NCBI GenBank assembly: GCA_025456425.1
Contig: JALOKP010000007.1
Coordinates: 622 to 64,621, forward strand
DNA: 64,000 nt
Source: Acidobacteriota bacterium
Lineage (GTDB): Bacteria; Acidobacteriota; Polarisedimenticolia; J045
Direction of reading: 5' to 3'
Shown: in pieces, positions 1-64,000 of the stretch
How positions within the stretch are numbered: position 1 is the stretch's first letter
Layout: each line of letters opens with the position of its first letter
The notes under the pieces: model-generated
Database searches by the model: none
What the model was told of the DNA's origin: nothing
What the model saw: the letters and a program-made list of their open reading frames with translations, nothing else
Position numbers and translations under genes: made by a program

Positions 1-462
1 CACGATCCACAGCTCGCGCCCCTGGACCGACAGGCCCGCGCTGGAGAGCCGCACCAGGTCCGGGTGGGCCGCGGCGATCGCCTGCAGCTCGGAGGTGAGC
101 GTCTCGTAGGTGTGGTAGCTGGGCGGGATCGAGCCCGGCGCCGCGGGCGCGAGCGGCGCGTTCGCGGCCCGCTCTCGCGCCCATTGCAGGTGCGCCTCGT
201 CTGCGACCTGCTCGACGTCGAACCCCAGCTCGCGCAGCTTGACCAGCTCCTTCTCCACCAGGTACGCGCGGGCGCGGTCGAAGTTCACGCCGTCGACGTC
301 GATCTCCAGCTCCAGCAGCAGCCAGAGGTCGGGGATCCGGTCGCGCAGCAGGATCTCGGCGGGGAAGACCGGGCCCGGCTCGCCCCGGCCAGCGGCGCGG
401 GCCGCCGGCGGGGGCGCGAGGAGCGCGAGCAGCAAGGTCAGGGTGGAGAGCGTCGTTCTCAA
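1..462 (-). CDS. M14 zinc carboxypeptidase-like protein, N-terminal part (gene runs off the window start)
   Basis: Minus frame is open from TTG at 462 to the window edge. Translation LRTTLSTLTLLLALLAPPPAARAAG looks like a signal peptide. It is followed by YHTYETLTSELQAIAAAHPDLVRLSSAGLSVQGRELWIV, the typical M14 N-terminal signature. Not in the ORF track because it is edge-truncated. Confidence 0.6.
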   Translation of the reverse strand, partial: MRTTLSTLTLLLALLAPPPAARAAGRGEPGPVFPAEILLRDRIPDLWLLLELEIDVDGVNFDRARAYLVEKELVKLRELGFDVEQVADEAHLQWARERAANAPLAPAAPGSIPPSYHTYETLTSELQAIAAAHPDLVRLSSAGLSVQGRELWIV

Positions 463-475
463 GCGGTGGTCTCCG

Positions 476-3400
476 TTACGGGCAGGCGCCCGTGCTGCTC
501 TGCAGGCGTGGGCCGTCGGTGGCGTTCCCGGCCGGCCCCTCCCCGCCGGCGTTCGCCGCGCGCACCAGGTACCAGTACAGCCCGCCCGCCGGCGGCGATT
601 CCAGCAGCACCGGCCCGGTGTACGGCTCGGTCGTCTCCAGCCGCAGGCAGGAGTCCGCGGCCGCGCTGAGCAGCGCCGGCAGGTCGGCCGCCGTGCCGCG
701 GTAGAGCCGGTACGAGGTCGCGCCGCCGATCGGCTCCCACTGCTGGGCGGTCTTCCCGATCCAGGCCTGCTGCACCGGCTCGCTGGTCGGCGGGGCCGAC
801 AGGCAGTCGTTGCAGGCCCAGCCCGAGCCGGTCGTCAGCTCCAGCGACCAGCCGGTGATCGTCCCGGAGTCGCTCCCCGCGGAGTCGACCGCCTTCAGCG
901 TCCAGGTGCCGTTGGCCGGGATCCCGGCCAGCGCGCCCAGCGGGGTCTCCGGCTTGAAGGAGCCGGTGAAGGGCGCGGTGCCGCTGGCGATCGGCGTGGT
1001 CGCCGCGTCGTCGAAGATGGTGTCGACGAAGTTGTCGCCGGACGAGCCGCGGCGGTTGGAGAGCGCGACCGAGACGCCGTTGGGCCCGATCAGCGACAGG
1101 GTCAGGTCGCCGTCGAAGGTGTGCGTGACGTTGACCTTGACCTTGATCGCCTGGACCGGGTTGGCGTCGGTCACGGCGATCGTGCTGCTCGCGCCGGCCG
1201 GGTCGTTGTCCGGAATCGGCTTGGGCACGTCGGTCGAGGGGTAGGTCGTGGTGCTGTACGCCAGCGCGCCGACCCGCACCGTGAAGGGGCTGCTGAAGCT
1301 CCCCTGGCCGGTGTGGACCGTCAGCACGAAGGCGATCTCGCCGCCGCACGGCACCCCCTGGCCGGCGATGAAGGCGAAGTGGGGGGCGAGGCTCGACGCG
1401 GCCTGGTTGACCGCCAGGTCGGGATACGAGGCGGTCGGGCGCGTCACGTAGACGTCGGGCGTGATCGCGGTCAGCGTCGCGCTGACGCCCGTCAGGTCGA
1501 TCGCGCCGTTGTTGCGGATCACGACCGGCAGCGTGACCTCCTCGCCGCGGTCGACGATCCCGTTGCCGGCGCCGGGGCCGCCCGCCGCGCAGGCGTCGGC
1601 CGCCACCGAGAACGACTGGAAGACCGCCGACGGGCCGCAGACCCGCGGCTCGTAGGTGAACCGCAGGCTCCAGTCCTGGATCGTCCCGCTGTCGCCGGAA
1701 GCCGAGTCGACGATCTTCAGCTTCCAGGCGCCGGCCGCGACCTGGCCATTCACGGCGGCGAGCGGGGCTTCGGGGCGGTACGAGCCGGCGAAGGGCGCCG
1801 TGCCGTTCGCGATCGCGGTCGCCGCCGCGTCGTCGAAGACCGTCCCGGTGTAGTTGTCGCCCGACGAGCCGCGCCGGCTGGACAGCGCGATCGTCGTCCC
1901 GTCGGGAGCGATCAGGCTCAGCGAGATGTCGCCGTCGTAGGTGTGCGTGACGTTCACGACGACGTCCAGGTCGACGATCTTCTGCAGCGTCGTGAACAGA
2001 TAGTACGCGCCGCCGTTGGTGTCGACGGTGAGGTTGCCGTAGGCGTCGACCGACTCGACGGCGTAGTAGTAGGTGGCGCAAGCGGTCAGCCCGGTCAGGG
2101 CCACCGCGTGGCCGCCGACCAGGGCGCCGGCCGAGGCCGTCAGGTCCGGCGGGATCGCCAGCCCGTAGCGCACGACGCTGGTCGCGGGGTCGTCGGTCGT
2201 CCACTGGATCACCGCGCTGTTGCCGGTGACGTCAAAGGCGAAGACGTTCGAGATGACCGGCGCGGCGCAGTCCGCGGATGCGCTGTCGGTCACCGGGACG
2301 TCGAAGTTCCCCTGCCCGTCGTCGGCGTCGAGGTAGGTCACGGTCAGCGTGTCGGCGTGGACCACCGAGACCAGGCCGTCCCCGGCGGAGGCCGGGGCGG
2401 CGGTCAGGGCCACCGTGCCGCGGAACCAGGTGTCCTGCGGCGCGGGGAGCCGCGCCAGCGTGACGGTCTCGCCCGCGGCGTCGGTGGCGGAGGCCGCCTG
2501 GACCGTCAGCTCCGGCCCGGCGACGTTGGTGTCGCGGACGGTGATCGTCGCCGTCCCGCTGCAGGAGTAGGCGTCGGCGTCCAGGCTGACCTGCGCCCCG
2601 CACGGCGCCGGCGGGAAGAGCAGTTGCAGCGACCAGCCGTTGATCGTCCCCGTGTCGGAGCCGGCGCTGTCGACGACTTTGAGCGTCCAGTCGCCGTAGG
2701 AGGCGATCCCGTTCAGCGCGGCCAGCGGGCTCTCCGGCCGGAACGAGCCGGTGAACGGCGGGCTCCCGGCCGAGATCGGGGTCGCCGCGTCGTCGTCGAA
2801 GACGGTGGCGACGTAGTTGTCGCCGGACGATCCGCGCCGGGTCGACAGCGGCACCGTCCGCCCGTCCGGCGCGATCAGCGACAGCGCGATGTCGCCGTCG
2901 TAGCTGTGCGTGAGGTTCGCCGTCACGACGACCTTGGTGACGTAGTCGAAGTACGGGACGTTGATCACGGCGCTGGCGCCGGCCGGGTTGTTGTCCGGAA
3001 TCGGGACCGGCGCGCCGGTGTAGGGGTAGGTCGGGTTCGTGTTCGAGCCGGTGCGGAAGGTGTAGTACGCGCCGCCGTTGGTGTCGGTCGTCGGATTGCC
3101 GGCCGGGTCGGTCGAGGTGACCGAGTAGTAGTAGGTCGTGCACGGCTGCAGGCCGGTCAGCGGGACCAGGTGGTTGACGGTCACGACCGCGCTCCCGGTC
3201 GAGCCGGCGGCCGGCGGAAAGGCGGTGTCGTAGGTCACCGAGGCGGTCGCCAGCTCGTCGGTGGTCCAGACGACCTGGGCCGAGTTGCCGGTCACGTTCT
3301 GCGTCGCGACGCCCGAGATCACCGGGCCCGCGCAGTCGATCAGTGCGATCTTCCTCACCGGCACGTTGACGCCGCCCTGGCCGTCGTCCTCGTCGATGTA

Positions 3401-5104
3401 GAGCACGGTCACGACGTCGCCCGGGCTGACCGACAGGTGCCCGTCGCCGTTGACCGGCGCGTCCGGCGCCACCGGGAAGGTCCCGGTGAAGAAGCCGGAA
3501 CCGGGCTCGGTGGCGGTCAGCACGACCGTCTCCGGGGCGGTTTCGGTGTTCGAGGTGACGGTGACGATCTGCGTCTCGTAGCCGCGCAGGTTGTCGTCGC
3601 GCAGCGTGATCAGCATCGTGTCGGTGCAGGCGTAGGTGGCGCTGTCGAGCGAGACCGATCCCGTCGGGTTGAAGGCGCAGACGATGCCGTCGACGCCGTC
3701 CATCGTGAGCTGCCCGGTGACGTTGGGGTCCAGCCAGTCGGACAGCCGCGACGAACTGGTCCCGCCGCCGATCCACGAGGCGTCGAGCTTGCCGTACTCG
3801 TCGTAGGTGATGCTGGTGCACGACGCGGTGCCGCCGTGGAGCTGGCCGATGATGTGGTGGTTCTGGTCGAAGAGCGGCGAGCCCGAGGAGCCGGGCTCGG
3901 TCGTCCCCTCTTCGTACTCCCCGATCCGCCAGTGGTTGGGGCCCCAGTTGCTGCCGTTGGTGGCCGGGTCGTCGTCATAAGCGATCTTCTTCACGTCGCC
4001 GCGCGGGTGGTGGATGACGATGCTCTCGTTGGGCGGGGTCGTGCCGCGGTTCCAGCCGTTGTAGTAGACGTCGAACTCCTCGGGCGGGCTTCCGTTCATC
4101 TGCAGCAGGGTGAAGTCGCTGCTGGCGTAGTTCGCCAGGACGGTCGCGCCGCTGACGGTCTGGGTGCTCGGTGGCGGCGGATTCCCGCTGTTGCAGGCCG
4201 AGCGCTCGAAGTTGAAGCCGAAGACGGTGCTGGTCCCGGCGCTGCAGTGCGCCGCGGTCAGGACGTAGGGCCGGCAGTCGTTGGCGGTGGTGTTGATCAG
4301 CGAGCCGGAGCAGAACCCCTCGCCCCCGCTGAGCAGGATCACCGCGCCGCGCCTTTCGTCCTGCCAGTTCGCGCCCAGGGGGCAGGCGACGTCGATGTTG
4401 CACGAGCCGGAGTCGCCGATCCCGTCGGTCCCGGCCTTGGCCCTTCCGATCGTCCCGAACGGCAGGAAGCCGTGCGAGACGGCCCCCAGGTGCAGCCGCG
4501 GCTCGACCCCGGCCAGCTTCGCGGGCCAGAGCAGCTCGACGACCAGCTCGTCCCCTTCGATCGGGGGAACCCACAGCTCGCCGTGATCGCGGACGTCGGC
4601 CGCGGAGTAGGAGCGCGGGGCCTGCAGCGCCGGGTCGTAGACGAAGAGGGTGGCGCCCGGCTCGAGCTGGAACTGGTCGAAGCCCAGCACGACCCAGAGG
4701 GCGCCGGCGGTCTGGACGCGCAGCCGCCAGATCCGGCTGCCGTCCTTCAGGTCCTCCCAGGTGCCGGCCGTCGCGGGCGAGAGGTCGGTGGCCATCCGGT
4801 AGCCGATCCGGAGCGGCGTCCCGGTCTTCCCGCCGCGGGCGGCGTCCTCCCGCAGCGCCCGCGCGTCGACCGGCGGGGAGGTCCAGGCGGGAACCTCGGC
4901 CAGCGGCCGGAGCCCCTGGTGCGCCGGGGAGACCGGCCGCGCGGACCCCTCGGCCAGCGCCGCGGCGGGCGCGGCGGCCAGCGCGAGCAGCGCCAGCAGG
5001 CCGGCGGCGGCGCGGGCCGGGCGGGATCGGCGAGAGGGCCGGGACGGACGGGACGGACGGGACGGACGGACGGAACGGGAACCCGGGATCTGACCGCATG
5101 CCAT
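476..5104 (-). CDS. Secreted S1 (lysyl-endopeptidase/trypsin-like) serine protease with three proprotein-convertase P-domains, FN3-like modules and a C-terminal shared module
   Basis: ORF 476..5164. Likely start is ATG 5104 (MACGQ...), before the signal-like RRSRPARAAAGLLALLALAAAPAAALA. Catalytic motifs YVLTAAHC and EPGSSGSPLF are present. There are three copies of NVTHTYDGD(I/L)xLSLIxPxG...RRGSSGDN (P-domain) and two VTGNSA..WTTD..YYY FN3-like units. Confidence 0.85.
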   Translation of the reverse strand: MACGQIPGSRSVRPSRPSRPSRPSRRSRPARAAAGLLALLALAAAPAAALAEGSARPVSPAHQGLRPLAEVPAWTSPPVDARALREDAARGGKTGTPLRIGYRMATDLSPATAGTWEDLKDGSRIWRLRVQTAGALWVVLGFDQFQLEPGATLFVYDPALQAPRSYSAADVRDHGELWVPPIEGDELVVELLWPAKLAGVEPRLHLGAVSHGFLPFGTIGRAKAGTDGIGDSGSCNIDVACPLGANWQDERRGAVILLSGGEGFCSGSLINTTANDCRPYVLTAAHCSAGTSTVFGFNFERSACNSGNPPPPSTQTVSGATVLANYASSDFTLLQMNGSPPEEFDVYYNGWNRGTTPPNESIVIHHPRGDVKKIAYDDDPATNGSNWGPNHWRIGEYEEGTTEPGSSGSPLFDQNHHIIGQLHGGTASCTSITYDEYGKLDASWIGGGTSSSRLSDWLDPNVTGQLTMDGVDGIVCAFNPTGSVSLDSATYACTDTMLITLRDDNLRGYETQIVTVTSNTETAPETVVLTATEPGSGFFTGTFPVAPDAPVNGDGHLSVSPGDVVTVLYIDEDDGQGGVNVPVRKIALIDCAGPVISGVATQNVTGNSAQVVWTTDELATASVTYDTAFPPAAGSTGSAVVTVNHLVPLTGLQPCTTYYYSVTSTDPAGNPTTDTNGGAYYTFRTGSNTNPTYPYTGAPVPIPDNNPAGASAVINVPYFDYVTKVVVTANLTHSYDGDIALSLIAPDGRTVPLSTRRGSSGDNYVATVFDDDAATPISAGSPPFTGSFRPESPLAALNGIASYGDWTLKVVDSAGSDTGTINGWSLQLLFPPAPCGAQVSLDADAYSCSGTATITVRDTNVAGPELTVQAASATDAAGETVTLARLPAPQDTWFRGTVALTAAPASAGDGLVSVVHADTLTVTYLDADDGQGNFDVPVTDSASADCAAPVISNVFAFDVTGNSAVIQWTTDDPATSVVRYGLAIPPDLTASAGALVGGHAVALTGLTACATYYYAVESVDAYGNLTVDTNGGAYYLFTTLQKIVDLDVVVNVTHTYDGDISLSLIAPDGTTIALSSRRGSSGDNYTGTVFDDAAATAIANGTAPFAGSYRPEAPLAAVNGQVAAGAWKLKIVDSASGDSGTIQDWSLRFTYEPRVCGPSAVFQSFSVAADACAAGGPGAGNGIVDRGEEVTLPVVIRNNGAIDLTGVSATLTAITPDVYVTRPTASYPDLAVNQAASSLAPHFAFIAGQGVPCGGEIAFVLTVHTGQGSFSSPFTVRVGALAYSTTTYPSTDVPKPIPDNDPAGASSTIAVTDANPVQAIKVKVNVTHTFDGDLTLSLIGPNGVSVALSNRRGSSGDNFVDTIFDDAATTPIASGTAPFTGSFKPETPLGALAGIPANGTWTLKAVDSAGSDSGTITGWSLELTTGSGWACNDCLSAPPTSEPVQQAWIGKTAQQWEPIGGATSYRLYRGTAADLPALLSAAADSCLRLETTEPYTGPVLLESPPAGGLYWYLVRAANAGGEGPAGNATDGPRLQSSTGACP
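5041..5076 (-). repeat. 9-bp tandem repeat (gggacggac x3 plus one degenerate copy) encoding (RPS)n in the signal-peptide n-region
   Basis: Read directly: gggacggac gggacggac gggacggac ggacggaac. It translates on the minus strand as SRPSRPSRPSRPS. Confidence 0.8.
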
Positions 5105-5221
5105 GAATGCCCCCTCACTCGACGGAACGGCACACCTCGCCCGCGATGATACGGAGTCCGACAACCTCGATGGAAGGTCCGGTGTTCGGGCCCGTGCGGC
5201 AAGACTGAAAGTCCCGGGACG

Positions 5222-8200
5222 CTACGGGCTAGTCCGCAGCGGGTCGCGGTGGCGGCCTTCGGCGACGGCGCGCTCCCCCTCCCACCGCAGCGGGATCAGC
5301 CCCTCGTTGGCGACGACGCGCAGCAGACGGCGCAGCTCCGCCGCTGACGGCTGCCCGGAGAGCGTCAGCTCGACCCGCGCCTCGTCGCCCGCGAGCGGCA
5401 CGACGCCGTACAGCCCGGCCTTCCCGCCCGGGGCGCGCGCGTCGACGAGGACCTCGAAGCCGGCGAGCTCGCGTCGCCCGGACACGGCGACGAGACCCAC
5501 CGCGCCCGCGCCCGGCTCGACGGCGATCTCGAGCGCCTGGATCCCGGCTGCGGGGCGAATCTTCAGCAGCACGGTCGTCGTGCCGCGCGAGGTGCCCGGC
5601 GCGCGCGCCGTGCGCGCGCGCTCGAGCGTCATCGTCGCCCCGGCTGGCCGCGCGAACTCCAGCGTCGCCGGTGCGTTCTGCAAGACAGGACGGCGCGAGG
5701 TCGGGAGCGCGTCCGCTTCGGCCCGGTTGCCGCTGACCTCGCCGTACAGGATGGCGGCGAAGTTCAGCGGGTCGGGCGCGGCGGCGGCAAGGAACGCGGA
5801 GCGCTGGGCCGGCGCGAACTGCCAGTCGGACCCCGCCGCCGCTGCCGCCGGGAAGCGGCGCCGCGGGTGCGCGGGATCGGGATCCGGATAGCCGACGGGC
5901 ACGATCAGCCCGACCACGTACTGCGCGATGAGCGAGGCGTCGAAGAAGGTCACGCTGCCGTCGCCCGAGACGTCGGCCGCCCGGCGCTGCAGCGGGGTGA
6001 GGACGACCCACCCCAGCGCGGACTTGGCCGCGAGCAGGGCGTCGTAGCTGGACACGAAGGGACTGCTCGCGGCGTCGAGCCGAGGCTGCGGCGTGACGGT
6101 CACCTGCTGGAAGCGGGGTCCCAGGTCGTACAGGCCGTCCGCGCCGGTCGTCGCCTCGCCGCTGCTGCTCCCGGTGAGCGCCAGCCGGACGCCGGCCTCC
6201 GCGACGAATGGCTGCGCGGGCTCGTGGCCCGCCGAGTCGCGGTAGTAGCGCACCATCCCGGTCACCGGGCACGCACCGCTCGGCCCGTACGCGCACTCGC
6301 CGCCGGGACAGGAGCCGAGCGTGCAGAAGCTCACCTCCGGGCAGCTGAGGCCGGCCTCGGGGTCCTCGTTCTGGAGGCCGTCGCAGTCGTCGTCGAGGCC
6401 GTTGCAGGTTTCGGCGGCGCCGGGGAAGACCGCCGGATCGAGCGGCATGCAGTCGCCGGCCGCGGCCGTCGTTCCGGACGGTTGCCGGCAGGCGCTGGTC
6501 ACTTCCCCCGCCACGCCGAAGCCGTCGCCGTCGGCGTCCGCGTACCACGGCCGCGGCGCGCACTGCGCGCAGTAGGCCCCGGAGTCGGCGCCGTCGGTCG
6601 CCGTGCCCCAGACCAGCATCTGCTCGCCCGACCAGACCGGGCGCTGCGCGGCCGTGGCGACCGGGGACGCGACCGCGGAGATCGGCCGCCAGGTGTCGGA
6701 CGCGGGCTCGTAGCGCGTGCCACCGGCGGCGCACCAGTGGAGCACCTCCTGCCCCGTGAAGAGCGCCTGCCCGCCGCAGCCGGGGGCGGGCGCGCCCGCG
6801 GTCGAGGCCGGGCGCCAGGCGTCGAGCTGCGGGTCGTAGAGCGCCGGCGGGTCGACGCATCCGGCAACGAACATCTCCGCGCCGGTCCACGCCGCGGCGT
6901 GGCCGGTGCAGGAGAGCGGCGCGTTGGTTTCGGACAGCGGCGTCCAGGCGTCGGTGTCGGGGCGATAGGCCGCGCCACCCGCTGTGACGGCGCCGTCCGC
7001 GCCGGTCCCGCCCCAGACGATCATCCCGTCGCCGGACCAGGTCGCGGTGTGGTCGAGGCGCGCGCTCGGCGCGCCGTCCGCCGGGATCGGCAGCCAGCGG
7101 TCCAGCTGCGGGTCGTAGCGGCCGCCGGTGTCGATGGCGAACGACGGATCGTTCCAGCCGTACCCGCCGATCCCGCCCCAGACGAGCATCTCGGTCCCCG
7201 ACCAGACCGCGGCCGGAAGCGCGCGGCCCTCCGGCGCGCCGTCGCTGGCGATGTCGGTCCACGCGTCGAGCGCGGGATCGTAGGCGACGCCGGGTGCCGT
7301 CGTCGGGTAGGCGAAGCGAACCTCGCGCCCGCCCCACACGACCATGCGATCGCCGGCCCAGAGCGCTGCGTGCTGCATGCGCGCGGGCAGCGACGCGGGC
7401 TCCGCGGTCGGGAGCCAGGCGTTCGTCGCGGGCTCGTAGCGGCCGCCGCTCTTGCGGGCATATTCGTTGTCGCCGCAGCGGAAGTACCCCCGCCCGCCGC
7501 CCCAGACGATCAGCTCGGCCCCGCTCCAGGTCGCGGAGTGGTCCACGCGGGCGAGCGGCGCGCCGCTGGTGCGGGTCGGCGTCCAGGCGTTGGTCGCGGG
7601 GTCGTAGCGGCCGCCGGATGAGAGGCCGGTCCGGCCGTCGGTGTGGAAGCGGTACTCGCCGCCCCAGACGATCATCTCGCGGCCGGTCCAGACGGCGGTG
7701 TGGTAGCCGCGCGAGAGCGGGCTTCCGATGGACGCGATCGGCGTCGCGCGGTCGGCGACCGGGTCGTAGCGGTAGCCCGCTTCGGTGGAGTAGCACTGCC
7801 CCCACCAGCCGCCGAAGACGAGCATCTCGGACCCGGTCCAGACCGCGGTGTGGGCCCACGCCTCCTCGCCGAAGTGCACGGGTCGCCACGCGTCGGCCAC
7901 GGGGTCGTACGCGCCTCCCGAGGTGCCAAACAGGTATCCGCCCCAGACGATCATCTCGGTCCCGGTCCAGACCGCGGTGTGGCCGTTCGTGGTGTACACG
8001 CGCGCGTCGGTCGCGATTGGGCGCCAGGTATCGGTGACCGGGTCATAGCGTCCGCCCTGCTGCTGCGGGAAGATCTCCCCGCCCCAGACGATCATCTCGC
8101 TGCCGGTCCAGACCGCCGTGTGACCCTGGCCGATCTGCGGCGCGCCGTCGCTGGCGATCGGGAACCACGCGTCGAGGTCCGGCCGGTAACGCGCTCCCGT

Positions 8201-9607
8201 CCGCGTGTCGCCGAGGTAGAAGAGGACCTCTGTCCCGGTCCAGACGGCGTTGAGCGTGCCGTACTGGCTGGTCAGCGGGATGCTCGTCGGGGCGATCGGG
8301 CGCCAGCGGTCGAGCGCCGGGTCGTAGGCCGCGCCGTCCGGCAGCGCGGAGTAGCCCGCGCCGCGTCCGCCCCAGACGATCAGCTCGCTGCCGGTCCAGA
8401 CCGACAGCGCCTCGCGCCGCGGGGAGGGCGCGCCTTCGGACGACATCGGCATCCAGGTGTCGGTCGTCGGGTCGTAGCGGGCACCGTCATCGAGGACGAG
8501 CGAGGCCTCGTCGCTCAACTGCCCGCCCCAGACCAGCATCTCCGTCCCGGTCCAGGCCGCGACGTGCTTCCAGCGCGCCCGCGGCTCGACCTGCAGCGGG
8601 CCGGACCAAGAGTCGTCCGTGCATCCGGCGTCGCCGATCGCGGGGAGACGGAGCGGTTTGTCGCCGGAGGATGCAGTGCGCGAAAGCGGCGCCGGCGCGT
8701 CCCCCGCGAACTGCACCCGCGCCCCGGCCCACCACGCCTCGAACGGTGTCTTCGCGAAGCGCGCGTGGCCGACCCGCAGCTGCGGGCCGCCCGACCCCAG
8801 CACGACCTGCGCCTCGAACGACTCGTCGTCCTCGACGAGCCGCGTCGGGCGGGCCAGCGGTAGCTGCGCGAGCAGGTCCGCGAGCGGTGTGCCCGCCGCG
8901 GTCCGCACGGGCACACCCAGCTCGACCGCGAGCTGGCGCACCCGCGTCTCCCAGCGCTCCTCGTCGAGCACCACGACGCCGCGCGCCAGCCAGCGCTCGC
9001 TCTCGCGCGGATCCGCGGCCGCGTGGGGGTCGAGCCGCCAGGTGTCGACGTGGAAGCCGGGCAGCGCGTAGAAGTCGCCACTGCGGGCGGCGGACTCGAC
9101 GAGCTGCGCGGCGCGCTGGCGCGTCCCGGCGTGCAGCCGCGCGTCGCGCGCGTAGCGCGGCCGGATCAGCGACTCCACGAGCCGCGGCCGGACCAGCGCT
9201 TCCGCGAGGCGCGCCGGGTCGTCGTCGAGTGCCGCGAACAGCTCGCGCAGGAAGGCGGGATCGCGCGAGGTCCGCGCCATGCGGTCCAACTCCGCCTGCA
9301 GCGCGGCGGTGCCGACCCGGAAGCCCCACAGCTGAGCGAGCGCCTGCGACTTCGCCTGCGCGTCGGCGGCACGGGCGCGGGCGGCGGCCAGGGAAAGCGG
9401 GGATGGCGCTTGCGAGGCCGCGGACGCCGGGCCGCCGGAGCGGTGCCGCGCGTAGACCGCCTCGAGCGCGGAGAGGTCGCGCGCGACTGCGTCGAGCGCG
9501 TCGCCTGCCGCGGCCCCGGCCGGCGCAACGAACGCCGCCAGCGCCAGCAGCGCGGCGGCCGGCGCGATACGGCGCGAGAGGATTCGGCTGTAGGGGTTCA
9601 AGGTCAC
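5222..9607 (-). CDS. Secreted giant Kelch-repeat (double beta-propeller) protein with a MopE-like Cys/Asp metal-binding motif and a dockerin-like segment
   Basis: 1461-aa ORF with GTG start and signal-like LSRRIAPAAALLALAAFVAPAGAAAG. More than 12 repeats of the form HTAVWTGxEMIVWGG...YDPxxDxW (Kelch). Also WYADADGDGFG...CNGLDDDCDG and DVSGDGSVTFFDASLIAQYVVG. Confidence 0.85.
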   Translation of the reverse strand: MTLNPYSRILSRRIAPAAALLALAAFVAPAGAAAGDALDAVARDLSALEAVYARHRSGGPASAASQAPSPLSLAAARARAADAQAKSQALAQLWGFRVGTAALQAELDRMARTSRDPAFLRELFAALDDDPARLAEALVRPRLVESLIRPRYARDARLHAGTRQRAAQLVESAARSGDFYALPGFHVDTWRLDPHAAADPRESERWLARGVVVLDEERWETRVRQLAVELGVPVRTAAGTPLADLLAQLPLARPTRLVEDDESFEAQVVLGSGGPQLRVGHARFAKTPFEAWWAGARVQFAGDAPAPLSRTASSGDKPLRLPAIGDAGCTDDSWSGPLQVEPRARWKHVAAWTGTEMLVWGGQLSDEASLVLDDGARYDPTTDTWMPMSSEGAPSPRREALSVWTGSELIVWGGRGAGYSALPDGAAYDPALDRWRPIAPTSIPLTSQYGTLNAVWTGTEVLFYLGDTRTGARYRPDLDAWFPIASDGAPQIGQGHTAVWTGSEMIVWGGEIFPQQQGGRYDPVTDTWRPIATDARVYTTNGHTAVWTGTEMIVWGGYLFGTSGGAYDPVADAWRPVHFGEEAWAHTAVWTGSEMLVFGGWWGQCYSTEAGYRYDPVADRATPIASIGSPLSRGYHTAVWTGREMIVWGGEYRFHTDGRTGLSSGGRYDPATNAWTPTRTSGAPLARVDHSATWSGAELIVWGGGRGYFRCGDNEYARKSGGRYEPATNAWLPTAEPASLPARMQHAALWAGDRMVVWGGREVRFAYPTTAPGVAYDPALDAWTDIASDGAPEGRALPAAVWSGTEMLVWGGIGGYGWNDPSFAIDTGGRYDPQLDRWLPIPADGAPSARLDHTATWSGDGMIVWGGTGADGAVTAGGAAYRPDTDAWTPLSETNAPLSCTGHAAAWTGAEMFVAGCVDPPALYDPQLDAWRPASTAGAPAPGCGGQALFTGQEVLHWCAAGGTRYEPASDTWRPISAVASPVATAAQRPVWSGEQMLVWGTATDGADSGAYCAQCAPRPWYADADGDGFGVAGEVTSACRQPSGTTAAAGDCMPLDPAVFPGAAETCNGLDDDCDGLQNEDPEAGLSCPEVSFCTLGSCPGGECAYGPSGACPVTGMVRYYRDSAGHEPAQPFVAEAGVRLALTGSSSGEATTGADGLYDLGPRFQQVTVTPQPRLDAASSPFVSSYDALLAAKSALGWVVLTPLQRRAADVSGDGSVTFFDASLIAQYVVGLIVPVGYPDPDPAHPRRRFPAAAAAGSDWQFAPAQRSAFLAAAAPDPLNFAAILYGEVSGNRAEADALPTSRRPVLQNAPATLEFARPAGATMTLERARTARAPGTSRGTTTVLLKIRPAAGIQALEIAVEPGAGAVGLVAVSGRRELAGFEVLVDARAPGGKAGLYGVVPLAGDEARVELTLSGQPSAAELRRLLRVVANEGLIPLRWEGERAVAEGRHRDPLRTSP
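6607..8617 (-). repeat. Coding tandem Kelch-blade repeats (approximate span)
   Basis: Recurrent W(T/S)G.E(M/L)(I/L)VWGG / YDP..D.W peptide periodicity of about 45-55 aa inside the 5222..9607 CDS. Confidence 0.7.
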
Positions 9608-9919
9608 GGCTCGGCTCCCCCGAGGAGCGGCCCATCGGAACCCTGAAAGAGTACGCCGAACGCGCGGTGTTTACCCTGGAAGTTCTCGCGGTAGCGGTGC
9701 GGCAGCGGGACGCTGCGCGCTCATGGTCTTTCGAGTCGCAGCGGCGAGCGTCACTCCTCGCCGGCCTGAAGGTCCGAGTTGCAGCGGTGAGTCGCCGCCC
9801 GCCGCGACGAGCGCCTTAGTCGCCATGGGGGGACGGGGCGCGGTCGCAGTGCGCGCGCACCAGGCCGTCCCTTCGACGCAGGATGTCGGTCGCAGCCCGG
9901 CTCCGACGGACCTCGAGAG

Positions 9920-9948
9920 TTGACTCATGACTATGATCATTCCATACT
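9920..9948 (+). promoter_or_regulatory. Sigma70-like promoter TTGACT-N17-CATACT placed 6 nt before the vapB ATG (possible leaderless transcript)
   Basis: TTGACT at 9920-9925 and CATACT at 9943-9948, with the ATG at 9955. It sits in an AT-rich patch within GC-rich DNA, and no SD sequence fits in between. Confidence 0.3.
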
Positions 9949-9954
9949 CTATAC

Positions 9955-10212
9955 ATGAGCAAGAGGCTTCAGTTGATCGTCGATGACGCGGAGTTCCGCG
10001 AGCTCCAGAAGGTCGCGCGCGCCCGCCGGATGACCCTCTCGGAGTGGGTCCGCCAGGCGCTGCGCGCCGCGCGCCGGGAGCAGCCCGCGGCCGACTCGGG
10101 GCGGAAGCTCGCGGCCGTGCGGTCCGCCGCCCGGCACGCCTTCCCGACCGCGGACATCGACGCGATGCTGGGCGAGATCGAGCAGGGCTACCTGGGGCCG
10201 GTGAGCGGGTGA
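9955..10212 (+). CDS. vapB: Ribbon-helix-helix (CopG/VapB-like) antitoxin
   Basis: 85 aa. [36 protein letters not shown] is a typical RHH N-terminus. There is a 4-nt GTGA overlap with the downstream PIN gene. Confidence 0.8.
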
Positions 10213-10607
10213 TCTTCGTCGACTCCAACATCCCGATGTACCTCGTGGGCGCGGCGCATCCCCACAAGGCGGACGCGCAGCGGCTGCTCGAGCAGCTCAT
10301 CGTCGCCGGCGAGCGCCTCGTGACCGACGCCGAGGTGCTGCAGGAGATCCTGCACCGCTACGTCGCGATCGAGCGGCGGGATGCGATCCAGCCCGCGTTC
10401 GACGCGCTGCTCGGCATCGTCGACGAGATCTTCCCCGTGACCGGCCCGGACGTCGCGCAGGCGAAGTCCATCGTCCTGGCGCGACCGGGCCTCTCCGCCC
10501 GCGACGCGCTGCACGTCGCGGTGATGGGGGCGCACGGCGTCACGCGGATCCTCAGTTTCGACGCGGCGTTCGACGGCGTTCCCGGGATCGAGCGGCTCGC
10601 GGGCTGA
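10209..10607 (+). CDS. vapC: PIN-domain ribonuclease toxin (VapC family)
   Basis: GTG at 10209. [11 protein letters not shown]...[13 protein letters not shown]...[11 protein letters not shown]...ILSFDAAFD carries the conserved PIN acidic residues (D5, E, D, D). Confidence 0.85.
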
Positions 10608-10699
10608 GTCGCGGCGGCGGGGCGCGCGCCCGGTCGGGTCCCGGCGCCGGCGCACGGCGCGCACTGCTCCGGCGATAATGCCGAGATCCGGAGCCCCGC

Positions 10700-12735
<2,036 letters not shown>

Positions 12736-12739
<4 letters not shown>

Positions 12740-14145
12740 GGCGGAAAGCGCGCCGCCCCGCCGGGCTGTCGCGCGAGGCGCGTCACGCCAGGCTCGCGGG
12801 CCTGGGCGCGGAGCGGCTGGCCGAGGCACTGCTCGACTGGGCCGGGCGCGACGCGGCGATCGACGAAGCGGTCGAGCTGATGATCGAGGAGGGCGACCCG
12901 CAGGGCCTGGCGGCGGCGCTGCGCGGGCGGATCGCCGCGCTCGCGCGGGACGGCGGCGACTTCGTGCGGTACGGCGGCAGCTTCCCGCTGGCGCACGCCC
13001 AGCGGGACCTGCTCGCCGCGATCCGCGAGCGGGTCCTGCCGCACGAGCCGGCCGCGGCCTTCGAGCTGGCGGACGCCTTCCTGCGCACCGACACCGCGGT
13101 CCTGGAGCGCACCGAAGACTCGAGCGGGGTCGTCGGGGACGAGTTCCGCGACGCCAGCCGGCTCTGGCTGGAAGCGGCCGCGCGCTGCGCGGAGCCACGC
13201 GACTGGCCGGCGCTGCTCTTCGAGCGCGCGACCAACGACGACTTCGGCGTCCGCGCCCCGCTGCTCTCGGAGGCCGCAACGTTGCTGCCGGAGCCGGAAC
13301 TCCGGCGGCTGGTCGCCCGCTTCGAGGCCGTGGCGGCCGAGGCCGAGGCCGCCGGCCCGGAGGACCGAACCTGGGCCCGCGCGGCCGCATGGAGCCAGAT
13401 CACGCTGCTGGCCCGCGCGCTGCGCGATCCCGCGCTCTACGAGCGGGCGGTCGCCGGTCCCCGCGGCACGCTGAACGAGGGGCAGCTCCGGTCCGTCGCG
13501 GAGTTCCACCTCGCCTGCGGCGACGCGGCGGGTGCGCTGGAGCGGCTGAACCGGGCGGAGGAAGGATCGTCGCACCGCGACTGGCGCCTGCGGGCGCTGT
13601 GCCACGCCGCGCTCGGCCAGCGCGAGCAGCAGATCGACGCACTGTGGCACCAGTTCGATGAGTTTCTGTGGTGGGGTACGTTCGAGGAGCTGCTCGCGCT
13701 GCACCCCGCGGAAGAGCGCGAGGCGGTGCGCCAGCGGGCCCGCGCGCAGGCGCTGGGTTTCCGGGACGCGGCGGGCGCGATCGAGTTCCTGCTGCGCGGC
13801 GGCTGGACCGACGACGCGGAGCGGCGGGCCATCGAACGCCAGGGCCAGCTGGAGCACGCCGGCTACCACCACCTGCTCGGACTGACCGAGCTGGCCCACG
13901 CGGCCGGCCGGCCGCGGATCGAGGTCGCCTGCTACCGCGCGCTGCTGCTGGACATCCTCCACGAGGGCCGCAGCCGCGCCTATCACCACGCCGCCGACTA
14001 CGTGCTGCAGCTCGAGCGGCTGGACGCGGAGCTGCCGGCCGGCGACCCGCTCGGACGGCACGCCGAGTTCATGCTGCCGGTGCGCGAGAAGCACAGGCGC
14101 AAGTCGTCGTTCTGGGCCCAACTGGAGCAGGCGCGGCGGGGGTGA
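12736..14145 (+). CDS. Hypothetical all-helical (TPR-like) protein, translationally coupled to the SEC-C gene
   Basis: GTG at 12736 overlaps the upstream stop (GTGA). The composition is coherent, unlike a shadow ORF (LLDWAGRDAAIDEAVELMIEEGDPQG...YHHAADYVLQLERLD). I recognise no catalytic motif. Confidence 0.65.
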
Positions 14146-14164
14146 CCCGGCACGCGCGGAGGGA

Positions 14165-15166
14165 TCAGGCGCGCCGTCCCCGGCCTCCGCCGCCTCCTCC
14201 GCGCGGCCGGAGCGGACGCAGCACCTCGGCCAGCCGGGCGCGCGGGTCGCGGAAGGCGACCTGCGCGGGGTCGAACGCGGCCGGATCGAACGCACCGCCC
14301 AGCCAGTCCGTCAGCTCTCCATGCTCGGGGTGATACCGGTCGCGCAGGACCGCCAGCAGCTCGCCGTAGCCGATCGGCCCGCCGCAGTCCTCGGGCGGGC
14401 AGGCGCGCGCGCCGGCGAGGCAGCGCGGATAGCGTGCCCCCGGCTCGCGCGGCAGCCCCTTCTCCAGCCGCACGGTGTGGAACCAGTCGTCGCCGAAGTC
14501 GTACCAGTAGGTGAGTTCGGGGCGGCGCCGTGAAAGCACGCTCGCGACGGACACGTCCCACGCCGGCTCGGTCTCCCCGGAGAGCCCCGCCAGTCCGTCC
14601 GGGATCCCGATCCGGCGCACGGTGCCGCCGGGCCCCTCGGCCTCGAACACGTGCAGGTGGCTGTCGGTCCAGCCCATCGCGTCCTGGATCGCGACGTGCA
14701 GGTCCCAGAAGGTGCAGGTGGCCGGGAGCTGGATGCGGCGCCAGACCGCCGGGCGCACGCGGTCGAGCTGGACGCGGAGTTGGAGGATCTCGTCGGCGCC
14801 GGATGCGGGGCCGGTGCGCGGCGCCGCCGGGCGCGGCGTGCGCCCTTCGCGGCGGTCCCACGCGGTCCCCGCCCAGCCCGAGACCAGGCCTCGGTCCCCG
14901 CAGCCGCGGCACTCCCAGGTGATCCCCTCGCCGCCGTCCCCGACGGTCTCCCCGGCCGCGGCCGCGACGATCGGCCCCGGGCAGGGCCGGCGTCCCGGCC
15001 GGCGCCGGCACGCGACGGGAAGCACCCGGGGCGCGCCGAACCGGCCGGTCGTGGCCGCCTCGACGATGCCGGCGAAGAAGGCGCCGAGCCGGCCCGGCGG
15101 GCCGCCCGCCAGCGAGCCGTCGTCCTGCAGGAAGTGGGAGAGGTTCGTGACCCAGGTGTCCGGCAT
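14165..15166 (-). CDS. Plasmid pRiA4b ORF-3-like family protein
   Basis: Start at MPDTW (ATG 15166). LQLRVQLDRVRPAVWRRIQLPATCTFWDLHVAIQDAMGWTDSHLHVFE is the hallmark of PF07929. Also YWYDFGDDWFH and ACPPEDCGG. Confidence 0.85.
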   Translation of the reverse strand: MPDTWVTNLSHFLQDDGSLAGGPPGRLGAFFAGIVEAATTGRFGAPRVLPVACRRRPGRRPCPGPIVAAAAGETVGDGGEGITWECRGCGDRGLVSGWAGTAWDRREGRTPRPAAPRTGPASGADEILQLRVQLDRVRPAVWRRIQLPATCTFWDLHVAIQDAMGWTDSHLHVFEAEGPGGTVRRIGIPDGLAGLSGETEPAWDVSVASVLSRRRPELTYWYDFGDDWFHTVRLEKGLPREPGARYPRCLAGARACPPEDCGGPIGYGELLAVLRDRYHPEHGELTDWLGGAFDPAAFDPAQVAFRDPRARLAEVLRPLRPRGGGGGGRGRRA

Positions 15167-15494
15167 GGCGCGGCTCCGCGCGATGGGCGCTGTGTGGGGC
15201 ACAGGGTAAACGACCCGGAGGCGACGGGGGACGCCCCGGAGGGGGCGGCTCTGTTTCTTCGCAGGAAGTCGCCAGGCACCCGTCGTTCGATTCGCCGCCA
15301 ACGATGACTCAGTCGATTCCCGACCGTTTCAGCGGCGCGACTGGGCCCGGCAGCGGCTGAACCGAGGGGACTTCACGCGCGCCGGCTTCGGACTCCGCTC
15401 TCTCATGGCCGGAAACTCCCTCTGCGGTTGGGCTCGATGTGGCCCGTGGCTGCTCGGCACGCAGCGTAGCCTTCCCCTGAGCGAAGGGAGGCCT

Positions 15495-15523
15495 TTTCAA
15501 CGATGTTTGTGGTATCGTATAGT
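15495..15523 (+). promoter_or_regulatory. Candidate promoter TTTCAA-N17-TATAGT upstream of the hicA-like gene
   Basis: AT-rich patch ...ttttcaacgatgtttgtggtatcgtatagtagtatcattg... lying 32 nt before ATG 15556. Confidence 0.3.
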
Positions 15524-15555
15524 AGTATCATTGTTCATAGAAGCCTTGCGGCCCC

Positions 15556-15822
15556 ATGAGCAGCGACCTGAGCAGCCGCCACCGCGGGACGCTCGAGGCC
15601 CTGTTCGCGGAGCCGACGCGTGCCGGGATTGCTTGGGATGACGTCGTGGCGCTGCTGCGTGCGCTCGGCGCCGAGCACGCGCAGGGCCGGGGGAGCCGGG
15701 AGCGCTTCACCCTGAACGGCGTGCGCATGGTGCTCCACCGCCCGCACCCGCGAAAGGAACTTGGACGGGCGGCCGTTCGGGATGTACGCGACTTCCTCAG
15801 TCACGCGGGGATCGAGCCATGA
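15556..15822 (+). CDS. hicA: HicA-like toxin (long N-terminal variant)
   Basis: 88 aa. ...GSRERFTLNGVRMVLHRPHPRKELGRAAVRDVRDFLSHAGI matches the HicA C-terminal pattern (GS..f...hrPHp.kel....v..v..fL...G). It overlaps the downstream hicB by 4 nt. Confidence 0.6.
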   Translation: MSSDLSSRHRGTLEALFAEPTRAGIAWDDVVALLRALGAEHAQGRGSRERFTLNGVRMVLHRPHPRKELGRAAVRDVRDFLSHAGIEP

Positions 15823-16220
15823 ACGACACGCTGCGCTACAAGGACTACCTGGCCCAGGTCGAGTACGACGCCGAGAGCGACTCGTTCCACGGCCGCGTGC
15901 TCAACGTCCGCGACGTGATCACCTTCGAGGGGCGCTCCGTCGCCGAGCTGAAGCGGGAGTTCGCGGCCTCCGTGGAGGACTACCTCGAGTACTGCGCGGC
16001 CCGGGGTGAGTCGCCGGAGCGTCCCTACTCCGGCCGCTTCATCGTCCGCGTGGAGCCGGAGGTCCACCGCGCCATTGCGGCCGCCGCGACGCGCTCGGGC
16101 AAGAGCCTCAACCTCTGGGTGGCCGAGGTCCTCGAGCGGGGGGCGGCCCCGCAGGCGGATCGCGAGGCGCCGCGACGGAAGCCGCGCGCCCTGGCTCGCC
16201 GTCCCCGCAATCGCGGCTGA
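15819..16220 (+). CDS. hicB: HicB-family antitoxin with a C-terminal RHH DNA-binding domain
   Basis: 133 aa. MNDTLRYKDYLAQVEYDAESDSFHGRVLNVRDVITFEGRSVAELKREFAASVEDYLEYC...GRFIVRVEPEVHRAIAAAATRSGKSLNLWV is the canonical HicB layout. Confidence 0.85.
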   Translation: MNDTLRYKDYLAQVEYDAESDSFHGRVLNVRDVITFEGRSVAELKREFAASVEDYLEYCAARGESPERPYSGRFIVRVEPEVHRAIAAAATRSGKSLNLWVAEVLERGAAPQADREAPRRKPRALARRPRNRG

Positions 16221-16640
16221 ACCCCGGCGGGCCCCCTGCTCCCACGCGATCCCCAGCTCGACGAGCAGGTCCAGCGCCGGGGCCCCGACGAAGCCGCCGA
16301 TCGCGAGCACGGCGGCCTCGAGGGCCTGCGGCAGCCCGGCGACGAGAGCGAGAGGCGGGACCGGCGGGAGCGCCGCGGGCGCGAAGGCGCGGACCGGCTC
16401 GATCACCTCGAACACGCGGACGAGCACGAGTGCGTTGCTGAAACGCTCGAGGCTCGCGTCCCGGCGACTTCGCGTGCCTGCGTGTGGCGGTCCCGGAGCT
16501 GGGCACCTCTTCCGCCCGAGGCGCTGATCCCGGCTCTGGGACGCTCGCAGATCCGAACACTGCACCCGATCGTCAGGGCGTTGGATGATGCCTGGCGAGT
16601 CGCGGCGCGTCGCAGCGCAGCGCCCCCCCGGGTTGCATCC

Positions 16641-16784
16641 ATGTCCGATTCGACATATACAGACGGTGACGAGCGTCCGCTGGTGTGGCTGGCCGGCGAG
16701 ATTCACACGCCGCCGTTCTCGCGGAAGGGCCGGCTGCTCGCAGGCTACCTGCTCCGGCGGCTGCGGGAGTACGACGATGCGTGA
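16641..16784 (+). pseudogene. Truncated Gp49/HigB-like (RelE superfamily) toxin remnant, 47 codons
   Basis: MSDSTYTDGDERPLVWLAGEIHTPPFSRKGRLLAGYLLRRLREYDDA keeps the family N-terminus (WLhGEikTPPFS..aR.eaGyLLrrLq) and a C-terminal-like RLrEYD tail. It lacks the roughly 60-aa core. Confidence 0.5.
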
Positions 16785-17091
16785 GCGGAGGGCCGAGCGG
16801 CTCGAAGCGCTCGGCTGGCGGACGGGGGATGCAGCAGCGTTCCTCGGCCTGTCGGCGGAGGAAGCGGCCTATGTCGAGGTGAAGGTCCGGCTCGCGGAGG
16901 GTCTCAGGCGGCGCCGAGCCGCGCTCGAGCTGACCCAGACCGCGCTGGCCGAGGCCGTCGGCTCCAGCCAGTCGCGCGTCGCCAAGATGGAGCGCGCGGA
17001 CGCGACGGTGTCGCTCGATCTCCTGATCCGTGCCCTGCTGGCGCTCGGGGCGACGCGGCACGACCTGGCCAGGCTGCTGCGCGGCCGGTGA
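16777..17091 (+). CDS. XRE-family HTH antitoxin, partner of the Gp49/HigB-like toxin
   Basis: ATG 16777 overlaps the remnant. LGWRTGDAAAFLGLSAEEAAYVEVKVRL...LTQTALAEAVGSSQSRVAKMERADATVSLDLLIRALLALGA is the typical sequence of this antitoxin family. Confidence 0.8.
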   Translation: MRERRAERLEALGWRTGDAAAFLGLSAEEAAYVEVKVRLAEGLRRRRAALELTQTALAEAVGSSQSRVAKMERADATVSLDLLIRALLALGATRHDLARLLRGR

Positions 17092-17106
17092 CGCGCGTCG
17101 CCGGGC

Positions 17107-20100
17107 TCAGGGGCACGGATCCGGCGCCGGCGGCGAGGCCGCGCCGTCCTCCAGCCCGACGCGCGGACCCGGTGCCGGCACGCCCTGCCCGAAGGTCGCC
17201 ACTCCGCAGGTGTTCCGCGCGCGGACCAGGACGTAGCGCGCCTCGCCGGCCGGCGGGCCCGCGCCCGGATCGGCCAGCGGCGGCTCGCCGGCCGCGCTGG
17301 CGAGGCACTGCGCCCCCGCGAACGAGCCGTCGGCGCGAAGCTCCGAGGCCAGGCCGTCCACCAGGTCGTAGCGCGTGCCGGTCCCGGCCGCGGCGGCCTG
17401 CGAGGCCCACTCGATCGACGCCGCGCCGCCGTCGCGCTCCAGCGTGACGCCCGCGACCTCGACCGGAACGCGCCACGCCCCCGCGTCGCCGTCGGCGCAG
17501 TCGCACGCCGCGCCGCGTCCGTCGGCGTCGGCGTCGAGCTGGTCGGGGTTCGGGAGGCCCGGGCAGTTGTCGCCGACGTCGCCGATCCCGTCGCGGTCCT
17601 CGTCGAGCGCGGTCAGCTCGAGGAAGGTCACGCCGTTGACGAGCAGCGGCGCGTCGACGAGCAGCGACCCGCCCGGCGCGTCGAGATCGATGGGCGGGCC
17701 GTCCTCGACCAGTTCGTCCGCCGCCTCGAGCGCCGCGATCTCCCACGGCCGGTAGAGAGACTGGCGCGGCAGCGCCTCGTAGGCGCGGAAGGGGCTCGAG
17801 TGGTCGCGGTCGACGCGCCAGCGCCGCAGCGTGACGCGGGGCCACGGGACGCCGTTCAGGGTGAGGCGCGCCGCCAGCGGCGCGGGCTCCTCCGCGCCGG
17901 TGTCGTAGGGGTCGTGGGCGTAGAGCAGCACGCGGTGGGCGCCGGGGGACGGGCTGCGGAAGCCTGCCACCCGGACGCCGGCCCGCTCCTGGGCCGGCAG
18001 CGGCGCGAGCTGGCGGTTCATCCGCGCGGTCAGCGCGAGGTAGTTGAAGACCGCCTTGCGGATCGTCGCGATCCGGTCCTCGGTGCCGTCGCCGTCGTCG
18101 TCGACCCGCATCAGCCCTGTGACCGCGGCGATGCCGTCGCCGTTGTAGTCGAAAGGCCAGACCGTCAGCACCGACTCGTGGTGCGCGTAGCGCGGGTCGG
18201 CGGCGGCGCGCTCGACGAGGCGCCCGGTCCAGTCGGCGCACCAGGCCGGGTAGTAGCCGTTGCCGCGGTACATCTGGCGCGAGGCGGGATCGGTGCGAGG
18301 AATCCAGTCCGGCGTCGACTCGTAGGAGTCGACGCTCAGGGAATCGAAGGTGACGGGATCGATCGCGAGCGAGTCGTCGCGGACCTCCAGCATGTCCTTG
18401 ACCGCCTGCGGGGCGATCTCGTACTCGTGGATCGAGACGAAGTCGAGCGGCATCCCGCGGCCGGCCGATGAGTCGCACAGGGCCTGGACCCGCCCGGCCC
18501 GGCGGCCGGCGAAGGCGGGATCGGCGCAGACGAAGTTCTGCTCGGCGATGTCCCCTTCCGGCCTGTTCGCGGTCGGCGAGGCGTGCCACAGGACGTCCTT
18601 GATCCAGGCGCGGCCGCCGAGGCCAGCGGCCTCGATCCCGCCGACGCGGATCCCCGCAGTGTCGTACCCGCGGTCCTCGAACGCGGTGAGGACGGCGTTG
18701 ATCGTGTAGTCGCAGTAGGCCAGGAACTCGTCCTTCGTGCCGGACCAGAAGATGCTGAAGTTGTTCTCGTTGCCGACGCTGTAGGGGAAGGTGCGCGCGG
18801 CCGCGCCGTAGCGATCGATCAGGTGGAACACGAACTCGCGCACGAAGCCGTGCCACTGCAGCCAGTCCTTGGGCGGCGAGGTGCTGCCGTGCCCGCCGGT
18901 GCTGGCCGGCACCGGGACGCGCGCCAGGTCGAGCGGCACGTACGAGAAGTTGACCTGGACCCGGCGCCCGTGCTGGCCGTGGACCACGTCCCACTCGTCG
19001 TCCACCCGCCGCCAGTAGTAGACGGGCGTCCCCACCGGCGAGACCTTGCGCAGGTAGCAGAGCGGGAGCGTGAAGTTGTCGGGGGTGTCGGGGTTGTCCG
19101 CCGGGTGCGAGCCCGCGTAGTCGAAGACCCAGCCGGTCTGGGTCAGCTTCGAGACGACGACGCGGCGGCTCGTGTCGTCGACCGACTCGACGGTGGCGAT
19201 CTCGTACTTGGTGCGATCGGCGATGCTGACGCGGTCCCCGGGGTGGTAGTCGGCGCTGAGCGGCCGGCCGGGCGCGATCCCGTAGAGCGGGCCTTCCTCG
19301 ATGTCCTCGACGGTCAGGACCGAGCGGCCGTTGATCGTCTGGATGGCCGTGATGCGGCGGGTCTCGCGCTCGCGCACCGGGTTGGGGTTGCCGTCGAAGA
19401 CGCCGTTGTGCCAGAAGTCGCTGGTCATTGGCCAGTCGCGCTGCAGCGACCAGGCGTCGGGGTTGATCGCGCGGACCGTGTCCATCAGGTCGTACGAGTC
19501 GTACTGGTCGAACATCCGGCTGGTGTCGAAGCTGGGCTTGACGATCCCGCTGAAGAACCAGCCGTCCCAGGTGACCGGCGGTGCGCCCAGGTCTACGGTC
19601 CACGCGAACGGCGCGCTCCCCAGACTGGCCCGCGTCGTGAACGACCAACTGTCCTGGGCCGTGTCGATCGGGACGTTGTCCAGCGTCTCGGCGTAGACGT
19701 CCACGCGGTGACCGCGCGCGGCGGCCAGCGCCGCGTCGGGGACCGCGTACACCGCGACGCCGTTGTCCGCGCCGCTATCCACGCCGGTGACGACCGAGCC
19801 GTGGAACCCCGCGGCGAACTGCCGCCCCGCCAGCAGGACCGGAATCGGAGCGCCGCCCGACGGGACGAGCGTCACGGTGATCGAGTCGGGGTCGACCGCG
19901 CCGGCCGCGCCGTTCGTGTCGGGAACGACGACCTCGAGGTAGAGGCTGGTCGCCGTCGTGACGTTGGTTCGCCCGGAGTACGGGCGCGGGACGGGGTTCG
20001 CGTTCGGCCGGCCGAAGACGGCGCCGTCGAAGCGGAGGCGCGGCGCGGCGGAGGCGGCGAGGGCGGGGGGGGCGGTGAGCAGCGCGGCGGCGAGCGCGGC

Positions 20101-20181
20101 GACGGCGAGGGCGAGACCGGGGGCGGCGTTGAGCGCGGCGCGCCGGGGCTGCGAGGGCGGGCGGGCGGCGAAGCGGACCAT
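17107..20181 (-). CDS. Secreted clan GH-A (GH39-like) glycoside-hydrolase-like protein with a thrombospondin type-3 repeat and a C-terminal shared module
   Basis: Likely start is MVRFAARPP (ATG 20181), followed by the signal-like LALAVAALAAALLTAPPALAASA. Motifs FPYSVGNENNFSIFW and LDFVSIHEYE fit the two catalytic-Glu regions of the GH-A fold. The protein also carries DEDRDGIGDVGDNCPGLPNPDQLDADADGRGAACD. Confidence 0.6.
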   Translation of the reverse strand: MVRFAARPPSQPRRAALNAAPGLALAVAALAAALLTAPPALAASAAPRLRFDGAVFGRPNANPVPRPYSGRTNVTTATSLYLEVVVPDTNGAAGAVDPDSITVTLVPSGGAPIPVLLAGRQFAAGFHGSVVTGVDSGADNGVAVYAVPDAALAAARGHRVDVYAETLDNVPIDTAQDSWSFTTRASLGSAPFAWTVDLGAPPVTWDGWFFSGIVKPSFDTSRMFDQYDSYDLMDTVRAINPDAWSLQRDWPMTSDFWHNGVFDGNPNPVRERETRRITAIQTINGRSVLTVEDIEEGPLYGIAPGRPLSADYHPGDRVSIADRTKYEIATVESVDDTSRRVVVSKLTQTGWVFDYAGSHPADNPDTPDNFTLPLCYLRKVSPVGTPVYYWRRVDDEWDVVHGQHGRRVQVNFSYVPLDLARVPVPASTGGHGSTSPPKDWLQWHGFVREFVFHLIDRYGAAARTFPYSVGNENNFSIFWSGTKDEFLAYCDYTINAVLTAFEDRGYDTAGIRVGGIEAAGLGGRAWIKDVLWHASPTANRPEGDIAEQNFVCADPAFAGRRAGRVQALCDSSAGRGMPLDFVSIHEYEIAPQAVKDMLEVRDDSLAIDPVTFDSLSVDSYESTPDWIPRTDPASRQMYRGNGYYPAWCADWTGRLVERAAADPRYAHHESVLTVWPFDYNGDGIAAVTGLMRVDDDGDGTEDRIATIRKAVFNYLALTARMNRQLAPLPAQERAGVRVAGFRSPSPGAHRVLLYAHDPYDTGAEEPAPLAARLTLNGVPWPRVTLRRWRVDRDHSSPFRAYEALPRQSLYRPWEIAALEAADELVEDGPPIDLDAPGGSLLVDAPLLVNGVTFLELTALDEDRDGIGDVGDNCPGLPNPDQLDADADGRGAACDCADGDAGAWRVPVEVAGVTLERDGGAASIEWASQAAAAGTGTRYDLVDGLASELRADGSFAGAQCLASAAGEPPLADPGAGPPAGEARYVLVRARNTCGVATFGQGVPAPGPRVGLEDGAASPPAPDPCP

Positions 20182-20340
20182 GCGGGCTCCCGGGGGGCGG
20201 GGAGAAGGTACGCCGATCGGGGAGGCGGGGACAGGGGGTGGCGGATCCTGCGGCCAGCTCGCGCAGCCGGCGCGAGCGCGCGGCGAGCGCTTGGAGCCAG
20301 TGCCAGCGTGCCTGCTCCGGGGCCGAATCCCGCGTTCGGG

Positions 20341-20481
20341 ATGAACGCGCACGAGAACCGGGGTGTGCCGGCTCAGTGCGGGTTACTGTCCTCGCCTGGT
20401 CGCGAGCATGGACACGCTGCTGACCTTGCCCCGAGAACGCTGCGGAGTATCCTCCAGCAGGCGGGCCTTCCACGGGATTGA
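20341..20481 (+). pseudogene. HicA toxin remnant (C-terminal third only)
   Basis: 46-codon ORF MNAHENRGVPAQCGLLSSPGREHGHAADLAPRTLRSILQQAGLPRD. The tail equals the HicA consensus ...H...dl.pgTLRsILkqAGL. The N-terminal dsRBD-like half is absent. It ends 4 nt before the hicB ATG. Confidence 0.5.
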
Positions 20482-20485
20482 CTCC

Positions 20486-20698
20486 ATGCGCTACCTGATC
20501 GTGATCGAGCGAACCGCGACCGGCTACTCGGCCTACTGCCCGGACCTGCCGGGCTGCGTCGCAGCGGCCGTTTCCCTCGAGGCCGCCGAGCGGGAGATGC
20601 GAGACGCCGTCGCCTTCCACATCGAGGGGCTGCGGCGGGAGGGGCTCCCCGTTCCGGAGCCGTCGGCGCGCTACTCGGTGGTCGAGGTGTCGGCGTAG
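20486..20698 (+). CDS. hicB: HicB-like (UPF0150) antitoxin
   Basis: ATG 20486. MRYLIVIERTATGYSAYCPDLPGCVAAAVSLEAAEREMRDAVAFHIEGLRREGLPVPEP. Confidence 0.8.
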   Translation: MRYLIVIERTATGYSAYCPDLPGCVAAAVSLEAAEREMRDAVAFHIEGLRREGLPVPEPSARYSVVEVSA

Positions 20699-20910
20699 GT
20701 GTCGCGCCGCCGTCGGCGAACAGGGTGACTCGGCCTGCCGTCCCGCCGGCGCAACGTCGTTGCTGCTCCCGCCCGCTCGGAGATGGCCTCGTCCGTCGTG
20801 TCGACGTATCCTGTCTTCGTATCGAACCCAGCCCCTGTGCCACGTCCGTGATCCAAGTGGGTTTCGGCCCACACGTGGTGCAGGGGCGTTCTTCTGGGCG
20901 GGGTATCCCG

Positions 20911-21537
20911 ATGAGCTTCCCCGAGCGAGTCGCGATCCTCCTCGACGGTGAGTTTGCCAAGCGGGCGCTCCAGAAGGGGCGCAAGCGGTTCCCGACCGCC
21001 GAGGACGTGATGGCCGAAGTCCGGCGCCTCCTCAGTGCCGACCCGTTGCGCTCGCTCGAGTTGTATCGCGTCTTCTACTACACCGCCGACCCCCTGACCG
21101 GATCCGCGACGCACCCGCTGTCCCGCCAACCGCTGGAGTTCGGTGCGACCGATACGTACTCCCGTAACGCCCGGCTCATTGCCAGCCTGGAGGTCCAGGC
21201 GGATGTCGCGGTCCGGCGCGGCACTCTCGCCCACCAGGGCTGGGAGATCGGAAGGAGTGCCGTCAGGGCGCTCGTGCAGGGGGCGAAGGTCAGCATCGAG
21301 CCGGGCGACATCGTGCCGAAGGTCCAGCAGAAGGGGGTCGACATGAGGATCGGCCTCGATATCGCGTCCCTGGCCCTGAAGCGACTGGTGTCGACGATCG
21401 TGCTCGTAACCGGCGATTCCGACCTCGTCCCCGCCATGAAGCTCGCGCGCCGAGAGGGACTCCGTGTCTACCTCGACACGCTCGGCAGCCTGAGTGTCCG
21501 GGCGGAGCTGAAGATCCACGCCGACCAGCTGCTGTAG
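20911..21537 (+). CDS. NYN-domain (LabA/DUF88-like, PIN-related) predicted ribonuclease
   Basis: ATG 20911. RVAILLDGEF...KGVDMRIGLDIASLALKRLVSTIVLVTGDSDLVPAMKLARREGLRVYL is the NYN signature (D...KGVD...tGDsDf.P). Confidence 0.8.
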   Translation: MSFPERVAILLDGEFAKRALQKGRKRFPTAEDVMAEVRRLLSADPLRSLELYRVFYYTADPLTGSATHPLSRQPLEFGATDTYSRNARLIASLEVQADVAVRRGTLAHQGWEIGRSAVRALVQGAKVSIEPGDIVPKVQQKGVDMRIGLDIASLALKRLVSTIVLVTGDSDLVPAMKLARREGLRVYLDTLGSLSVRAELKIHADQLL

Positions 21538-21565
21538 TGGCGGATCCCCTCTGCCTGCCGGTTCT

Positions 21566-21700
21566 GTCACGCGACCCGAACAGGGAGCGGGACTCCTCGA
21601 CGGCCAACTCGCACGTCCGGAGGCTGCTCGTCATCAACCCAGGACCGATGATCACTCCGCCTTGGATCGGAACCACAGTGACACGTGGCGCGCGGGTCAT
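21566..21700 (-). pseudogene. HicA-like remnant with an internal deletion (3' end uncertain; the frame stays open to 21290)
   Basis: ATG 21700 overlaps the hicB stop (ATGA). MTRAPRVTVVPIQGGVIIGPGLMTSSLRTCELAVEES resembles the HicA N-terminus (MprlPrV) joined directly to the C-terminus (tvVP.H.g..i.pGtLrsilr.agLsvEE). The GSH core is missing. Confidence 0.4.
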
Positions 21701-21912
21701 GAGGCGAGCGTGATCTTCCGGATTTCGATGAAGTCGAGCGCTTCCGCTTCGTCTCCTTCGGCCTCGAGGCAGAGCTCGATGGCTTCCCTCACCCGCTCCA
21801 TGAGTTCGTCGACGGAGCGAGCCTGCGTATGGCAGCCCCGGAGCCCGGGCACGGTGGCGACGTAGTAGCCCTCCGAATCGCGCTCGATGACGACGTGGAA
21901 CTCTCGGGGCAT
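21697..21912 (-). CDS. hicB: HicB-like (UPF0150) antitoxin
   Basis: ATG 21912. MPREFHVVIERDSEGYYVATVPGLRGCHTQARSVDELMERVREAIELCLEAEGDE. Confidence 0.8.
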   Translation of the reverse strand: MPREFHVVIERDSEGYYVATVPGLRGCHTQARSVDELMERVREAIELCLEAEGDEAEALDFIEIRKITLAS

Positions 21913-22072
21913 CGGCCGCCCTCCCGAGGGCAAGTGTACCGCCGGAGCGGGACCGGGGCCGCTCCCCGCTGGGCGGAGAGACCTGTCGTCGGTCGAGCTG
22001 TTGCTCATGGGGTGAGTGTCCGCGCCGGTCGCCCCGCGCGCCAGATGCTGCGTTGCTACAGCGGGACGGAGG

Positions 22073-22912
22073 CTACGCCGCCCGGAACTCCCGCTCGAAC
22101 GGCCCCACCACCCGCCCCTCCGCCGTCGTGTCCGCGATCGCGAACACGACCCGCCGGTACGCCCCCCGGAACGGCCCCTCCAGCGCCTCGCGGAACAGCC
22201 GCGCGACCAGCGCGGGATCGCCGCCGAACGCCCCGCACCCCCACGCCCCCAGCACCATCGCGTCCCGGCCGTGGACCGCGCCCAGCGCCAGCACCCGCGC
22301 GATCCGCGACCGGAACGCCGGCTCGACCTCGCCCAGCCGCCGCGGCGCGAACCGCGCCAGCGCCGCGGTGTACGGCGCGGCGCAGGTCACGATCGTGCAC
22401 GGGTACGGGCTCTCCAGCAGCCGGTGATCGTCCCCGCGGAACACCGGCACGTCGGGCGACCAGATCGCCCAGTCGCTGTACAGGTCGTCGCCCTGCTCCG
22501 CGTGGAAGGCGTACATCCGGCGCCCGACCAGGCACGCAAACAACGCCGACGAGCGGGCCAGCGACTCCTCCTGCGCGCGGGCGCCGCCGAGGAACCCGCC
22601 GCCCGGGGAGACCGCGGAGGCGAAGTTGAGCGCGGCCGCGGCGTAGCCGTCGGCGAGGAGGAGGCGGGCGGCGGCCAGCGTGGACTCGCGGGTCACCTCG
22701 ATGCGAGTGGCGTGGGGGCCGGGGGCGGCGGTCGGGAGGTCGGAGTCGGGCGGGTACTCGACCGTGCGCTCGACGGCGGAGGCGATGGCGGAGTGGAGGT
22801 CGACGCGGGTGCCGGAGGGGGCGGTGTAGGCGGCGGATTCGGTGATGGCGACGGCTTCGCGGCCGAGGGCGGCGGCGAGGCTTCGCGGTATCAGCGGATC
22901 GAAGCTACTCAT
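22073..22912 (-). CDS. TIGR02452-family macro-domain protein (microbial PARG-like ADP-ribose hydrolase fold)
   Basis: 279 aa. ALNFASAVSPGGGFLGGARAQEESLARSSALF and VLGAWGCGAFGGDP are the family signatures. Confidence 0.8.
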   Translation of the reverse strand: MSSFDPLIPRSLAAALGREAVAITESAAYTAPSGTRVDLHSAIASAVERTVEYPPDSDLPTAAPGPHATRIEVTRESTLAAARLLLADGYAAAALNFASAVSPGGGFLGGARAQEESLARSSALFACLVGRRMYAFHAEQGDDLYSDWAIWSPDVPVFRGDDHRLLESPYPCTIVTCAAPYTAALARFAPRRLGEVEPAFRSRIARVLALGAVHGRDAMVLGAWGCGAFGGDPALVARLFREALEGPFRGAYRRVVFAIADTTAEGRVVGPFEREFRAA

Positions 22913-22975
22913 GATGAGAGTCTGGCACCATACGGGCGGAAAAGCGCCACGATGCGGCGCCGCGCTCGGGTCCAG

Positions 22976-23908
22976 CTAGTTTCCTGTCGCGAGTACCGCC
23001 TCCGCTGGCGCGGTCGTTCCATCATGAGACGGAGCCGGGTATCCACCACCTCGAAGCGCGCACTCCGGGAGCCGATGCGCATCGCGCGCCACGAGCCTCC
23101 CCGCGGACGCCGTGCGACCCGCCCGAGTCTCTCCCTGGTAGGTAACGCTCGTCAGGTAGTAGACCGCTTTGCCGGGGGCCGGCGTGGGCGCGGCGTCCGG
23201 ATACGAGAGGTATTCGCCGGGCTGGGGCCAGTGCCCGGGATAGGCGCACTGCAGCGGACGCGCCGCGGACAGGTCCAGCGGCCGCGTGACGTTTCCCCAG
23301 TAGGTATCGAACCGGTCAGCGTCGCGCAAGCCCTCCGGGCGCCAGGGCCTTCGGAATCCAACGCTCTGAGTTTCCGACGAGAATGAATCAAAGACGTCAA
23401 GGAGTGTCGTGAAGCCACGCACGGAGTCCCAGTGGTGGGAGTCGTATCCAGCGGGGCATGCATCGCAAGCAGTCTCTGCAACCCATGACAGGGTTCCGCT
23501 CACCGGGTCGAACACGACTCCGGAGCGCGCAGCATCCGCACCGTACCGATCTGCTGTGTCTGGAACTGCCCCGCACCGATCATCGATTCTCCCCAACACG
23601 ACTGCAGCTCCGCTACCGTTCCAGGCCACCAACTCCGTTCGGCGGAGCTCGAAAGAGCGCATTCCACCGCAACGCTCGTAGCTCAGGGGAACGACGCGGA
23701 TCGTGAGTAGGCGGCCCTGGTTGTCGTACACCTGCCCAGGGTTCATCCCATCCCTGTAACCCACTTCAATCTCCGCAGAGCGGGTCCCATGGAGGCCAGG
23801 CTCATCAAACACCCAGTCGTCCGGGCCGAGCGGTTGCCCCGGCTGACTCGCGCTGGCGAAAGGCACGAGCACCAATGACGCGACCAAGAATGCGACCGTC
23901 CGGCACAT
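22976..23908 (-). CDS. Secreted hypothetical protein carrying the shared C-terminal module (lower-GC gene)
   Basis: ATG 23908. The signal peptide is MCRTVAFLVASLVLVPFASASQ. The C-terminal half DRFDTYWGNVTRPL...C...KAVYYLTSVTYQGETRAG...C aligns by eye with the tails of four other exported proteins. Confidence 0.7.
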   Translation of the reverse strand: MCRTVAFLVASLVLVPFASASQPGQPLGPDDWVFDEPGLHGTRSAEIEVGYRDGMNPGQVYDNQGRLLTIRVVPLSYERCGGMRSFELRRTELVAWNGSGAAVVLGRIDDRCGAVPDTADRYGADAARSGVVFDPVSGTLSWVAETACDACPAGYDSHHWDSVRGFTTLLDVFDSFSSETQSVGFRRPWRPEGLRDADRFDTYWGNVTRPLDLSAARPLQCAYPGHWPQPGEYLSYPDAAPTPAPGKAVYYLTSVTYQGETRAGRTASAGRLVARDAHRLPECALRGGGYPAPSHDGTTAPAEAVLATGN

Positions 23909-24090
23909 GGCAACACCCACTGAGGAAGAAGAGCACTCGAGGATGCGCGGCACTGTAGGACCGCCCACGATTTGCCTCCCCTCGTCTCTGTTGGGTCGGG
24001 AGCGTCCTGCGCTGTCGCTCTCTCTGTGTCGTACCGGGGCCGAACCGCCCTCCCGGCAGTCCGGCCCCGGCGGGCTCCCCCACCCCGACC

Positions 24091-27000
24091 TCACTCCACG
24101 ATGAACACGCGCGCCGGCACCGACCCCAGGCGCCGCCCCAGCACGTCCTGCCCCTCGATCTTGATCCAGATGGCGCCGTCGGGGTTGCGGCGCGCCAGAC
24201 CCTTCACCTCGGACCAGGTGCCGACCGAGGTGTTGTAGCCGCTGCCGGTGATCGTCAGGCCGCGGCCGGAGGCGACGGTCGAGCCGCTCATCGAGGCGTT
24301 GGTGCCGAAGATTATGCGGAACGACTGGTTGTGCGCCTTGTCCCACTGGATTCCGATCCGGTCGTAGCCGGCCCAGATCACCGACTCAGGGCTCGGGAAG
24401 AGCAGCACCGGGGCCATCGGCGCACTGAGCACCATGCGGCGCACCGAAGTCGTGCCGGTGCGGCCGCCGTTGCCCAGAACGCGCCAGTAGACCGCGCGGC
24501 CGGGCGCGTTGGCCGCCAGCTTGAGGATCTGGCGCCACATCGCCTCGCCCGGCACGTAGCTCGAACCCGGGCGCCACGGCGAGCGGATCACCGTCCCCCC
24601 GAAGCTCGGGCTGGCCGACCACTCGACGCGGAACCGCGTCGGGCCGCGCGGCCACCAGGAGAAGCTCATCGGGCGCGAGTCGGGGAAGACCGCCTGGTCA
24701 GGCATCGGTAGGTCGACGTCGAACGGCTCGCAGGCGTTGCCGGTCCCATCCTGGTCGCGGTCGGCCTGGTCGGGGTCGAAGTGGTTCGGGCAGATGTCGC
24801 AGGCGTCGCCGATCGCGTCGTTGTCCAGGTCCTGCTGGTTCGGGTTGGCCACGCTCGCGCAGTTGTCGCAGGCGTCGCCGCGCCCGTCGGTGTCGCCGTC
24901 CTCCTGGAGCCGATTCGCCCGGAGGGGGCAGTTGTCGCAGGCCTCGCCCAGGCCGTCGCCGTCGCTGTCGCGCTGGTCGGCGTTGGGGACCTCGAGGCAG
25001 TTGTCGCAGACGTCGCCTACGCCCTCGCCGTCCAGGTCCTCCTGGTGATCGTTCACGTCCCGGGGGCAGTTGTCGCAGGCGTCCCCGTAGCGGTCGCGAT
25101 CGGTGTTGGCCTGGGTGGGGTTCGGGACGGAGATGCAGTTGTCGGCGGTGTCGTTGATCGTGTCGCCGTCCGAGTCCGCCTGCGAGACGTAGGTGCGGAC
25201 CTCGGCCTCGGTCGGGGCCTTGGACGGCAGGCTGATCCAGCGGCCGCGCGGGAAGAGCGGGTCCTTCTGGATCGTGCGCACGCGCCAGCGGTAGGGTGTG
25301 CCGTAGTCGAGGCCGACGACCTCGCCGCGCAGCGGCTCGACGCCGGTGCCGGCGCTCGCGGGACGCACCCAGTCCGACCGCCCGTGCGTCGCCTCCACGA
25401 ACGGCGCGTCGTCCGGGCCGGCCAGCTCGATCGCGTCGACCTGCCACTCCAGCGCGACCGTCTGCCGCCCCGCCGCCATCTGCGGGACCAGGCTCAGGCT
25501 GAAGCCGAAAGTGCTCGACGACATGCCGCCGGGCCCCAGCTCGCGACCGGTGTTGGTGTCCCACTGCCGGGGCAGGGCCAGCCGTCCCGGCCCGTAGTTG
25601 CCGTGCAGCACGAGGACCGCGGGGAACCCGTCCGCGCCGAAGGCGTCCGCGGCGACGAGCATGTCGCCCACGCCGTCGCCGTCGACGTCGCCACCCGTCG
25701 CCACGCTCCGCCCGACCCCGAACGACGAGGCCTCGGCGAAGAAGAAGTCCGGGTCGGCCTGCAGGCCGGACGGGCCGCCGTAGAACAGGACCGCGCCGCC
25801 ACCGACCGGCTCGCCCGGGGGGCGCGCCGCGAGATCGAGGTCCGCGATCCCCATCAGCACGTCGCTGTAGCCGTCGGCGTTGACGTCGCCGACCGCCGAG
25901 ATCGACGAGGCCAGCGTGCCGCCGTCGTAGCCTGCGGCGCCACCGAAGGCGTCCCAGCGCGCGAGTTCCACGGACCAGCTGCCCAGCTGCGGCAGCCCTT
26001 CCGCCGAGCCCAGGAACAGCTCGGCGCGCCCGAAGGACGTCCCGTCCGTCGTGTACTCCGGCGCCGCGACCAGCACGTCGGAGTAGCCGTCGCCGTTGAC
26101 GTCGCCGGCGGGAGCGGCGAGCAGCGCGTAGCCGATCCCCAGCTCCTCGCGCTCGGCGGCCCAGGCCGGCGCCGCGTCCAGGCCGCGGCTCGAGCCGCGG
26201 AAGAGCAGCGCGCGGCCGCGGCGGGCCAGGTCGTGATCCAGGTTGGTGGAGGCTGCGAGCAGGTCGTCGTAGCCGTCCGCGTCGACGTCGCCGGCCAGCG
26301 CCACGACCTCGCCGATCTCGCCGCCGGCGCGGTCGCCGCGCCACTGCCAGCCCGGGCTCGTCGACAGCCCCCCGGCCCGGCCGAGGAAGACCGCGACGCG
26401 GCCGTCGTCGGTGGCCAGGTAGTCGTAGCCCGGGGCGCCGACCGCCAGGTCCAGCAGCCCGTCGCCGTTGACGTCGATCGGCCCGGCGATCGAGCTGCCG
26501 AAGCGCTCGCCCACCTGGGCCGCGAAGAGCGTGGTCGAGGGCGTGGCCGGCAGCCCCGCGGGCCCGCCGCGGAACACGAAGACCGCGCCGGAGTCCTGGC
26601 TCCCCGTCCCCGCCGCGTGACCCGGCGCGCCGATCGCGACGTCGCCGTAGCCGTCGCCGTCCAGGTCGCCCAGCCGCGCCAGCGCCGCGCCGAAGCGCGC
26701 CCCCGGCACGCCCGGCGAGTAGGTCCACTCCGGCTCGGGCGGCGGCAGGGCCTCGGCACTCGCCGCGCGCCCGCGGTACAGCCACACGCGGCCCGCCTCG
26801 CTCGACCACTGCGGGGCCGCGACGAGGAGGTCGCCCAGCCCGTCGCCGTCGACGTCGCCGGCCATCAGGACGGTGAGCGGACCGTGCGCCGAACTGAGGA
26901 GCGGCTGGATCGCGTGCGAGTCGGGCGCGGGCAGCCGGCCCGCGCTTCCGCCGCCGCCGCCGCCGCCGTCCCCGCCGGACGAGGCACCGCTCAGCCCACC

Positions 27001-28434
27001 GGCACCCAGGTAGACGAACACGCGGCCGCCGTCCGCGGCGTCGCCGTTGCCCGCGCTGGGCTCTCCGACCGCCACGTCGCCGTAGCCGTCGCCGTCCACG
27101 TCACCCGCGCTGGCAACCATGTAGCCGAAGAACGCCGCCTCTTCGGTCCCGTCGAGGACCAGCGGGGCGGGGCGCTCCGCGCCGCGGCGCGCGCCCAGGA
27201 ACAGCGTGGCGCGGCCGACGTCCGCGACCGCCTCGGCGTCCGCCGAGTCGCGGCCCGGCTCGCCGACGACCAGGTCGGCCAGGCCGTCGCCGTTCACGTC
27301 GCCGGCGGTCGAGATGCTCGCGCCGAAGCGGAAGGGCTCGCTCGAGGCCGCGGGGTTCTCGTGGTCGGCCGCGACGGCGCTCCACAGCGCCACCAGCGCC
27401 GGCGGCTCGCCGCCCAGGCCGAAGACGACGACGCGCCCGGTCCGGCCGCCGTCGCCGACGGGGTGGTCCGGAGCGCCGACCGCCAGGTCCGACAGGCCGT
27501 CGCCGTCGACGTCTCCCGCGCGCGCCACGACCTGCCCGAAGCGGGCGCCCGTGACGCCCTCGGCGTCCTCCAGCGTCGTCATGGACTGGGGCGAGCTGCC
27601 GCCGGGACGGCCGCGGTAGACCAGCACGCGGCCCCGGTCGAGGCCCGGCGCGCCGACCGCGATGTCGTCCAGCCCGTCGCCGTCGACGTCGCCGACGCCG
27701 ACGACGGAGCTGCCGAACTGGGCGCCGACCGCGTAGCCCGCCGCGCTCCAGGACGGGAGCAGCGCCAGGCCGCTCGCGCTGCCCAGGTAGAGCGCCGCGC
27801 GACCCGTGGCGGAGCCGTGCATCGGCGAGCCGACCAGCACGTCCGCGAAGCCGTCGCCGTTGACGTCGCCGGCGGCCGCGACGGAAGCGCCCAGCCGCTC
27901 GCCGGACTGCGTCCCTTCGACCGACCACGCGGGCAGCGGCCCCAGGCCGTCGGGCGAGCCCAGGAAGAGCAGGGCGCGGCCCGCGTTGGTGTGGCCGTTA
28001 TCCCAGTCCGGCGCGGCCACGAGGAGGTCGTCGAAGCCGTCGCCGTTGACGTCGCCGGCCGCGGCGAGCGCCAGGCCGAGGTGCGCGCCGTACTGGCCCG
28101 CGCCGTAGCTCCACGCCGGCTCGACCTTCGGCCCCTCCGCGCTGCCGTAGTGGACGACGATCCGCCCCTCGTCGAGCCGCTCGCCGTCGTGCCACGGCGC
28201 CGCGACGACGAGGTCGGTGTAGCCGTCGCCGTTCAGGTCGCCGGCGGCCGACACGCCCTCGCCGAGATGCGCGTGGGGCTGCAGGCCGTCGAGCCCCCAG
28301 TCGGGGGCCACGGGCGGCGCGCCCGTCGCGAGCGGACCGGCAGCCGGGCCCGCCAGAGCCGGGCCGCCGAGAACCGCGAGGAGAACGAACAGACGGAGAA
28401 CGAGACCACAGACCGCACGCCTGCGCAGGACCAT
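24091..28434 (-). CDS. Secreted giant FG-GAP (integrin-alpha-like) repeat protein with thrombospondin type-3 repeats
   Basis: Likely start is MVLRRRAVCGLVLRLFVLLAVLGGPALAG (ATG 28434). There are more than 20 repeats of FG.S(V/L)A.AGDVNGDG(Y/F)xD(L/V)(L/V)VGAP, then 6-7 DxDxDGxGDxCDNCP units. Confidence 0.85.
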   Translation of the reverse strand: MVLRRRAVCGLVLRLFVLLAVLGGPALAGPAAGPLATGAPPVAPDWGLDGLQPHAHLGEGVSAAGDLNGDGYTDLVVAAPWHDGERLDEGRIVVHYGSAEGPKVEPAWSYGAGQYGAHLGLALAAAGDVNGDGFDDLLVAAPDWDNGHTNAGRALLFLGSPDGLGPLPAWSVEGTQSGERLGASVAAAGDVNGDGFADVLVGSPMHGSATGRAALYLGSASGLALLPSWSAAGYAVGAQFGSSVVGVGDVDGDGLDDIAVGAPGLDRGRVLVYRGRPGGSSPQSMTTLEDAEGVTGARFGQVVARAGDVDGDGLSDLAVGAPDHPVGDGGRTGRVVVFGLGGEPPALVALWSAVAADHENPAASSEPFRFGASISTAGDVNGDGLADLVVGEPGRDSADAEAVADVGRATLFLGARRGAERPAPLVLDGTEEAAFFGYMVASAGDVDGDGYGDVAVGEPSAGNGDAADGGRVFVYLGAGGLSGASSGGDGGGGGGGSAGRLPAPDSHAIQPLLSSAHGPLTVLMAGDVDGDGLGDLLVAAPQWSSEAGRVWLYRGRAASAEALPPPEPEWTYSPGVPGARFGAALARLGDLDGDGYGDVAIGAPGHAAGTGSQDSGAVFVFRGGPAGLPATPSTTLFAAQVGERFGSSIAGPIDVNGDGLLDLAVGAPGYDYLATDDGRVAVFLGRAGGLSTSPGWQWRGDRAGGEIGEVVALAGDVDADGYDDLLAASTNLDHDLARRGRALLFRGSSRGLDAAPAWAAEREELGIGYALLAAPAGDVNGDGYSDVLVAAPEYTTDGTSFGRAELFLGSAEGLPQLGSWSVELARWDAFGGAAGYDGGTLASSISAVGDVNADGYSDVLMGIADLDLAARPPGEPVGGGAVLFYGGPSGLQADPDFFFAEASSFGVGRSVATGGDVDGDGVGDMLVAADAFGADGFPAVLVLHGNYGPGRLALPRQWDTNTGRELGPGGMSSSTFGFSLSLVPQMAAGRQTVALEWQVDAIELAGPDDAPFVEATHGRSDWVRPASAGTGVEPLRGEVVGLDYGTPYRWRVRTIQKDPLFPRGRWISLPSKAPTEAEVRTYVSQADSDGDTINDTADNCISVPNPTQANTDRDRYGDACDNCPRDVNDHQEDLDGEGVGDVCDNCLEVPNADQRDSDGDGLGEACDNCPLRANRLQEDGDTDGRGDACDNCASVANPNQQDLDNDAIGDACDICPNHFDPDQADRDQDGTGNACEPFDVDLPMPDQAVFPDSRPMSFSWWPRGPTRFRVEWSASPSFGGTVIRSPWRPGSSYVPGEAMWRQILKLAANAPGRAVYWRVLGNGGRTGTTSVRRMVLSAPMAPVLLFPSPESVIWAGYDRIGIQWDKAHNQSFRIIFGTNASMSGSTVASGRGLTITGSGYNTSVGTWSEVKGLARRNPDGAIWIKIEGQDVLGRRLGSVPARVFIVE
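24727..25177 (-). repeat. Coding thrombospondin type-3 (calcium-binding) repeats
   Basis: Periodic ...gcagttgtcgcaggcgtcgcc... at the DNA level, which is (D.D.DG.GDACDNC) at the protein level. Confidence 0.8.
26948..26968 (-). repeat. (CCG)7 trinucleotide run encoding poly-Gly inside the FG-GAP gene
   Basis: Read directly. It is translated as SGGDGGGGGGGSAG. Confidence 0.8.
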
Positions 28435-28641
28435 CGGTACCCCCTCGGGATGGCACCCCAATGGCCGTCCCGGCTCCGGAACGCGGGGCTCGCGTTCGAG
28501 GGGGAATCTGGGTTCCGGGGGGGTGGGGGGCAAGGCGAGGGGGGCTTACGCGATGTGCGAATCGACTATTGCGCGCGAGGGCCTGGACGGCCCGCCCCCG
28601 CGCGGCCTCGGTCGCACGGGGCGGGGATCGCGGCTCGCGAT

Positions 28642-30582
28642 CTAGGGACACGGGCGCGTGTTGGCCCTCTCCGTGCCGTCGGACCGCGTGCCGAGTGAGC
28701 TCTCGCCTCCGGCGGACGAGCCAGACACCAGGTAGAAGTTCGCCCCCGAGGCGGACGGCCTGCGGGAATCCGCCTGGGAGTTCCCAGACAGCGCGCACCA
28801 GCTGGCCGCCTCCGGCTCGGCTCCGGGGTCCTGCGTGTACTCCCCCGTCGCCAGCAGCCGGGCCACGCTCCCCCGATACAGGTTGAACCGGTCGAACGTC
28901 ACCTCGTCCTGCCATTCGACAGCCCCACCCTTGGTCAACCGCGTGAAGTACAGGGCGGAGTCATCCAAGTCGCACATGTCGCCCTGGCGATCCCCGTCGC
29001 GGTCGAACTGGTCGGCGTTCCGGTACGCGACGCAGTTGTCGCAGGCGTCGCCCACAAGATCACCGTCCGTATCCGACTGGCTCGGGTTGAACTCCGTGAC
29101 GCAGTTGTCGCACTCGTCACCGTAGCCGTCCCCGTCGGCGTTCGTCTGTGCGGGGTTGGGTAGGAGCACGCAGTTGTCGCAGGCGTTGCCGGCCCCGTCC
29201 GCATCCTCATCGAGCTGCAGGGAATTCGGGATATGCGCGCAGTTGTCGCAGGCGTCTGGCACGGTGTCTTGATCGGAGTCAGCCCCCAAGGGCCCGTCAT
29301 CGACCGTCCCATCGCAGTCGTCGTCGACGCCATTGCAGGATTCGGTGGCTCCTGGGCGGCGGGTCGCGTCTAAGTCGTCGCAGTCACCGGCGCACGAGGA
29401 GATCCCGTCACTGTCCGCATCTACCTCTGCCGGCGGTAGAAGCGGCCAGATGGGGTCATCGCAGTCGTTGTTCCTCCCATCACACGAGTCGAAGGCTCCG
29501 GGATGCGTTGTAGGATCGCCTGGTTCGCAGTCCACAGCGTCTCCGTAGCCGTCGCTGTCGGCGTCGATGCCATAGACCCAAGTATCGTTGCGGACTCCAT
29601 CTGTGCAGTAGTCGAATCCTCCGAAGAGGACGATCACTCCCATGTGTTCCGCATAGGCAGTCGTCGCTTGGTTCATCTGCCTCGCATCGGGAACTGGCGC
29701 CAGTTCGTTCTGATACTCGCAGGAGGATCCGTCCCACTCGAAAGTGGGCATGAAGGTCACTGGGGATGGCCACAGCTGGGAAGGACCCATGAACCTATTC
29801 CGGACGGGATCGTAGTCGAGGATTCCCGCGGCGCAGTCCAGGTTGTCAATCCAGGTGTAGTCAACCCCGTCGTAGCTCCAAGCCTGTCGCCAATCGAACA
29901 CTAGTACCCGCTCAGTTGGGGGATGCCAAAGCAGCCGAGGCGCGTCGAATGCCGGCAGCGCTGTGGGAGTGTGGACCTGTATCCAGTCGACACCGTCGTA
30001 CTCCCAGGTCGTATTGGGGCGCAGGCATGGATCGGCCTTCCCGTCGCTGGTCCGCAGGACGATGACGCCCCGGTGCTCATCGAATGCCATGCCACCGCCG
30101 TTGCAGTAGCCGGGGGAATTCGCCGTGGAAGCGAGGTACCAGTTCGTACCGTCGTACTCCCAAGTGTCGCCCATCGATCCGGAGCCGGGCCGGTACCCGC
30201 CGAACATGACGACGCGGTTGCGGCGCTTGTCGAAGGCGATAGCTGGGTGGTAGCGGCCGGGGGGAGCGGTCGGAGTGACGACCTCGCGCCACGTCCGGCC
30301 ATCGAACTCCCACGTGAAGTCGGTGCGAGGGGTGCGGTTTTGGCAGTTGACGCCTCCCCCGATGAGGACGACTACTTTTCTGGCCGAGTCGTATATGAGA
30401 ACGTGGTGGAAGCGGGCCGGCGGCGAGTTCGGCGGCGTCAGTTGCCGCCATCGAGCCGCCGGGCTGCCGACCGGACCGCAGCCGCACGCCGGCCAGCCGT
30501 ACTGCGAGTTCAAAGAGATTGCAATTGCCGCGATGCACACTGCAAGGCGGACGGTCGACCGTGACCAGATGGACGGCGTCAT
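28642..30582 (-). CDS. Secreted Kelch-repeat protein with MopE-like motifs, thrombospondin type-3 repeats and the shared C-terminal module
   Basis: ATG 30582, with MTPSIWSRSTVRLAVCIAAIAISL at the N-terminus. Kelch-like RxxHxxxYDxxRxxVVxFGG / WEYDGxxW repeats are present. Also DADSDGYGDAVDCEPGDPTTHPGA..CDGRNNDCD and four DxDxDGxGDxCDNC units. The tail ends NTRPCP. Confidence 0.8.
   Translation of the reverse strand: MTPSIWSRSTVRLAVCIAAIAISLNSQYGWPACGCGPVGSPAARWRQLTPPNSPPARFHHVLIYDSARKVVVLIGGGVNCQNRTPRTDFTWEFDGRTWREVVTPTAPPGRYHPAIAFDKRRNRVVMFGGYRPGSGSMGDTWEYDGTNWYLASTANSPGYCNGGGMAFDEHRGVIVLRTSDGKADPCLRPNTTWEYDGVDWIQVHTPTALPAFDAPRLLWHPPTERVLVFDWRQAWSYDGVDYTWIDNLDCAAGILDYDPVRNRFMGPSQLWPSPVTFMPTFEWDGSSCEYQNELAPVPDARQMNQATTAYAEHMGVIVLFGGFDYCTDGVRNDTWVYGIDADSDGYGDAVDCEPGDPTTHPGAFDSCDGRNNDCDDPIWPLLPPAEVDADSDGISSCAGDCDDLDATRRPGATESCNGVDDDCDGTVDDGPLGADSDQDTVPDACDNCAHIPNSLQLDEDADGAGNACDNCVLLPNPAQTNADGDGYGDECDNCVTEFNPSQSDTDGDLVGDACDNCVAYRNADQFDRDGDRQGDMCDLDDSALYFTRLTKGGAVEWQDEVTFDRFNLYRGSVARLLATGEYTQDPGAEPEAASWCALSGNSQADSRRPSASGANFYLVSGSSAGGESSLGTRSDGTERANTRPCP
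28969..29272 (-). repeat. Coding thrombospondin type-3 repeats
   Basis: Same gcagttgtcgca(g/c)gcgt(c/t)(g/t)cc periodicity as at 24727-25177. Confidence 0.75.
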
Positions 30583-30872
30583 CGCGCTCTCTCCGTGGAT
30601 GCTGGTGCTTGCGCCCGACTCGCGATCCCTTGCCCGGGACCGGACGGGTTTCCCAACCTCTTCTGCGCACTCCCCTTGGGAATCTGGTTCCACGACCCCG
30701 ACCCGTTCAAGGCGCGATGCGAAGGCGCTGACATGGAGGCGGCTAACCCGCTTTCACGCTCGGGTTTTCAGGGGCCCGCGCAAACCGCGCTCCGGCCAAG
30801 ATCGGATGGCCTTCGATACCTCGTCGCTTCTGAGGCCGCGTACCATTCCTGGTCAACCAAGGGAGTTCACGC

Positions 30873-31475
30873 GTGCCTGACTCACTCGGCCCTCTGACGG
30901 CCAGCCGTAAGTCCGGCGCCGAGGCGTTCCACCTCGACGGCGAGACCCTCGCATTCGACGTTCTCGACTTCTGGCGCTGGAGCGGCTCGGATCTGCTCGA
31001 GAACACGCGCCGCGGGATCCTCGCCGAGTACATCGTCGCTCGCGCCCTCGGGATCTCAACCGACTCCGTTCGCGCGGGCTGGTCAGCCTACGATCTCGAG
31101 ACTCCCGACGGAATCCGGATCGAAGTCAAATCCGCAGCCTATCTCCAAAGCTGGGCTCAGCAACGGCTCTCCACGATTCAGTTCGCCATCGCGGAGCGCC
31201 GGGGCTGGAGCGCTGAGACGAACCTGCTCGAGGGTACGCCGAGGCGGCACGCCGACGTGTACGTCTTCGCGCTCCTAGCCCACCAGATCAAGGAAGCCGT
31301 GGACCCGATGAATCTCGCCCAATGGCGATTCTGGGCCGTCCCAACGCCACTGCTCGACGAGCGCGCACGAAGCCAGCACTCGATCACGATTCCGTCGCTG
31401 CGGGCGCTGGCGGGGGAGGGGTGTGGGTTCGCGGAGATTCGCGCGGCAGTGTGCCGATGTGTCGGGGGTCGGTAG
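30873..31475 (+). CDS. Hypothetical protein, predicted PD-(D/E)xK nuclease fold
   Basis: GTG 30873 follows an aagggag SD. AEYIVARALG...WSAYDLETPDGIRIEVKSAAY fits E...D...ExK spacing. No named family recognised. Confidence 0.5.
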   Translation: MPDSLGPLTASRKSGAEAFHLDGETLAFDVLDFWRWSGSDLLENTRRGILAEYIVARALGISTDSVRAGWSAYDLETPDGIRIEVKSAAYLQSWAQQRLSTIQFAIAERRGWSAETNLLEGTPRRHADVYVFALLAHQIKEAVDPMNLAQWRFWAVPTPLLDERARSQHSITIPSLRALAGEGCGFAEIRAAVCRCVGGR

Positions 31476-31819
31476 CGGTCTGGTCCCTTGTCGGTCACGA
31501 ACAGTGTCCGGCGCCTCCGTTCGGTGACTGGGCTCCCAGAGAACGCTCCGGTCTCCGAGGTAGTAGGAACTTGTCGCTGCGGGTCCTCAGCCTCTTCAGC
31601 AGCGATCTCCCTCGGATTGGCTTTCAGTTGTCCCGTGATCCGCGGGTCTCCCATGCCGAGCCCGCAGACGAGGACGTGACAACCGAAGTCCAGAGCCTAC
31701 GCAGCGTCGGGGATCGCCAGTCGATCGGGATGCTCGGCTGAGCAAGCGCAGCCGCCGGCCCTGGGCGAACCCTATGTTAGCATTGCCACTTCAATCCTGC
31801 TGATGGCGGAGGGGGGACC

Positions 31820-33037
31820 TTGGCGACATCAGGACCAGAGTTCTTGGCGGCAGCGCGGGATGGGGACCTCGAGGTAATCGAGGCGAGCCTCGCCAAGAAC
31901 CGCGAGCTCCTCGGCTACAAGGACAAGTGGGGGCTGTCGCCGATCCACTGGGCTGCACTGAAGGGGCAGCTGGCGGTCGTCACTCTTCTGCTCGACCAAG
32001 GGGACGATCCAAACCGCGCCTCTCCGAGCGACGACACCCGCCCCATCCACTGCGCCGCCCAAGAGGGCCACGCAGCCGTTATCCAAGTGCTACTCAAGCG
32101 TGGCGCCTCCACCGACGCGCCCGGAGGCGCCGACCGAAACACTGCCCTGCACGCCGCCGCCCGCGACGGTCACATCGAGTCAGTCGCGCTGTTGCTTGCG
32201 AGTGGAGCCGCGGTCGACCAGAAGTGCGGCGACAACGCGACGCCTCTCGAGCTCGCCTGCCGCGGCGGCCACGGGGAGATCGTGGAAAGCCTGCTCGAGG
32301 CGGGTGCCTCCGCCACGAATCAGAACTCCAAGGGTGCCACGCCTCTGCACTACGCGGCGTTCCAAGGCAGCAAGAGGATCGCTTCCGCGCTCATCGAACA
32401 CGGTGCCCAGCTGGACGTGAAAGACATTCAGGGGCGCACCCCCTTGGCGATGGCCCGCCTAGCGGGACACGGGAGCCTGTTCGAGGGGCTCCTCAGCCAG
32501 CTCGCGACCACCAATGGGCGCGACGCTGCCATCGCGGCGATGAAAGACGCCGCCCTTCCGAAATCCCGTGCCTACGGAGATGTACTCAGGGCAGCCCAGG
32601 ACCTCGGCATCGCTAGCTCAGAGAGCTGGCAGCTCGATCCGAGGGTCATGGGGTATTGCTCCGAGATCGCCGGCGCCCTCCTGCGCGACATCGTGAGCCA
32701 CCCGACGCCGCGAGGGCTAGACCTCCGTCTCATTCAGAGGGCCTTCGTGTACATCTCGTACAAGGCGTTCGAATGCGCCCTCTGCGGCGATATCGAGGCG
32801 TCTGAGCCCTACCGCTCCGAGGACCTCCTCAAGGGACCGCACTACGTGAACCTGGATCCCAGCCAGATTGGCGACGCTGAGGACGTCGAGGAATCGGCGC
32901 TCCGGCTCTTCGACGCGTTCCAGCAGCGATGCGTCGCCCTAGCGAACGCGGGCGAGCGGATGGACGTCATGCAGGAAGTCTGGGACGCATTGAGAGCCGC
33001 AGGCATCATCGCGGCGCAAGCAGCCAGACACTCGTAG
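31820..33037 (+). CDS. Ankyrin-repeat protein (about 6 ANK repeats) with an uncharacterised roughly 190-aa C-terminal domain
   Basis: TTG 31820 follows a ggagggggg SD. Repeats such as GLSPIHWAALKGQLAVVTLLLDQGDDPN, NTALHAAARDGHIESVALLLASGAAVD and ATPLHYAAFQGSKRIASALIEHGAQLD are present. Confidence 0.85.
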   Translation: MATSGPEFLAAARDGDLEVIEASLAKNRELLGYKDKWGLSPIHWAALKGQLAVVTLLLDQGDDPNRASPSDDTRPIHCAAQEGHAAVIQVLLKRGASTDAPGGADRNTALHAAARDGHIESVALLLASGAAVDQKCGDNATPLELACRGGHGEIVESLLEAGASATNQNSKGATPLHYAAFQGSKRIASALIEHGAQLDVKDIQGRTPLAMARLAGHGSLFEGLLSQLATTNGRDAAIAAMKDAALPKSRAYGDVLRAAQDLGIASSESWQLDPRVMGYCSEIAGALLRDIVSHPTPRGLDLRLIQRAFVYISYKAFECALCGDIEASEPYRSEDLLKGPHYVNLDPSQIGDAEDVEESALRLFDAFQQRCVALANAGERMDVMQEVWDALRAAGIIAAQAARHS

Positions 33038-33272
33038 TCGCTAATCTGCCGAAGGTGGGGAGCAACATGCCAGGTGGTTCGCCGCCTTCTACCCCACGTT
33101 CCGCACATCTCGGGACCGTCTCTGGCGGATCTCACGGGGCGCGACCAGTTCCGACCGACGTATTCGTGGAACGCCGCCGCCGAACAGACCCGCGCCGGGG
33201 AATCCGCCGCACACGACCATGAGATCAGCGGAAAGAGAGTCCGGAATCCGAGGCGACTGGCAATTCGCTCTG

Positions 33273-33836
33273 CTATTGATCAGGCAAGATCCGCTGCAGT
33301 AGTTCCTCCGCTTGCCGTTCATCTACGTTCGACAGAAGCGTAACCTCGCCGAGCGCGCCCTCGACATCACCCAAGGCGAGATAGCAGTCGGCAGCGCCGC
33401 GGAGTGCCTTGGCATAGCCGGGCTGGAGTGCAGATGCACTCCGGTATGCACCAAGCGCCTCGGCGTACCGCTGCTGAGCGAAGAGGGCGTTTCCGAGATT
33501 GCAGTGCCCGCGGGCGAAGGTGGGATCTGCGGCTACGGCCTGGGAGAACGTATTAGCCGCAGCGGCGAAGCGCCCCGAGTCAAACTGGACGATCCCGAGG
33601 TTGTTCAGGGCCTGAATGTAGTCTGGGCGCAGCGCCACAGCGCGGCCGAGTGCGGTCTCAGCATTCTCGGATTGGTTCAACTTCATGAGACAACAGCCGA
33701 CAATGTAGTGCAGCTCGGGAAGCGTGTCGTCTAGCAGGAGGGCCGAACGACATGCTGCGATCGCCCCTGGGTAGTCACCTACAGCCTCGCGATGAATGGC
33801 CTCGTGGACGAGCTGTTGGAGTTCTGGATTCGGCAT
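33273..33836 (-). CDS. TPR-repeat protein
   Basis: ATG 33836 follows a gggaga SD. GDYPGAIAACRSALLLDDTLPELHYIVGCCLMKLNQSENAETALGRAVALRPDYIQALNNLGIV... gives 4-5 TPR units. Confidence 0.8.
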   Translation of the reverse strand: MPNPELQQLVHEAIHREAVGDYPGAIAACRSALLLDDTLPELHYIVGCCLMKLNQSENAETALGRAVALRPDYIQALNNLGIVQFDSGRFAAAANTFSQAVAADPTFARGHCNLGNALFAQQRYAEALGAYRSASALQPGYAKALRGAADCYLALGDVEGALGEVTLLSNVDERQAEELLQRILPDQ

Positions 33837-33895
33837 CGTCGGGTTCTCCCATTGATCCTGCGTTGCACTACCAGGCGCGGGCCTCGCTGTTGTGC

Positions 33896-34885
33896 CTAGC
33901 TCGCGCGGTACACATGCTGGCGATGCCAGTCGATCGCCTCGAGGCTGGGGCGGCACGAGCTGCGCGTCGGCGGGGTCAGTGCCTGCTGGTGGTATTCCTC
34001 GAGATCGAACCTCTCCCGCTTGGCGCGAGAGACCGCGGGGCTGACCATGACCTCCAGCGACTCGGTGACGCAGAACAGGCCGCGATCGAAGGCCCAGTGG
34101 TGTCGGCGGCAGAGCGAGAGCCCGTTGCGCGGGTCGTCCGGTCCGCCCTGACCGACGCCAATGATGTGGGCTGCCTCCGCCTCGACCAGCGTCTCGGAGG
34201 CTTCGCGCAACAGGAACATCGATTGGCAGACGCTGCACTGATGCCTGTACTCCTCTAGCACCATGCGCTGGAAGGCCTGCTCGCGCGCCGCCCGGCTGGC
34301 GACGTATCGGACGCGGGGTTCGCCGACCTGGAATGGGAGGATCAGGCCGTTGCGCAGGTCGACCTCCTCCAGATCGACGTCGGAGGAGGTTGCCGGCCGG
34401 AGGGCGTCGGCGACCGCCGCCGTGCAGCCCTTGAGGAGGAAGTGCCTTGTTGCCGGCTCATAGCCCGCGACGATGGCGAGGCCCAGGAGGCGGTACCGAG
34501 CGCCACCTGGCGTCTTCGGAGGCTTAGTGGTGACGATGACGAGGATCGGGACGCGATCTTGCATGCAGGCGAAGAGCGCCTTGTTGACGCCGACATCGAG
34601 CCGACCGCGCATCGGGGCGTACCGCATGTCCCAGGTGCCGTTCGGGCCTTGTTCGAAGGTGTCCGGGTAGGCCTCCTCCCGGGCCCCAGCGGCAGACCGG
34701 CTCCAGACGCTGAGGACGTACGGGGAGTCCTTCGGCTTGTAGATCCCCTGGATTAGGGAGTGGATCATCGGGAGGCCGGCCCCCGGGCACTGCGCCTGCG
34801 TGTCCTTGAGGAACGCGGCAGTCTGGTCGGTCCCGAAGTACCGCGAGAGAAACAGAAGCGAGCGAGCGCGTTCGTCGACCGTCAC
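33896..34885 (-). CDS. HNH endonuclease with an N-terminal putative DNA-binding (SRA/YDG-like?) domain; type IV restriction-like
   Basis: 329 aa. The C-terminus YRHQCSVCQ...EAAHIIGVGQGGPDDPRNGLSLCRRHHWAFDRGLF is an HNH_2-type motif. The N-terminus GIYKPKDSPYVLSVWSRSAAG..YPDTF...WDMRY...VPILVIV resembles modified-base reader modules. The GTG start at 34885 lacks a clear SD, so the start is uncertain. Confidence 0.7.
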   Translation of the reverse strand: MTVDERARSLLFLSRYFGTDQTAAFLKDTQAQCPGAGLPMIHSLIQGIYKPKDSPYVLSVWSRSAAGAREEAYPDTFEQGPNGTWDMRYAPMRGRLDVGVNKALFACMQDRVPILVIVTTKPPKTPGGARYRLLGLAIVAGYEPATRHFLLKGCTAAVADALRPATSSDVDLEEVDLRNGLILPFQVGEPRVRYVASRAAREQAFQRMVLEEYRHQCSVCQSMFLLREASETLVEAEAAHIIGVGQGGPDDPRNGLSLCRRHHWAFDRGLFCVTESLEVMVSPAVSRAKRERFDLEEYHQQALTPPTRSSCRPSLEAIDWHRQHVYRAS

Positions 34886-35177
34886 CGGGGGGCCACCCAG
34901 AGGGAGACTTCATCGTACCGAACCCGGGGCGCGGCGGGAAGAGGCCGTCACTGCCGCGAATCCCTGGCCTGCCCTGACGCGAATCCGGCCGCAAGCAGCC
35001 AATCTTCCCACTCTGGCGATATCGTGCGAAGGGGGAACCGCCGCGAAGGGCGACGCGCCTACCGCCACTCCTCCAGTGCTCGGTGACAGGTCGATTGCCA
35101 TACATCCCATTCCTGCCGGTCTAGTGCTGCACACTCTGAGAGTCGATCCACTGAAAGTAAGCGAGTCTGATCCGTAA

Positions 35178-35375
35178 GCCCTCGCTGGAGGACTGCCCTA
35201 CTCCACGTGCTGCCACACGTTCCGAGCCACGGGTATCACCGCCTACCTCGGAAACGGCGGCACCATCGAGAACGCCCAGGCCATCGCCGTGCACCAGTCG
35301 CCCCGAACGGCCGAACTCCACGACCGCACGTCCGACGAAATCACGCTCGACGAAATCGAGCGCATCGTCATCTAG
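35178..35375 (+). pseudogene. 3'-terminal remnant of a tyrosine recombinase/integrase gene
   Basis: The frame opens just after TAA at 35175. Translation ALAGGLPYSTCCHTFRATGITAYLGNGGTIENAQAIAVHQSPRTAELHDRTSDEITLDEIERIVI* is the conserved integrase C-terminus (HxFRATGIT...ESPRTT.LYDR..DEi.LDEiERI). The catalytic Tyr position reads His, and no upstream catalytic domain is present. Confidence 0.7.
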
Positions 35376-36310
35376 ACGGCCTTCTTCACCAACCGGAACA
35401 GGTCCGCGAGCCGCGCCTCCCAGTGCTGCACGTGAATGAGCCGCGCCTTGTGGAGCTTCGCATCCAACAACTCGGCCTTCGTCAACTTCGACAGCGACTC
35501 CCAGTCTCTTTCCAGAACGTACGTCGCGTTCCCGTACCGCGTGCACTCCAGAACGAACAGACTCCGCGCCGGAAAACCGAAAATGACGTACCCGGCGAAG
35601 CCACCGTTGCCGACCGCTGTGAACTCCGGGCCGTACCCGTTCACGGTTTCGAGCCGATGCTCGACCACCGGGCGATTCCCGGCCTTCTGCACGTCGACAA
35701 CGTTCTGGAGCAGCGGCTTCAAGCGTTCCCAGGGCTGCCGTCCCGGCGGCAGCACCCGCCAGTTCAGCCGCATCGTCGAAAGAACACCCGCTGGCCGCAA
35801 CCTCTCGTCGAGAACATCGCACACGCCGAACAGTTCGAGCATCAAGTTGACGTGCAACAGCAAGCGCTCCCCGCGCTGCACGTCGACCACCGCGGCGGGC
35901 GTTGCCACCGCGCGCCTCCCGTCCGCAAGTTCGATGACCTGTAACTCGACGCTCGGCGGCGGCACTGGAGTCCGCGGGTACCGTCGGTACGGAACGTCGA
36001 CGATGTCCGTCACCTCGACCTTGTCTTTGCCGTGCCACTGGAAATACGTCCACTCGCGCTGTCGGTAGCACGTCTCCATTTCCTGGTCGCGGTGGACGAG
36101 CAGCCGCCCCTCCGCGTTGAACCGCGACACGGGACCGACCACCGACGGCAGCACCTTCTCACCCGGTTTCGCATCGGGCGTGAAGCCCGCCTTTCTCAAC
36201 CGCGCGGCGGGGACCTCGTCGACTGGCACTGCGGCAAAGACCCGCGCGCCAGGTGCCACGCCGATGAAATTCGCTTCCACACTCCTGATTCGCTTCTTCT
36301 CGATTCGCAT
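35372..36310 (-). CDS. Hypothetical protein (312 aa), no recognisable domain
   Basis: ATG 36310 lies 8 nt after an aaggag SD. The composition is coding-like (MRIEKKRIRSVEANFIGV...GNATYVLERDWESLSKLTKAELLDAKLHKARLIHVQHWEARLADLF). It lies 13 nt downstream of the DUF2188 gene. Confidence 0.7.
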   Translation of the reverse strand: MRIEKKRIRSVEANFIGVAPGARVFAAVPVDEVPAARLRKAGFTPDAKPGEKVLPSVVGPVSRFNAEGRLLVHRDQEMETCYRQREWTYFQWHGKDKVEVTDIVDVPYRRYPRTPVPPPSVELQVIELADGRRAVATPAAVVDVQRGERLLLHVNLMLELFGVCDVLDERLRPAGVLSTMRLNWRVLPPGRQPWERLKPLLQNVVDVQKAGNRPVVEHRLETVNGYGPEFTAVGNGGFAGYVIFGFPARSLFVLECTRYGNATYVLERDWESLSKLTKAELLDAKLHKARLIHVQHWEARLADLFRLVKKAV

Positions 36311-36323
36311 CCGTTCATCTCCT

Positions 36324-36557
36324 TCAGTGCCGCGTGTCACGCGGCGGGTTCGGGGCGTTGCCGTAACTGTCTTTGTCGCGGATGACGCCCTCGCGGTTGT
36401 GAATGACGACTTCCGACCGCGCGCGCTCCGCAAGATCGCGCGCCCGTTCGATTGCTTCGCGTTGTGTGTCGTGGACCGAGGTCGCGCGCTCGTTCCCCGC
36501 ATCCTTCACCGCCCACCGCCCCTCATGCGGCACCACGTGTTGATTCTTCTTTCCCAT
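36324..36557 (-). CDS. DUF2188-domain small protein
   Basis: 77 aa with a strong SD (aggagga). MGKKNQHVVPHEGRWAVKDAGNERATSVHDTQREAIERARDLAERARSEVVIHNREGVIRDKDSYG matches the DUF2188 pattern. Confidence 0.8.
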   Translation of the reverse strand: MGKKNQHVVPHEGRWAVKDAGNERATSVHDTQREAIERARDLAERARSEVVIHNREGVIRDKDSYGNAPNPPRDTRH

Positions 36558-36669
36558 CGTTTCCTCCTGGACCGTCCTGCGGCCCGTCTGTTTTCTTCAT
36601 TCGCTCCACGCGCCAGCACAGTACTCGTTCACTGTAAGCGGACGACGCGTACACGCTTCGCAAAAAAAA

Positions 36670-37377
36670 TCACAGCACTCCCTGCACGCTCTCCGGGAAC
36701 AGAGCCTCCAGCCTGTACGTCACAACCACCTTGTTGACGTCGAACACCCTCGCCAGCTCGCGCGCTGCCAGGTCCCGCTTCCCCGCCGCCACCGTTTCGA
36801 GGCCCATGCTCCCGACCGGGACGACGAACTCGGCCGCGGCTTCGCGCACCAGTTTCCGTGGCAGCAGCAGGCAGGACATCACTTGATTCGCCTGATACTC
36901 GGCCCACGCGCCGTGGTACTTCCGCTGCCCGTCGCCGGGTCCCACGGAACCCGCGCGGCACAGCACCCGCGGCCGCGTCGGGTCGGCCCAATCACCGAAA
37001 CTCCCCTGCTCGACCTCCTCAAGCGCGATGAGGTGTCCCTGGCAGAGTCCATGCCCCCCCTCGTGCGCCAGAGTCGTGCGCACGCGCCGCTCGCTCGACT
37101 CGGTCGCTTCCTCGGCGAGCGTGCGCGAGACCAACACCGCCGCGACTCCCTCTTTCCCGAAGACCGTCGCGCCGAGCACTTCGGCCGGCAGGTAATCGAC
37201 GAAATCAGGCGTGACCCGGAACTTCTTCTCGATGAACCGCTCGATTCGAATCGGCTCGGGAGACGACGGGTAGAGCCCGACTTCCCGGAGAGCGTCCTCC
37301 GACAGGCGCTCAAATTCCTCCTTCGAGTAGAAGGGCGTCTCCTTGAACTGGCCGCCCGGTCGGTATCGCGTCCTCAT
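36670..37377 (-). CDS. ImmA/IrrE-family (DUF955) zinc metallopeptidase
   Basis: 235 aa. HExxH lies in RVRTTLAHEGGHGLC. The gene shows an ATGA overlap with the upstream XRE gene, the classic XRE-ImmA pairing. Confidence 0.75.
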   Translation of the reverse strand: MRTRYRPGGQFKETPFYSKEEFERLSEDALREVGLYPSSPEPIRIERFIEKKFRVTPDFVDYLPAEVLGATVFGKEGVAAVLVSRTLAEEATESSERRVRTTLAHEGGHGLCQGHLIALEEVEQGSFGDWADPTRPRVLCRAGSVGPGDGQRKYHGAWAEYQANQVMSCLLLPRKLVREAAAEFVVPVGSMGLETVAAGKRDLAARELARVFDVNKVVVTYRLEALFPESVQGVL

Positions 37378-37721
37378 TTGCCGCCCTTCTTCTTCGCGAT
37401 TTCCTCCAACGCCTTCGACAACGCCTCGCCGCTGACCTTGTCGCCCACCAGCCGTCGAAGCGCAACGGCGAACTGCGGGTCCAGCGCCCCGCGCCGCCGG
37501 AGGTCCTCAACCGGTGGCCGCGGGTCGAGCGCCCGCAACTCCTCGACCGGCGTCCGGAGCGCCTTCGCCAGCTTCGTGAGCACATCCTCCGAGGGGTAAC
37601 GACGCCCCAGCTCGATATCCGAGAGAAAAGGCGCCGACACGTCCAGCACCTTCGCGAGGTCGCGAAGTGAAAGGTCGCGGGCCTGCCGCAGTTCTCGGAT
37701 GGTTTCTCCGAAGGTCTTCAC
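37374..37721 (-). CDS. XRE-family helix-turn-helix transcriptional regulator
   Basis: 115 aa. FGETIRELRQARDLSLRDLAKVLDVSAPFLSDIELGRRYPS is a canonical HTH_3 sequence. Confidence 0.85.
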   Translation of the reverse strand: MKTFGETIRELRQARDLSLRDLAKVLDVSAPFLSDIELGRRYPSEDVLTKLAKALRTPVEELRALDPRPPVEDLRRRGALDPQFAVALRRLVGDKVSGEALSKALEEIAKKKGGK

Positions 37722-37727
37722 GCTGTA

Positions 37728-37757
37728 AGCTTACCATGTACGGAAGCCTTCATGCAA
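37728..37757 (-). promoter_or_regulatory. Candidate promoter TTGCAT-N18-TAAGCT ending 6 nt before the XRE GTG (possible leaderless mRNA)
   Basis: Read on the minus strand: ttgcat gaaggcttccgtacatgg taagct tacagc GTG. Confidence 0.3.
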
Positions 37758-37949
37758 CAGACGATTGGCCCCCCCTCGCCATCTCTCCTAACCTGTTGCA
37801 CTGCGCCACTTTACTGTCGCAAGATAGCCTCTCATGAACACTCCCGGGGGACGCGCCACTCATCGAATAGCGAACGGGCCTTCTAACGCGGGGCCCCTCC
37901 ACCATCGCCGAACGTCACACCGCCAAGCGCCGAGGGGGGCAACCCGACC

Positions 37950-40028
37950 GTGACAAAGACATCCGATTCTGGCGCGACCTACGGCCCGCACAACCCGCAC
38001 CCGCTCTCCACTCGGCGCACTGAACTCGTCTGGGAAGGGAAGTACGACGAGCACGGCAACCGCCGTGAATTCGACGTTGCTGCCCTCGCGATGCCCATGC
38101 AGCGCATCGAGACAATCGACCAACCGCGGAGCGAAGCCGCGGCGCGCGGTCAGCTCGCCCTCTTCGAGAAGAAGACCACGCGCGTCGACGACTTCCGTAA
38201 CCGCCTCGTGTGGGGAGATAACAAGCTCGTCACGGCCGGGCTGCTTCGAGACTTCAAGGGTTCCATCGACCTCGTCTACATCGACCCGCCCTTCGACATC
38301 GGCGCCGACTTCTCCATGAATGTCCAAGTCGGTGACGAGAACGACCTCGTTGAGAAGGACCAATCGACACTGGAGATGGTCGCCTACCGCGACACGTGGG
38401 GACGAGGGACGGACTCCTACCTGCAGATGCTCGCCGAGCGCATCGCCACCATGCGGGACCTCCTCTCGCCGACGGGTAGCATCTACGTGCATGTCGGTTG
38501 GGCCGTCTCACACCTCGTGAAGCTCGTTCTTGACGACATCTTTGGCGCTGAGCGCTTTCTGAACCAGCTCATTTGGAAGCGCCAGACTGCGCACAGCGAC
38601 ATCGGGCAGGGTTCCAGGCACCTAGGCCGCATTCACGACGTTATTCTCCTGTACACAAAGGGCGAGCACTTCGCCTGGAATATGCAGTACCAACCCTACT
38701 CGGAAGAATACATCCGCGATTTCTACAAACACGTAGAGCCAGAGTCGGGCCGCCGTTATCGCCTGAGCGACACGACTGGACCAGGCGGCGCCACGAAGGG
38801 AAACCCCCGGTATGAATTCCTCGGCGTAACAAGATTCTGGCGCTTCAAGCAGGAGCGGATGCTGGAGCTGTACCAGCAGGGGCGAATTGTTCAAACGCGC
38901 CCCGGAACGGTTCCACAGCAGAAGCGCTATCTCGACGAAATGCCCGGTGTCCCACTCCAAGACCTCTGGTTCGACATCCCCACCGTTCAACCCCAGGCCG
39001 CGGAACGCACGGGTTACGAAACGCAGAAGCCCGAGGCGTTGATAGAGCGCATCATCACTTTGAGCAGCAACCCCGGTGACCTCGTGGCCGATTTCTTTTG
39101 CGGAAGTGGCACTACCGGCGCCGTTGCGGAACGCCTTGGCCGCCGCTGGCTCATGGCCGACCTCGGCCGCTTCGCCATCCACACGTCGCGTAAGCGCCTC
39201 ATCGACTTGCAGCGCGAGCTTCACAACGAAGCCAAGCCCTACCGCGCTTTTGATGTCTACAACCTCGGGCGCTACGAGCGCCAATGGTGGCAGCGCGAGA
39301 CGCTGAAAGGCGCCGACGAGGAACACCGGCGCGTCGTGCTGGAGTTCTTCAAGGCCGAGATTCTCGACCCCTCGCGCGCCCCGTCCCCCCTCATTCACGG
39401 TCGGAAAGGGCCCGCCCTCTGCCACGTCGACAGCATCGACTCCGTCTTCACGCGCGATGAGGCCACACGCGTCGCCAAGGCGGCGAGCGCCGCGGGGGCG
39501 CGCGACTGCTACTGCCTCGCGTGGGAGTTCGAGATGGACCTCCGCCTCACCACCGCAGCGCTGGAGAAGGAACTCGCCGTTGCGCTTAAGCTTGTACAAA
39601 TCCCGCGCGAAATCATGGAGAAGAACAGGAAGAGCCCCCCGCCCTTCCTCGAAATGGCCGTCCTCAAGGCGGACGCCGTTGTCCACGCCCCGAAACAGAA
39701 GGGCGACCTGCCCTCCGTCGACATCAAGCTCACGAAGTTCCTGCCCTCGCTCGCCGAGGTCCCGAGCGAGGAACTCGAAGCCATCAAGGAACGGGCGATG
39801 AAGAGCGGCTTCGACTTCGTCGACTTCTGGGCCATCGACTTCGATTGGCACCCGGACCAGCCGTTCAATCACCACTGGCAAGACTACCGCACGCGCAAGG
39901 ACCGCTCGCTCAAGACCGTCAGCGACGCCGGGTTCGTGTACCCGAAGAAGGGCACGTACACCGCGTGCGTCAAGGTTGTCGACACGTTCGGCTGCGACAC
40001 CAGCGTCACGGTGGAGGTGCACGTATGA
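37950..40028 (+). CDS. mod: Type III restriction-modification N6-adenine DNA methyltransferase (Mod) with a C-terminal Ig/PKD-like tail
   Basis: 692 aa with GTG start after a gagggggg SD. Motif IV is LVYIDPPF and motif I is DFFCGSGTTGAVAERLGRRW. The tail reads GTYTACVKVVDTFGCDTSVTVEVHV. Confidence 0.9.
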   Translation: MTKTSDSGATYGPHNPHPLSTRRTELVWEGKYDEHGNRREFDVAALAMPMQRIETIDQPRSEAAARGQLALFEKKTTRVDDFRNRLVWGDNKLVTAGLLRDFKGSIDLVYIDPPFDIGADFSMNVQVGDENDLVEKDQSTLEMVAYRDTWGRGTDSYLQMLAERIATMRDLLSPTGSIYVHVGWAVSHLVKLVLDDIFGAERFLNQLIWKRQTAHSDIGQGSRHLGRIHDVILLYTKGEHFAWNMQYQPYSEEYIRDFYKHVEPESGRRYRLSDTTGPGGATKGNPRYEFLGVTRFWRFKQERMLELYQQGRIVQTRPGTVPQQKRYLDEMPGVPLQDLWFDIPTVQPQAAERTGYETQKPEALIERIITLSSNPGDLVADFFCGSGTTGAVAERLGRRWLMADLGRFAIHTSRKRLIDLQRELHNEAKPYRAFDVYNLGRYERQWWQRETLKGADEEHRRVVLEFFKAEILDPSRAPSPLIHGRKGPALCHVDSIDSVFTRDEATRVAKAASAAGARDCYCLAWEFEMDLRLTTAALEKELAVALKLVQIPREIMEKNRKSPPPFLEMAVLKADAVVHAPKQKGDLPSVDIKLTKFLPSLAEVPSEELEAIKERAMKSGFDFVDFWAIDFDWHPDQPFNHHWQDYRTRKDRSLKTVSDAGFVYPKKGTYTACVKVVDTFGCDTSVTVEVHV

Positions 40029-43000
40029 CCGACGGCACCATCAGCCCGGCCGCTTTGGAATCGCTCTTCGAGCCCTGGGAGGAGCCCCGTGCCCACCGCG
40101 TGAAGATCACCGAGAAGGGCAAGCCGGCCCGCATCGTCAACCAACGTCGGCCCTCCCCCTTCCCCATCGTCCAGAACCTCCGGGCCGAGGTGAAGCAGTG
40201 GCGCGAGAGCTTCTACGTCGGCGCGTCCGACACGAGCCGCGCGCTCCTCACCCATTGGTTCGAGCGCCCGCACCGCATGACAACCCCCGCGGGTGATGAG
40301 TTCGAGTTCCGCTACTACTTCTGCCAACGCGAAGCCGTTGAGACGCTCGTCTACCTCAAGGAGTTTCGGCACATCGAATGCCTCTCCGGCCTCATCTCGG
40401 AATTCGAGGGCCCCGGCCGCGAGCAGGCCGCGCTCGGCGTCACCCCCGAGGAGGACGCCTGGACGCGCTTCGCCTTCAAGCTCGCCACCGGAGCCGGAAA
40501 AACGAAGGTCATGAGCCTCGCGATTGTGTGGAGCTACTTTCACGCACTCCGCGAGTCGGACTCTGACCTCGCCAAGCACTTCGTCGTCATCGCGCCGAAT
40601 CTCACCGTCTACGAACGCTTGAAGGAAGACTTTGGCGACGGCCGCGTCTTCGACAACGACCCGCTCGTCCCGCCCGAGTGGCGCGGCGATTGGAACATGA
40701 GCGTCGTGCTCCAGGACGAGGCGAGCGGCGCTGCGACCGGCGGCACGCTCTACCTCACGAACATCCACCGGCTCTACGACATGGCGAAGCGCCGCGGGAA
40801 GGACGCCGAGACCTATTCCTTCATGGGCCCGCCCGTTTCGAAAGGCACCGCGCTGGACACCGGAGCCGCGCTCCGCGACCGCGTCACCGCGCACAACCGC
40901 GTGATGGTCCTCAACGACGAAGCCCACCACGTCTGGGACCCCGACTCGGCCTGGAACGAGGCGATTCAATTTCTCCACGAGACCATCAAGTCGCGCACGG
41001 GCGGCGGTCTCGCCGCCCAGCTCGATTTCAGCGCGACGCCGAAAGACAACCGCGGCCAGCCGTTCAAGCACATCGTCTGCGACACCCCGCTCGGTGAGGC
41101 CGTCGACGCGGGCATCGTCAAGACGCCCATCATCGGTAAGACCGACCAGGAACTCCACGAGGAGCCGAGCGACAACGCCGCGTACCGCTTCGACCGGCAC
41201 CTCCGCATCGGTTACGAGCGCTGGAAGCACAGCCGCGACGAGTGGACCAAGTCCGGGAAGAAGGCGCTTCTTTTCGTCATGTGCGACAGCACCGAGAGCG
41301 CCGACCAGATCACGGCGCGCCTTAACACCGACCCGAGCTTCCAAGACCTCAACGGCAAGACCATCAACCTGCACACCAACCTCAAGGGGTCGGTGAAGAA
41401 GGTCGGCCGCGGCCCCTCCGCGCGCCTCCAATTCGTCGAGAGCGACAAGGACATCAAGGACGAGGACCTCAAAGCGCTGCGCGAACTCAGCCGCAACCTC
41501 GACCAGAACACGACGCCCTATGCCTGCATCGTTTCCGTCCTCATGCTCCGCGAGGGCTGGGACGTGCGGAACGTCACGACCATCGTGCCTCTCCGCGCGT
41601 ATTCGGCCGCGGCCGGCATCCTGCCCGAACAGACTCTCGGCCGCGGGCTCCGGCGCATCACGCCGCCCGGCAAGCAGGGCGCGCACGAGATTCTCACCGT
41701 CGTCGAACACCCCGCCTTCGCCGCGCTCTACGAGCAGCAGCTCGCCCAGGAAGGACTCCCCATCGAGGTCGTCGACGTCGACCAGATCCCGAGCACCACG
41801 GTGTCGATTTACCCCGACGAGGCCCGCAAGGACCTCGCGGCCCTGGAACTCGCCGTGCCCGGCCTCACGCCCGGGCTCCGCATCATCCCGAAGCTCGAAG
41901 GCCTCGCCCTCGACGATGTCAAGAAGGGCTTTGCGAAGTTCAAGCGGTTACCGCTGGCCAAGGAAGTGCGTACTGAGCTCGACTACGAGGGGAAACACCT
42001 CTTCACCGGCGAAATCATCGAGCGGATGAAGCTCCACATCCCACTCCTCGAAAGTGGCGTCGGCGCCGTGTCGTATTACGTCCAGCAGCTCGAACAGATT
42101 TGCAAACTGCGGAGCCTGCACACGATTCTCGCGCCGCTCCTCCAGACGTTCTTCGAGGAGGTCCTGTTCGAGGAGAAGGCAACGCTGTTCGACCCGCGCC
42201 TCGTGGCACGGCTCGGCAACTCCGACGTCGCGGAACACGTGCGCGCGGTCTTTGTTCCACTCATCCGCGCGCGCACCATCAGCAGCGAACGGCGCGCGGC
42301 GACGGGCGAGGCGATGCGCCTCTCCCGGTGGCGCGCGTACCAAGTCACGCACAGCGAACGCCGCCCGGCCCTCGAAGCCCAGAAGACGCTTTTCAACCTG
42401 GTCCCCTGCAACCGCGAGCTGGAAGTCGCGTTCGCGCGCTACGCCGACCGCGCGGCCGACGTCACCGCGTTCGCGAAAAACGCCGGTCCGCAGTGCCTCC
42501 GCATCGACTATCTCGGGACCGCAGGGAACCTCGCCTTCTACACCCCGGATTTCTTCGTCCGCACCACCGACGGCACGTCCTACCTCGTCGAGACCAAGGG
42601 ACGTGAGGACCGCGACGTGCCGCGTAAGGCCCGCGCCGCCGTTGCGTGGTGCGAGGCCGCCTCCGACCCGGCCGGCGCGTGGGAGTACCTCTACGTGCCC
42701 CAGGGGGTCTTCGAGCGCATCAGCACGGCGACGATTCGCGAACTCGCCGACACCTGCCGCCCGGCGCTCCGTAACCTCGTCGAGGAAGAGGACCTCCAGG
42801 CGAAGTACCCACTTTTCGCCGCCATCGCCGAAGCACGAGCCGCCGAGGACGAGAAGGCTCCCGAGACCCTTGTGCCGGAGGAGACCCTCAAGGCTCTTCC
42901 CGACCGCTACCGGAAGGCGGTCGAGCAAGCCACGATGCTCTACCGATTCCTTGAGAACAAAGAGGGCCTCAACTACGCGCCGGTTTTCAACGCCCTCCTC

Positions 43001-43450
43001 GGCTCACTCGACGAGGCCGCCAAGGGCCTCATCGTCCGGAGGCTCCAAGGCGACCTCCCCGCCGGGGTCGCCGACCAGAAGGCTCTCTTCGACCCCTACC
43101 TCGCCCACGCCGACGGCGGGCAGCGCCGCCACTACGAAACCATGGCGCAGAACCTCAAGCGCACGCTCGTATTCGGGAACGGGGTCTCCCCTCTCGGGCT
43201 CTTGAGGAACTGTCTCGACTTCGCCCTCAACGACAAGAACAAGATCGGCGGCATCTTCGAAGCCGTGACGACCCGCTTCCGGACCACCGGCTCGCGCGAG
43301 TTTCTTGCGAGCGTGGAGGCCGTCTACGACTTTCGGAACACTTACATCGCGCACCAGGAGAGAGAGCTAACGGACGCCGCACTGACGCGAAGGGAACTCA
43401 TCCGCTGGATTGAAACTCTGAAGGCGATTTCGCTGGCACCGACGACTTGA
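40025..43450 (+). CDS. res: Type III restriction enzyme Res subunit (SF2 helicase + PD-(D/E)xK nuclease) with an extra roughly 190-aa C-terminal HEPN-like domain
   Basis: ATG 40025 overlaps the mod stop (ATGA). Helicase motifs are KLATGAGKTKV (Walker A) and VLNDEAHHV (DEAH). The nuclease motif is YTPDFFVRTTDGTSYLVETKG. The C-terminal extension ends in AVYDFRNTYIAHQE, which fits Rx5H. Confidence 0.9.
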   Translation: MTDGTISPAALESLFEPWEEPRAHRVKITEKGKPARIVNQRRPSPFPIVQNLRAEVKQWRESFYVGASDTSRALLTHWFERPHRMTTPAGDEFEFRYYFCQREAVETLVYLKEFRHIECLSGLISEFEGPGREQAALGVTPEEDAWTRFAFKLATGAGKTKVMSLAIVWSYFHALRESDSDLAKHFVVIAPNLTVYERLKEDFGDGRVFDNDPLVPPEWRGDWNMSVVLQDEASGAATGGTLYLTNIHRLYDMAKRRGKDAETYSFMGPPVSKGTALDTGAALRDRVTAHNRVMVLNDEAHHVWDPDSAWNEAIQFLHETIKSRTGGGLAAQLDFSATPKDNRGQPFKHIVCDTPLGEAVDAGIVKTPIIGKTDQELHEEPSDNAAYRFDRHLRIGYERWKHSRDEWTKSGKKALLFVMCDSTESADQITARLNTDPSFQDLNGKTINLHTNLKGSVKKVGRGPSARLQFVESDKDIKDEDLKALRELSRNLDQNTTPYACIVSVLMLREGWDVRNVTTIVPLRAYSAAAGILPEQTLGRGLRRITPPGKQGAHEILTVVEHPAFAALYEQQLAQEGLPIEVVDVDQIPSTTVSIYPDEARKDLAALELAVPGLTPGLRIIPKLEGLALDDVKKGFAKFKRLPLAKEVRTELDYEGKHLFTGEIIERMKLHIPLLESGVGAVSYYVQQLEQICKLRSLHTILAPLLQTFFEEVLFEEKATLFDPRLVARLGNSDVAEHVRAVFVPLIRARTISSERRAATGEAMRLSRWRAYQVTHSERRPALEAQKTLFNLVPCNRELEVAFARYADRAADVTAFAKNAGPQCLRIDYLGTAGNLAFYTPDFFVRTTDGTSYLVETKGREDRDVPRKARAAVAWCEAASDPAGAWEYLYVPQGVFERISTATIRELADTCRPALRNLVEEEDLQAKYPLFAAIAEARAAEDEKAPETLVPEETLKALPDRYRKAVEQATMLYRFLENKEGLNYAPVFNALLGSLDEAAKGLIVRRLQGDLPAGVADQKALFDPYLAHADGGQRRHYETMAQNLKRTLVFGNGVSPLGLLRNCLDFALNDKNKIGGIFEAVTTRFRTTGSREFLASVEAVYDFRNTYIAHQERELTDAALTRRELIRWIETLKAISLAPTT

Positions 43451-43664
43451 GGGAGGGTTCGTGGCAACACAAGAGACGACCATGTAGGGAGTTCATGGCG
43501 GCAGAACCGGCGACGCCGACACCCCTTTCCTCGTGCATCAGGAGTGGCCCCCGCGCCCACCGCGCGGCGGCCCGGCAACCTGGGCGGACACCCAAGGTGC
43601 CTTCCCGCGGGACGCGGGGATGCGGTCCGGGCGAGAGCCCCGGGCAACCAAGTGTCCGGACGAG

Positions 43665-43700
43665 GACCCGTGCCTGTTGCGGCACGGGTCTTTTCGTTTC
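43665..43700 (+). terminator. Rho-independent terminator
   Basis: Perfect 10-bp stem gacccgtgcc / ggcacgggtc with 6-nt loop tgttgc, followed by ttttcgtttc. Confidence 0.7.
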
Positions 43701-43776
43701 GGGGGCGCCCACCGGCGCCCGCAGCGTCCCGCGGCCCGGCCGCCCGACGGGGTCCGCCCTCGAGGAGGGATCGGAC

Positions 43777-45306
43777 ATGGCGGGAACGCGCACGCACCTC
43801 GGCTTCACCGAACACCTCGGGCTCGTCGGCTGGCGGCGGCTGGAGCCCGTGCTCCTGGCCGCGCTGGCGGGCGAGTCGCCCCTGCTCCTGGTCGGCCCGC
43901 ACGGGACCGGGAAGTCGCTGCTGGTCGAGCGCGTGGCCGGGGCGCTGGGGCTCCCCTTCCGGCACTACAACGCCTCGCTCCTCAACTACGACGACCTGGT
44001 CGGGATCCCCCTGCCGGACGAGGCCGGGCGCGCACTGAGCTTCGTGGCCTCGCCGGGCGCGATCTGGGACGCCGGCTTCGTCTTCCTCGACGAGCTGTCG
44101 CGTTGCCGGCCGGAGCTGCAGAACAAGCTCTTCCCGATCGTCCACGAGCGGCGCGTGGCGGGGGTGGACCTGCCCCGGCTGACCCACCGCTGGGCCGCGA
44201 TGAACCCCCCGGCCCCCGACGACGCCGACTCCGCCGCCGCCGGGGCCCCGGCCTACCTGGGCGCCGAGCCGCTCGACCCCGCGCTGGCCGACCGCTTCCC
44301 GTTCGTCGTCCGCGTCCCGACCTGGGACGAGCTGTCGCTCCCCGAGCGGCTCCGGCTGGTGGCGGGCGCCGGCCCGGACGATCCCCCGGGGCGCCGGCCG
44401 CGGCCCCGCCCGCTCCCCGCGCTGGTCGAGGCCGTGCGCGCCACGCTCCGCCGGCTGCGGCGCCGGCCAATGCCCCGGCTGCCGGACTACGTCGTCCAGC
44501 TCGCGGCGCAGCTCGAGACCGCGGGCCTGCCGCTCTCGCCGCGCCGCGCGCGGATGCTGGCCGACGGCGTGGTCGCCGTGCACGCCGCGCGGCTGGTGCT
44601 AGAGGGACCGGAGGCCGCGCTGGAGGAGAGCGCGCGGCTCGCGCTGCAGAGCGGCCTGCCGCAGACCGCGGCCGAGGTCCCGCCGGCCGCCGGGACGCTC
44701 CACGCCGCGCACCGCCAGGCCTGGAAGCTCTCGGGCCTGGTGGCGGACGACCTGTGGCGCCGAGTGCTCGAGGAGCGGGACCCCGTCCGGCGCGTCGAGC
44801 TGGGCGATCGGCTGGGGCTATCCGACGCCGACCTGTCGCGGCTGGTGACGCAGGCGCTGGCGGCGGCCGGCTCGGAGGCGCGGCGGCTGGGGCTGGCGAC
44901 CGCGCTCTTCCTGCGCTTCCGCACGCGGCGCGACCTGGCGCCGGCAGCGTGGGAGCCGCTGGGCGAGCGGGCCGGGCGCGTGCTGCGCCCGCCCGCGCGC
45001 TACCTGTCGATCGGCCCCGGCCCCGCCACCGAGCGCTGGCGCGAGATCCACCAGCACCTGGCGGCGGCGCGGAAGCGCGGGGAGCCGCTGCCGCGGCTCG
45101 AGTCGAACTTCCTGCGCGCGGGGTTCCCGGAGGTCTGGGCGCTCGAGGACTGGCGCCCGGCCCTGGAGGCCTTCCGGGCCGATCTGGCGCTGTTCGAGGC
45201 GGCGGGAGAGGTCGAGTCTGGGGCCGCGTCCGACGCCAGCCCCGGGGCCGCTCCGGCGGCCGGAGAGGCCTCGGCTCCCCGGGGCGAGGAGGCCGCGTGG
45301 GCATGA
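43777..45306 (+). CDS. MoxR-like (AAA_5) AAA+ ATPase with a long helical C-terminal extension
   Basis: ATG 43777 follows a gaggaggga SD. Walker A is LLLVGPHGTGKSLL, Walker B is GFVFLDELSRC, followed by RWAAMNPP and the sensor region. About 260 additional residues have no recognisable motif. Confidence 0.85.
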   Translation: MAGTRTHLGFTEHLGLVGWRRLEPVLLAALAGESPLLLVGPHGTGKSLLVERVAGALGLPFRHYNASLLNYDDLVGIPLPDEAGRALSFVASPGAIWDAGFVFLDELSRCRPELQNKLFPIVHERRVAGVDLPRLTHRWAAMNPPAPDDADSAAAGAPAYLGAEPLDPALADRFPFVVRVPTWDELSLPERLRLVAGAGPDDPPGRRPRPRPLPALVEAVRATLRRLRRRPMPRLPDYVVQLAAQLETAGLPLSPRRARMLADGVVAVHAARLVLEGPEAALEESARLALQSGLPQTAAEVPPAAGTLHAAHRQAWKLSGLVADDLWRRVLEERDPVRRVELGDRLGLSDADLSRLVTQALAAAGSEARRLGLATALFLRFRTRRDLAPAAWEPLGERAGRVLRPPARYLSIGPGPATERWREIHQHLAAARKRGEPLPRLESNFLRAGFPEVWALEDWRPALEAFRADLALFEAAGEVESGAASDASPGAAPAAGEASAPRGEEAAWA

Positions 45307-45851
45307 TCGACGAAATGGCCCGGTCCATGGGACTCCTTCCACCGGTACAGGTCGTGCTGGCCGGCCTGCCGTGCGAGCGGGCGGGCGCGGTGCGCTTCGC
45401 GCTGCGGGCGCTGGGGGACGCCGCGGACGAACTGCGCGCGCGCGCCCTGGTGGGCGAGGCCGCGCTGCTCCGGCAGCTCGAGGAGGCGTGGGCGGCGTGG
45501 GGGCTGCGCGGCGCGGCCCTGATCGAGCCGGGGCGCCGGCCCCGCTGCCGGCTGGAGGTCTCCCCCGGCCTGAAGGCGCTCCGCGACCCCGAGGCGGAGG
45601 TGCTCGAGGTGGACTACATGGCGAGCACCCGGGGCACGATCGGCGGCGTGCGCGGCGCGATCATCGGGGCCCCCGAGCCGCCGCCCGTCGTCGCGACCGA
45701 CCCGCTGCTGCTGCTCAACGTGCTGGGCCGCGCGCGCGGGCCGGTGCTGATCGCGCGGGCCCCGCTGGCGCTCGAGCCAGCCTTCCTGGAACGCGAGCTG
45801 ATCAGCCGCGACGCGCGGCTGCTGGCGCTGGCGCGCGGGGAGGGGAGGTGA
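45303..45851 (+). CDS. Hypothetical protein (182 aa), translationally coupled on both sides
   Basis: ATG 45303 overlaps the AAA+ stop (ATGA), and the gene's own stop overlaps the next GTG (GTGA). MIDEMARSMGLLPPVQVVLAGLPCERAGAVRFALRALG... No motif recognised. Confidence 0.6.
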   Translation: MIDEMARSMGLLPPVQVVLAGLPCERAGAVRFALRALGDAADELRARALVGEAALLRQLEEAWAAWGLRGAALIEPGRRPRCRLEVSPGLKALRDPEAEVLEVDYMASTRGTIGGVRGAIIGAPEPPPVVATDPLLLLNVLGRARGPVLIARAPLALEPAFLERELISRDARLLALARGEGR

Positions 45852-47304
45852 GGGCGGGCGGGCGGGCCGCAGCCGCGGTGGCCGAGCGGATCGTGAACTG
45901 CCTCCCGGCCGCGAGCGTCGAGATGGAGACGTTCTGCCGGCTGGCGTCGATCGAGCTGGTGGACGACGGGGAGGCCGGGGCGCCCGGGGCGCGGGGTCCG
46001 GCCGTCCGGACCACCCCCGCCGTCCGCACCGCCGCGGTCGAGTGCGCCGATCGCCCGCGCCTGCTGCTCAACGCGCGCTTCCTGCGCGAGTACTGCAGGC
46101 GCGACGAGCACCTGTTCCTGCTGGTGATGCACGAGCTGTGGCACGTGATCCTGGGACACACCCGGCTCTACCCGCGCATCGACCTGGCGGACGAGATCGC
46201 CTTCGACGCGGTCATCAACGCGGGGCTGGCGCGGCAGTTCCGCGGCCCGGAATACCTGGGCTTCTTCGACCGCCTCAACCCCGCCGACTCGTTCCCGGCG
46301 CTGCTGCTCCGCCCGCCCGCCGGCTGGCCCGACGATCCGGTCTATCCCGGGCTCGGACCGGCGGGGACGCTGCGCGTGCTGCGCCAGCTCTACCCGCCGC
46401 CGGACTACCCCCCCACCGTCTCGATCCCGTCGCACGCCGAGCTGGTGGCGCTGATCGCCGCGGGCCCGCGCGGGCGGAAGCGGTGCGAGCCGCTGCTGCT
46501 GGGGGACCACGAGACAGGCCCCGCGGGCGGCGGCTCGCTCGACCCCGGCGCCGCCCCGACCCGCGCCCAGCGCGCCCTGGCCGACCCCCTGCTGGCCGAC
46601 GTGCTGCGCCGCAGCGTCGCGCACTGGCCGGAGCCACCGTTCGTGCTCGGCAACCCGGGGCGTGGCGGCTTTCCGTCCGCGCACGACGTCCTTCCCGCCC
46701 CCGCCGCCGAGGCCGCGCGCCGCGTCTTCGCGCGCCTGCTGCGCCGCTGCCTGGTGGAGGGCCCGTCGCGCGAGCGGCGCCGCACGCGCGTCCCAACGCG
46801 CGCGACCGGCTGGCCCCCGCGCGCCGCCGCCTCGGCCTGCCGGCGACGCTCTACGCGCAGCCCGCGATCGCCCGGTCCCTGGCGCGCGAGCCGGACGGGG
46901 TCGCGCACGTCTACCTCGACGTCTCGGGCTCGATGGCGGCGCTGCTGCCGCGCCTGGTCGGCCTGCTCCGCCCGCACGCGCTGGCCGGCCGCGCGAAGGT
47001 CTTCCAGTTCTCGACCACCGTCTGGCCGCTGCCCGCCGCCCAGTTGCGCCGCGGCGAGATCCGCACGACCGGCGGCACGGCCATCGACCCGGTGCTGCAG
47101 CACGCGGTCGACGCGCCGCGCGTGCGCCGGATCCTGGTCCTGACCGACGGCGTGACCGGCGACCCGCACCGGCGCCTGGCGAAGAAGGTGCGGGCCCGCC
47201 GGATCAAGGTGCACGTGGTGCTGCCGGCCGAGTCGGCGCACCGCCGGCACCTCGAGGGGATCGCGGCGAGCGTGACGGTGCTGCCGGGGGTGGATCGCGA
47301 CTGA
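45848..47304 (+). CDS. HExxH metallopeptidase-like domain fused to a VWA-like domain (DUF2201-type architecture); needs a frame change near 46.8 kb (possible pseudogene or assembly indel)
   Basis: Frame 2 from GTG 45848 gives LFLLVMHELWHVILGHTR. Frame 1 downstream gives VAHVYLDVSGSMAALLPRL...TTGGTAIDPVL...ILVLTDG, a MIDAS-like DxSGS motif in a VWA fold. No start codon exists in frame 1 upstream of the VWA part. The span is 1457 nt, which is not a multiple of 3. Confidence 0.6.
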
Positions 47305-47426
47305 AGGAGTTGCGCGAGCACTTGACCGACCACGTTCCTCGACGGCGTGGCGCGCCATTCCCACCCTGGAAACGTCGCTCCGTTGCTCCAGGACGAATCA
47401 CTACTATCCTGCCGAGCCTGAGGGTC

Positions 47427-48923
47427 ATGCTCATGTCCAATGTCACCGCACCCGTCGTCGCCTTTCCCGATTCCGAACTCGTGCTCGGGGTGGTCGCGCC
47501 GGCAGGTACGGATCGCGATGCGTTCCTGGCGCGGCTCGAGGCTCACCTGCGGGGTTACCGCTACGGCCTGAACCTCGTGCGCCTCAGCGACTTCCTGCGG
47601 CTGGTGGAACCTCCCGACTCCACGGCTCGCGTGGACGACTCGACCGAGGCGCTGCGCCTCGACACCCTGATGAGGGCCGGGTCCGCCCTTCGGGGGTCGA
47701 CGGGCGCCGAAGACATCCTGGCCCAGTTCGCCGTGTCCCGGATCGGAAACTCCCGCATCGAGGGCAGGGTGATCCCGCGCACCGCCCACGTGCTCTGGTC
47801 GCTGAAACACCCCGACGAGGTCTCGCTCCTGCAGCAGGTGTACGGCTCCGGCTTCTTCCTGATCGGGCTGTATTCCTCGGAGGAGGAGCGGATTCAGTAC
47901 CTGCAGGACCGGTGGTCCATGTCGCGCGCGGATGCGGAGGAGCGGGTCGGCCGCGATCGGGACGAGGCGCTGCCGCACGGCCAGCGAACGAGGGACACCT
48001 TCCAGCTGGCCGATGTCTTCGTTCCCGTCTCGGGTCCGGAATGCGACCGCCACCTGCAGCGATTCCTCGACCTGGTGTTCGGCTCGCCGTCGATCACTCC
48101 GGAGCCCCACGAGCACGCGATGTTCCTGGCATACGCCGCATCCGTGCGCTCGGGCGCCCTCTCGCGGCAGGTCGGCGCGGTCGTCGTGTCGGAGGAGGGC
48201 GACATCATCGGCGCGGGCGCCAACGACGCGCCGCGCGCCGGGGGCGGCCAGTACTGGCCGGGGGCCGACGACCAGCGGGACGTCGCGACCGGGTTCGACT
48301 CGAACGCGAGGGAGCGCGAGAAGATCGCGGCGAGCGTGGTCCGCGTGCTGAGGGATCGAGAGCTTCTCTCCGATCCCGCGCTCTCGGCTGAAGCGACAAT
48401 CCACGCAGCGCTCGCGCGAAGCCGCCTGTGGGACATCACGGAGTACGGGCGGGACGTGCACGCCGAGATGGAGGCCATCCTGAGCTGTGTCCGAGCCGGC
48501 GTGAGCGTACGGGGTGCGACCCTCTTCACCACGACCTTCCCGTGCCACAACTGCGCCAAGCACATCGTCGACGCGGGGATCTCCAGAGTCGTCTTCGTCG
48601 AACCCTACCCCAAGAGCAAAGCGCTCGAGCTGCACAGCGACGCTCTCTCGCTGCAACCCGAGCCGCCGGATGGAAGGGTCCAGTTCTCTCCCTTCATCGG
48701 GATCGGCCCGCGGCGCTACTTCGACCTCTTCTCCTTGCGGCTTGGCCAGGCCGGCATCCTCACGCGAAAGAGGGGCGCGGCGCTCGTGCCGTGGGATCGC
48801 GGCACCTCGTCACCAAGGGTGTCCCTCAAGCCGATGTCCTACATCCAGCTCGAAGCGGCCGTGAACCGGCTGCTCTCCGTCACTTTCGGTTACAATCCGG
48901 GCGCGGGGGAGGAAGGCCGATGA
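47427..48923 (+). CDS. Anti-phage-type dCTP deaminase (N-terminal kinase-like domain + C-terminal cytidine/dCMP deaminase zinc domain)
   Basis: 498 aa. The N-terminus reads ELVLGVVAPAGTDRDAF. The deaminase motifs are DVHAEMEAIL and TTFPCHNCAKHIVDAGI. This two-domain architecture matches the nucleotide-depletion defence deaminases. Confidence 0.8.
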   Translation: MLMSNVTAPVVAFPDSELVLGVVAPAGTDRDAFLARLEAHLRGYRYGLNLVRLSDFLRLVEPPDSTARVDDSTEALRLDTLMRAGSALRGSTGAEDILAQFAVSRIGNSRIEGRVIPRTAHVLWSLKHPDEVSLLQQVYGSGFFLIGLYSSEEERIQYLQDRWSMSRADAEERVGRDRDEALPHGQRTRDTFQLADVFVPVSGPECDRHLQRFLDLVFGSPSITPEPHEHAMFLAYAASVRSGALSRQVGAVVVSEEGDIIGAGANDAPRAGGGQYWPGADDQRDVATGFDSNAREREKIAASVVRVLRDRELLSDPALSAEATIHAALARSRLWDITEYGRDVHAEMEAILSCVRAGVSVRGATLFTTTFPCHNCAKHIVDAGISRVVFVEPYPKSKALELHSDALSLQPEPPDGRVQFSPFIGIGPRRYFDLFSLRLGQAGILTRKRGAALVPWDRGTSSPRVSLKPMSYIQLEAAVNRLLSVTFGYNPGAGEEGR

Positions 48924-49153
48924 ATTTCCGCCCGAAACTCGACACGGATGAGGCCAGGGAGTTCTGGGAGGGCGTCGCTCGGGGCGCCCGGCGGTATGAG
49001 GCGCTTCCAGAGGACCAGCGCGGAGTCCTGTCGGTGAGGCGACCCGCGGAGGCCGCACCATCGGAGACCTCCTCGCTGACAGCCTCCGCCGCGGAGGCTG
49101 CCACCGTGCGGACTGGCGGTACCTCGTCGCAGTCCGGCAGCGGAGGCGGCTAG
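48920..49153 (+). CDS. Small hypothetical protein (77 aa) translationally coupled to the dCTP deaminase
   Basis: ATG 48920 overlaps the deaminase stop (ATGA). MNFRPKLDTDEAREFWEGVARGARRYEALPEDQRGVL is followed by a low-complexity Ser/Ala/Gly tail. Confidence 0.45.
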   Translation: MNFRPKLDTDEAREFWEGVARGARRYEALPEDQRGVLSVRRPAEAAPSETSSLTASAAEAATVRTGGTSSQSGSGGG

Positions 49154-49347
49154 GGCTTCTGCTCGACCCGCGGCCCCCCCAGCCCGTCGCAGATCCTGTC
49201 CGCGAGCCGGTTCGGGGTCTCGGTGTGCCGGGGTATCGCCTCGATCGCACCCGTCTGCGGGTTGCACCAGAGCGAGTGCGCGGCGCCTTCGCGCTTGAGG
49301 AAACAGCCGTGGCGACGAAGGTGCCGAAGCAGCGCCCCGAGCTTCAC
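49150..49347 (-). CDS. hicA: HicA-family toxin
   Basis: GTG 49347 overlaps the hicB stop (GTGA). VKLGALLRHLRRHGCFLKREGAAHSLWCNPQTGAIEAIPRHTETPNRLADRICDGLG fits the HicA/YcfA pattern. Confidence 0.8.
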   Translation of the reverse strand: MKLGALLRHLRRHGCFLKREGAAHSLWCNPQTGAIEAIPRHTETPNRLADRICDGLGGPRVEQKP

Positions 49348-49571
49348 TTGACCACGATGGTCTCGCGGATCGCCCCCGGGGGCAGGCCGCGAAGCGCATC
49401 GTCCCGGCGATCCTGGAGTATCAGGGCGATCGCCTGCGCGAGGCTCGCGCACGCCTCGACCTTGGTCCTTCCTTGCCCATTCGCGCCCGGAATCTCCGGG
49501 CAGTACGCGATGAAGTACTCGCCGTCCTGCTCGATGATCGCGGTGAACTCGCTCGCCACGCTGATCCCCAT
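49344..49571 (-). CDS. hicB: HicB-like (UPF0150) antitoxin
   Basis: 75 aa. EFTAIIEQDGEYFIAYCPEIPGANGQGRTKVEACASLAQAIALILQDR. Confidence 0.8.
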   Translation of the reverse strand: MGISVASEFTAIIEQDGEYFIAYCPEIPGANGQGRTKVEACASLAQAIALILQDRRDDALRGLPPGAIRETIVVK

Positions 49572-49837
49572 CGCGCCGGCTCCTCTTGGCCCGGCAGCGG
49601 CAGCTTAAGGCCGCGGGCGCCGGGCTGTCGAATCGTAGGGCGTCCCGAAGGGGTGTTCGAGGCCTGGATGAGAGAGTCCGATGCCGCCGTGGGATCTCCA
49701 GGGGCCGCGACGAGCTTCCGCGGCAGCGGAAGGTGATCGGGCGGAAGCGGCAGCGGGGTGGCGAGACCGCATTGCCGACCGCGCGGATACTGCGCCGCGG
49801 CCAGACTCGACCTTGCGGCCGCGCGCGAGGCGGTGCG

Positions 49838-50791
49838 TCACTCCCGGTCAACCGCTGCTCCTCCCGCGGAAGGCCCGGGCCTCCACGGGCCGCCCGGGAG
49901 CCACTCCTGCGGCGAGTCACTCGCCGCGGCGCCCTCGTCGAGCACCGGGTCCAGGAACCGAGCCAGTGCCGCGACGACTGCCGGGAAGTCGGAGGAGACG
50001 CCGCGGATCCTTCCCTTTCGCAGGAAGGCGGCCCACTGTGTCCGCTTGTCCGGCAGCATCCCGAACTCGGCGGTCAGGGCGATCGGGAGTTCTCTTGGAA
50101 CCACCGTCCGACGGCGCTCGAAAGTCGCCCGGATCGCTCGGGAGAGGATCCTGCTGTCGAACCGTTCGTTCTCGGCCAGGGCGTAGATGTCGAAGAAGTC
50201 CCGCATCCGGCTGTTCGCCGTGCCGAGCGTGACCATCGCGTGGACCTTCTCGGCGATCACGGTCTCCGGGCGGTAGGCGCGGAGCCTCGGCCGCGGAAAG
50301 TCGAGAAGACCGGGGTACTCGAGCCACTCGGCCTCCGGTTCCACGGCGTCGCCCACGCCGATGTCCACCTGCACCTTGATGCGTGCGGGCCCGAGCCGCG
50401 CGAGCAGGTCCACCCGCTGTCCTCCGTACACGTCTCCCGGCCGGATCGGGGCCACGCGCACGGCGGCCGGATCGAAGGAGAGCCCGTCCGGCTCGGCTGC
50501 GACGGTGCACAGCTCGCGGAAGGTCCTTGAGATCGCGTCGTCCGTCATCTCTCCGAGGCCGAGAAGGTCCGCGTCACGGGTCGGCCGGAGAGTCTCGCCA
50601 AGCCAGGCGAGCATGAGGAGAGCGCCCTTCAAGATGAAGAGCCCTGCGTGACGAGAAATCGCCAGCCGGTACAGCAACCGCTCGGTCGCGTATCGGGTGA
50701 GCACGAGGTTCGGGTCCACGCCGATCTCCTCGGCGTGCCGAACGAGGCGCACCTGGACCGAGTGCGCGAGCCCGGTCGGCGCCCGGCTCAT
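49838..50791 (-). CDS. abiEii: AbiEii/AbiGii-family nucleotidyltransferase toxin (type IV TA)
   Basis: ATG 50791 overlaps the abiEi stop (ATGA). LVLTRYATERLLYRL...FILKGALLM...RPTRDADLLG...TVIAEKVHAM is typical of the family. Confidence 0.85.
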   Translation of the reverse strand: MSRAPTGLAHSVQVRLVRHAEEIGVDPNLVLTRYATERLLYRLAISRHAGLFILKGALLMLAWLGETLRPTRDADLLGLGEMTDDAISRTFRELCTVAAEPDGLSFDPAAVRVAPIRPGDVYGGQRVDLLARLGPARIKVQVDIGVGDAVEPEAEWLEYPGLLDFPRPRLRAYRPETVIAEKVHAMVTLGTANSRMRDFFDIYALAENERFDSRILSRAIRATFERRRTVVPRELPIALTAEFGMLPDKRTQWAAFLRKGRIRGVSSDFPAVVAALARFLDPVLDEGAAASDSPQEWLPGGPWRPGPSAGGAAVDRE

Positions 50792-51411
50792 CCGACCAGC
50801 GACTCCAGGTAGGGCCGCATCACGCGCTCCACGCGACACGTGCGGGCGTGGCGCGTCAGTGTGGCCATCGTGAATCGGCGGTCGCGCCACGCCTCGCGCA
50901 GCGCCTCCAGCGCCACGGCGAGCCCGACCTTGTGCCGGTACTTGAACAGGTCGGCCAGCGTCTTGGCTACGCTGTAGACGCGCACGGACTGACCCTCGAT
51001 CCGGTGGGTCTCGACTCCCTCGGTCAGCGCTCCGCCGGAGAATCGAACTACGCGCAGGGGGGGCTGACTCAGGAGCGGGGCACGCGCACGCCGGTCGATC
51101 GCCAGCCAGACCTCGAAGGGGATCTCGGTCCCGATCCCGTGGAAGCTGAGCGCGGACAGCAGGCACACAACCCCGCGCGGCGCCGCCTGCGACGCCAGGA
51201 GCAGCCCGTAGTGCTCCGTCACGGCGCGATCCGCCACCCGGTAGAGGCCGCGTGCCACCCGCTCCAGCCGGCCCTCGCGGACGAGGCGGGTGAGTGCCTG
51301 GCTGTGGATCCCGGCGCGCGTGACGTCCCCGGCGCGGATCAGGCCGCGCCGGCGCGCGAGTGCGAGAATCCGGTCGCCGTCGGAGGCGCTCATGTGTTTA
51401 AGTGTATGCAT
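50788..51411 (-). CDS. abiEi: AbiEi-family antitoxin/transcriptional regulator (type IV TA)
   Basis: 207 aa, with an alternative start at 51393. ILALARRRGLIRAGDVTRAGIHSQALTRLVREGRLERVARGLYR...LLSALSFHG is the winged-helix AbiEi N-terminal domain. Confidence 0.85.
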   Translation of the reverse strand: MHTLKHMSASDGDRILALARRRGLIRAGDVTRAGIHSQALTRLVREGRLERVARGLYRVADRAVTEHYGLLLASQAAPRGVVCLLSALSFHGIGTEIPFEVWLAIDRRARAPLLSQPPLRVVRFSGGALTEGVETHRIEGQSVRVYSVAKTLADLFKYRHKVGLAVALEALREAWRDRRFTMATLTRHARTCRVERVMRPYLESLVG

Positions 51412-51498
51412 TTGTGTATATCTGTCAACATTTTCCCACTACCGCGGCGCCCGGAGAACCGCTCGGGCGCGGTTCATCGCCTTCAAGTGTCACATTCC

Positions 51499-51768
51499 AT
51501 GCCCGCCACGGCGACTCCAAGCGTTGCCGGAGTGGGATCGTGGCCGCGGCGTCGGTTGGGCTCGGCGATCCGCAAGGAGCCCCGCCCTCATGTGCACGAC
51601 CGGCACGGCACCGGCCTGGTCCAAATCTGGCTTGCTCCTGCCATCGAAGTTGCGTCACACTCCCGCATGGACGCACCGAGCCTCTCGAGGGCACTCCGGC
51701 TCGTGCGCCAGAACGAGGATCTCCTCCGTGCCGCGTGGGAATCGCATCGCCGCTCCGACGATCGCTGA
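51499..51768 (+). CDS. DUF4160-domain protein
   Basis: ATG 51499. ...EPRPHVHDRHGTGLVQIWLAPAIEVASHSRMDAPSLSRALRLVRQNEDLLRAAWE matches the DUF4160 pattern (pPHvHv...g.a.i.l.p......g......l..v..n...l...W). The start is uncertain. Confidence 0.6.
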   Translation: MPATATPSVAGVGSWPRRRLGSAIRKEPRPHVHDRHGTGLVQIWLAPAIEVASHSRMDAPSLSRALRLVRQNEDLLRAAWESHRRSDDR

Positions 51769-51985
51769 GCTGACCGAGGCCGGCTTCTGGCTCGTCCTCG
51801 ACGCGCGCCGGATCTTCGTCGAATTCCGCGAGTTCCCGTGGTTTCGGGGCCGCTCGCGCGAGGAGCTGGAGTCCATCGAACGTCCCTTCCCCGATGAACT
51901 CCGCTGGCCCGAGCTGGACGTCGACCTGGCGGTCGACTCGCTGCTCCACCCGGAGCGGTACCCGCTGCGGTTCGGGGGGCTCTGA
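51728..51985 (+). CDS. DUF2442-domain protein
   Basis: GTG 51728. FWLVLDARRIFVEFREFPWFRGRSREELESIERPFPDELRWPELDVDLAVDSL is the DUF2442 signature (l.Wp.lDvDl). Confidence 0.65.
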   Translation: MPRGNRIAAPTIAELTEAGFWLVLDARRIFVEFREFPWFRGRSREELESIERPFPDELRWPELDVDLAVDSLLHPERYPLRFGGL

Positions 51986-51992
51986 GCCCTCC

Positions 51993-52307
51993 ATGGCGAC
52001 CCGAGCGAAGCACCCCCCCATTCACCCCGGCGAGGTTCTCGCCGCGGACTTCCTCGCGCCCTTGAATCTCTCCCAGTACCGCCTCGCCCGGAGCATCAGC
52101 GTGCCGCCCCGGCGCATCAACGAGATCGTCCACGGCGAGCGGGCGATTTCGGCCGACACGGCCCTTCGCTTCGCGCGGTTCTTCGGCACCTCCGACCGCT
52201 TCTGGCTGAACCTGCAGACGCGCTACGACCTCGAGGTCGAGCGTGACCGCCTCGGCGCACGCCTCGACCAGGAGGTCACGCCCTTGGCCGCGGTGCGGGC
52301 CGGGTGA
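51993..52307 (+). CDS. higA: HigA-family (VapI-type) HTH antitoxin with no adjacent HigB
   Basis: ATG 51993. IHPGEVLAADFLAPLNLSQYRLARSISVPPRRINEIVHGERAISADTALRFARFFGTSDRFWLNLQTRYDLE is the canonical HigA sequence. Confidence 0.85.
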   Translation: MATRAKHPPIHPGEVLAADFLAPLNLSQYRLARSISVPPRRINEIVHGERAISADTALRFARFFGTSDRFWLNLQTRYDLEVERDRLGARLDQEVTPLAAVRAG

Positions 52308-52400
52308 CGGGGTGCCCGGGCCTGCCCCCGGGGCGGGTGGCAGGCGCGTCGCTCCTCCGCCTGGTCGATCATCACCGGGCCCTTCTGTTGGAGGCGTGGC

Positions 52401-52697
52401 ATGACGACTTCGCGCACTGACCTGACGCCCGTCGCGGTCAATGTCCTCTGCACGGAAGACGCCCTCGAAATCACGCTCTCCGACGGTCGCCGCCTGTCCG
52501 TGCCGCTCTGGTGGTTCCCGCGTCTCCTCCGCGCCACACCGGACCAGCGCGCGCGCTGGGAACTGATCGGGCAGGGCGAGGGGATTCACTGGCCCGACGT
52601 GGACGAGGACCTGGAGGTCGAGCACCTCTTCTCGTATTCGCTCCGGCCGCTCCCGGCGAGTGCCGCCGACTGGAAGCCTCCACGTATCGAGCCGTAG
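52401..52697 (+). CDS. DUF2442-domain protein
   Basis: 98 aa. ALEITLSDGRRLSVPLWWFPRLLRATPDQRARWELIGQGEGIHWPDVDEDLEVEHL. Confidence 0.75.
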   Translation: MTTSRTDLTPVAVNVLCTEDALEITLSDGRRLSVPLWWFPRLLRATPDQRARWELIGQGEGIHWPDVDEDLEVEHLFSYSLRPLPASAADWKPPRIEP

Positions 52698-52857
52698 ACG
52701 GACAAGGTCCACGGCTCCCCCCTCCACCTCCCGCCGCATCCGCCCCGCACCTCCGCGCGACTCCCGCCCCGCGCAACGCGTCGCCCTCCCCTTCCCGCGG
52801 CGCCGCCCCCGCGTACGCTCCAGGCACCGGCACTCCCGCCCGGCGAATGGAGGCCCG

Positions 52858-53820
52858 ATGCTCCGCCGCGCCCGCCTCGCCGCACTCGTCCTCCCCGCCC
52901 TGTTCCTGCCCGCCGCAGCGAGTGCGGCGCGCCCGACCGAGCCGCCGACGCTCTGGGACTTCGCGCGCGAGGCCGAGTTGATCGTCTACGCCGACATCCG
53001 CTCGGTCCAGCCGCTGCCGGAGCCGGAGGAGTAGACCCGGAACGACGCGATCGCGCGACTCATCGTGCTGGAGGCCTGGAAGGGCGAGGATCCCGCCATC
53101 GTCGACGTCCCTCATCGCACCTGGACGGGCTGCTCCACGCCGCCGAGGTACGTCGAGGGCCGGTTCGTCGTCGACTTCCTCGCGCGGAAAGGGGCGGCGT
53201 GGGCCACCCTGAAGCTCGCCTACGACACGATCTTTCCCCGCGCCGAAGACCTCTCCGCGCTGCGCGCCAGCGTCCGCGAGGCGGCGCGGCTGCAGGCCAA
53301 GGGGCGCGCCAAGGAACCCCTCCGCGTCGCCTGGGCGGTGCGCGCCGCAACCCATCCCGTCACGCGCTGGGACGGGCTCTTCGAGCTGATGCCCTCCTCC
53401 GACATCCTGCACTCCGCCTACGCCCCGAAGCCGACGCCGGACACCTCCGCCCGCCTCAAGCCCGAGCAGAAGCGCGCCCTGGCCGCGGCCGGCGTCGCGC
53501 AGCCGAGCCTCGATCGGACGCTGCCGATGCTCCTGGCCGTGCTGCGCGGCTATCCCGATCCCGACCTGGACCGGCTCGCGGGCGGCGCGATCGAGGGGCT
53601 GCTGGCCGAGGACGAGCCCCCGTGGTGGACGCGCGACGTCCTGCTGCGCGGACTCGAGCGCCTCGGTGATCCGAAGCTCGAGGCCTACCGCGAGCAGTTG
53701 GGCGAGGAGTTCGAGGAGCCCGACCCGGACGTGATGCGCACGATCTGGGACGAAGCCCGCCGCGACCTGGCCCTGCCGAACTTCCCGAAGCTCCGCCGGC
53801 GCGCGCCGGCGGCCTGGTGA
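52858..53820 (+). pseudogene. Exported hypothetical protein interrupted by an in-frame TAG at 53032-53034
   Basis: ATG 52858 follows a ggagg SD. The signal peptide is MLRRARLAALVLPALFLPAAASAARP. The same reading frame continues straight through TAG (…PLPEPEE*TRNDAIARLIVLEAWKGEDP…) into the 251-aa ORF 53065..53820. Confidence 0.55.
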
Positions 53821-53978
53821 GCCGGGGCACTCGCATCGTCCGCTCGGCGCGCGCGCGTGCGCTTCCCGCAGGCGGGACGGGCTGCTTCGACGCAGGTTTC
53901 ACGGCGCTCGCTCGCCGCGCATCCTGAAGGCACCGCGCGATGACGGGGTGGGCCGGGGGGCACGCTCTGACATCGCCC

Positions 53979-54007
53979 TTGACCGGGGTGCGCCAATGGC
54001 GTATATG
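53979..54007 (+). promoter_or_regulatory. Sigma70-like promoter TTGACC-N17-TATATG ending 5 nt before the higB2-like GTG (possible leaderless mRNA)
   Basis: ttgacc ggggtgcgccaatggcg tatatg tcgcg GTG, read directly. Confidence 0.35.
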
Positions 54008-54012
54008 TCGCG

Positions 54013-54327
54013 GTGAAGTTCATCGAGACGGAGGGCTTCGCCCGTCGAGCCCGGGAACTCATGTCGGAGGACGCGCTCGCCTCCCTCAGGGAGTGGCTGG
54101 CGAGCCATCCGGAGTGGGGGTCCGTGATCCCGGGCTGCGCGGGGCTCCGCAAGCTGCGCTGGGCGCTTCCTGGACGCGGCAAGCGGGGAAGTCTCCGGGT
54201 GCTGTACCTCTCGTGGCCGGCCCACGAGTCGATCGTGTTGGTTCACGTCTACGGAAAGAACCGGGGAGAGCCCTCATGGGAGCAGCTCAGACGGCTGGCA
54301 AGAGACGCGCGAAGAAGCCTGGGATGA
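54013..54327 (+). CDS. RelE/HigB-2-like toxin
   Basis: 104 aa. MKFIETEGFARRARELMSEDALASLREWLASHPEWGSVIPGCAGLRKLRWALPGRGKRGSLRVLYLSWPAHESIVLVHVYGKN is the typical sequence of this toxin family. Confidence 0.8.
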   Translation: MKFIETEGFARRARELMSEDALASLREWLASHPEWGSVIPGCAGLRKLRWALPGRGKRGSLRVLYLSWPAHESIVLVHVYGKNRGEPSWEQLRRLARDARRSLG

Positions 54328-54614
54328 GCGAGGCCGACTTTCAGGAGCTGCTGGAGAGCGTCCGCGAGGCCGGCGCCATCATGCGCGGCCAGCGCAAGCC
54401 CGCCCGCGTCACGGTGGTCGAGCCGGTCCACGTGCAGGCGATCCGCAGGCGGCTGGGCATGACGCAGCCGGAGTTCGCGCGGCTGATCGGCGTCAGCGTG
54501 GCCACGCTGCGCAACTGGGAGCAGGGGCGCCGCCAGCCGCACGGCCCGGCCCGCGCCCTGCTCAAGGTCGCCGCGAAGAACCCGAAGGCCGTACTGGACG
54601 CGCAGCGTGGGTGA
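54324..54614 (+). CDS. XRE-type HTH antitoxin (HigA-2/NadS-like)
   Basis: ATG 54324 overlaps the toxin stop (ATGA). VHVQAIRRRLGMTQPEFARLIGVSVATLRNWEQGRRQPHGPARALLKVAAKNP. Confidence 0.85.
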   Translation: MSEADFQELLESVREAGAIMRGQRKPARVTVVEPVHVQAIRRRLGMTQPEFARLIGVSVATLRNWEQGRRQPHGPARALLKVAAKNPKAVLDAQRG

Positions 54615-54671
54615 CACCGATCCGGGCTCGCCGTGGGGGACTGTGGAGCTCGCCCAGGGTAGAATGCCATC

Positions 54672-54899
54672 GTGATTCGCGACCCAAAGCCGCTCCGGGA
54701 ACTCGACGACCGCCTCGCTGCGAGCGGGGTCGTTGACTTCGCGGCCAACCGCCGCGTGTTCGCAGAGCTCTGGGAACACGCCGTCCGGCTGGGCGTCCTG
54801 CCGCCCGCCGATCCGCTGGACGGCATCGAGGTCGATCTGCGGCTCGCGGAGGCGCTGAATGTTCGACGCACTGCTCGCACGGATCGCCCAGGCGCTTGA
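54672..54899 (+). CDS. Small hypothetical protein, of the kind usually found upstream of small nucleotidyltransferase genes
   Basis: 75 aa. ...VDFAANRRVFAELWEHAVRLGVLPPADPLDGIEVDLRLAEALN. The assignment rests on remembered family resemblance only. Confidence 0.45.
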   Translation: MIRDPKPLRELDDRLAASGVVDFAANRRVFAELWEHAVRLGVLPPADPLDGIEVDLRLAEALNVRRTARTDRPGA

Positions 54900-55011
54900 C
54901 GAACGCGCGATCCCCTACATGGTCATCGGCGGACAGGCCGTGCTGCTCGACGGCGAACCGGACGGGCGCAGCGGCCTCATCCGCCGACCCGGCGGAATCC
55001 CCGCATTCTGA
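54859..55011 (+). pseudogene. Truncated nucleotidyltransferase remnant (50 codons)
   Basis: MFDALLARIAQALDERAIPYMVIGGQAVLLDGEP then diverges (DGRSGLIRRPGGIPAF*). Intact relatives continue ...GEPR.TrDiDi with the catalytic Asp residues. Confidence 0.4.
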
Positions 55012-55032
55012 GTCCCGCCGCTTTTCTCTCCG

Positions 55033-56181
55033 CTACCCCTCCGCCGCCACGACCTCCACGCCGCAGTCGCTGCAGCGGACGGCGGCGGCCGTGTAGTCCG
55101 CAAGGCAGCGCGGGCACCAGGCCACCACGCCCGGCTCCCGCGACGGGCGCTTGGCGGGGCCCTCCCCGGCGAGCCGCCGCTCCAGCGCCGCGCGCTCGCG
55201 CTCGCGCTGCCACGCCACGCACGCTGCGGCGGCGCCGTCCCCGTCGGCGGGCAGCGCCGGCTCGGCCGGGAAGCAGGCCTCGCGGAGCCAGGCGCGGAGC
55301 TGCTCGTCGGCCCGGGACGCGGGGAGCAACGCCGCCGCCAGCGCCGCCGGGTGCGCGTCCCCGAAGGCGTCGTGCGCCAGCACGTCGATCGCCCGCAGCG
55401 CGGACACGGGGGAGAGCGCGGCGGTGAGGACGGGGCGCCAGCGCTGCGACGCCGCCCCGGGGAACAGCACCCGGTGCGCCCGCCGCAGTTCCCACGCCGT
55501 CGCACCCATCAGCGCGATCAGCCCGAGCAGGAGCGGCGCCCAGGAGGCAGCCAGACCCCGGACCCAGGCGACGGCGGGCACCACGGCGAACAGGAACAGG
55601 AAGAGCGCGATCGCCAGCACCCGAAGCGACTGCGTCTGCTCCTCGAACTGCAGCGCCCGGGCGCGGGCGCGCGCGTCGTCCAGCGCCGCGTCGAGCGCCC
55701 GGTCGACCCGCTCGCGGAACTCCGTTTCGGGCGCCTGTCCCGCCAGCGCGCGGAGTTCCCCGGCGAGCGCCGCGAGCCGCGCGGCCAGCGCGTGCGACCC
55801 GACGCGCACCAGCCGCTCGCCCCCGGCGAAGAGGTCCCCCTCCCGCGCCGCGACCGGCGCGAGATCGCTCCAGCTCACGAAGCGCGCCCTGCCCTCGGCC
55901 CGCGGGCCGGGGTTGAAGGCCGCGGCGGCGCACGGGACAACCCCCTGCGGTGAGAAACAGACCGGCCACGGCTGCGTCACGAACAACCCGCGGTCGGGTC
56001 GCCAGGGCGGCGTCCAGGCGGCGGCCCGCGCGCCGAAGGCGGGGGCCCCTGCCGTCCCCTCGAACTCCGTCCCCCCGAGCGGCCCGGGCCGCGCGATCAC
56101 GACGCCGCGCGGCAGCCACGAGACGCACTCCACCAGGTAGAGCCCGACGAGGACGGCCAGGAGCAGCTGCGCGTCGGTCAT
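55033..56181 (-). CDS. Membrane protein with a C-terminal zinc-ribbon
   Basis: ATG 56181. It has an N-terminal TM segment (LLLAVLVGLYLVECV) and internal TM helices (VLAIALFLFLFAVVPAVAW; LLLGLIALMGATAW). The C-terminus is WCPRCLADYTAAAVRCSDCG. Confidence 0.65.
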   Translation of the reverse strand: MTDAQLLLAVLVGLYLVECVSWLPRGVVIARPGPLGGTEFEGTAGAPAFGARAAAWTPPWRPDRGLFVTQPWPVCFSPQGVVPCAAAAFNPGPRAEGRARFVSWSDLAPVAAREGDLFAGGERLVRVGSHALAARLAALAGELRALAGQAPETEFRERVDRALDAALDDARARARALQFEEQTQSLRVLAIALFLFLFAVVPAVAWVRGLAASWAPLLLGLIALMGATAWELRRAHRVLFPGAASQRWRPVLTAALSPVSALRAIDVLAHDAFGDAHPAALAAALLPASRADEQLRAWLREACFPAEPALPADGDGAAAACVAWQRERERAALERRLAGEGPAKRPSREPGVVAWCPRCLADYTAAAVRCSDCGVEVVAAEG

Positions 56182-57095
56182 CCGATCGGGGTGTTTTCCG
56201 GCGGAGGCGGAGGCGGCCCCTCGGCGGTCACCGGTGAGGCCTCGCCGCGGGACGAACCGAACAGCTTGCGCAGCCCGGCGGCCCCGGCCACCAGCGCCGC
56301 GACGATCAGCTTCCAGAACTTCTGCAGCAGCCCGGTCTTGACCGCGGCCGCCGCGGCGCCGCCGGCGATCAGCGCGGTGAGGCCGTAGCCGGCGAGCCGG
56401 TCGCCCTTCTTGTACTCGGCGTAGCGGAAGCCTTGGTTGTAGCTGAACCCGGACAGCATCGAGTTGAACGCCGGAAGGGCCACTTCCATCTCTTCGGGCG
56501 AGGCGACCAGCGTCACCTGCATCACGCCGTCGCGCCCCAGGATGCGGACGTTGTGGTTGACCGTCTCGTGACCGTCCGCGCTCCGCGCGCGCGTCGACCA
56601 GGTCAGGTTGTTGGTCTTCACGTCGTAGTAGGGCGGCCGGATCCAGCCGATCAGCTCCAGCGTCTCCCAGCCGCGTGCCCGCCGCTCTTCGTTGCCCTTC
56701 CTGTTGCCTTCCATCATGGTCTGGAGCAGGGCGTTGGCGTCGATGCTGTTCTTCTCCTCGTCGCTGACGTATCCGACGTCCTCGAACTCGAAGATCGCAA
56801 ACCACGCTCCCCCGTCGAACTCCTCCGCGACCGATCCGACTTCGTTCCCGGTCGGGATGTTCTGCGTCATGCGCAGCAGGTCCATCGTGCCGGCCACGTC
56901 CGTGAACAGCATCCCCTTCGGGACCCGGAGTTCCGCGCGCTTGCCGAGGTCGCCCGTCAACGGTCCGACCTTCCACGGGATGACCTTCGGCTCGACCGGT
57001 GCCGGGGTGTTCCCGCGCGGCTCTTCCGCGCGCACTCCCGCGATTCCCAACCACGCGACGACGGTGCAGCAGACGGCGACGACGATCCTGTTCAC
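56178..57095 (-). CDS. DUF2167-family membrane-anchored protein
   Basis: 305 aa with a signal peptide. FEFEDVGYVSDEEKNSIDANALLQTMMEGNRKGNEERRARGWETLELIGWIRPPYYDVKTNNLTWS is the family core. There is a C-terminal TM helix. The stop overlaps the next ATG (ATGA). Confidence 0.8.
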   Translation of the reverse strand: MNRIVVAVCCTVVAWLGIAGVRAEEPRGNTPAPVEPKVIPWKVGPLTGDLGKRAELRVPKGMLFTDVAGTMDLLRMTQNIPTGNEVGSVAEEFDGGAWFAIFEFEDVGYVSDEEKNSIDANALLQTMMEGNRKGNEERRARGWETLELIGWIRPPYYDVKTNNLTWSTRARSADGHETVNHNVRILGRDGVMQVTLVASPEEMEVALPAFNSMLSGFSYNQGFRYAEYKKGDRLAGYGLTALIAGGAAAAAVKTGLLQKFWKLIVAALVAGAAGLRKLFGSSRGEASPVTAEGPPPPPPENTPIG

Positions 57096-57381
57096 CGTGG
57101 ACCTCCTTTCGGGGGAAGGAGCGGGATAAGTCTATCAAACGGCAAGGTGCGAAGGGCGCGGCGCGGGGCTGGAGAGCGCTCCGGAAGCCGGCGCGGCAGG
57201 CCGCGAACGGCGCTCGCGTCGCGGAGGCCGGGCTGCCCCTCTCGCTTCCTTACAGCAATCTGCGATAGATAATCCGAGTCGTGTCGCCACGGCACGACCC
57301 GGTCCGCGCGGGCAGATCGCCGACGCGCCGCGAATCCTCGGGCCGCCCGCCGCCCCCCTCTCCCCTATACTCCGCCCCGCG

Positions 57382-58830
57382 ATGGACACCCCCCGCAGCG
57401 AAGGCCGGCGGCGCCGGATCGAGGCCAGCCTGGAGTGGCTGGCGCGCTACGACGCGATCGTCGACGACCCGGCCGCGTTTCGCGCGGCGCTCGAGCCGCC
57501 CGCACCGGTCGACCTGCTGGTCCACCCGGGGCGCACGACGCCGGCCGCGCTGGGCGCGGCGCTCGCGGCGCGCGGGCTGGCCGTCGAGACCTTCGCCTGG
57601 GCTCCGCACCACCTGCGCGTCGCGGCCGGCGCGGCGCCGCTCCCCGGGGCCGGCACGCTTCCGGAAGTCGTCTTCGGCTACGCCCTCCCGCAGGGTGCGT
57701 CCAGCGCGACCGCGGCCCGGGCGCTGGCGCCGCGCGCCGGCGAACTGGTCGCGGACCTGTGCGCGGCGCCCGGCGGAAAGACCGCCCTCCTGTCCTTCCT
57801 GGCGGGCGACCGGGCGCGGATCGTCGCGGGCGACCCGTCGGCCGACCGCTGCGGCCTGCTGGTCACGAACCTGGCGCGGATGGCGCTGACCGGGCCGCTG
57901 GTCGTGCAGCAGGACGCCGCGGCGCTGCCACCCGTCGCGCTCTTCGACGCGATCCTGCTCGACGCCCCCTGCACCGGCGAGGGGACCTTCCGCCTCGCCT
58001 CGCCGCGCTACGAGCCGCGCGGGGAGGCCGGGCTGGGCCCGGCGCGCGCGCTGCAGCGCCGGCTGCTCGCGCGCGCGCTCGACCGGCTCGCGCCGGGCGG
58101 GCGCCTCGTCTACGCCACCTGCTCGTACGCGCCGGAGGAGAACGAAGAAGTCCTCGCCGACGCGCTCGCCGCGCGCGACGACGTGACGCTGGTCCCGCTG
58201 CCGGACGGCATGCCGGGGCAGCCCGGCCTCACCGCCTGGAATGGGCTGCGCTTCCCCTCCCGGATGACGCTGGCGCGGCGGCTGTTCCCGCACCACACCG
58301 GCTCGTGGGGGTTCTTCCTGGCGAAGCTGGAAAAGCGTGCGGGCGACGCCTCGGCCGACGGCGCCACCCCCGTCCAACCCCCCGCCGACGACCCCGAGGC
58401 CCGCGCCGAGCTGGCCGCCGTCCTCGCCGACCGCTTCGGCGTCGACGCCGACGCCGCGCTGGCCGACCAGGTCGTCACCGCGCGCGGCCGCGACCTGTGG
58501 CTCCTGGCGCGCTCCGCCGCGCCAGGCGACCGCGACGTCGACCTCTCCGCGCTGAAGGTCGTCGCGCCGGGGATGCGTGCGCTGCACCGCACCAACACCG
58601 GCCCGCGCGTGACCAACAGCCTGCTGCGCTGGCTCGGCCCGCGGATCACGCAGCGCGTCGTCGAGCTGGACGCGGAGACCGCTCGGCGGCTGCTGACGGA
58701 CGGCCCGCTCCCCTGCCCCGACCCGGCGCTGCGCGGCGGCGTCGCGGTGCGCGTCGACGGCGTCGTCGTCGGCGCCGGTCACATCAGGGAGGGGGTGCTC
58801 CAGTTCGAGATCCCCGCGGCCTGGCGCTGA
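57382..58830 (+). CDS. RsmB/RsmF (NOP2/Sun) family rRNA cytosine-C5 methyltransferase
   Basis: 482 aa. VADLCAAPGGKT (SAM motif I), ILLDAPCTGEGTFR (motif IV Cys) and LVYATCSYAPEENE (motif VI Cys). Confidence 0.85.
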   Translation: MDTPRSEGRRRRIEASLEWLARYDAIVDDPAAFRAALEPPAPVDLLVHPGRTTPAALGAALAARGLAVETFAWAPHHLRVAAGAAPLPGAGTLPEVVFGYALPQGASSATAARALAPRAGELVADLCAAPGGKTALLSFLAGDRARIVAGDPSADRCGLLVTNLARMALTGPLVVQQDAAALPPVALFDAILLDAPCTGEGTFRLASPRYEPRGEAGLGPARALQRRLLARALDRLAPGGRLVYATCSYAPEENEEVLADALAARDDVTLVPLPDGMPGQPGLTAWNGLRFPSRMTLARRLFPHHTGSWGFFLAKLEKRAGDASADGATPVQPPADDPEARAELAAVLADRFGVDADAALADQVVTARGRDLWLLARSAAPGDRDVDLSALKVVAPGMRALHRTNTGPRVTNSLLRWLGPRITQRVVELDAETARRLLTDGPLPCPDPALRGGVAVRVDGVVVGAGHIREGVLQFEIPAAWR

Positions 58831-59947
58831 GCTCGGACCACACCGCCTTCGCCGCGATCCCGCCGAACTGAGCCGCCGCGCGCAGCCACCCCTTCCGCGC
58901 CGCCGCGCGCTGGAGGGCCCAGCCCGCCACCGTCTGCGGGGGTGTCGTGCGCTCGGCCTCCGGCCGCGCCGCCAGCCGCAGCGCACCCCCCGCGCAGGTC
59001 ACGACGCAGACCCCGCAGCCGATGCAGCGCTCGTCCGTCACCGCCACGGCGTCGTCGCGTGCGACGATCGCGCCGGTCGGGCAGCGCTCGACGCAGGTCC
59101 CGCAGGCGAGGCACTCGCCCGCCTCCACCTCGGCCACCCAGTTGCTGCGGATCAGGAAGTTCGGCGCCTCGAACTCCGTGATCCCGCGCAGGAACCCGCA
59201 GCAGCAGGGGCAGCAGTTGCAGATGAACATCGGCCCGGTCCGCACGTTGTAGGTGCAGTGGACCAACCCCTCCTGCTCGAAGCGGTCGAGCAGCGCCAGC
59301 GCCTCTTCGCGCTCGATCCGCCGCCCGCACGCGGGGAAGTCCTGCAGCCCCGCGGGGTCGGGCGAGATCGCCAGGCACGTCTCCGGCGTGTGGCTGCAGG
59401 GCGATCCGAGCGTCGCCTGCTCCTTGCGGCAGATGCAGGGCATCACGCGGAACGAGCCGCCGTCGTCCAGGATCGAGCGGACGCTCTCGTAGGGCAGCAC
59501 CGCGGGCGGGGCGTCGATGTGCACGCCGACGGGCACGACGCGCGCCATCCCCGGGCGGTGGCCGCCCAGGGACTTCATCAGCGCCGGGAAGTACTCCTCG
59601 ACCAGTTCGGCCAGCTCGCGGTCCATGCGCGGCAACTGGAACTCGTAGATGCCGATCACGAAGGGGACCAGCGCGTAGCGCATCCCGCCCGGGCGCGGGA
59701 CCGCCAGCACCTGCCCCTTCGCCGCCATCTCCTCGAGCTGGCCGCGCAGCGCTTCGACCGGCCGGCCGGTGCGCCGCGCGATCGCCTCGACCCGCTCCGG
59801 CACCGGCAGCATCGCCGCCGCCAGCTCCGCCTCGTCGGGCGCGAAGATGTGCTCCAGGATCCGCAGCTCGACCCCGCTCTCGGTCGCCGGGAAGCCGTGC
59901 GGGAGGGCGTCGAGCGCGGCCGCCAAGCGCCGGTATGCGTCGTCCAT
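58784..59947 (-). CDS. 4Fe-4S dicluster ferredoxin-domain protein with an N-terminal winged-helix-like region
   Basis: ATG 59947. FICNCCPCCCGFL, CLACGTCVERCP and CIGCGVCVVTC. The 3' end overlaps the convergent methyltransferase gene by 47 nt. Confidence 0.75.
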   Translation of the reverse strand: MDDAYRRLAAALDALPHGFPATESGVELRILEHIFAPDEAELAAAMLPVPERVEAIARRTGRPVEALRGQLEEMAAKGQVLAVPRPGGMRYALVPFVIGIYEFQLPRMDRELAELVEEYFPALMKSLGGHRPGMARVVPVGVHIDAPPAVLPYESVRSILDDGGSFRVMPCICRKEQATLGSPCSHTPETCLAISPDPAGLQDFPACGRRIEREEALALLDRFEQEGLVHCTYNVRTGPMFICNCCPCCCGFLRGITEFEAPNFLIRSNWVAEVEAGECLACGTCVERCPTGAIVARDDAVAVTDERCIGCGVCVVTCAGGALRLAARPEAERTTPPQTVAGWALQRAAARKGWLRAAAQFGGIAAKAVWSELSARPRGSRTGAPPP

Positions 59948-60079
59948 CGCCGCCTCCGGGCCCACGGTACCACCGGGCGGGACTCCGGGGTGGTCCGCCG
60001 CAGTTCGGGTTCGCGTCCGCCGCGGTTCGAGTTCGCATCCGCGCCCGGCGCCCGCGATCCGCGCCCTACATTCGACGTG

Positions 60080-61963
60080 ATGAGACCCGCCGCTCGCATC
60101 GCAGGGCTTGTCCGGATCGCCCGGACCCTCGCCCGGTTCGGCGCCCTGCTCGTGGTCGCGCTCGCCGCCACGACCGCGCCGGCGCGCGCCGCCGTCCAGC
60201 CCCCCGTCCTCAAGTGGCAGAAGGGGGGCTGCTTCACGAGCTGGTGCGAGACCGGCTGGTACTCGTCCCCGGCCGTCGCCGACCTCGATCGCGACGGCAC
60301 GCCCGAGGTGATCGGCTCCGCCTACTCGATCGTCGTGCTCGACGGCCGCACCGGTGCGCTGGAGTTCCGGATCAGCTCGGGCCACGACCGCTCCCAGCCC
60401 GGCGCCTCGAACGTCGGCCGCACCTGGCCGGGGATCGTCGCCGGCGATCTCGACGGCGACGGCAGCCTCGAATTCGCCAGCGCGCACTCCGGCGGCTGGG
60501 TCTCGGTCTACGACGCGCAGGGCTACTTCAAGGCCGGCTGGCCGCGCCAGGCCACGACCTCCGAGCTGCGCGGCCTGGGCGTCCACGACCTCGACGGCGA
60601 CGGCAAGCTGGAGGTGATCGTCACCGCGGCGATCGGGTCGCAGACGAACACCTGGATCTACAGCGCGGGCGGCGTGCTGCGCGCCGGCTGGCCGCAGCTG
60701 GCCAGCGGCGCGCCCGGCTACGCCTGGGGCGTCTACAACGCCAACGCCGCCGCCGGTGACCTGGACGGCGACGGCACCGGCGAGCTCGTCGTCCCCTCCG
60801 ACGTGCACTACCTCTGCGCCTACGAAGCGAACGGCCAGCCGATCCCGGCCAGCACCGTCTTCGGCGCCGGCAAGGTCTGGGGCCAGGTCGGGGTCTGGGA
60901 GAGCCAGGTCCCCGAACTGCGCGGCTGGGGCGCCTGCGACGGTTTCCGCGCCGAGAGCTACCGCACCAATTTCGCGGACGGTGCGGCGGTGCTGGCCGAC
61001 GTCGACGGCGACGGGTCGCTGGAGGTCGTCGTCACCGGCAACACCTACGACTGCTCGCACGACCCGTACCTCAGCCGCTACCACGGCGTGCACCTCTTCA
61101 ACCGCGACCGCAGCCGCTACAACAAGGCCGGCCGCGACTGGCGCTCGCCGCCCATCGACACCGGCGCGCCGATCGCGGAGGACTACAACACGATCGAGTC
61201 GGCCGAGCCGAACCCCGCGGTCGCCGACCTCGATGGAGACGGGACGAAGGAGATCGTCTACAGCGCCTACGACGGGCGCGTCCACGCCTTCTGGCTCGAC
61301 AAGACCGAGCACGGGAGCTGGCCCTACGCCGTCTACCGCGCGGCGGACGGCTTTTTCCGCTTCGCCTCCGAGCCGGCGATCGCCGATCTCGACGCCGACG
61401 GCAAGGCGGAAGTGATCGTCGCCTCGTGGACGCAGAAGGGGAGCAACGCCCGCGGCCGGCTCACGATCCTGTCGTGGGACGGCAGGCTGCTGCAGCAGGT
61501 CGACCTCCCCGCGCCGTTCGGCGGCGGCGACTGGAATGGGGCGCTGGCCGCCCTGACGCTGGCCGACCTCGATGGGGACGCGGACCTCGAGGTGGTGCTC
61601 AACACCGCCCACAGCGGACTCGTGGCGTACGACCTGCCCGGCACCGCCGGGGCGCGCGTGCTCTGGGGCTCCGGGCGCGGCGGCTTCCTGCGCGGCGGGG
61701 CCTGCGCGCAGCCGCGGCCGGCGGAGGTGCGCGACTCGCTGCGCGTCGCGCGGAGCGGCGCGGCCGACATCCGGCTCACCTGGAGCGCGACGGCCGGCGC
61801 GGCCAGCTACCGCGGGTACCGCTCGACCTCGGCGCAGATGACCGGCGCGACGCGGATCGGCGAGACGACGGCCCTGTCGCTGATCGACTTCGGGGCGCAG
61901 CAGGACGGCGTGCGCGCGGTCTTCTACCAACTGCGCGGCGCCAACGGGTGCGGGGTGGAGTAG
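60080..61963 (+). CDS. Secreted FG-GAP/VCBS-repeat beta-propeller protein with the shared C-terminal module
   Basis: ATG 60080, with signal-like LARFGALLVVALAATTAPARA. There are repeated AVADLDRDGTPEV, AGDLDGDGSLE, VHDLDGDGKLEV, ADVDGDGSLEVV, ADLDGDGTKEIV and ADLDADGKAEVIV units. The tail is RLTWSATAGAASYRGYRS...AVFYQLRGANGCGVE. Confidence 0.85.
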   Translation: MRPAARIAGLVRIARTLARFGALLVVALAATTAPARAAVQPPVLKWQKGGCFTSWCETGWYSSPAVADLDRDGTPEVIGSAYSIVVLDGRTGALEFRISSGHDRSQPGASNVGRTWPGIVAGDLDGDGSLEFASAHSGGWVSVYDAQGYFKAGWPRQATTSELRGLGVHDLDGDGKLEVIVTAAIGSQTNTWIYSAGGVLRAGWPQLASGAPGYAWGVYNANAAAGDLDGDGTGELVVPSDVHYLCAYEANGQPIPASTVFGAGKVWGQVGVWESQVPELRGWGACDGFRAESYRTNFADGAAVLADVDGDGSLEVVVTGNTYDCSHDPYLSRYHGVHLFNRDRSRYNKAGRDWRSPPIDTGAPIAEDYNTIESAEPNPAVADLDGDGTKEIVYSAYDGRVHAFWLDKTEHGSWPYAVYRAADGFFRFASEPAIADLDADGKAEVIVASWTQKGSNARGRLTILSWDGRLLQQVDLPAPFGGGDWNGALAALTLADLDGDADLEVVLNTAHSGLVAYDLPGTAGARVLWGSGRGGFLRGGACAQPRPAEVRDSLRVARSGAADIRLTWSATAGAASYRGYRSTSAQMTGATRIGETTALSLIDFGAQQDGVRAVFYQLRGANGCGVE

Positions 61964-62077
61964 GGCCAGGGCGGTTTACCTCTCCGCCCCCGACCGATTC
62001 ACGCGGATCGACAGGTGTACACTCCGCGCGCCCGGATTCGCCTGCCCGTGCAGCGCGACGTCGAGGAAGGAGCCGCC

Positions 62078-62464
62078 ATGAGTGAACAGGGGCCGCCGCC
62101 GATCCCGCCGATTCCGCCGATTCCGCCCCCACCGCCTCCGGCAGCCCCCGACCCGGGCAACCGGACGATCATGTTGATCCTGGCCTACCTCGGGCCGCTC
62201 GCGCTGGTTCCGTTGCTCGCGGAGAAGGACGACCGCGAGGTGCAGTGGCATGCGAAACACGGCCTGGTGCAGTTCGCCGCGTTCCTGGTCGCCTTCGTCG
62301 GGTTGAGCGTCATCAGCTCGATCGGCATCCTCTGCGTTTTCTCGATCTTCATCCCGTTCCTCGGGCTGGCCTGGATGATCGTCACCATCGTGTCGATCGT
62401 GAAGGCCTTGAACGGGCAGCGGTTCGTAATCCCGGGGATCTCGCCGCTCGCCGACAGGTTCTGA
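62078..62464 (+). CDS. DUF4870-family small membrane protein with a Pro-rich N-terminus
   Basis: ATG 62078 follows a gaggaaggag SD. ILAYLGPLALVPLLAEKDDREVQWHAKHGLV is followed by TM helices. A 9-bp repeat ccgattccg around 62098-62127 encodes PPIPPIPPIPP. Confidence 0.8.
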   Translation: MSEQGPPPIPPIPPIPPPPPPAAPDPGNRTIMLILAYLGPLALVPLLAEKDDREVQWHAKHGLVQFAAFLVAFVGLSVISSIGILCVFSIFIPFLGLAWMIVTIVSIVKALNGQRFVIPGISPLADRF

Positions 62465-62566
62465 GCCGGGATCGTCACCGCTCGCCCCGGAACCCCCCTC
62501 GGGGGACCCCTTCGCCCGGCGCGGCGGCTCGCGGTAGCCTTCCCCTCCCCGCGGAGGCCCCTCACA

Positions 62567-64000
62567 GTGTTCCGTCCAGGTCCCGGAGCCGTCGTCGCGC
62601 TCGGCCTGCTCTTCGCCACGGGCGGTGCCGGCTGCGGCGCGGCCACCCCCGAGCCGCCGCCGAAGCCCGCGGCCGCCCCCCTCCCCGCCCGCTTCACCGA
62701 GGCCGCGACCCGGATCGTCCAGGCCGCCCGCGCCGACGAGGCTTCCTACCGCCGGCTGCAGGAGCTGTGCGACCGGATCGGCCACCGCTCGGCCGGGACC
62801 CCGTCCTACGACCGCGCCGCCGCCTGGTCGGTCGAGCAGTTGAAGGCCTCCGGGATGGCCGACCCGCGGCTGGAGGAGGTCCCGATCAACCGCTGGGAGC
62901 GCGGGCGCGAGTCGCTGGCGCTGCTCACCCCGGGCGGGCCGCGCGCGATCCCGATGCTGGGGCTCGGGAAGAGCATCGGGACCCCGGCCGAGGGGATCAC
63001 GGGCGAGGTCCTGGTCGTCCGCGACTTCGACGAGCTGGAGCGGGTCAAGGACAAGGTCAAGGGGAAGATCGTCCTGTACAACATCGCGATGCGAGAGCGG
63101 ACCGAGAGCTTCGGCGGCTACGGCGAGGCGGTTGCCTACCGCGCCAGCGGCGCGGTGCGCGCGGCCGAGCACGGCGCGATCGCGGCGCTGGTCCGCTCGG
63201 TCACGACGCGCAGCATGCGCACGCCACACACCGGGATGATGAGCTACCAGGACGGCGTCCCGCAGATCCCCGCCGCCGCGATCCCGATCGAGGATGCGAT
63301 GTCGTTCCAGCGGATGCAGGACCGCGGCGACCGAATCACGGTGCGGCTCTTCATGGAGGCGAAGAACCTCCCCGAGGGGCCCAGCCCCAACGTGATCGCC
63401 GAGCTGCCCGGGCGCGAGAAACCGGAGGAGATCGTGCTGATCGGCGCGCACCTCGACTCGTGGGACGTCGGCTGCGGCGCGCACGACGACGGGGCGGGGG
63501 TGACGATGGTGATCGACGCCGCACGGCTGCTCAAGGAGCTGGGGCTGACGCCGCGGCGCACCGTGCGCGTCGTGCTCTTCACCAACGAGGAGCGCGGCGT
63601 CGACGGCGGCCGCGGCTACGCCGAGCGGCACCGGGCCGAGGCAGCGAAGCACTTCGCCGCGTTCGAGACCGACAGCGGCGGGTTCCGACCGAAGCGGATC
63701 GGGATCGGCGGGACCGACGAGGCGGTCGCGATGGTCCAGCGCTACGCCCCGCTGTTCGAGCCGCTGGGGCCGGTCGAGCTGGGCAAGGGGGGCGGCGGCG
63801 CCGACATCTCGTTCCTGGGAAGGGACGGCGTTCCGCTGCTGGGGCTGGGGACCGAGAGCGAGCACTACTTCGACTTCCATCACAGCGACGCCGACATGGT
63901 CGAGGCGGTCGACCCGACCGACTACCGCGAGTCGCTCGCCGCCGTCACGCTGATGACCTTCGTGCTGGGCGAGATGGACGAGACGCTGCCGCGGACGCCG
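62567..64000 (+). CDS. M28-family zinc aminopeptidase/carboxypeptidase-Q-like lipoprotein (runs off the window end)
   Basis: GTG 62567 follows a gcggagg SD. The lipobox is LLFATGGAGC. Motifs VLIGAHLDSWDVGCGAHDDGAG, VVLFTNEERG and FHHSDADM provide the metal ligands. Not in the ORF track because it is edge-truncated. Confidence 0.8.
   Translation, partial: MFRPGPGAVVALGLLFATGGAGCGAATPEPPPKPAAAPLPARFTEAATRIVQAARADEASYRRLQELCDRIGHRSAGTPSYDRAAAWSVEQLKASGMADPRLEEVPINRWERGRESLALLTPGGPRAIPMLGLGKSIGTPAEGITGEVLVVRDFDELERVKDKVKGKIVLYNIAMRERTESFGGYGEAVAYRASGAVRAAEHGAIAALVRSVTTRSMRTPHTGMMSYQDGVPQIPAAAIPIEDAMSFQRMQDRGDRITVRLFMEAKNLPEGPSPNVIAELPGREKPEEIVLIGAHLDSWDVGCGAHDDGAGVTMVIDAARLLKELGLTPRRTVRVVLFTNEERGVDGGRGYAERHRAEAAKHFAAFETDSGGFRPKRIGIGGTDEAVAMVQRYAPLFEPLGPVELGKGGGGADISFLGRDGVPLLGLGTESEHYFDFHHSDADMVEAVDPTDYRESLAAVTLMTFVLGEMDETLPRTP

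Follow-up and report, generated by a model that had tools for sequence, protein, structure and literature searches.

The closest described counterparts of the locus reported here are the CapH/CapP pairs, an XRE-HTH repressor and an HExxH peptidase of the M78 family that control CBASS and other immune operons, e.g. in E. coli MS115-1 and Thauera sp. K11 (bioRxiv 10.1101/2022.04.27.489752; bioRxiv 10.64898/2026.05.16.725639); about a third of CapP proteins contain an autoinhibitory cysteine-switch loop. Operons in which a DUF2188 gene and a hypothetical protein accompany CapH/CapP-like pairs have been described as putative defence systems (Lau et al. 2022, bioRxiv 10.1101/2022.04.27.489752, Fig. 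6F, citing Burroughs & Aravind 2020). The DdrO/IrrE (PprI) pair of Deinococcus, in which the repressor is cut in its C-terminal dimerisation region beside an arginine, governs a chromosomal repair regulon, and the ImmR/ImmA pairs of ICEBs1 and phage phi105, each composed of an XRE protein and a short GAF-less M78 anti-repressor encoded by overlapping genes of one operon, govern excision and transfer. In RosmerTA (RmrT/RmrA; Millman et al. 2022; NetFlax node D25, PMC10440598), proteins with both HTH and M78 domains are associated with highly variable toxins, and an anti-phage role has been validated.

The window analysed here, a 64-kb stretch (64,000 nucleotides) of an Acidobacteriota metagenome-assembled genome that is 85% complete, contains a module of four minus-strand genes in the order XRE, ImmA, DUF2188 and U312, the last encoding a protein of 312 aa. 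An earlier note on this DNA, made without database searches, had described these genes, the ATGA coupling of the first two, gaps of 112 nt between ImmA and DUF2188 and 13 nt between DUF2188 and U312, strong Shine-Dalgarno sites and two flanking features, and all of these are present: the ImmA start overlaps the XRE stop, AGGAGG precedes DUF2188, and AAGGAG precedes U312. The four reading frames share the coding GC pattern of the host genome (GC3 0.77-0.84, GC2 0.42-0.46). A type III restriction-modification (R-M) system (N6_N4_Mtase, ResIII) begins at 37950 and is divergent from the module, with a 228-bp intergenic region between its mod gene and the XRE/ImmA pair. At the other side, the C-terminal remnant of a tyrosine integrase (HTFR...LHDR; 65 codons, 35178-35375) lies on the opposite strand and converges on the module. 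Right behind the U312 stop codon there is a stable hairpin (35333..35370, minus strand), the inner stem of a 101-nt stretch (35300-35400) with a folding energy of -44.4 kcal/mol (z = -2.8); because its U tract is only partial, it is taken as no more than a possible terminator. The stretch of ~14.5 kb that holds the module has a GC content of about 64%, compared to ~73% for the genome, and U312 has no counterpart in any of the 39 relatives of the source genome. A whole-genome M78 profile search returned no copies, missing even the ImmA of the module, so M78 genes appear to be at least rare in this genome.

The XRE protein (37374..37721, minus strand; 115 aa) is a repressor of the CapH/DdrO type, with an N-terminal HTH domain (HTH_31/HTH_3 in Pfam, E 1e-15) and a C-terminal region that shares in the full-length conservation seen among 39 homologues. 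It matches PADLOC capH at 6.5e-13 (its residues 2-110 align with positions 5-96 of the 103-position profile), and its best relative of solved structure is DdrO (E 1e-9). The GTG start is confirmed by the N-terminus, MKTFGE, which agrees with the MKTLGE consensus of the 39 homologues. Within the C-terminal region is the motif PPVEDL74-R75RR, whose conserved hydrophobic-Arg pair, L74-R75, is the analogue of F82-R83 of CapH. ImmA (36670..37377, minus strand; 235 aa) is an M78 zinc metallopeptidase of the ImmA/IrrE/CapP type, as seen from Pfam (Peptidase_M78, E 2e-7), PADLOC (capP at 8e-8, with the match stopping at profile position 124 of 242), its invariant residues and its predicted fold. All of 21 homologues keep the HExxH motif (HEGGH; H105-E106-x-x-H109) and E160, part of an EYQAN motif, without change, and the best PDB folds for the AF2 model (pLDDT 81) are those of IrrE/PprI (probability 1.0, TM 0.46-0.48), making DdrO/IrrE the nearest solved structures for both proteins. 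As in CapP, a Cys-bearing loop lies between HExxH and the Glu ligand; here it spans 50 residues and contains an invariant Cys140 followed by Arg and usually Asp. With the low confidence of its model (pLDDT 45-56), this loop is no more than a candidate for a zinc-coordinating cysteine switch.

There are nonetheless clear departures from CapH/CapP. The window peptidase is shorter than the CapP proteins (about 288 aa), with 75 residues past E160 compared to about 160 past E128 in E. coli CapP, and lacks a full C-terminal GAF domain, with its ssDNA groove, such as is also present in IrrE; beyond residue 180 the model contains two short strands and two helices. Because this subfamily is too short to accommodate a full ssDNA-binding GAF domain, its trigger may differ from the known ssDNA sensing. 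In its short GAF-less peptidase and its overlapping genes the pair resembles ImmR/ImmA, but its cargo does not consist of element genes, and an assignment as a mobile-element switch of that type was rejected, since all that there is of such an element is the 65-codon integrase remnant on the opposite strand. In contrast to DdrO/IrrE with its chromosomal regulon, the module is a mobile cassette whose cargo comprises two genes. In RosmerTA a single polypeptide carries both the HTH and the M78 domain, which in the window are encoded by two overlapping genes; XRE alone gives partial RmrA matches in PADLOC, via its HTH domain only, and neither U312 nor DUF2188 matches the RmrT models (PADLOC 2.0, E<=1). 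PanAT was also considered and rejected, as a Pfam search of the window found no Panacea (DUF4065/SocA) domain.

Two related operators are predicted within the module. The predicted XRE promoter, TTGCAT-N18-TAAGCT (37725..37757, minus strand), contains the putative operator O1, a palindrome (GTAAGCTTAC) that extends over the -10 element. As the XRE gene begins with its GTG only 6 nt past the -10, its mRNA is probably leaderless. A T8 run starts directly behind the ImmA stop, and together with the bipartite operator O2 forms the predicted cargo promoter/operator (36631..36669, minus strand); O2 has the form TGTACGC-N7-GCTTAC and overlaps a TACAGT -10-like hexamer. The -35 hexamer at O2, GAAGCG, is a poor one. 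Across the 64-kb window GCTTACAG is present in two copies only, at O1 and at O2.

A census of sister cassettes yielded 83 loci, 76 of them distinct and used for the operator counts, and a sharply defined arrangement emerges. The XRE and ImmA genes overlap by 4 nt in the majority of the 83, and 26 of 44 loci have an element TTGACA-N17-TAAGCT[TG]A[CT] 0-14 nt ahead of the start of XRE, with 3 additional ones having it farther upstream. A T-run follows the ImmA stop in 54 of the 76 distinct loci, and TGTAMGC-N4-10-GCTTAC is present no more than 70 nt from that stop in 58 of 76, as against 0.075 expected by shuffling, the pattern having been composed post hoc, once the sequences had been inspected. 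This sister-locus operator overlaps the -35/-10 region at a median of 16 nt downstream of the ImmA stop, and O2 sits at exactly this distance, the modal position. The conserved partner of the cassette is the co-directional operon behind the T-run and operator, whereas the divergent genes upstream are variable. The cargo operons are of the CBASS, E1/E2/JAB, OLD-type or DUF2188-led types, with ThiF/E1 in 25 loci and, elsewhere, SAVED/SMODS/HNH components of CBASS, patatin, S_4TM, OLD/AAA_15, DAC and DUF2188.

Judged by these sequence features, XRE and ImmA constitute a CapH/CapP-type cassette, which resembles its namesake both in the defence operons that its sister copies precede and in a predicted operator, seen as an in silico motif, over the promoter of the associated operon. 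It differs in that its cargo follows the pair in the same direction, with CapH/CapP being divergent, and in that the candidate effector is uncharacterised rather than part of a known system. The proposal that XRE/ImmA is a cleavable-repressor switch gains support from the 83 sister loci, as does the suggestion that the genes downstream are its cargo from the operator before DUF2188 and from the recognised defence operons that fill the equivalent slot. None of the 83 sister cassettes includes U312, so the combination seen in the window is so far unique.

The first cargo gene, DUF2188 (36324..36557, minus strand), encodes a 77-aa protein matching PF09954 (E 1.8e-25), phrog_3220, and PDC-S16 (PDLC04941; 1.2e-34), the last being a PADLOC candidate and not a validated system; the module copy is the only DUF2188 in the source genome. 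It occupies the leader position behind the same cassette in four other loci (L092, L132, L116 and L163), and the DUF2188 of L092, a cyclase-type locus, is visibly near that of the window in sequence. The effectors of DUF2188-led operons include a DAC cyclase, a Zn phospholipase C and an E1-like protein. The operons of Lau et al., with a hypothetical protein or a nucleotide cyclase, have the same backbone of XRE, M78, DUF2188 and a variable effector, and the Extensimonas 'hypothetical proteins' among them are comparable to U312 in operon layout. The view that the two downstream genes have no assigned function thus holds for U312, which matches no model, but not for DUF2188, with its PDC-S16 match and its leader role in Lau et al. 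2022.

U312 (35372..36310, minus strand), the candidate effector, is an intact reading frame; its product is basic (pI 9.6) and falls in a large family that is uncharacterised. A 376-aa call starting at 36502 was rejected, the homologues starting at MRIEKKRIRS. The earlier note had described a protein without a recognisable domain, and had named a match to a well-characterised non-conflict family as what would speak against an effector; U312 has no match in Pfam, NCBIfam, PADLOC 2.0 or PHROGs, and its AF2 model (pLDDT 91.3) has no fold match in the PDB or BFVD. There are at least 691 homologues, and the single-domain family comprises 2,011 clusters at 50% identity (E<=1e-3) from archaea as well as bacteria, those of the candidate phyla radiation (CPR) included. 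The conserved residues are N65, E79, R110, Y111, R113, E122, N155, E159, N183, R219 and R290. The distribution of U312 is extremely patchy. Among 50,697 phage genome records 1 contains it, and among 2.9 million viral contigs 13 do.

The surroundings of U312 were surveyed in 80 species-level loci within a radius of 3.5 kb. Linkage of the family to XRE/ImmA-type genes in other genomes is recurrent: M78, Panacea, XRE/HTH or DUF2188 genes are present in 30 of the 80, nearly always upstream, and M78 in 19, with 15 of these 19 having it no more than 1.3 kb upstream. In a tree of the family the M78/Panacea label (25 rows) changes 16 times and the DUF2188 label (8 of 81 rows) 7 times, with the labels spanning more than 10 phyla. 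In the other 50 loci neither a switch nor an antitoxin is recognisable nearby, which rules out U312 as a toxin that is lethal unconditionally. The linkage of U312 to switches is facultative, in analogy with CBASS, where under 10% of the operons are tied to CapH/CapP or CapW. Conservation of the DUF2188 and U312 pair is borne out in part, in that the pair recurs in other genomes (e.g. L085 and L184) but is not obligate, being present in about 10% of U312 loci. In L085 there is a second XRE-M78 / DUF2188 -> U312 layout, beside a pAgo gene; elsewhere, AIPR and HicAB flank a U312 homologue in a P2-like prophage, and a Deinococcus plasmid carries another beside Gabija-like genes. Immediate neighbours match PADLOC models for RmrA, capP, PDC-S16, BilD, and R-M and type IV enzymes, with strong RmrA matches (E down to 1e-107) adjoining U312 homologues in 4 loci; the RmrA-like genes of L083 and L085 have their own PIN-like (DUF3368) partners. 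Because the neighbouring XRE-Panacea proteins in several loci are likewise paired with RelE- or MqsR-like toxins of their own, some of this proximity may reflect clustering in islands instead of direct control.

We propose that the CapH/DdrO-like XRE dimerises and occupies both operators, O1 over its own leaderless promoter and O2 over the promoter right behind the ImmA stop, such that the regulator pair and the DUF2188-U312 operon would both be held low. DNA damage or phage-induced stress would yield active ImmA, whose activation may be restrained by the invariant Cys140 loop, and the peptidase would cleave the C-terminal region of XRE, probably at L74-R75 and, as in DdrO, beside an arginine, with a predicted loss of dimerisation and derepression of the cargo. 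DUF2188 would have an accessory or modulating part. U312, a basic single-domain protein with a conserved pocket rich in Glu, Asn, Arg and Tyr, would be the effector, and most likely an enzyme with a nucleic acid or a nucleotide as its substrate; its expression would bring the growth of the host or the replication of the phage to a halt, as in abortive infection. For XRE and ImmA we infer the repressor binding, the cleavage and the activating signal alike, and the toxicity, anti-phage activity or chemistry of U312 and the role of DUF2188 are similarly predictions. We put the probability at roughly one half that the locus is, taken as a whole, a stress-gated four-gene module with U312 as effector, horizontally acquired and residing on a foreign island; the XRE/ImmA switch and the DUF2188 leader are already known components. 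A broader proposal, offered tentatively and at somewhat short of even odds, is that U312 founds a new and widespread family of single-protein immune effectors with an unseen fold and a new catalytic pocket (E79, E122 and E159 with R110, R113, N65, N155 and N183), acting as a plug-in 'kill or arrest' module that is recruited by CapH/CapP, RmrA-type and HTH-Panacea TA switches.

What is new here is a testable description of a short GAF-less CapH/CapP-like cassette (leaderless XRE promoter, T-run, operator at ~16 nt, and cargo slot), which can be used for a systematic harvest of unknown cargo genes, together with U312 as one of the cargoes, a cross-domain family lacking a profile or fold neighbour and repeatedly tied to stress switches and defence islands. 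If U312 is an effector, prokaryotic immunity would gain a protein fold, and probably a biochemical activity, that is new to it, and U312 would help to explain the enigmatic DUF2188 leader. The GAF-less ImmA raises the question of activation without the known ssDNA groove.

U312 could instead be a switch-induced protein of the DNA-damage or stress response, or of a mobile element (acting in repair, replication restart or processing of element DNA), and be neither immune nor toxic. The DdrO/IrrE and ImmR/ImmA paradigms, which govern repair genes and ICE or prophage induction, point this way, as do the position of DdrO as best solved match of XRE, the compatibility of a basic family (median pI 9.0) with DNA binding, the integrase remnant abutting the module, and the homologues on plasmids and in the P2-like prophage. 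We regard it as unlikely, however, in that the U312 neighbours are mostly defence or TA genes and not those of repair, integration or transfer (Phage_integrase accounts for 4 of 148 immediate neighbours), U312 is scarce in phage genomes and viral contigs, the same cassette drives CBASS and E1/E2 systems elsewhere, and the gene is so patchily distributed and is missing from all of the relatives. Less probable again is a plain addiction pair, with DUF2188 as a HicB-like antitoxin and U312 as the toxin, that stabilises the island and has no part in phage defence. The 13-nt spacing, the adjacency of the two genes elsewhere, a weak DUF2188-HicB link in a published HHpred network (PMC13621843), and the presence of the hyperpromiscuous antitoxin hubs ImmA/RmrA and Panacea among U312 neighbours would all suit such a pair, but DUF2188 is missing beside about 90% of U312 genes, and 62% of them are without any candidate antitoxin. 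Because the effectors in other operons led by DUF2188 are quite different, it is not a U312-specific antidote, and the adjacent Panacea proteins are already provided with toxins of their own.

We see very little chance that XRE/ImmA mainly governs the divergent type III R-M system in the manner of a C protein, with DUF2188 and U312 as unrelated downstream neighbours. The shared divergent intergenic region, the weak match of XRE to PADLOC R-M control proteins (2.5e-7) and the divergence of the CapH/CapP pair from its operon (Lau et al., bioRxiv 10.1101/2022.04.27.489752) would be in keeping with it; but it is the co-directional downstream operon that the sister loci keep, the window operator stands before DUF2188, and the linkage of U312 to M78 is independent of R-M. 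The R-M system is probably a mere neighbour and not an operon under the switch. It is just as improbable that the module is a decaying, non-functional relic of a dead integrative element, a view to which the adjacent integrase fossil, the poor -35 at O2 and a source genome that is an 85%-complete metagenome assembly could lend weight. Against this, the four reading frames are intact, strong Shine-Dalgarno sites are present, and every family-invariant residue and both operators have been kept.

The module lies within a 14.5 kb stretch (about 29000–43500) whose GC content is about 64%, compared to about 73% for the window as a whole, and there the GC pattern of all four minus-strand ORFs is that of genuine coding genes. 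The XRE gene (37721–37374, 115 aa) begins with a GTG codon, a start that is confirmed by the MKT(L/F)GE N-terminus conserved in 39 homologues, and shares an ATGA overlap with the ImmA gene (37377–36670, 235 aa). A gap of 112 nt separates ImmA from the DUF2188 gene (36557–36324, 77 aa), which is preceded by AGGAGG, and after a further 13 nt follows the gene for U312 (36310–35372, 312 aa), preceded by AAGGAG; a mechanical ORF call of 376 aa for U312 is too long, because its homologues begin at MRIEKKRIRS. The flanks are as the earlier note described them, with a type III mod/res pair running divergently from XRE, starting at 37950, and a C-terminal tyrosine-recombinase (integrase) fragment (35178–35375, plus strand; …CHTFRATGIT…AVHQSPRTAELHDR…) converging on the U312 stop codon. 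This remnant has a histidine where the catalytic tyrosine is expected, and it overlaps a hairpin at 35333–35370. Nearby genes encode an AAA_5 (MoxR-type) protein, an ankyrin protein and, at 33896–34885 on the minus strand, a 329-aa protein whose N-terminal half has no assignment and whose C-terminus carries HNH_2 (E = 1.3e-11), a domain often seen among the cargo of sister cassettes (9/144 cargo proteins). ARAGORN calls two adjacent tRNA-like genes at 22295–22537 on the minus strand, one of undetermined type and the other a tRNA-Gly(TCC); these are probably false positives and were left out as island borders.

XRE matches HTH_31/HTH_3 in Pfam (1e-15) and, over almost its full length, the PADLOC capH model (6.5e-13), and its nearest solved relative is Deinococcus DdrO (E = 1e-9). 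ImmA matches Peptidase_M78 (2e-7) and PADLOC capP (8e-8), and the sole significant PDB neighbours of its AF2 model (pLDDT 81) are IrrE/PprI structures, including the ssDNA complex 8sln (probability 1.0, TM 0.46–0.48). In an alignment of 21 homologues (A4; 44–67% identical) residues H105, E106, H109 and E160 are invariant, as is Cys140 (codon at 36958–36960), which is followed by Arg and then usually Asp. Cys140 sits in a poorly modelled 50-residue loop that links HExxH to the Glu ligand, in a position equivalent to the autoinhibitory cysteine-switch loop of CapP. In contrast to CapP and IrrE, both of which have a GAF domain, ImmA has only 75 residues after E160, too few for a GAF domain, and is therefore a short CapP-like peptidase rather than a canonical CapP; a GAF-less enzyme of this kind might be insensitive to ssDNA. 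A whole-genome search with an M78 profile found no copy, and missed even this ImmA.

Comparison with 83 sister loci, obtained by look-up of the closest ImmA homologues and a scan of metagenome contigs, reveals an almost invariant cassette layout. The sister XRE proteins are 112–130 aa long, with a 4-nt overlap with ImmA in most loci; a T5–9 run follows the ImmA stop codon in 54 of 76 distinct loci, and 58 of the 76 have, no more than 70 nt from that codon, a bipartite inverted motif, TGT[ACT][ACG][GAC]C-N4-10-GC[TCA][TG]A[CT], for which shuffling predicts 0.075 per set. Its median start is 16 nt past the ImmA stop codon; a TTGAC-like −35 box precedes it, a TACANT −10 box forms part of its right arm, and the cargo genes lie downstream on the same strand. 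In the window, TGTACGCGTCGTCCGCTTAC is found at exactly 16 nt past the ImmA stop codon, behind a T8 run. The XRE promoter of the sister loci reads TTGACA-N17-TAAGCT[TG]A[CT], and in 26 of 44 loci the start codon comes 0–14 nt later, so that the mRNA is predicted to be leaderless or nearly so; the window counterpart is TTGCAT-N18-TAAGCTTAC-AGC-GTG. The 8-mer GCTTACAG occurs twice in the 64-kb window, only at the XRE-promoter and post-ImmA sites. The motif expressions were composed post hoc on sequences already inspected, and the difference between observed and shuffled counts is far too big for a selection effect. We rejected the T8 tract as a classical intrinsic terminator, its upstream stem being no better than shuffles (z = 0.31); since the T-run abuts the TTGAC −35 box in sister loci, an UP-like promoter element is at least as likely as a terminator.

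This layout predicts that one repressor acts on its own promoter and on that of the cargo. The proposal that XRE-ImmA is a switch regulating the genes downstream is thus well supported by the CapH/CapP-type cassette and the family-typical operator before DUF2188-U312, and we put at about 0.8 the probability that this is a CapH/CapP-type cassette carrying DUF2188-U312 in its cargo slot behind a predicted operator of the family type.

The cargo carried elsewhere was surveyed with Pfam in 144 proteins from 66 sister loci, and includes ThiF/E1 (25 proteins), HNH_2 (9), DUF6791 (7), SAVED (6) and SMODS (4), together with patatin, S_4TM, OLD-TOPRIM/AAA_15, MT-A70 and DAC cyclase domains; PADLOC labels are E1-E2, CBASS endonuclease effectors and SAVED-HNH. 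DUF2188 heads the cargo in four sister loci; the gene after it codes for a DAC cyclase in locus L092, for a Zn-dependent phospholipase C in L132 and for an E1-like protein in L163, and elsewhere unknowns follow. The list of Lau et al. 2022 is consistent with this: it includes operons of DUF2188 + cyclase and of DUF2188 + hypothetical protein beside CapH/CapP-like pairs, and for their predicted role in defence it refers to Burroughs & Aravind 2020. The DUF2188 protein at the module is the only one in the genome and corresponds to the PADLOC candidate PDC-S16. A weak HHpred link between DUF2188 and HicB has been published (PMC13621843); 5JN6 was not recovered when the window DUF2188 was searched against PDB sequences. 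In some loci the gene immediately before U312, in the leader position, encodes a small protein other than DUF2188 (L001, 5263–5520; L009, 5733–5996; L089, 5771–5986). One such leader is a GQYEI-GxRGG-type protein that resembles YjzC and has no Pfam hit; a second, on a Deinococcus plasmid beside Gabija-like genes, has a KTSC domain, and its gene overlaps the start of U312.

U312 itself has no match in Pfam, NCBIfam, PADLOC or PHROGs, and 30 diverse relatives gave only sporadic noise against Pfam at E ≤ 1 (e.g. Mec-4_10_cyt in two). A U312 profile found no match among all PDB sequences (best E 0.32), Foldseek of the AF2 model (pLDDT 91.3, pTM 0.85) against PDB and BFVD gave none under E 0.07, and no informative domain fusions were seen among 2,011 representative clusters; the description of a 312-aa protein without a known domain therefore held. 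The long-hairpin pore toxins in the top Foldseek rows (probability ≤0.12) are an artefact of the U312 beta-hairpin at residues 79–110. U312 thus represents an uncharacterised family without a fold neighbour, with at least 691 homologues in a 90%-identity cluster database and 2,011 50%-identity clusters at E ≤ 1e-3, 410 of them at ≤1e-30. Almost all members are single-domain proteins of 300–315 aa (about 305), and they are found in Pseudomonadota, Bacteroidota, Bacillota, Actinomycetota, Cyanobacteriota, Chloroflexota, CPR phyla and Methanobacteriota at 31–60% identity. Because the family is mostly basic (median pI 9.0) and conserves the polar residues N65, E79, R110, Y111, R113, E122, N155, E159, N183, R219 and R290, we tentatively suggest that U312 could be an enzyme with a nucleotide or nucleic acid as its substrate. 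It is rare in phages (1 of 50,697 records, and 13 of 2.9 million viral contigs) and absent from all 39 relatives of the window's genome.

The neighbourhoods of U312 are very variable, as seen in 80 species-representative loci scanned with custom HMMs at a radius of 3.5 kb. An M78 peptidase is present in 19, an XRE-type HTH in 18, DUF2188 in seven and Panacea in five, and 15 of the 19 M78 genes are within 1.3 kb upstream of U312, either co-directional or divergent. At least one of the four gene types is near U312 in 30 of the 80. We rejected DUF2188 and U312 as an obligate pair, since they occur together in about 10% of loci. The M78/Panacea label (25 rows) changes 16 times on the U312 tree and the DUF2188 label (8 rows) seven times, both being spread over more than ten phyla, so that the association has arisen or been retained repeatedly.

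The switches take several forms. A split XRE and M78 pair is present in the window and in L037, L009, L024, L038 and L066, and a fused XRE-M78 scoring as RosmerTA RmrA in L031, L032, L020, L083 and L085. In L085, a plasmid-like contig where U312 is 57% identical, the fusion lies between a PIN-like gene and a divergent DUF2188-U312 pair, beside pAgo. Seven loci have a trio of a 192–250-aa protein, a 126–144-aa protein and a 257–289-aa M78, divergent from U312 in L060, L069, L077, L079 and L081 (the carrier of the closest U312 homologue) and co-directional in L015 and L017; the trio has no classical XRE gene, its first two proteins have no Pfam hit in the representatives L079, L060 and L081, and it could be a protease-gated switch of a different kind. 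HTH-Panacea antitoxins near U312 (L004, L008, L014, L026) come with RelE- or MqsR-like toxins of their own, and we rejected U312 as their PanT toxin; U312 is thus not simply the toxin, and whole labile-repressor modules stand before it. Elsewhere U312 is flanked by AIPR and HicAB in a Marinobacter P2-like prophage, and is beside BrnTA on an 8.6-kb Acinetobacter plasmid. On Lactococcus cremoris SK11 plasmid 5 (L087; NC_008507.1, 301–5912) a 1,560-aa DEAD/DEAH helicase is followed after 17 nt by a distant full-length homologue (25% identity); since abortive-infection genes are classically carried on lactococcal plasmids, these two might form an unnamed Abi-like system.

The effector half of the earlier proposal draws support from association only, namely with switches and with defence-island-like neighbourhoods. 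Immune operons fill the slot elsewhere, U312 is recurrently wired to stress switches, and it is patchy and foreign; on these grounds we regard it as an even call whether U312/DUF2188 is the effector half of the module. A damage-response or element function for U312 would accommodate the same stress switches and is unlikely, given the immune operons in the slot. That DUF2188 and U312, only 13 nt apart, are a plain TA pair is somewhat less likely still, as most U312 genes have no switch or antidote nearby, which counts against a simple toxin. For the same reason U312 is probably conditionally active, either as a self-contained sensor-effector or dose-dependently, and switches would then be optional for it, as CapH/CapP or CapW are for CBASS, where fewer than 10% of operons carry them.

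Two further explanations are very improbable. The type III R-M genes diverge from XRE and could be what XRE/ImmA regulates, but the layout places DUF2188-U312 in the regulated position instead. The module could also be a relic like the adjoining integrase fragment; its four ORFs are intact. With DUF2188-U312 taken as the cargo of a CapH/CapP-type cassette, the switch and the DUF2188 leader are already known, and what is new in detail is U312 as cargo and a short GAF-less subfamily whose promoter/operator layout is precisely conserved. U312 is in none of the 83 sister cassettes, and the combination is therefore new. Bil-like operons (Multi_ubiq/E2/JAB/ThiF) are the most frequent cargo of the cassette subfamily seen in the window, and such operons, with their own XRE and M78 genes, also occur within a few kb of U312 homologues (L083, 6805–10079; L082, 1186–3324; L090 and L093–L095).

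Follow-up and report, generated by a model that had tools for sequence, protein, structure and literature searches.

A predicted SAM-riboswitch operon with a MoxR–VWA pair, set in a defence island, looks more like a SAM-supply helper machine than an anti-phage system

Does a group of genes that lies among defence genes itself serve in defence? The question is raised by a locus in a 64,000-nucleotide stretch of DNA from an Acidobacteriota bacterium (contig JALOKP010000007.1; the whole stretch is called the window here), in which genes for a MoxR-class AAA+ ATPase, a small protein and a zincin–VWA protein are found between a type III restriction-modification (R-M) system and a dCTP deaminase, with AbiE nearby. 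An earlier note had put this triad forward as a candidate conflict system. MoxR–VWA pairs are known helpers that each serve one enzyme (rubisco, NO reductase or CO dehydrogenase, for example). The conserved, coupled MoxR–VWA triad of the earlier proposal stood, whereas its conflict role was seen to draw on the neighbouring genes and on nothing else, and the operon has the look of a machine that helps to supply SAM rather than of an anti-phage system. Its features are as follows.

43530..43661, plus strand: predicted SAM-I/IV riboswitch aptamer in the operon leader (Rfam RF01725, core alignment with orthologous leaders, and covariation)
43665..43699, plus strand: intrinsic terminator, the probable expression platform of the riboswitch (stem and T-run read from the sequence)
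43777..45306, plus strand: gene 1, MoxR-class AAA+ ATPase, 509 aa (Pfam AAA_5 and invariant motifs)
45303..45851, plus strand: gene 2, small operon-specific protein, 182 aa (position between genes 1 and 3; no family match)
45848..47304, plus strand: gene 3, N-terminal HExxH zincin-like domain and C-terminal VWA domain with a complete MIDAS (invariant motifs, VWA_CoxE, NorD-like fold)

The triad is a real, conserved and translationally coupled three-gene unit. Its three open reading frames lie on the plus strand and overlap in the manner described before, through ATGA at 45303-45306 and GTGA at 45848-45851, and of 63 loci, 37 couple genes 1 and 2 through ATGA. Chance does not account for the arrangement, since 68 genome loci of other species share the gene order; the flanking genes vary, the next most frequent flanking cluster being present at 13 of 80 loci at most. 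Outside Chloroflexota, members of the family have a scattered occurrence among phyla, and no copy was found in the plasmid, phage or IMG/VR collections. The literature and libraries searched contain no description of the triad, and the earlier note had likewise pointed to no experimentally validated defence system of this make-up.

Gene 1 matches Pfam AAA_5 over profile positions 1-139 (46.8 bits, cut-off 22; E = 3.8e-12) and contains the motifs GPHGTGKS, FVFLDEL and AAMNP, which bears out the MoxR-type core that had been recognised by eye. This core and its lid extend to about residue 290 and are followed by a family-specific helical C-terminal domain. Residues G40, G43, K46, D105, E106, N143, R173, R256 and R257 are invariant in 19 homologues, as are the Walker A, Walker B, sensor 1, arginine finger and SPRRAR motifs, the residues being put to Walker A/B, sensor 1, the arginine finger and sensor 2 by inspection. 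A profile search of the PDB returned midasin, NorQ, RavA and CobS, matched in the AAA core only, while the score against bpMoxR (23.7 bits) was below the cut-off of 27. For gene 2, the absence of a recognisable domain was confirmed, with no match in Pfam, PADLOC or NCBIfam and no PDB profile match; its AlphaFold model is of low confidence (pLDDT 41.6). The gene lies between genes 1 and 3 in 68 loci, its family has 227 cluster representatives among 1.84 billion proteins, and two of the 227 are fusions of genes 1 and 2. Gene 2 is a probable adaptor bound to the ATPase, and its family hereby acquires a first context.

Gene 3 starts at 45848 in one frame, which carries MHELWHVILGH, and runs to 47304 in another, which carries DVSGSM...GGT...TDG. 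Both the zincin motif and the VWA/MIDAS part noticed earlier are therefore present, and the frame correction that had been called for proved necessary: the cause of the break is a deletion of 34 nt, at 46792/46793, as judged against two other assemblies of the locus (GCA_025490975.1 and a Logan assembly), which show no other difference from the window along 21.5 kb and contain an intact gene 3 of 496 aa (P0002). The C-terminal fragment matches VWA_CoxE (27.9 bits, cut-off 26.4), and H95, E96, H99 and H104 as well as the DxSxS...T...D residues are invariant in 22 homologues. Among the matches listed, 120 homologues, nearly all share one constant architecture with a length of about 460-500 aa. 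The best fold matches in the PDB were the VWA domain of NorD in NorQD complexes (E = 7e-7), and the best in BFVD were phage "metallopeptidase/VWA-like" proteins, matched over the full length (E down to 8e-11). The AAA_5 match, the invariant MIDAS, VWA_CoxE and the NorD-like fold together uphold the pairing of a MoxR-type ATPase with a VWA partner. The layout of zincin and then VWA in one chain, with H95, E96, H99 and the MIDAS invariant, is also that of the DUF2201_N (PF13203, putative metallopeptidase)/VWA-like proteins, phage copies included. About 40% of the gene 3 homologues have a weak precomputed PF13203 match, the homologue P0040 reaches 20.4 bits (below the cut-off of 23.2), and the N-terminal 318 aa of the window protein gave no match to PF13203 at E<0.1. 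TM-scores of gene 3 against the DUF2201_N/phage VWA-like proteins are at most 0.44, and the literature found mentions PF13203 only in passing.

The leader of the operon points away from defence. Scored against Rfam RF01725, the window aptamer reached 35.4 bits (E = 4e-4 in a 451-nt search), which is below the gathering score of 41.1, yet its core aligns with the above-threshold SAM-I/IV cores at the same site 5′ of orthologous operons (41.6-58.3 bits); as judged from sequence, the window leader is a SAM-I/IV aptamer homologous to these copies. Among 18 copies, 97.7% of cells are paired, 21 of 30 pairs have compensatory changes and none of 500 shuffles was as good, in an alignment that was fitted to the covariance model and leans towards the structure. 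Directly 3′ of the aptamer, and starting 215 nt past the Res stop codon, there is a hairpin with a 10-bp stem (43665-43674 with 43681-43690) followed by TTTTCGTTT, the sole terminator-like site within 43300-49300; the minimum-free-energy fold of 43525-43705 consists of the aptamer and then this hairpin (z-score -2.9). The earlier note had taken the hairpin for a strong terminator after the R-M system. Because it directly follows the SAM-I/IV aptamer, it is most likely the leader terminator of this operon instead, and probably the expression platform of the predicted riboswitch.

Such leaders recur in the clade to which the window belongs, called the four-gene clade here, where a SAM riboswitch was predicted directly 5′ of gene 1 in 21 of about 25 loci. 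Above the gathering score, the class was SAM-I/IV at L086, L087, L081, L063, L089, L099, L026, L100 and L110, SAM-IV at L107 and L080, and SAM-II at L126, L121 and L128. With a covariance model built for this analysis, 17 distinct loci of the clade, the window included, showed the element 5′ of gene 1, as against none of about 60 loci of a second clade, from Anaerolineae. Three structurally unrelated classes of predicted SAM riboswitch precede gene 1 in different lineages.

The name of the four-gene clade refers to its normal last gene, a translationally coupled, divergent SAM synthetase (MAT/MetK-like). This gene directly follows gene 3 at 13 genome loci, as it does on all contigs retrieved for the clade, and a metagenome search seeded by the synthetase alone had gene 3 directly 5′ in 37 of the 38 loci with at least 500 nt of upstream sequence. 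All three MetK Pfam domains match the paralogue, the central one below the Pfam cut-off; it retains the catalytic motifs and reaches 173 bits against MetKs of solved structure. At L026, a riboswitch-controlled metK homologue adjoins the riboswitch-controlled cassette. The window operon and its close relative L003 are without the synthetase gene, the window being the only member of its own clade in the gene 1 tree to be so, and none was found within 10 kb of the triad in the Anaerolineae clade. It follows that the triad has to be capable of working with no such gene beside it.

A SAM riboswitch at the 5′ end and a SAM synthetase paralogue closing the operon in relatives point to SAM homeostasis. 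The best explanation, to which a probability of about 0.5 is given, is a SAM-regulated operon in which a module is induced by low SAM and acts, through remodelling or cleavage, on a target connected with SAM synthesis. At high SAM, the aptamer would favour the terminator and keep the operon off; when SAM falls, transcription would proceed. The ATPase hexamer would then dock the VWA protein, by analogy with CbbQ–CbbO and NorQ–NorD, the MIDAS site would capture an acidic group on the target, ATP hydrolysis would remodel it and the attached zincin domain may cleave it. Gene 2 would serve as the adaptor by binding the C-terminal domain of the ATPase. The most likely target would be the SAM synthetase paralogue, the housekeeping MetK or a protein that limits MetK, and the module would raise the capacity for SAM synthesis under SAM shortage. 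The MoxR–VWA steps follow PMC13036017, PMC9976466 and PMC4660213. The role of the zincin domain is not accounted for by the activase analogy.

The proposed model for enzyme remodelling, with SAM synthetase as the enzyme, is CbbQ–CbbO (PMC4660213), where the gene of a hexameric AAA_5 ATPase likewise adjoins a VWA/MIDAS gene beside the enzyme that is serviced. Here, in contrast, an HExxH zincin-like domain stands at the N-terminus of the VWA partner, the system includes an obligatory third protein of small size, control is by a predicted riboswitch and the presumed client is a MetK paralogue. No client gene of the kind that accompanies CbbQO, NorQD or CoxDE (cbb, nor, cox) was found; a MetK-like gene is adjacent in relatives and absent in the window. 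In structure, the gene 3 model comes closest to NorQ–NorD complexes (PDB 9qhe, 9qhd, 9qh6; PMC13036017, PMC9976466), the match (E = 7e-7 to 3e-5) extending over the VWA domain and the linker before it; in the AAA core, NorQ is also matched by the gene 1 profile. The sequences are about 20% identical, however, NorD is without a zincin motif, nor genes are missing from the context, and no relative has been solved of the additional C-terminal domain, about 200 aa long, of gene 1. The leader aptamer with its terminator, and the SAM synthetase homologue as last gene in relatives, are shared with the SAM riboswitch operons of metK and methionine genes (Rfam RF01725, RF00634, RF00521), which differ in that no three-gene AAA+/VWA/zincin machine stands between riboswitch and synthetase; in the window, the synthetase itself is missing. 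The literature and libraries searched contain no MoxR–VWA pair linked to SAM metabolism. Three SAM riboswitch classes on one AAA+/adaptor/zincin–VWA operon, which in most members of the four-gene clade ends in a divergent SAM synthetase, predict an unrecognised layer of control over SAM synthesis. The triad might regulate methionine adenosyltransferase, act as its "activase" or be a protease for quality control.

In the window, the operon has a derived form, without the synthetase gene and with gene 3 frameshifted in this assembly. It could be a decaying remnant whose synthetase gene was lost and whose triad is drifting towards a pseudogene, a reading that is compatible with the SAM-regulated operon for the family as a whole. 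The deletion, which removes the region of the invariant G322 and puts the VWA domain out of frame, would fit such decay, as would the exceptional place of the window in the gene 1 tree. Decay is nevertheless unlikely, seeing that the two other assemblies are intact, relatives at 87-95% protein identity keep a full-length gene 3, dN/dS of gene 3 is 0.34 against the closest relative, and the riboswitch and catalytic motifs are preserved.

A stand-alone anti-phage or conflict system, in which the MoxR–VWA pair senses an invader protein and frees the zincin protease as effector, leading to abortive infection or cleavage of phage proteins, is rather improbable. The setting of the window copy speaks for it, as do the scattered distribution of the family and those relatives that adjoin McrBC with a methylase, BREX BrxC, a C5 methylase accompanied by MzaD/E-like genes, OLD-type or IetA-like ATPases, or transposases. 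MoxR–vWA ternary systems with peptidase effectors have moreover been proposed as conflict systems (Kaur, Burroughs, Iyer, Aravind; PMC7159879); they, too, are built of three genes, a further component joining the MoxR ATPase and the vWA protein, often have peptidase domains, and are biased towards Chloroflexota, Actinomycetota, Planctomycetota and Deltaproteobacteria. Gene 2, however, is not recognisable as VMAP, iSTAND, FtsH or beta-propeller by Pfam or PDB profile, and the gene 3 peptidase is N-terminal to the vWA domain in an invariant architecture rather than a variable C-terminal effector. Diversifying immune sensors are usually more variable than genes 1 and 3, whose mean column identity is 56-57%. 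The PADLOC check that had been suggested gave no model for any of the three proteins: in PADLOC-DB v2.0, gene 1 had P-loop-level matches only (E = 0.003 or worse) and genes 2 and 3 none. The absence from plasmid, phage and IMG/VR collections also argues against an anti-phage role, which would in addition leave the riboswitch control and the coupling to SAM synthetase unexplained.

The neighbours themselves point both ways. The dCTP deaminase is genuine (NCBIfam NF041025, 424.7 bits; PADLOC dCTPase, 9e-154) and starts 122-128 nt after gene 3, about where it had been placed, but a relative with about 92% DNA identity lacks it, and it is for that reason seen as an independent insertion. The earlier note had held that mainly housekeeping contexts would speak against a conflict system, and for the family this is largely what was found: at 27-36 loci of the large Anaerolineae clade the neighbours are metabolic and regulatory genes with few defence matches, and about 60 loci of that clade lie in housekeeping surroundings; the count was 5 and 19 PADLOC families among 106 and 124 neighbour proteins, as compared with 137 among 118 neighbours in the four-gene clade at the same E-value threshold, all of these counts being without a matched background control. 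In the four-gene clade, recognised defence genes, including BREX BrxC (L099), McrBC and a methylase (L083), other DNA methylases (a C5 methylase at L126) and OLD-type ATPases, lie within 7-10 kb in about 7-9 of some 21 loci; several four-gene cassettes have plain metabolic surroundings. That defence neighbours are commoner at the four-gene cassettes than at the Anaerolineae copies fits an accessory or conflict-related role. That the window copy stands in a defence island is due to its insertion in a variable region, not to a shown defence role. The case is a caution for defence-island mining, since a well-placed candidate proved to carry a predicted metabolite sensor that points elsewhere.

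The two subjects might be joined if the operon were a back-up for SAM-dependent defences. A phage SAM lyase would destroy SAM and block MetK, collapsing the SAM pool and disarming R-M or BREX; the riboswitch, as infection sensor, would respond by inducing a module to restore SAM synthesis, to free MetK or stand in for it, and to destroy the inhibitor made by the phage through remodelling or proteolysis, with the full versions adding an inhibitor-resistant SAM synthetase. In work of Andriianov 2023, as cited in PMC12839542, the SAM lyase of T3 defeats BREX by cleaving SAM and inhibiting its synthesis, and this lends the idea some substance, together with the predicted riboswitch control, the divergence of the cassette synthetase and the SAM-using DNA-modification neighbours in the window (type III R-M) and at L099, L083 and L126. 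Both the back-up role and its form as a SAM-depletion alarm are nonetheless doubtful, the case being purely inferential: methylase adjacency says little because DNA methylases are the commonest defence genes, several cassettes are in metabolic surroundings, the window copy is without a synthetase, and transcriptional control by a riboswitch may not be fast enough for a lytic infection.

A generic MoxR–VWA maturation factor for an unrelated metalloenzyme, like CoxD/E or NorQ/D and with no link to SAM, is very unlikely, for although most characterised MoxR–VWA pairs act in this way (PMC13036017, PMC9976466) and the VWA domain matches the CoxE-type Pfam family, no cox, nor, cbb or other neighbour is conserved, and the three SAM riboswitch classes and the linked SAM synthetase speak against an unrelated client.

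In combining a SAM riboswitch with a MoxR-VWA pair and a paralogue of SAM synthetase, the cassette appears to be new: no paper linking the three was found, and the literature searched on DUF2201, on MoxR with SAM synthetase and on SAM riboswitches with MoxR/VWA yielded no description of it. The first three genes lie in the window as overlapping open reading frames on the + strand (43777-47304), just as the earlier note had described, and encode a MoxR AAA+ ATPase (gene 1), a small protein of 182 aa (gene 2) and an HExxH zincin-VWA protein (gene 3). The features concerned are:

43530-43661: predicted SAM-I/IV aptamer (Rfam 35.4 bits, below the gathering score of 41.1; E 4e-4)
43665-43699: hairpin and T-run, a perfect 10-bp stem directly after the aptamer, 78 nt short of the gene 1 start codon (ATG)
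43777-45306, + strand: gene 1, 509 aa (Pfam AAA_5, 46.8 bits, cut-off 22)
45848 (GTG start) to 47304, + strand: gene 3, with MHELWHVILGH in its N-terminal part and the VWA part in another frame

The same core of gene 1 also gives weaker Pfam matches, to bpMoxR, AAA_3 and Mg-chelatase, and the gene 1 profile retrieved midasin, NorQ, RavA and CobS from the PDB over the AAA core only; for the C-terminal ~200 aa this search found no solved relative. Gene 2 had no match in Pfam, PADLOC or NCBIfam, and its AlphaFold model, built from 23 sequences, was unusable at a pLDDT of 41.6. The VWA fragment of gene 3 matches VWA_CoxE (27.9 bits, cut-off 26.4), while the protein as a whole is a sub-threshold relative of the DUF2201_N proteins and no closer. 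Members of its family are ~470-490 aa long and share an invariant HExxH, a further invariant histidine and an invariant, complete MIDAS motif, and in the window's lineage the gene is under purifying selection (dN/dS 0.34). PDB profile searches with gene 2 and with gene 3 gave nothing significant; the gene 3 model (pLDDT 71.2) found its best PDB matches in the NorD VWA domain within NorQD complexes and its best viral matches in full-length phage proteins described as “metallopeptidase/VWA-like”.

The broken frame of gene 3 was traced by a search with its N-terminal part, which returned two homologous proteins, the truncated 431-aa ORF of the window assembly itself (P0001, Acidobacteria MAG) and an intact protein of 496 aa from other assemblies (P0002). 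Across 35848-57304 the window differs from the contig encoding P0002 (GCA_025490975.1) in one respect only, the absence of 34 nt at 46792/46793; this deletion takes out the invariant glycine region and shifts the VWA domain into another frame. The intact protein is found in a Logan assembly too. A programmed frameshift is thus ruled out, the cause being a deletion that has no counterpart in other assemblies and may be either a genuine variant or an artefact of assembly.

With one genome scanned per species, relatives of gene 3 turned up in 191 species, mostly Anaerolineae and other Chloroflexota, with a few Acidobacteriota, Actinomycetota, Planctomycetota and others. The best 80 of these loci were fetched for comparison (L-numbers below denote individual loci or contigs, those from metagenomes included), and among the 80 tblastn and ORF clustering recovered the order gene 1-gene 2-gene 3 in 68, the next commonest flanking gene cluster occurring in at most 13. 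Genes 1 and 2 share the ATGA overlap in 37 of 63 loci. Of the three genes, gene 2 is the one that evolves fast (28-35% identity); it has a conserved core that ends LVLNVLAR...DDPRL, and a profile was required to collect its homologues: a single-sequence search returned 2 proteins only, and a full-library profile search only 227 cluster representatives. In two of the latter gene 1 is fused to gene 2, an argument for direct contact of the two products; these divergent members, P0227 (679 aa) and P0259 (669 aa), carry the gene 1 ATPase at residues ~14-470 and the gene 2 domain at residues ~472-670. The Anaerolineae form of gene 2 (e.g., in L064, L069 and L078) starts with a long, disordered stretch of low complexity, rich in P, Q and N, and often ends in an acidic tail, and the short form of the window's clade has neither.

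In contigs from outside the Anaerolineae a fourth gene begins at, or just ahead of, the gene 3 stop codon, and its product gives weak matches to all three S-AdoMet synthetase domains. It was found by tblastn in 13 genome loci, most of which form, in a neighbour-joining tree of gene 1, basal lineages with a short gene 2; the window belongs to these lineages and is their only member without the fourth gene. The paralogue retains the motifs GHPD, DGK, GDxGLSGKK and GGGAxxGKDPxKVDR, scores 173 bits against solved MetKs and is ~27-30% identical to E. coli MetK. When metagenomes were scanned with the paralogue alone, 56 loci were obtained; of the 38 that extend 500 nt or more upstream, 37 have gene 3 immediately before the paralogue, and gene 1 precedes gene 3 wherever the contig extends far enough. 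The sole exception, L123 (8248-9227), has a SAM-I/IV-like element directly before the divergent synthetase and no triad upstream. L026 (6251-12500) has two units in tandem, each headed by a SAM-I/IV riboswitch: a metK homologue (41% identical to E. coli MetK) follows the first riboswitch, and the four-gene cassette the second.

Above the Rfam gathering threshold, gene 1 is closely preceded by SAM-I/IV elements in L086, L087, L081, L063, L089, L099, L026, L100 and L110, by SAM-IV elements in L107 and L080, and by SAM-II elements in L126, L121 and L128, so that three unrelated aptamer classes precede the same operon. The sub-threshold aptamer of the window aligns with the above-threshold copies across the whole conserved core, and its core variant, CAGGAG, is shared with L063 and closely similar to the CGGGAG of L089 and L026. 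Five copies served to build a covariance model, in place of a strict regular expression of the core that had missed most copies. In the window's clade this model located the element ahead of gene 1 in 17 distinct loci, and in the Anaerolineae clade in none of ~60; Rfam likewise gave none upstream of the operon in the 8 Anaerolineae-clade loci examined. When 18 copies are aligned, 97.7% of cells are paired and compensatory changes occur at 21 of 30 pairs, and no shuffle and no slid register comes close. The hairpin at 43665-43699 had been taken for a strong terminator after the type III R-M genes; because the aptamer directly precedes it, it is better read as the riboswitch's putative expression platform.

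What the sequences show is which parts there are and how they are linked, the presence of predicted riboswitches and the conservation of the catalytic residues; by analogy the operon proteins would work like an enzyme-dedicated MoxR-VWA pair. Low SAM would switch the operon on, and a MoxR hexamer, with gene 2 as adaptor, would drive the VWA-zincin protein, whose MIDAS site would grip an acidic group of the target while ATP hydrolysis remodels it, as has been proposed for CbbQO and NorQD (PMC4660213, PMC13036017, PMC9976466). The zincin domain may in addition cleave this target. As a candidate client the linked synthetase paralogue readily suggests itself, and the neighbouring metK homologue and cassette of L026, each presumably under riboswitch control, may be cited beside this idea. 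The window copy has kept the riboswitch (as the sub-threshold match) and has no synthetase gene, having either lost it or never had one, and would therefore have to act in trans, or be on its way out.

The earlier note had instead proposed a conflict system, by virtue of the neighbouring genes. Some defence neighbours do occur in the window's clade, but PADLOC has no model for any of the three proteins, and such neighbours are few in the Anaerolineae. In 18 loci of the four-gene clade, 118 neighbours within 7 kb matched 137 PADLOC families, and the defence-type genes among them include:

L099: BrxC
L126: C5 methylase with MzaD/E-like genes
L134: OLD-type ATPase
L112: IetA-like ATPase
L128: RtcR

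When 20 large neighbours were tested singly, BrxC and the MzaE-like protein matched, one from L144 matched weakly and the other 17 gave nothing. Among annotated contigs, one carries McrBC and a methylase, one a DUF3427 helicase-nuclease and one two transposases, and three have plainly metabolic or toxin-antitoxin genes only. Recognised defence neighbours thus occur in roughly 7-9 of 21 window-clade loci, above background and below the level usually required, as judged without a matched control. In 27 Anaerolineae loci, the genes closest to the operon, two per side (peptidases, TPP enzymes, sigma factors, response regulators, aminotransferases), matched only 5 PADLOC families at 1e-10, and the next two per side matched 19, among them TnpB, a single reverse transcriptase and a single TIR protein. 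The triad also fits none of the four classes of MoxR-vWA ternary conflict systems of Kaur et al. (PMC7159879). A stand-alone defence system is unlikely on this evidence, and so is the narrower and more novel form of the idea, in which the operon would respond to phage SAM lyases. Origin from a mobile element or prophage is unsupported: searches of plasmid, phage and IMG/VR collections gave no copy of gene 3, and a search of IMG/VR gave none of the synthetase paralogue.

The gene downstream of the triad is, as claimed, a bona fide anti-phage dCTP deaminase by its PADLOC and NCBIfam matches. The segment comprising it, small ORFs and AbiEii (47307-50680) is missing from L003 (~92% DNA identity) and is thus an independent insertion; apart from re-assemblies of the window locus, the deaminase adjoins the operon in no other locus, and a functional link with the triad is rejected on both counts. 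In L003 the flanking blocks also stand in a different order, and the site just behind gene 3 is marked out as a variable hot spot for insertions. No terminator-like site was found between gene 3 and the deaminase (47305-47426), so that read-through from the riboswitch-controlled operon is possible. G+C is 0.62-0.66 across 28000-43000, on the R-M side, against 0.72-0.79 elsewhere (triad 0.78-0.79), and the R-M block and the triad therefore probably have different histories. Just upstream of the R-M genes (~36300-37720, - strand) lie HTH (HTH_3/HTH_31), Peptidase_M78 (ImmA/IrrE-like) and DUF2188 genes, and after the AbiE pair the island continues toxin-antitoxin-like, with DUF2442/HTH_3 pairs and an MqsA-like antitoxin gene (~51700-54600). 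At 22295-22537 (- strand), a tRNA-Gly(TCC) adjoins an 85-nt tRNA-like call without a determined anticodon. On two unrelated contigs (L083, 530-3994; L088, 8572-11958), a protein of ~1,130-1,150 aa combining RNase_H_2 with an AAA_11/AAA_30 helicase is encoded near the four-gene cassette.
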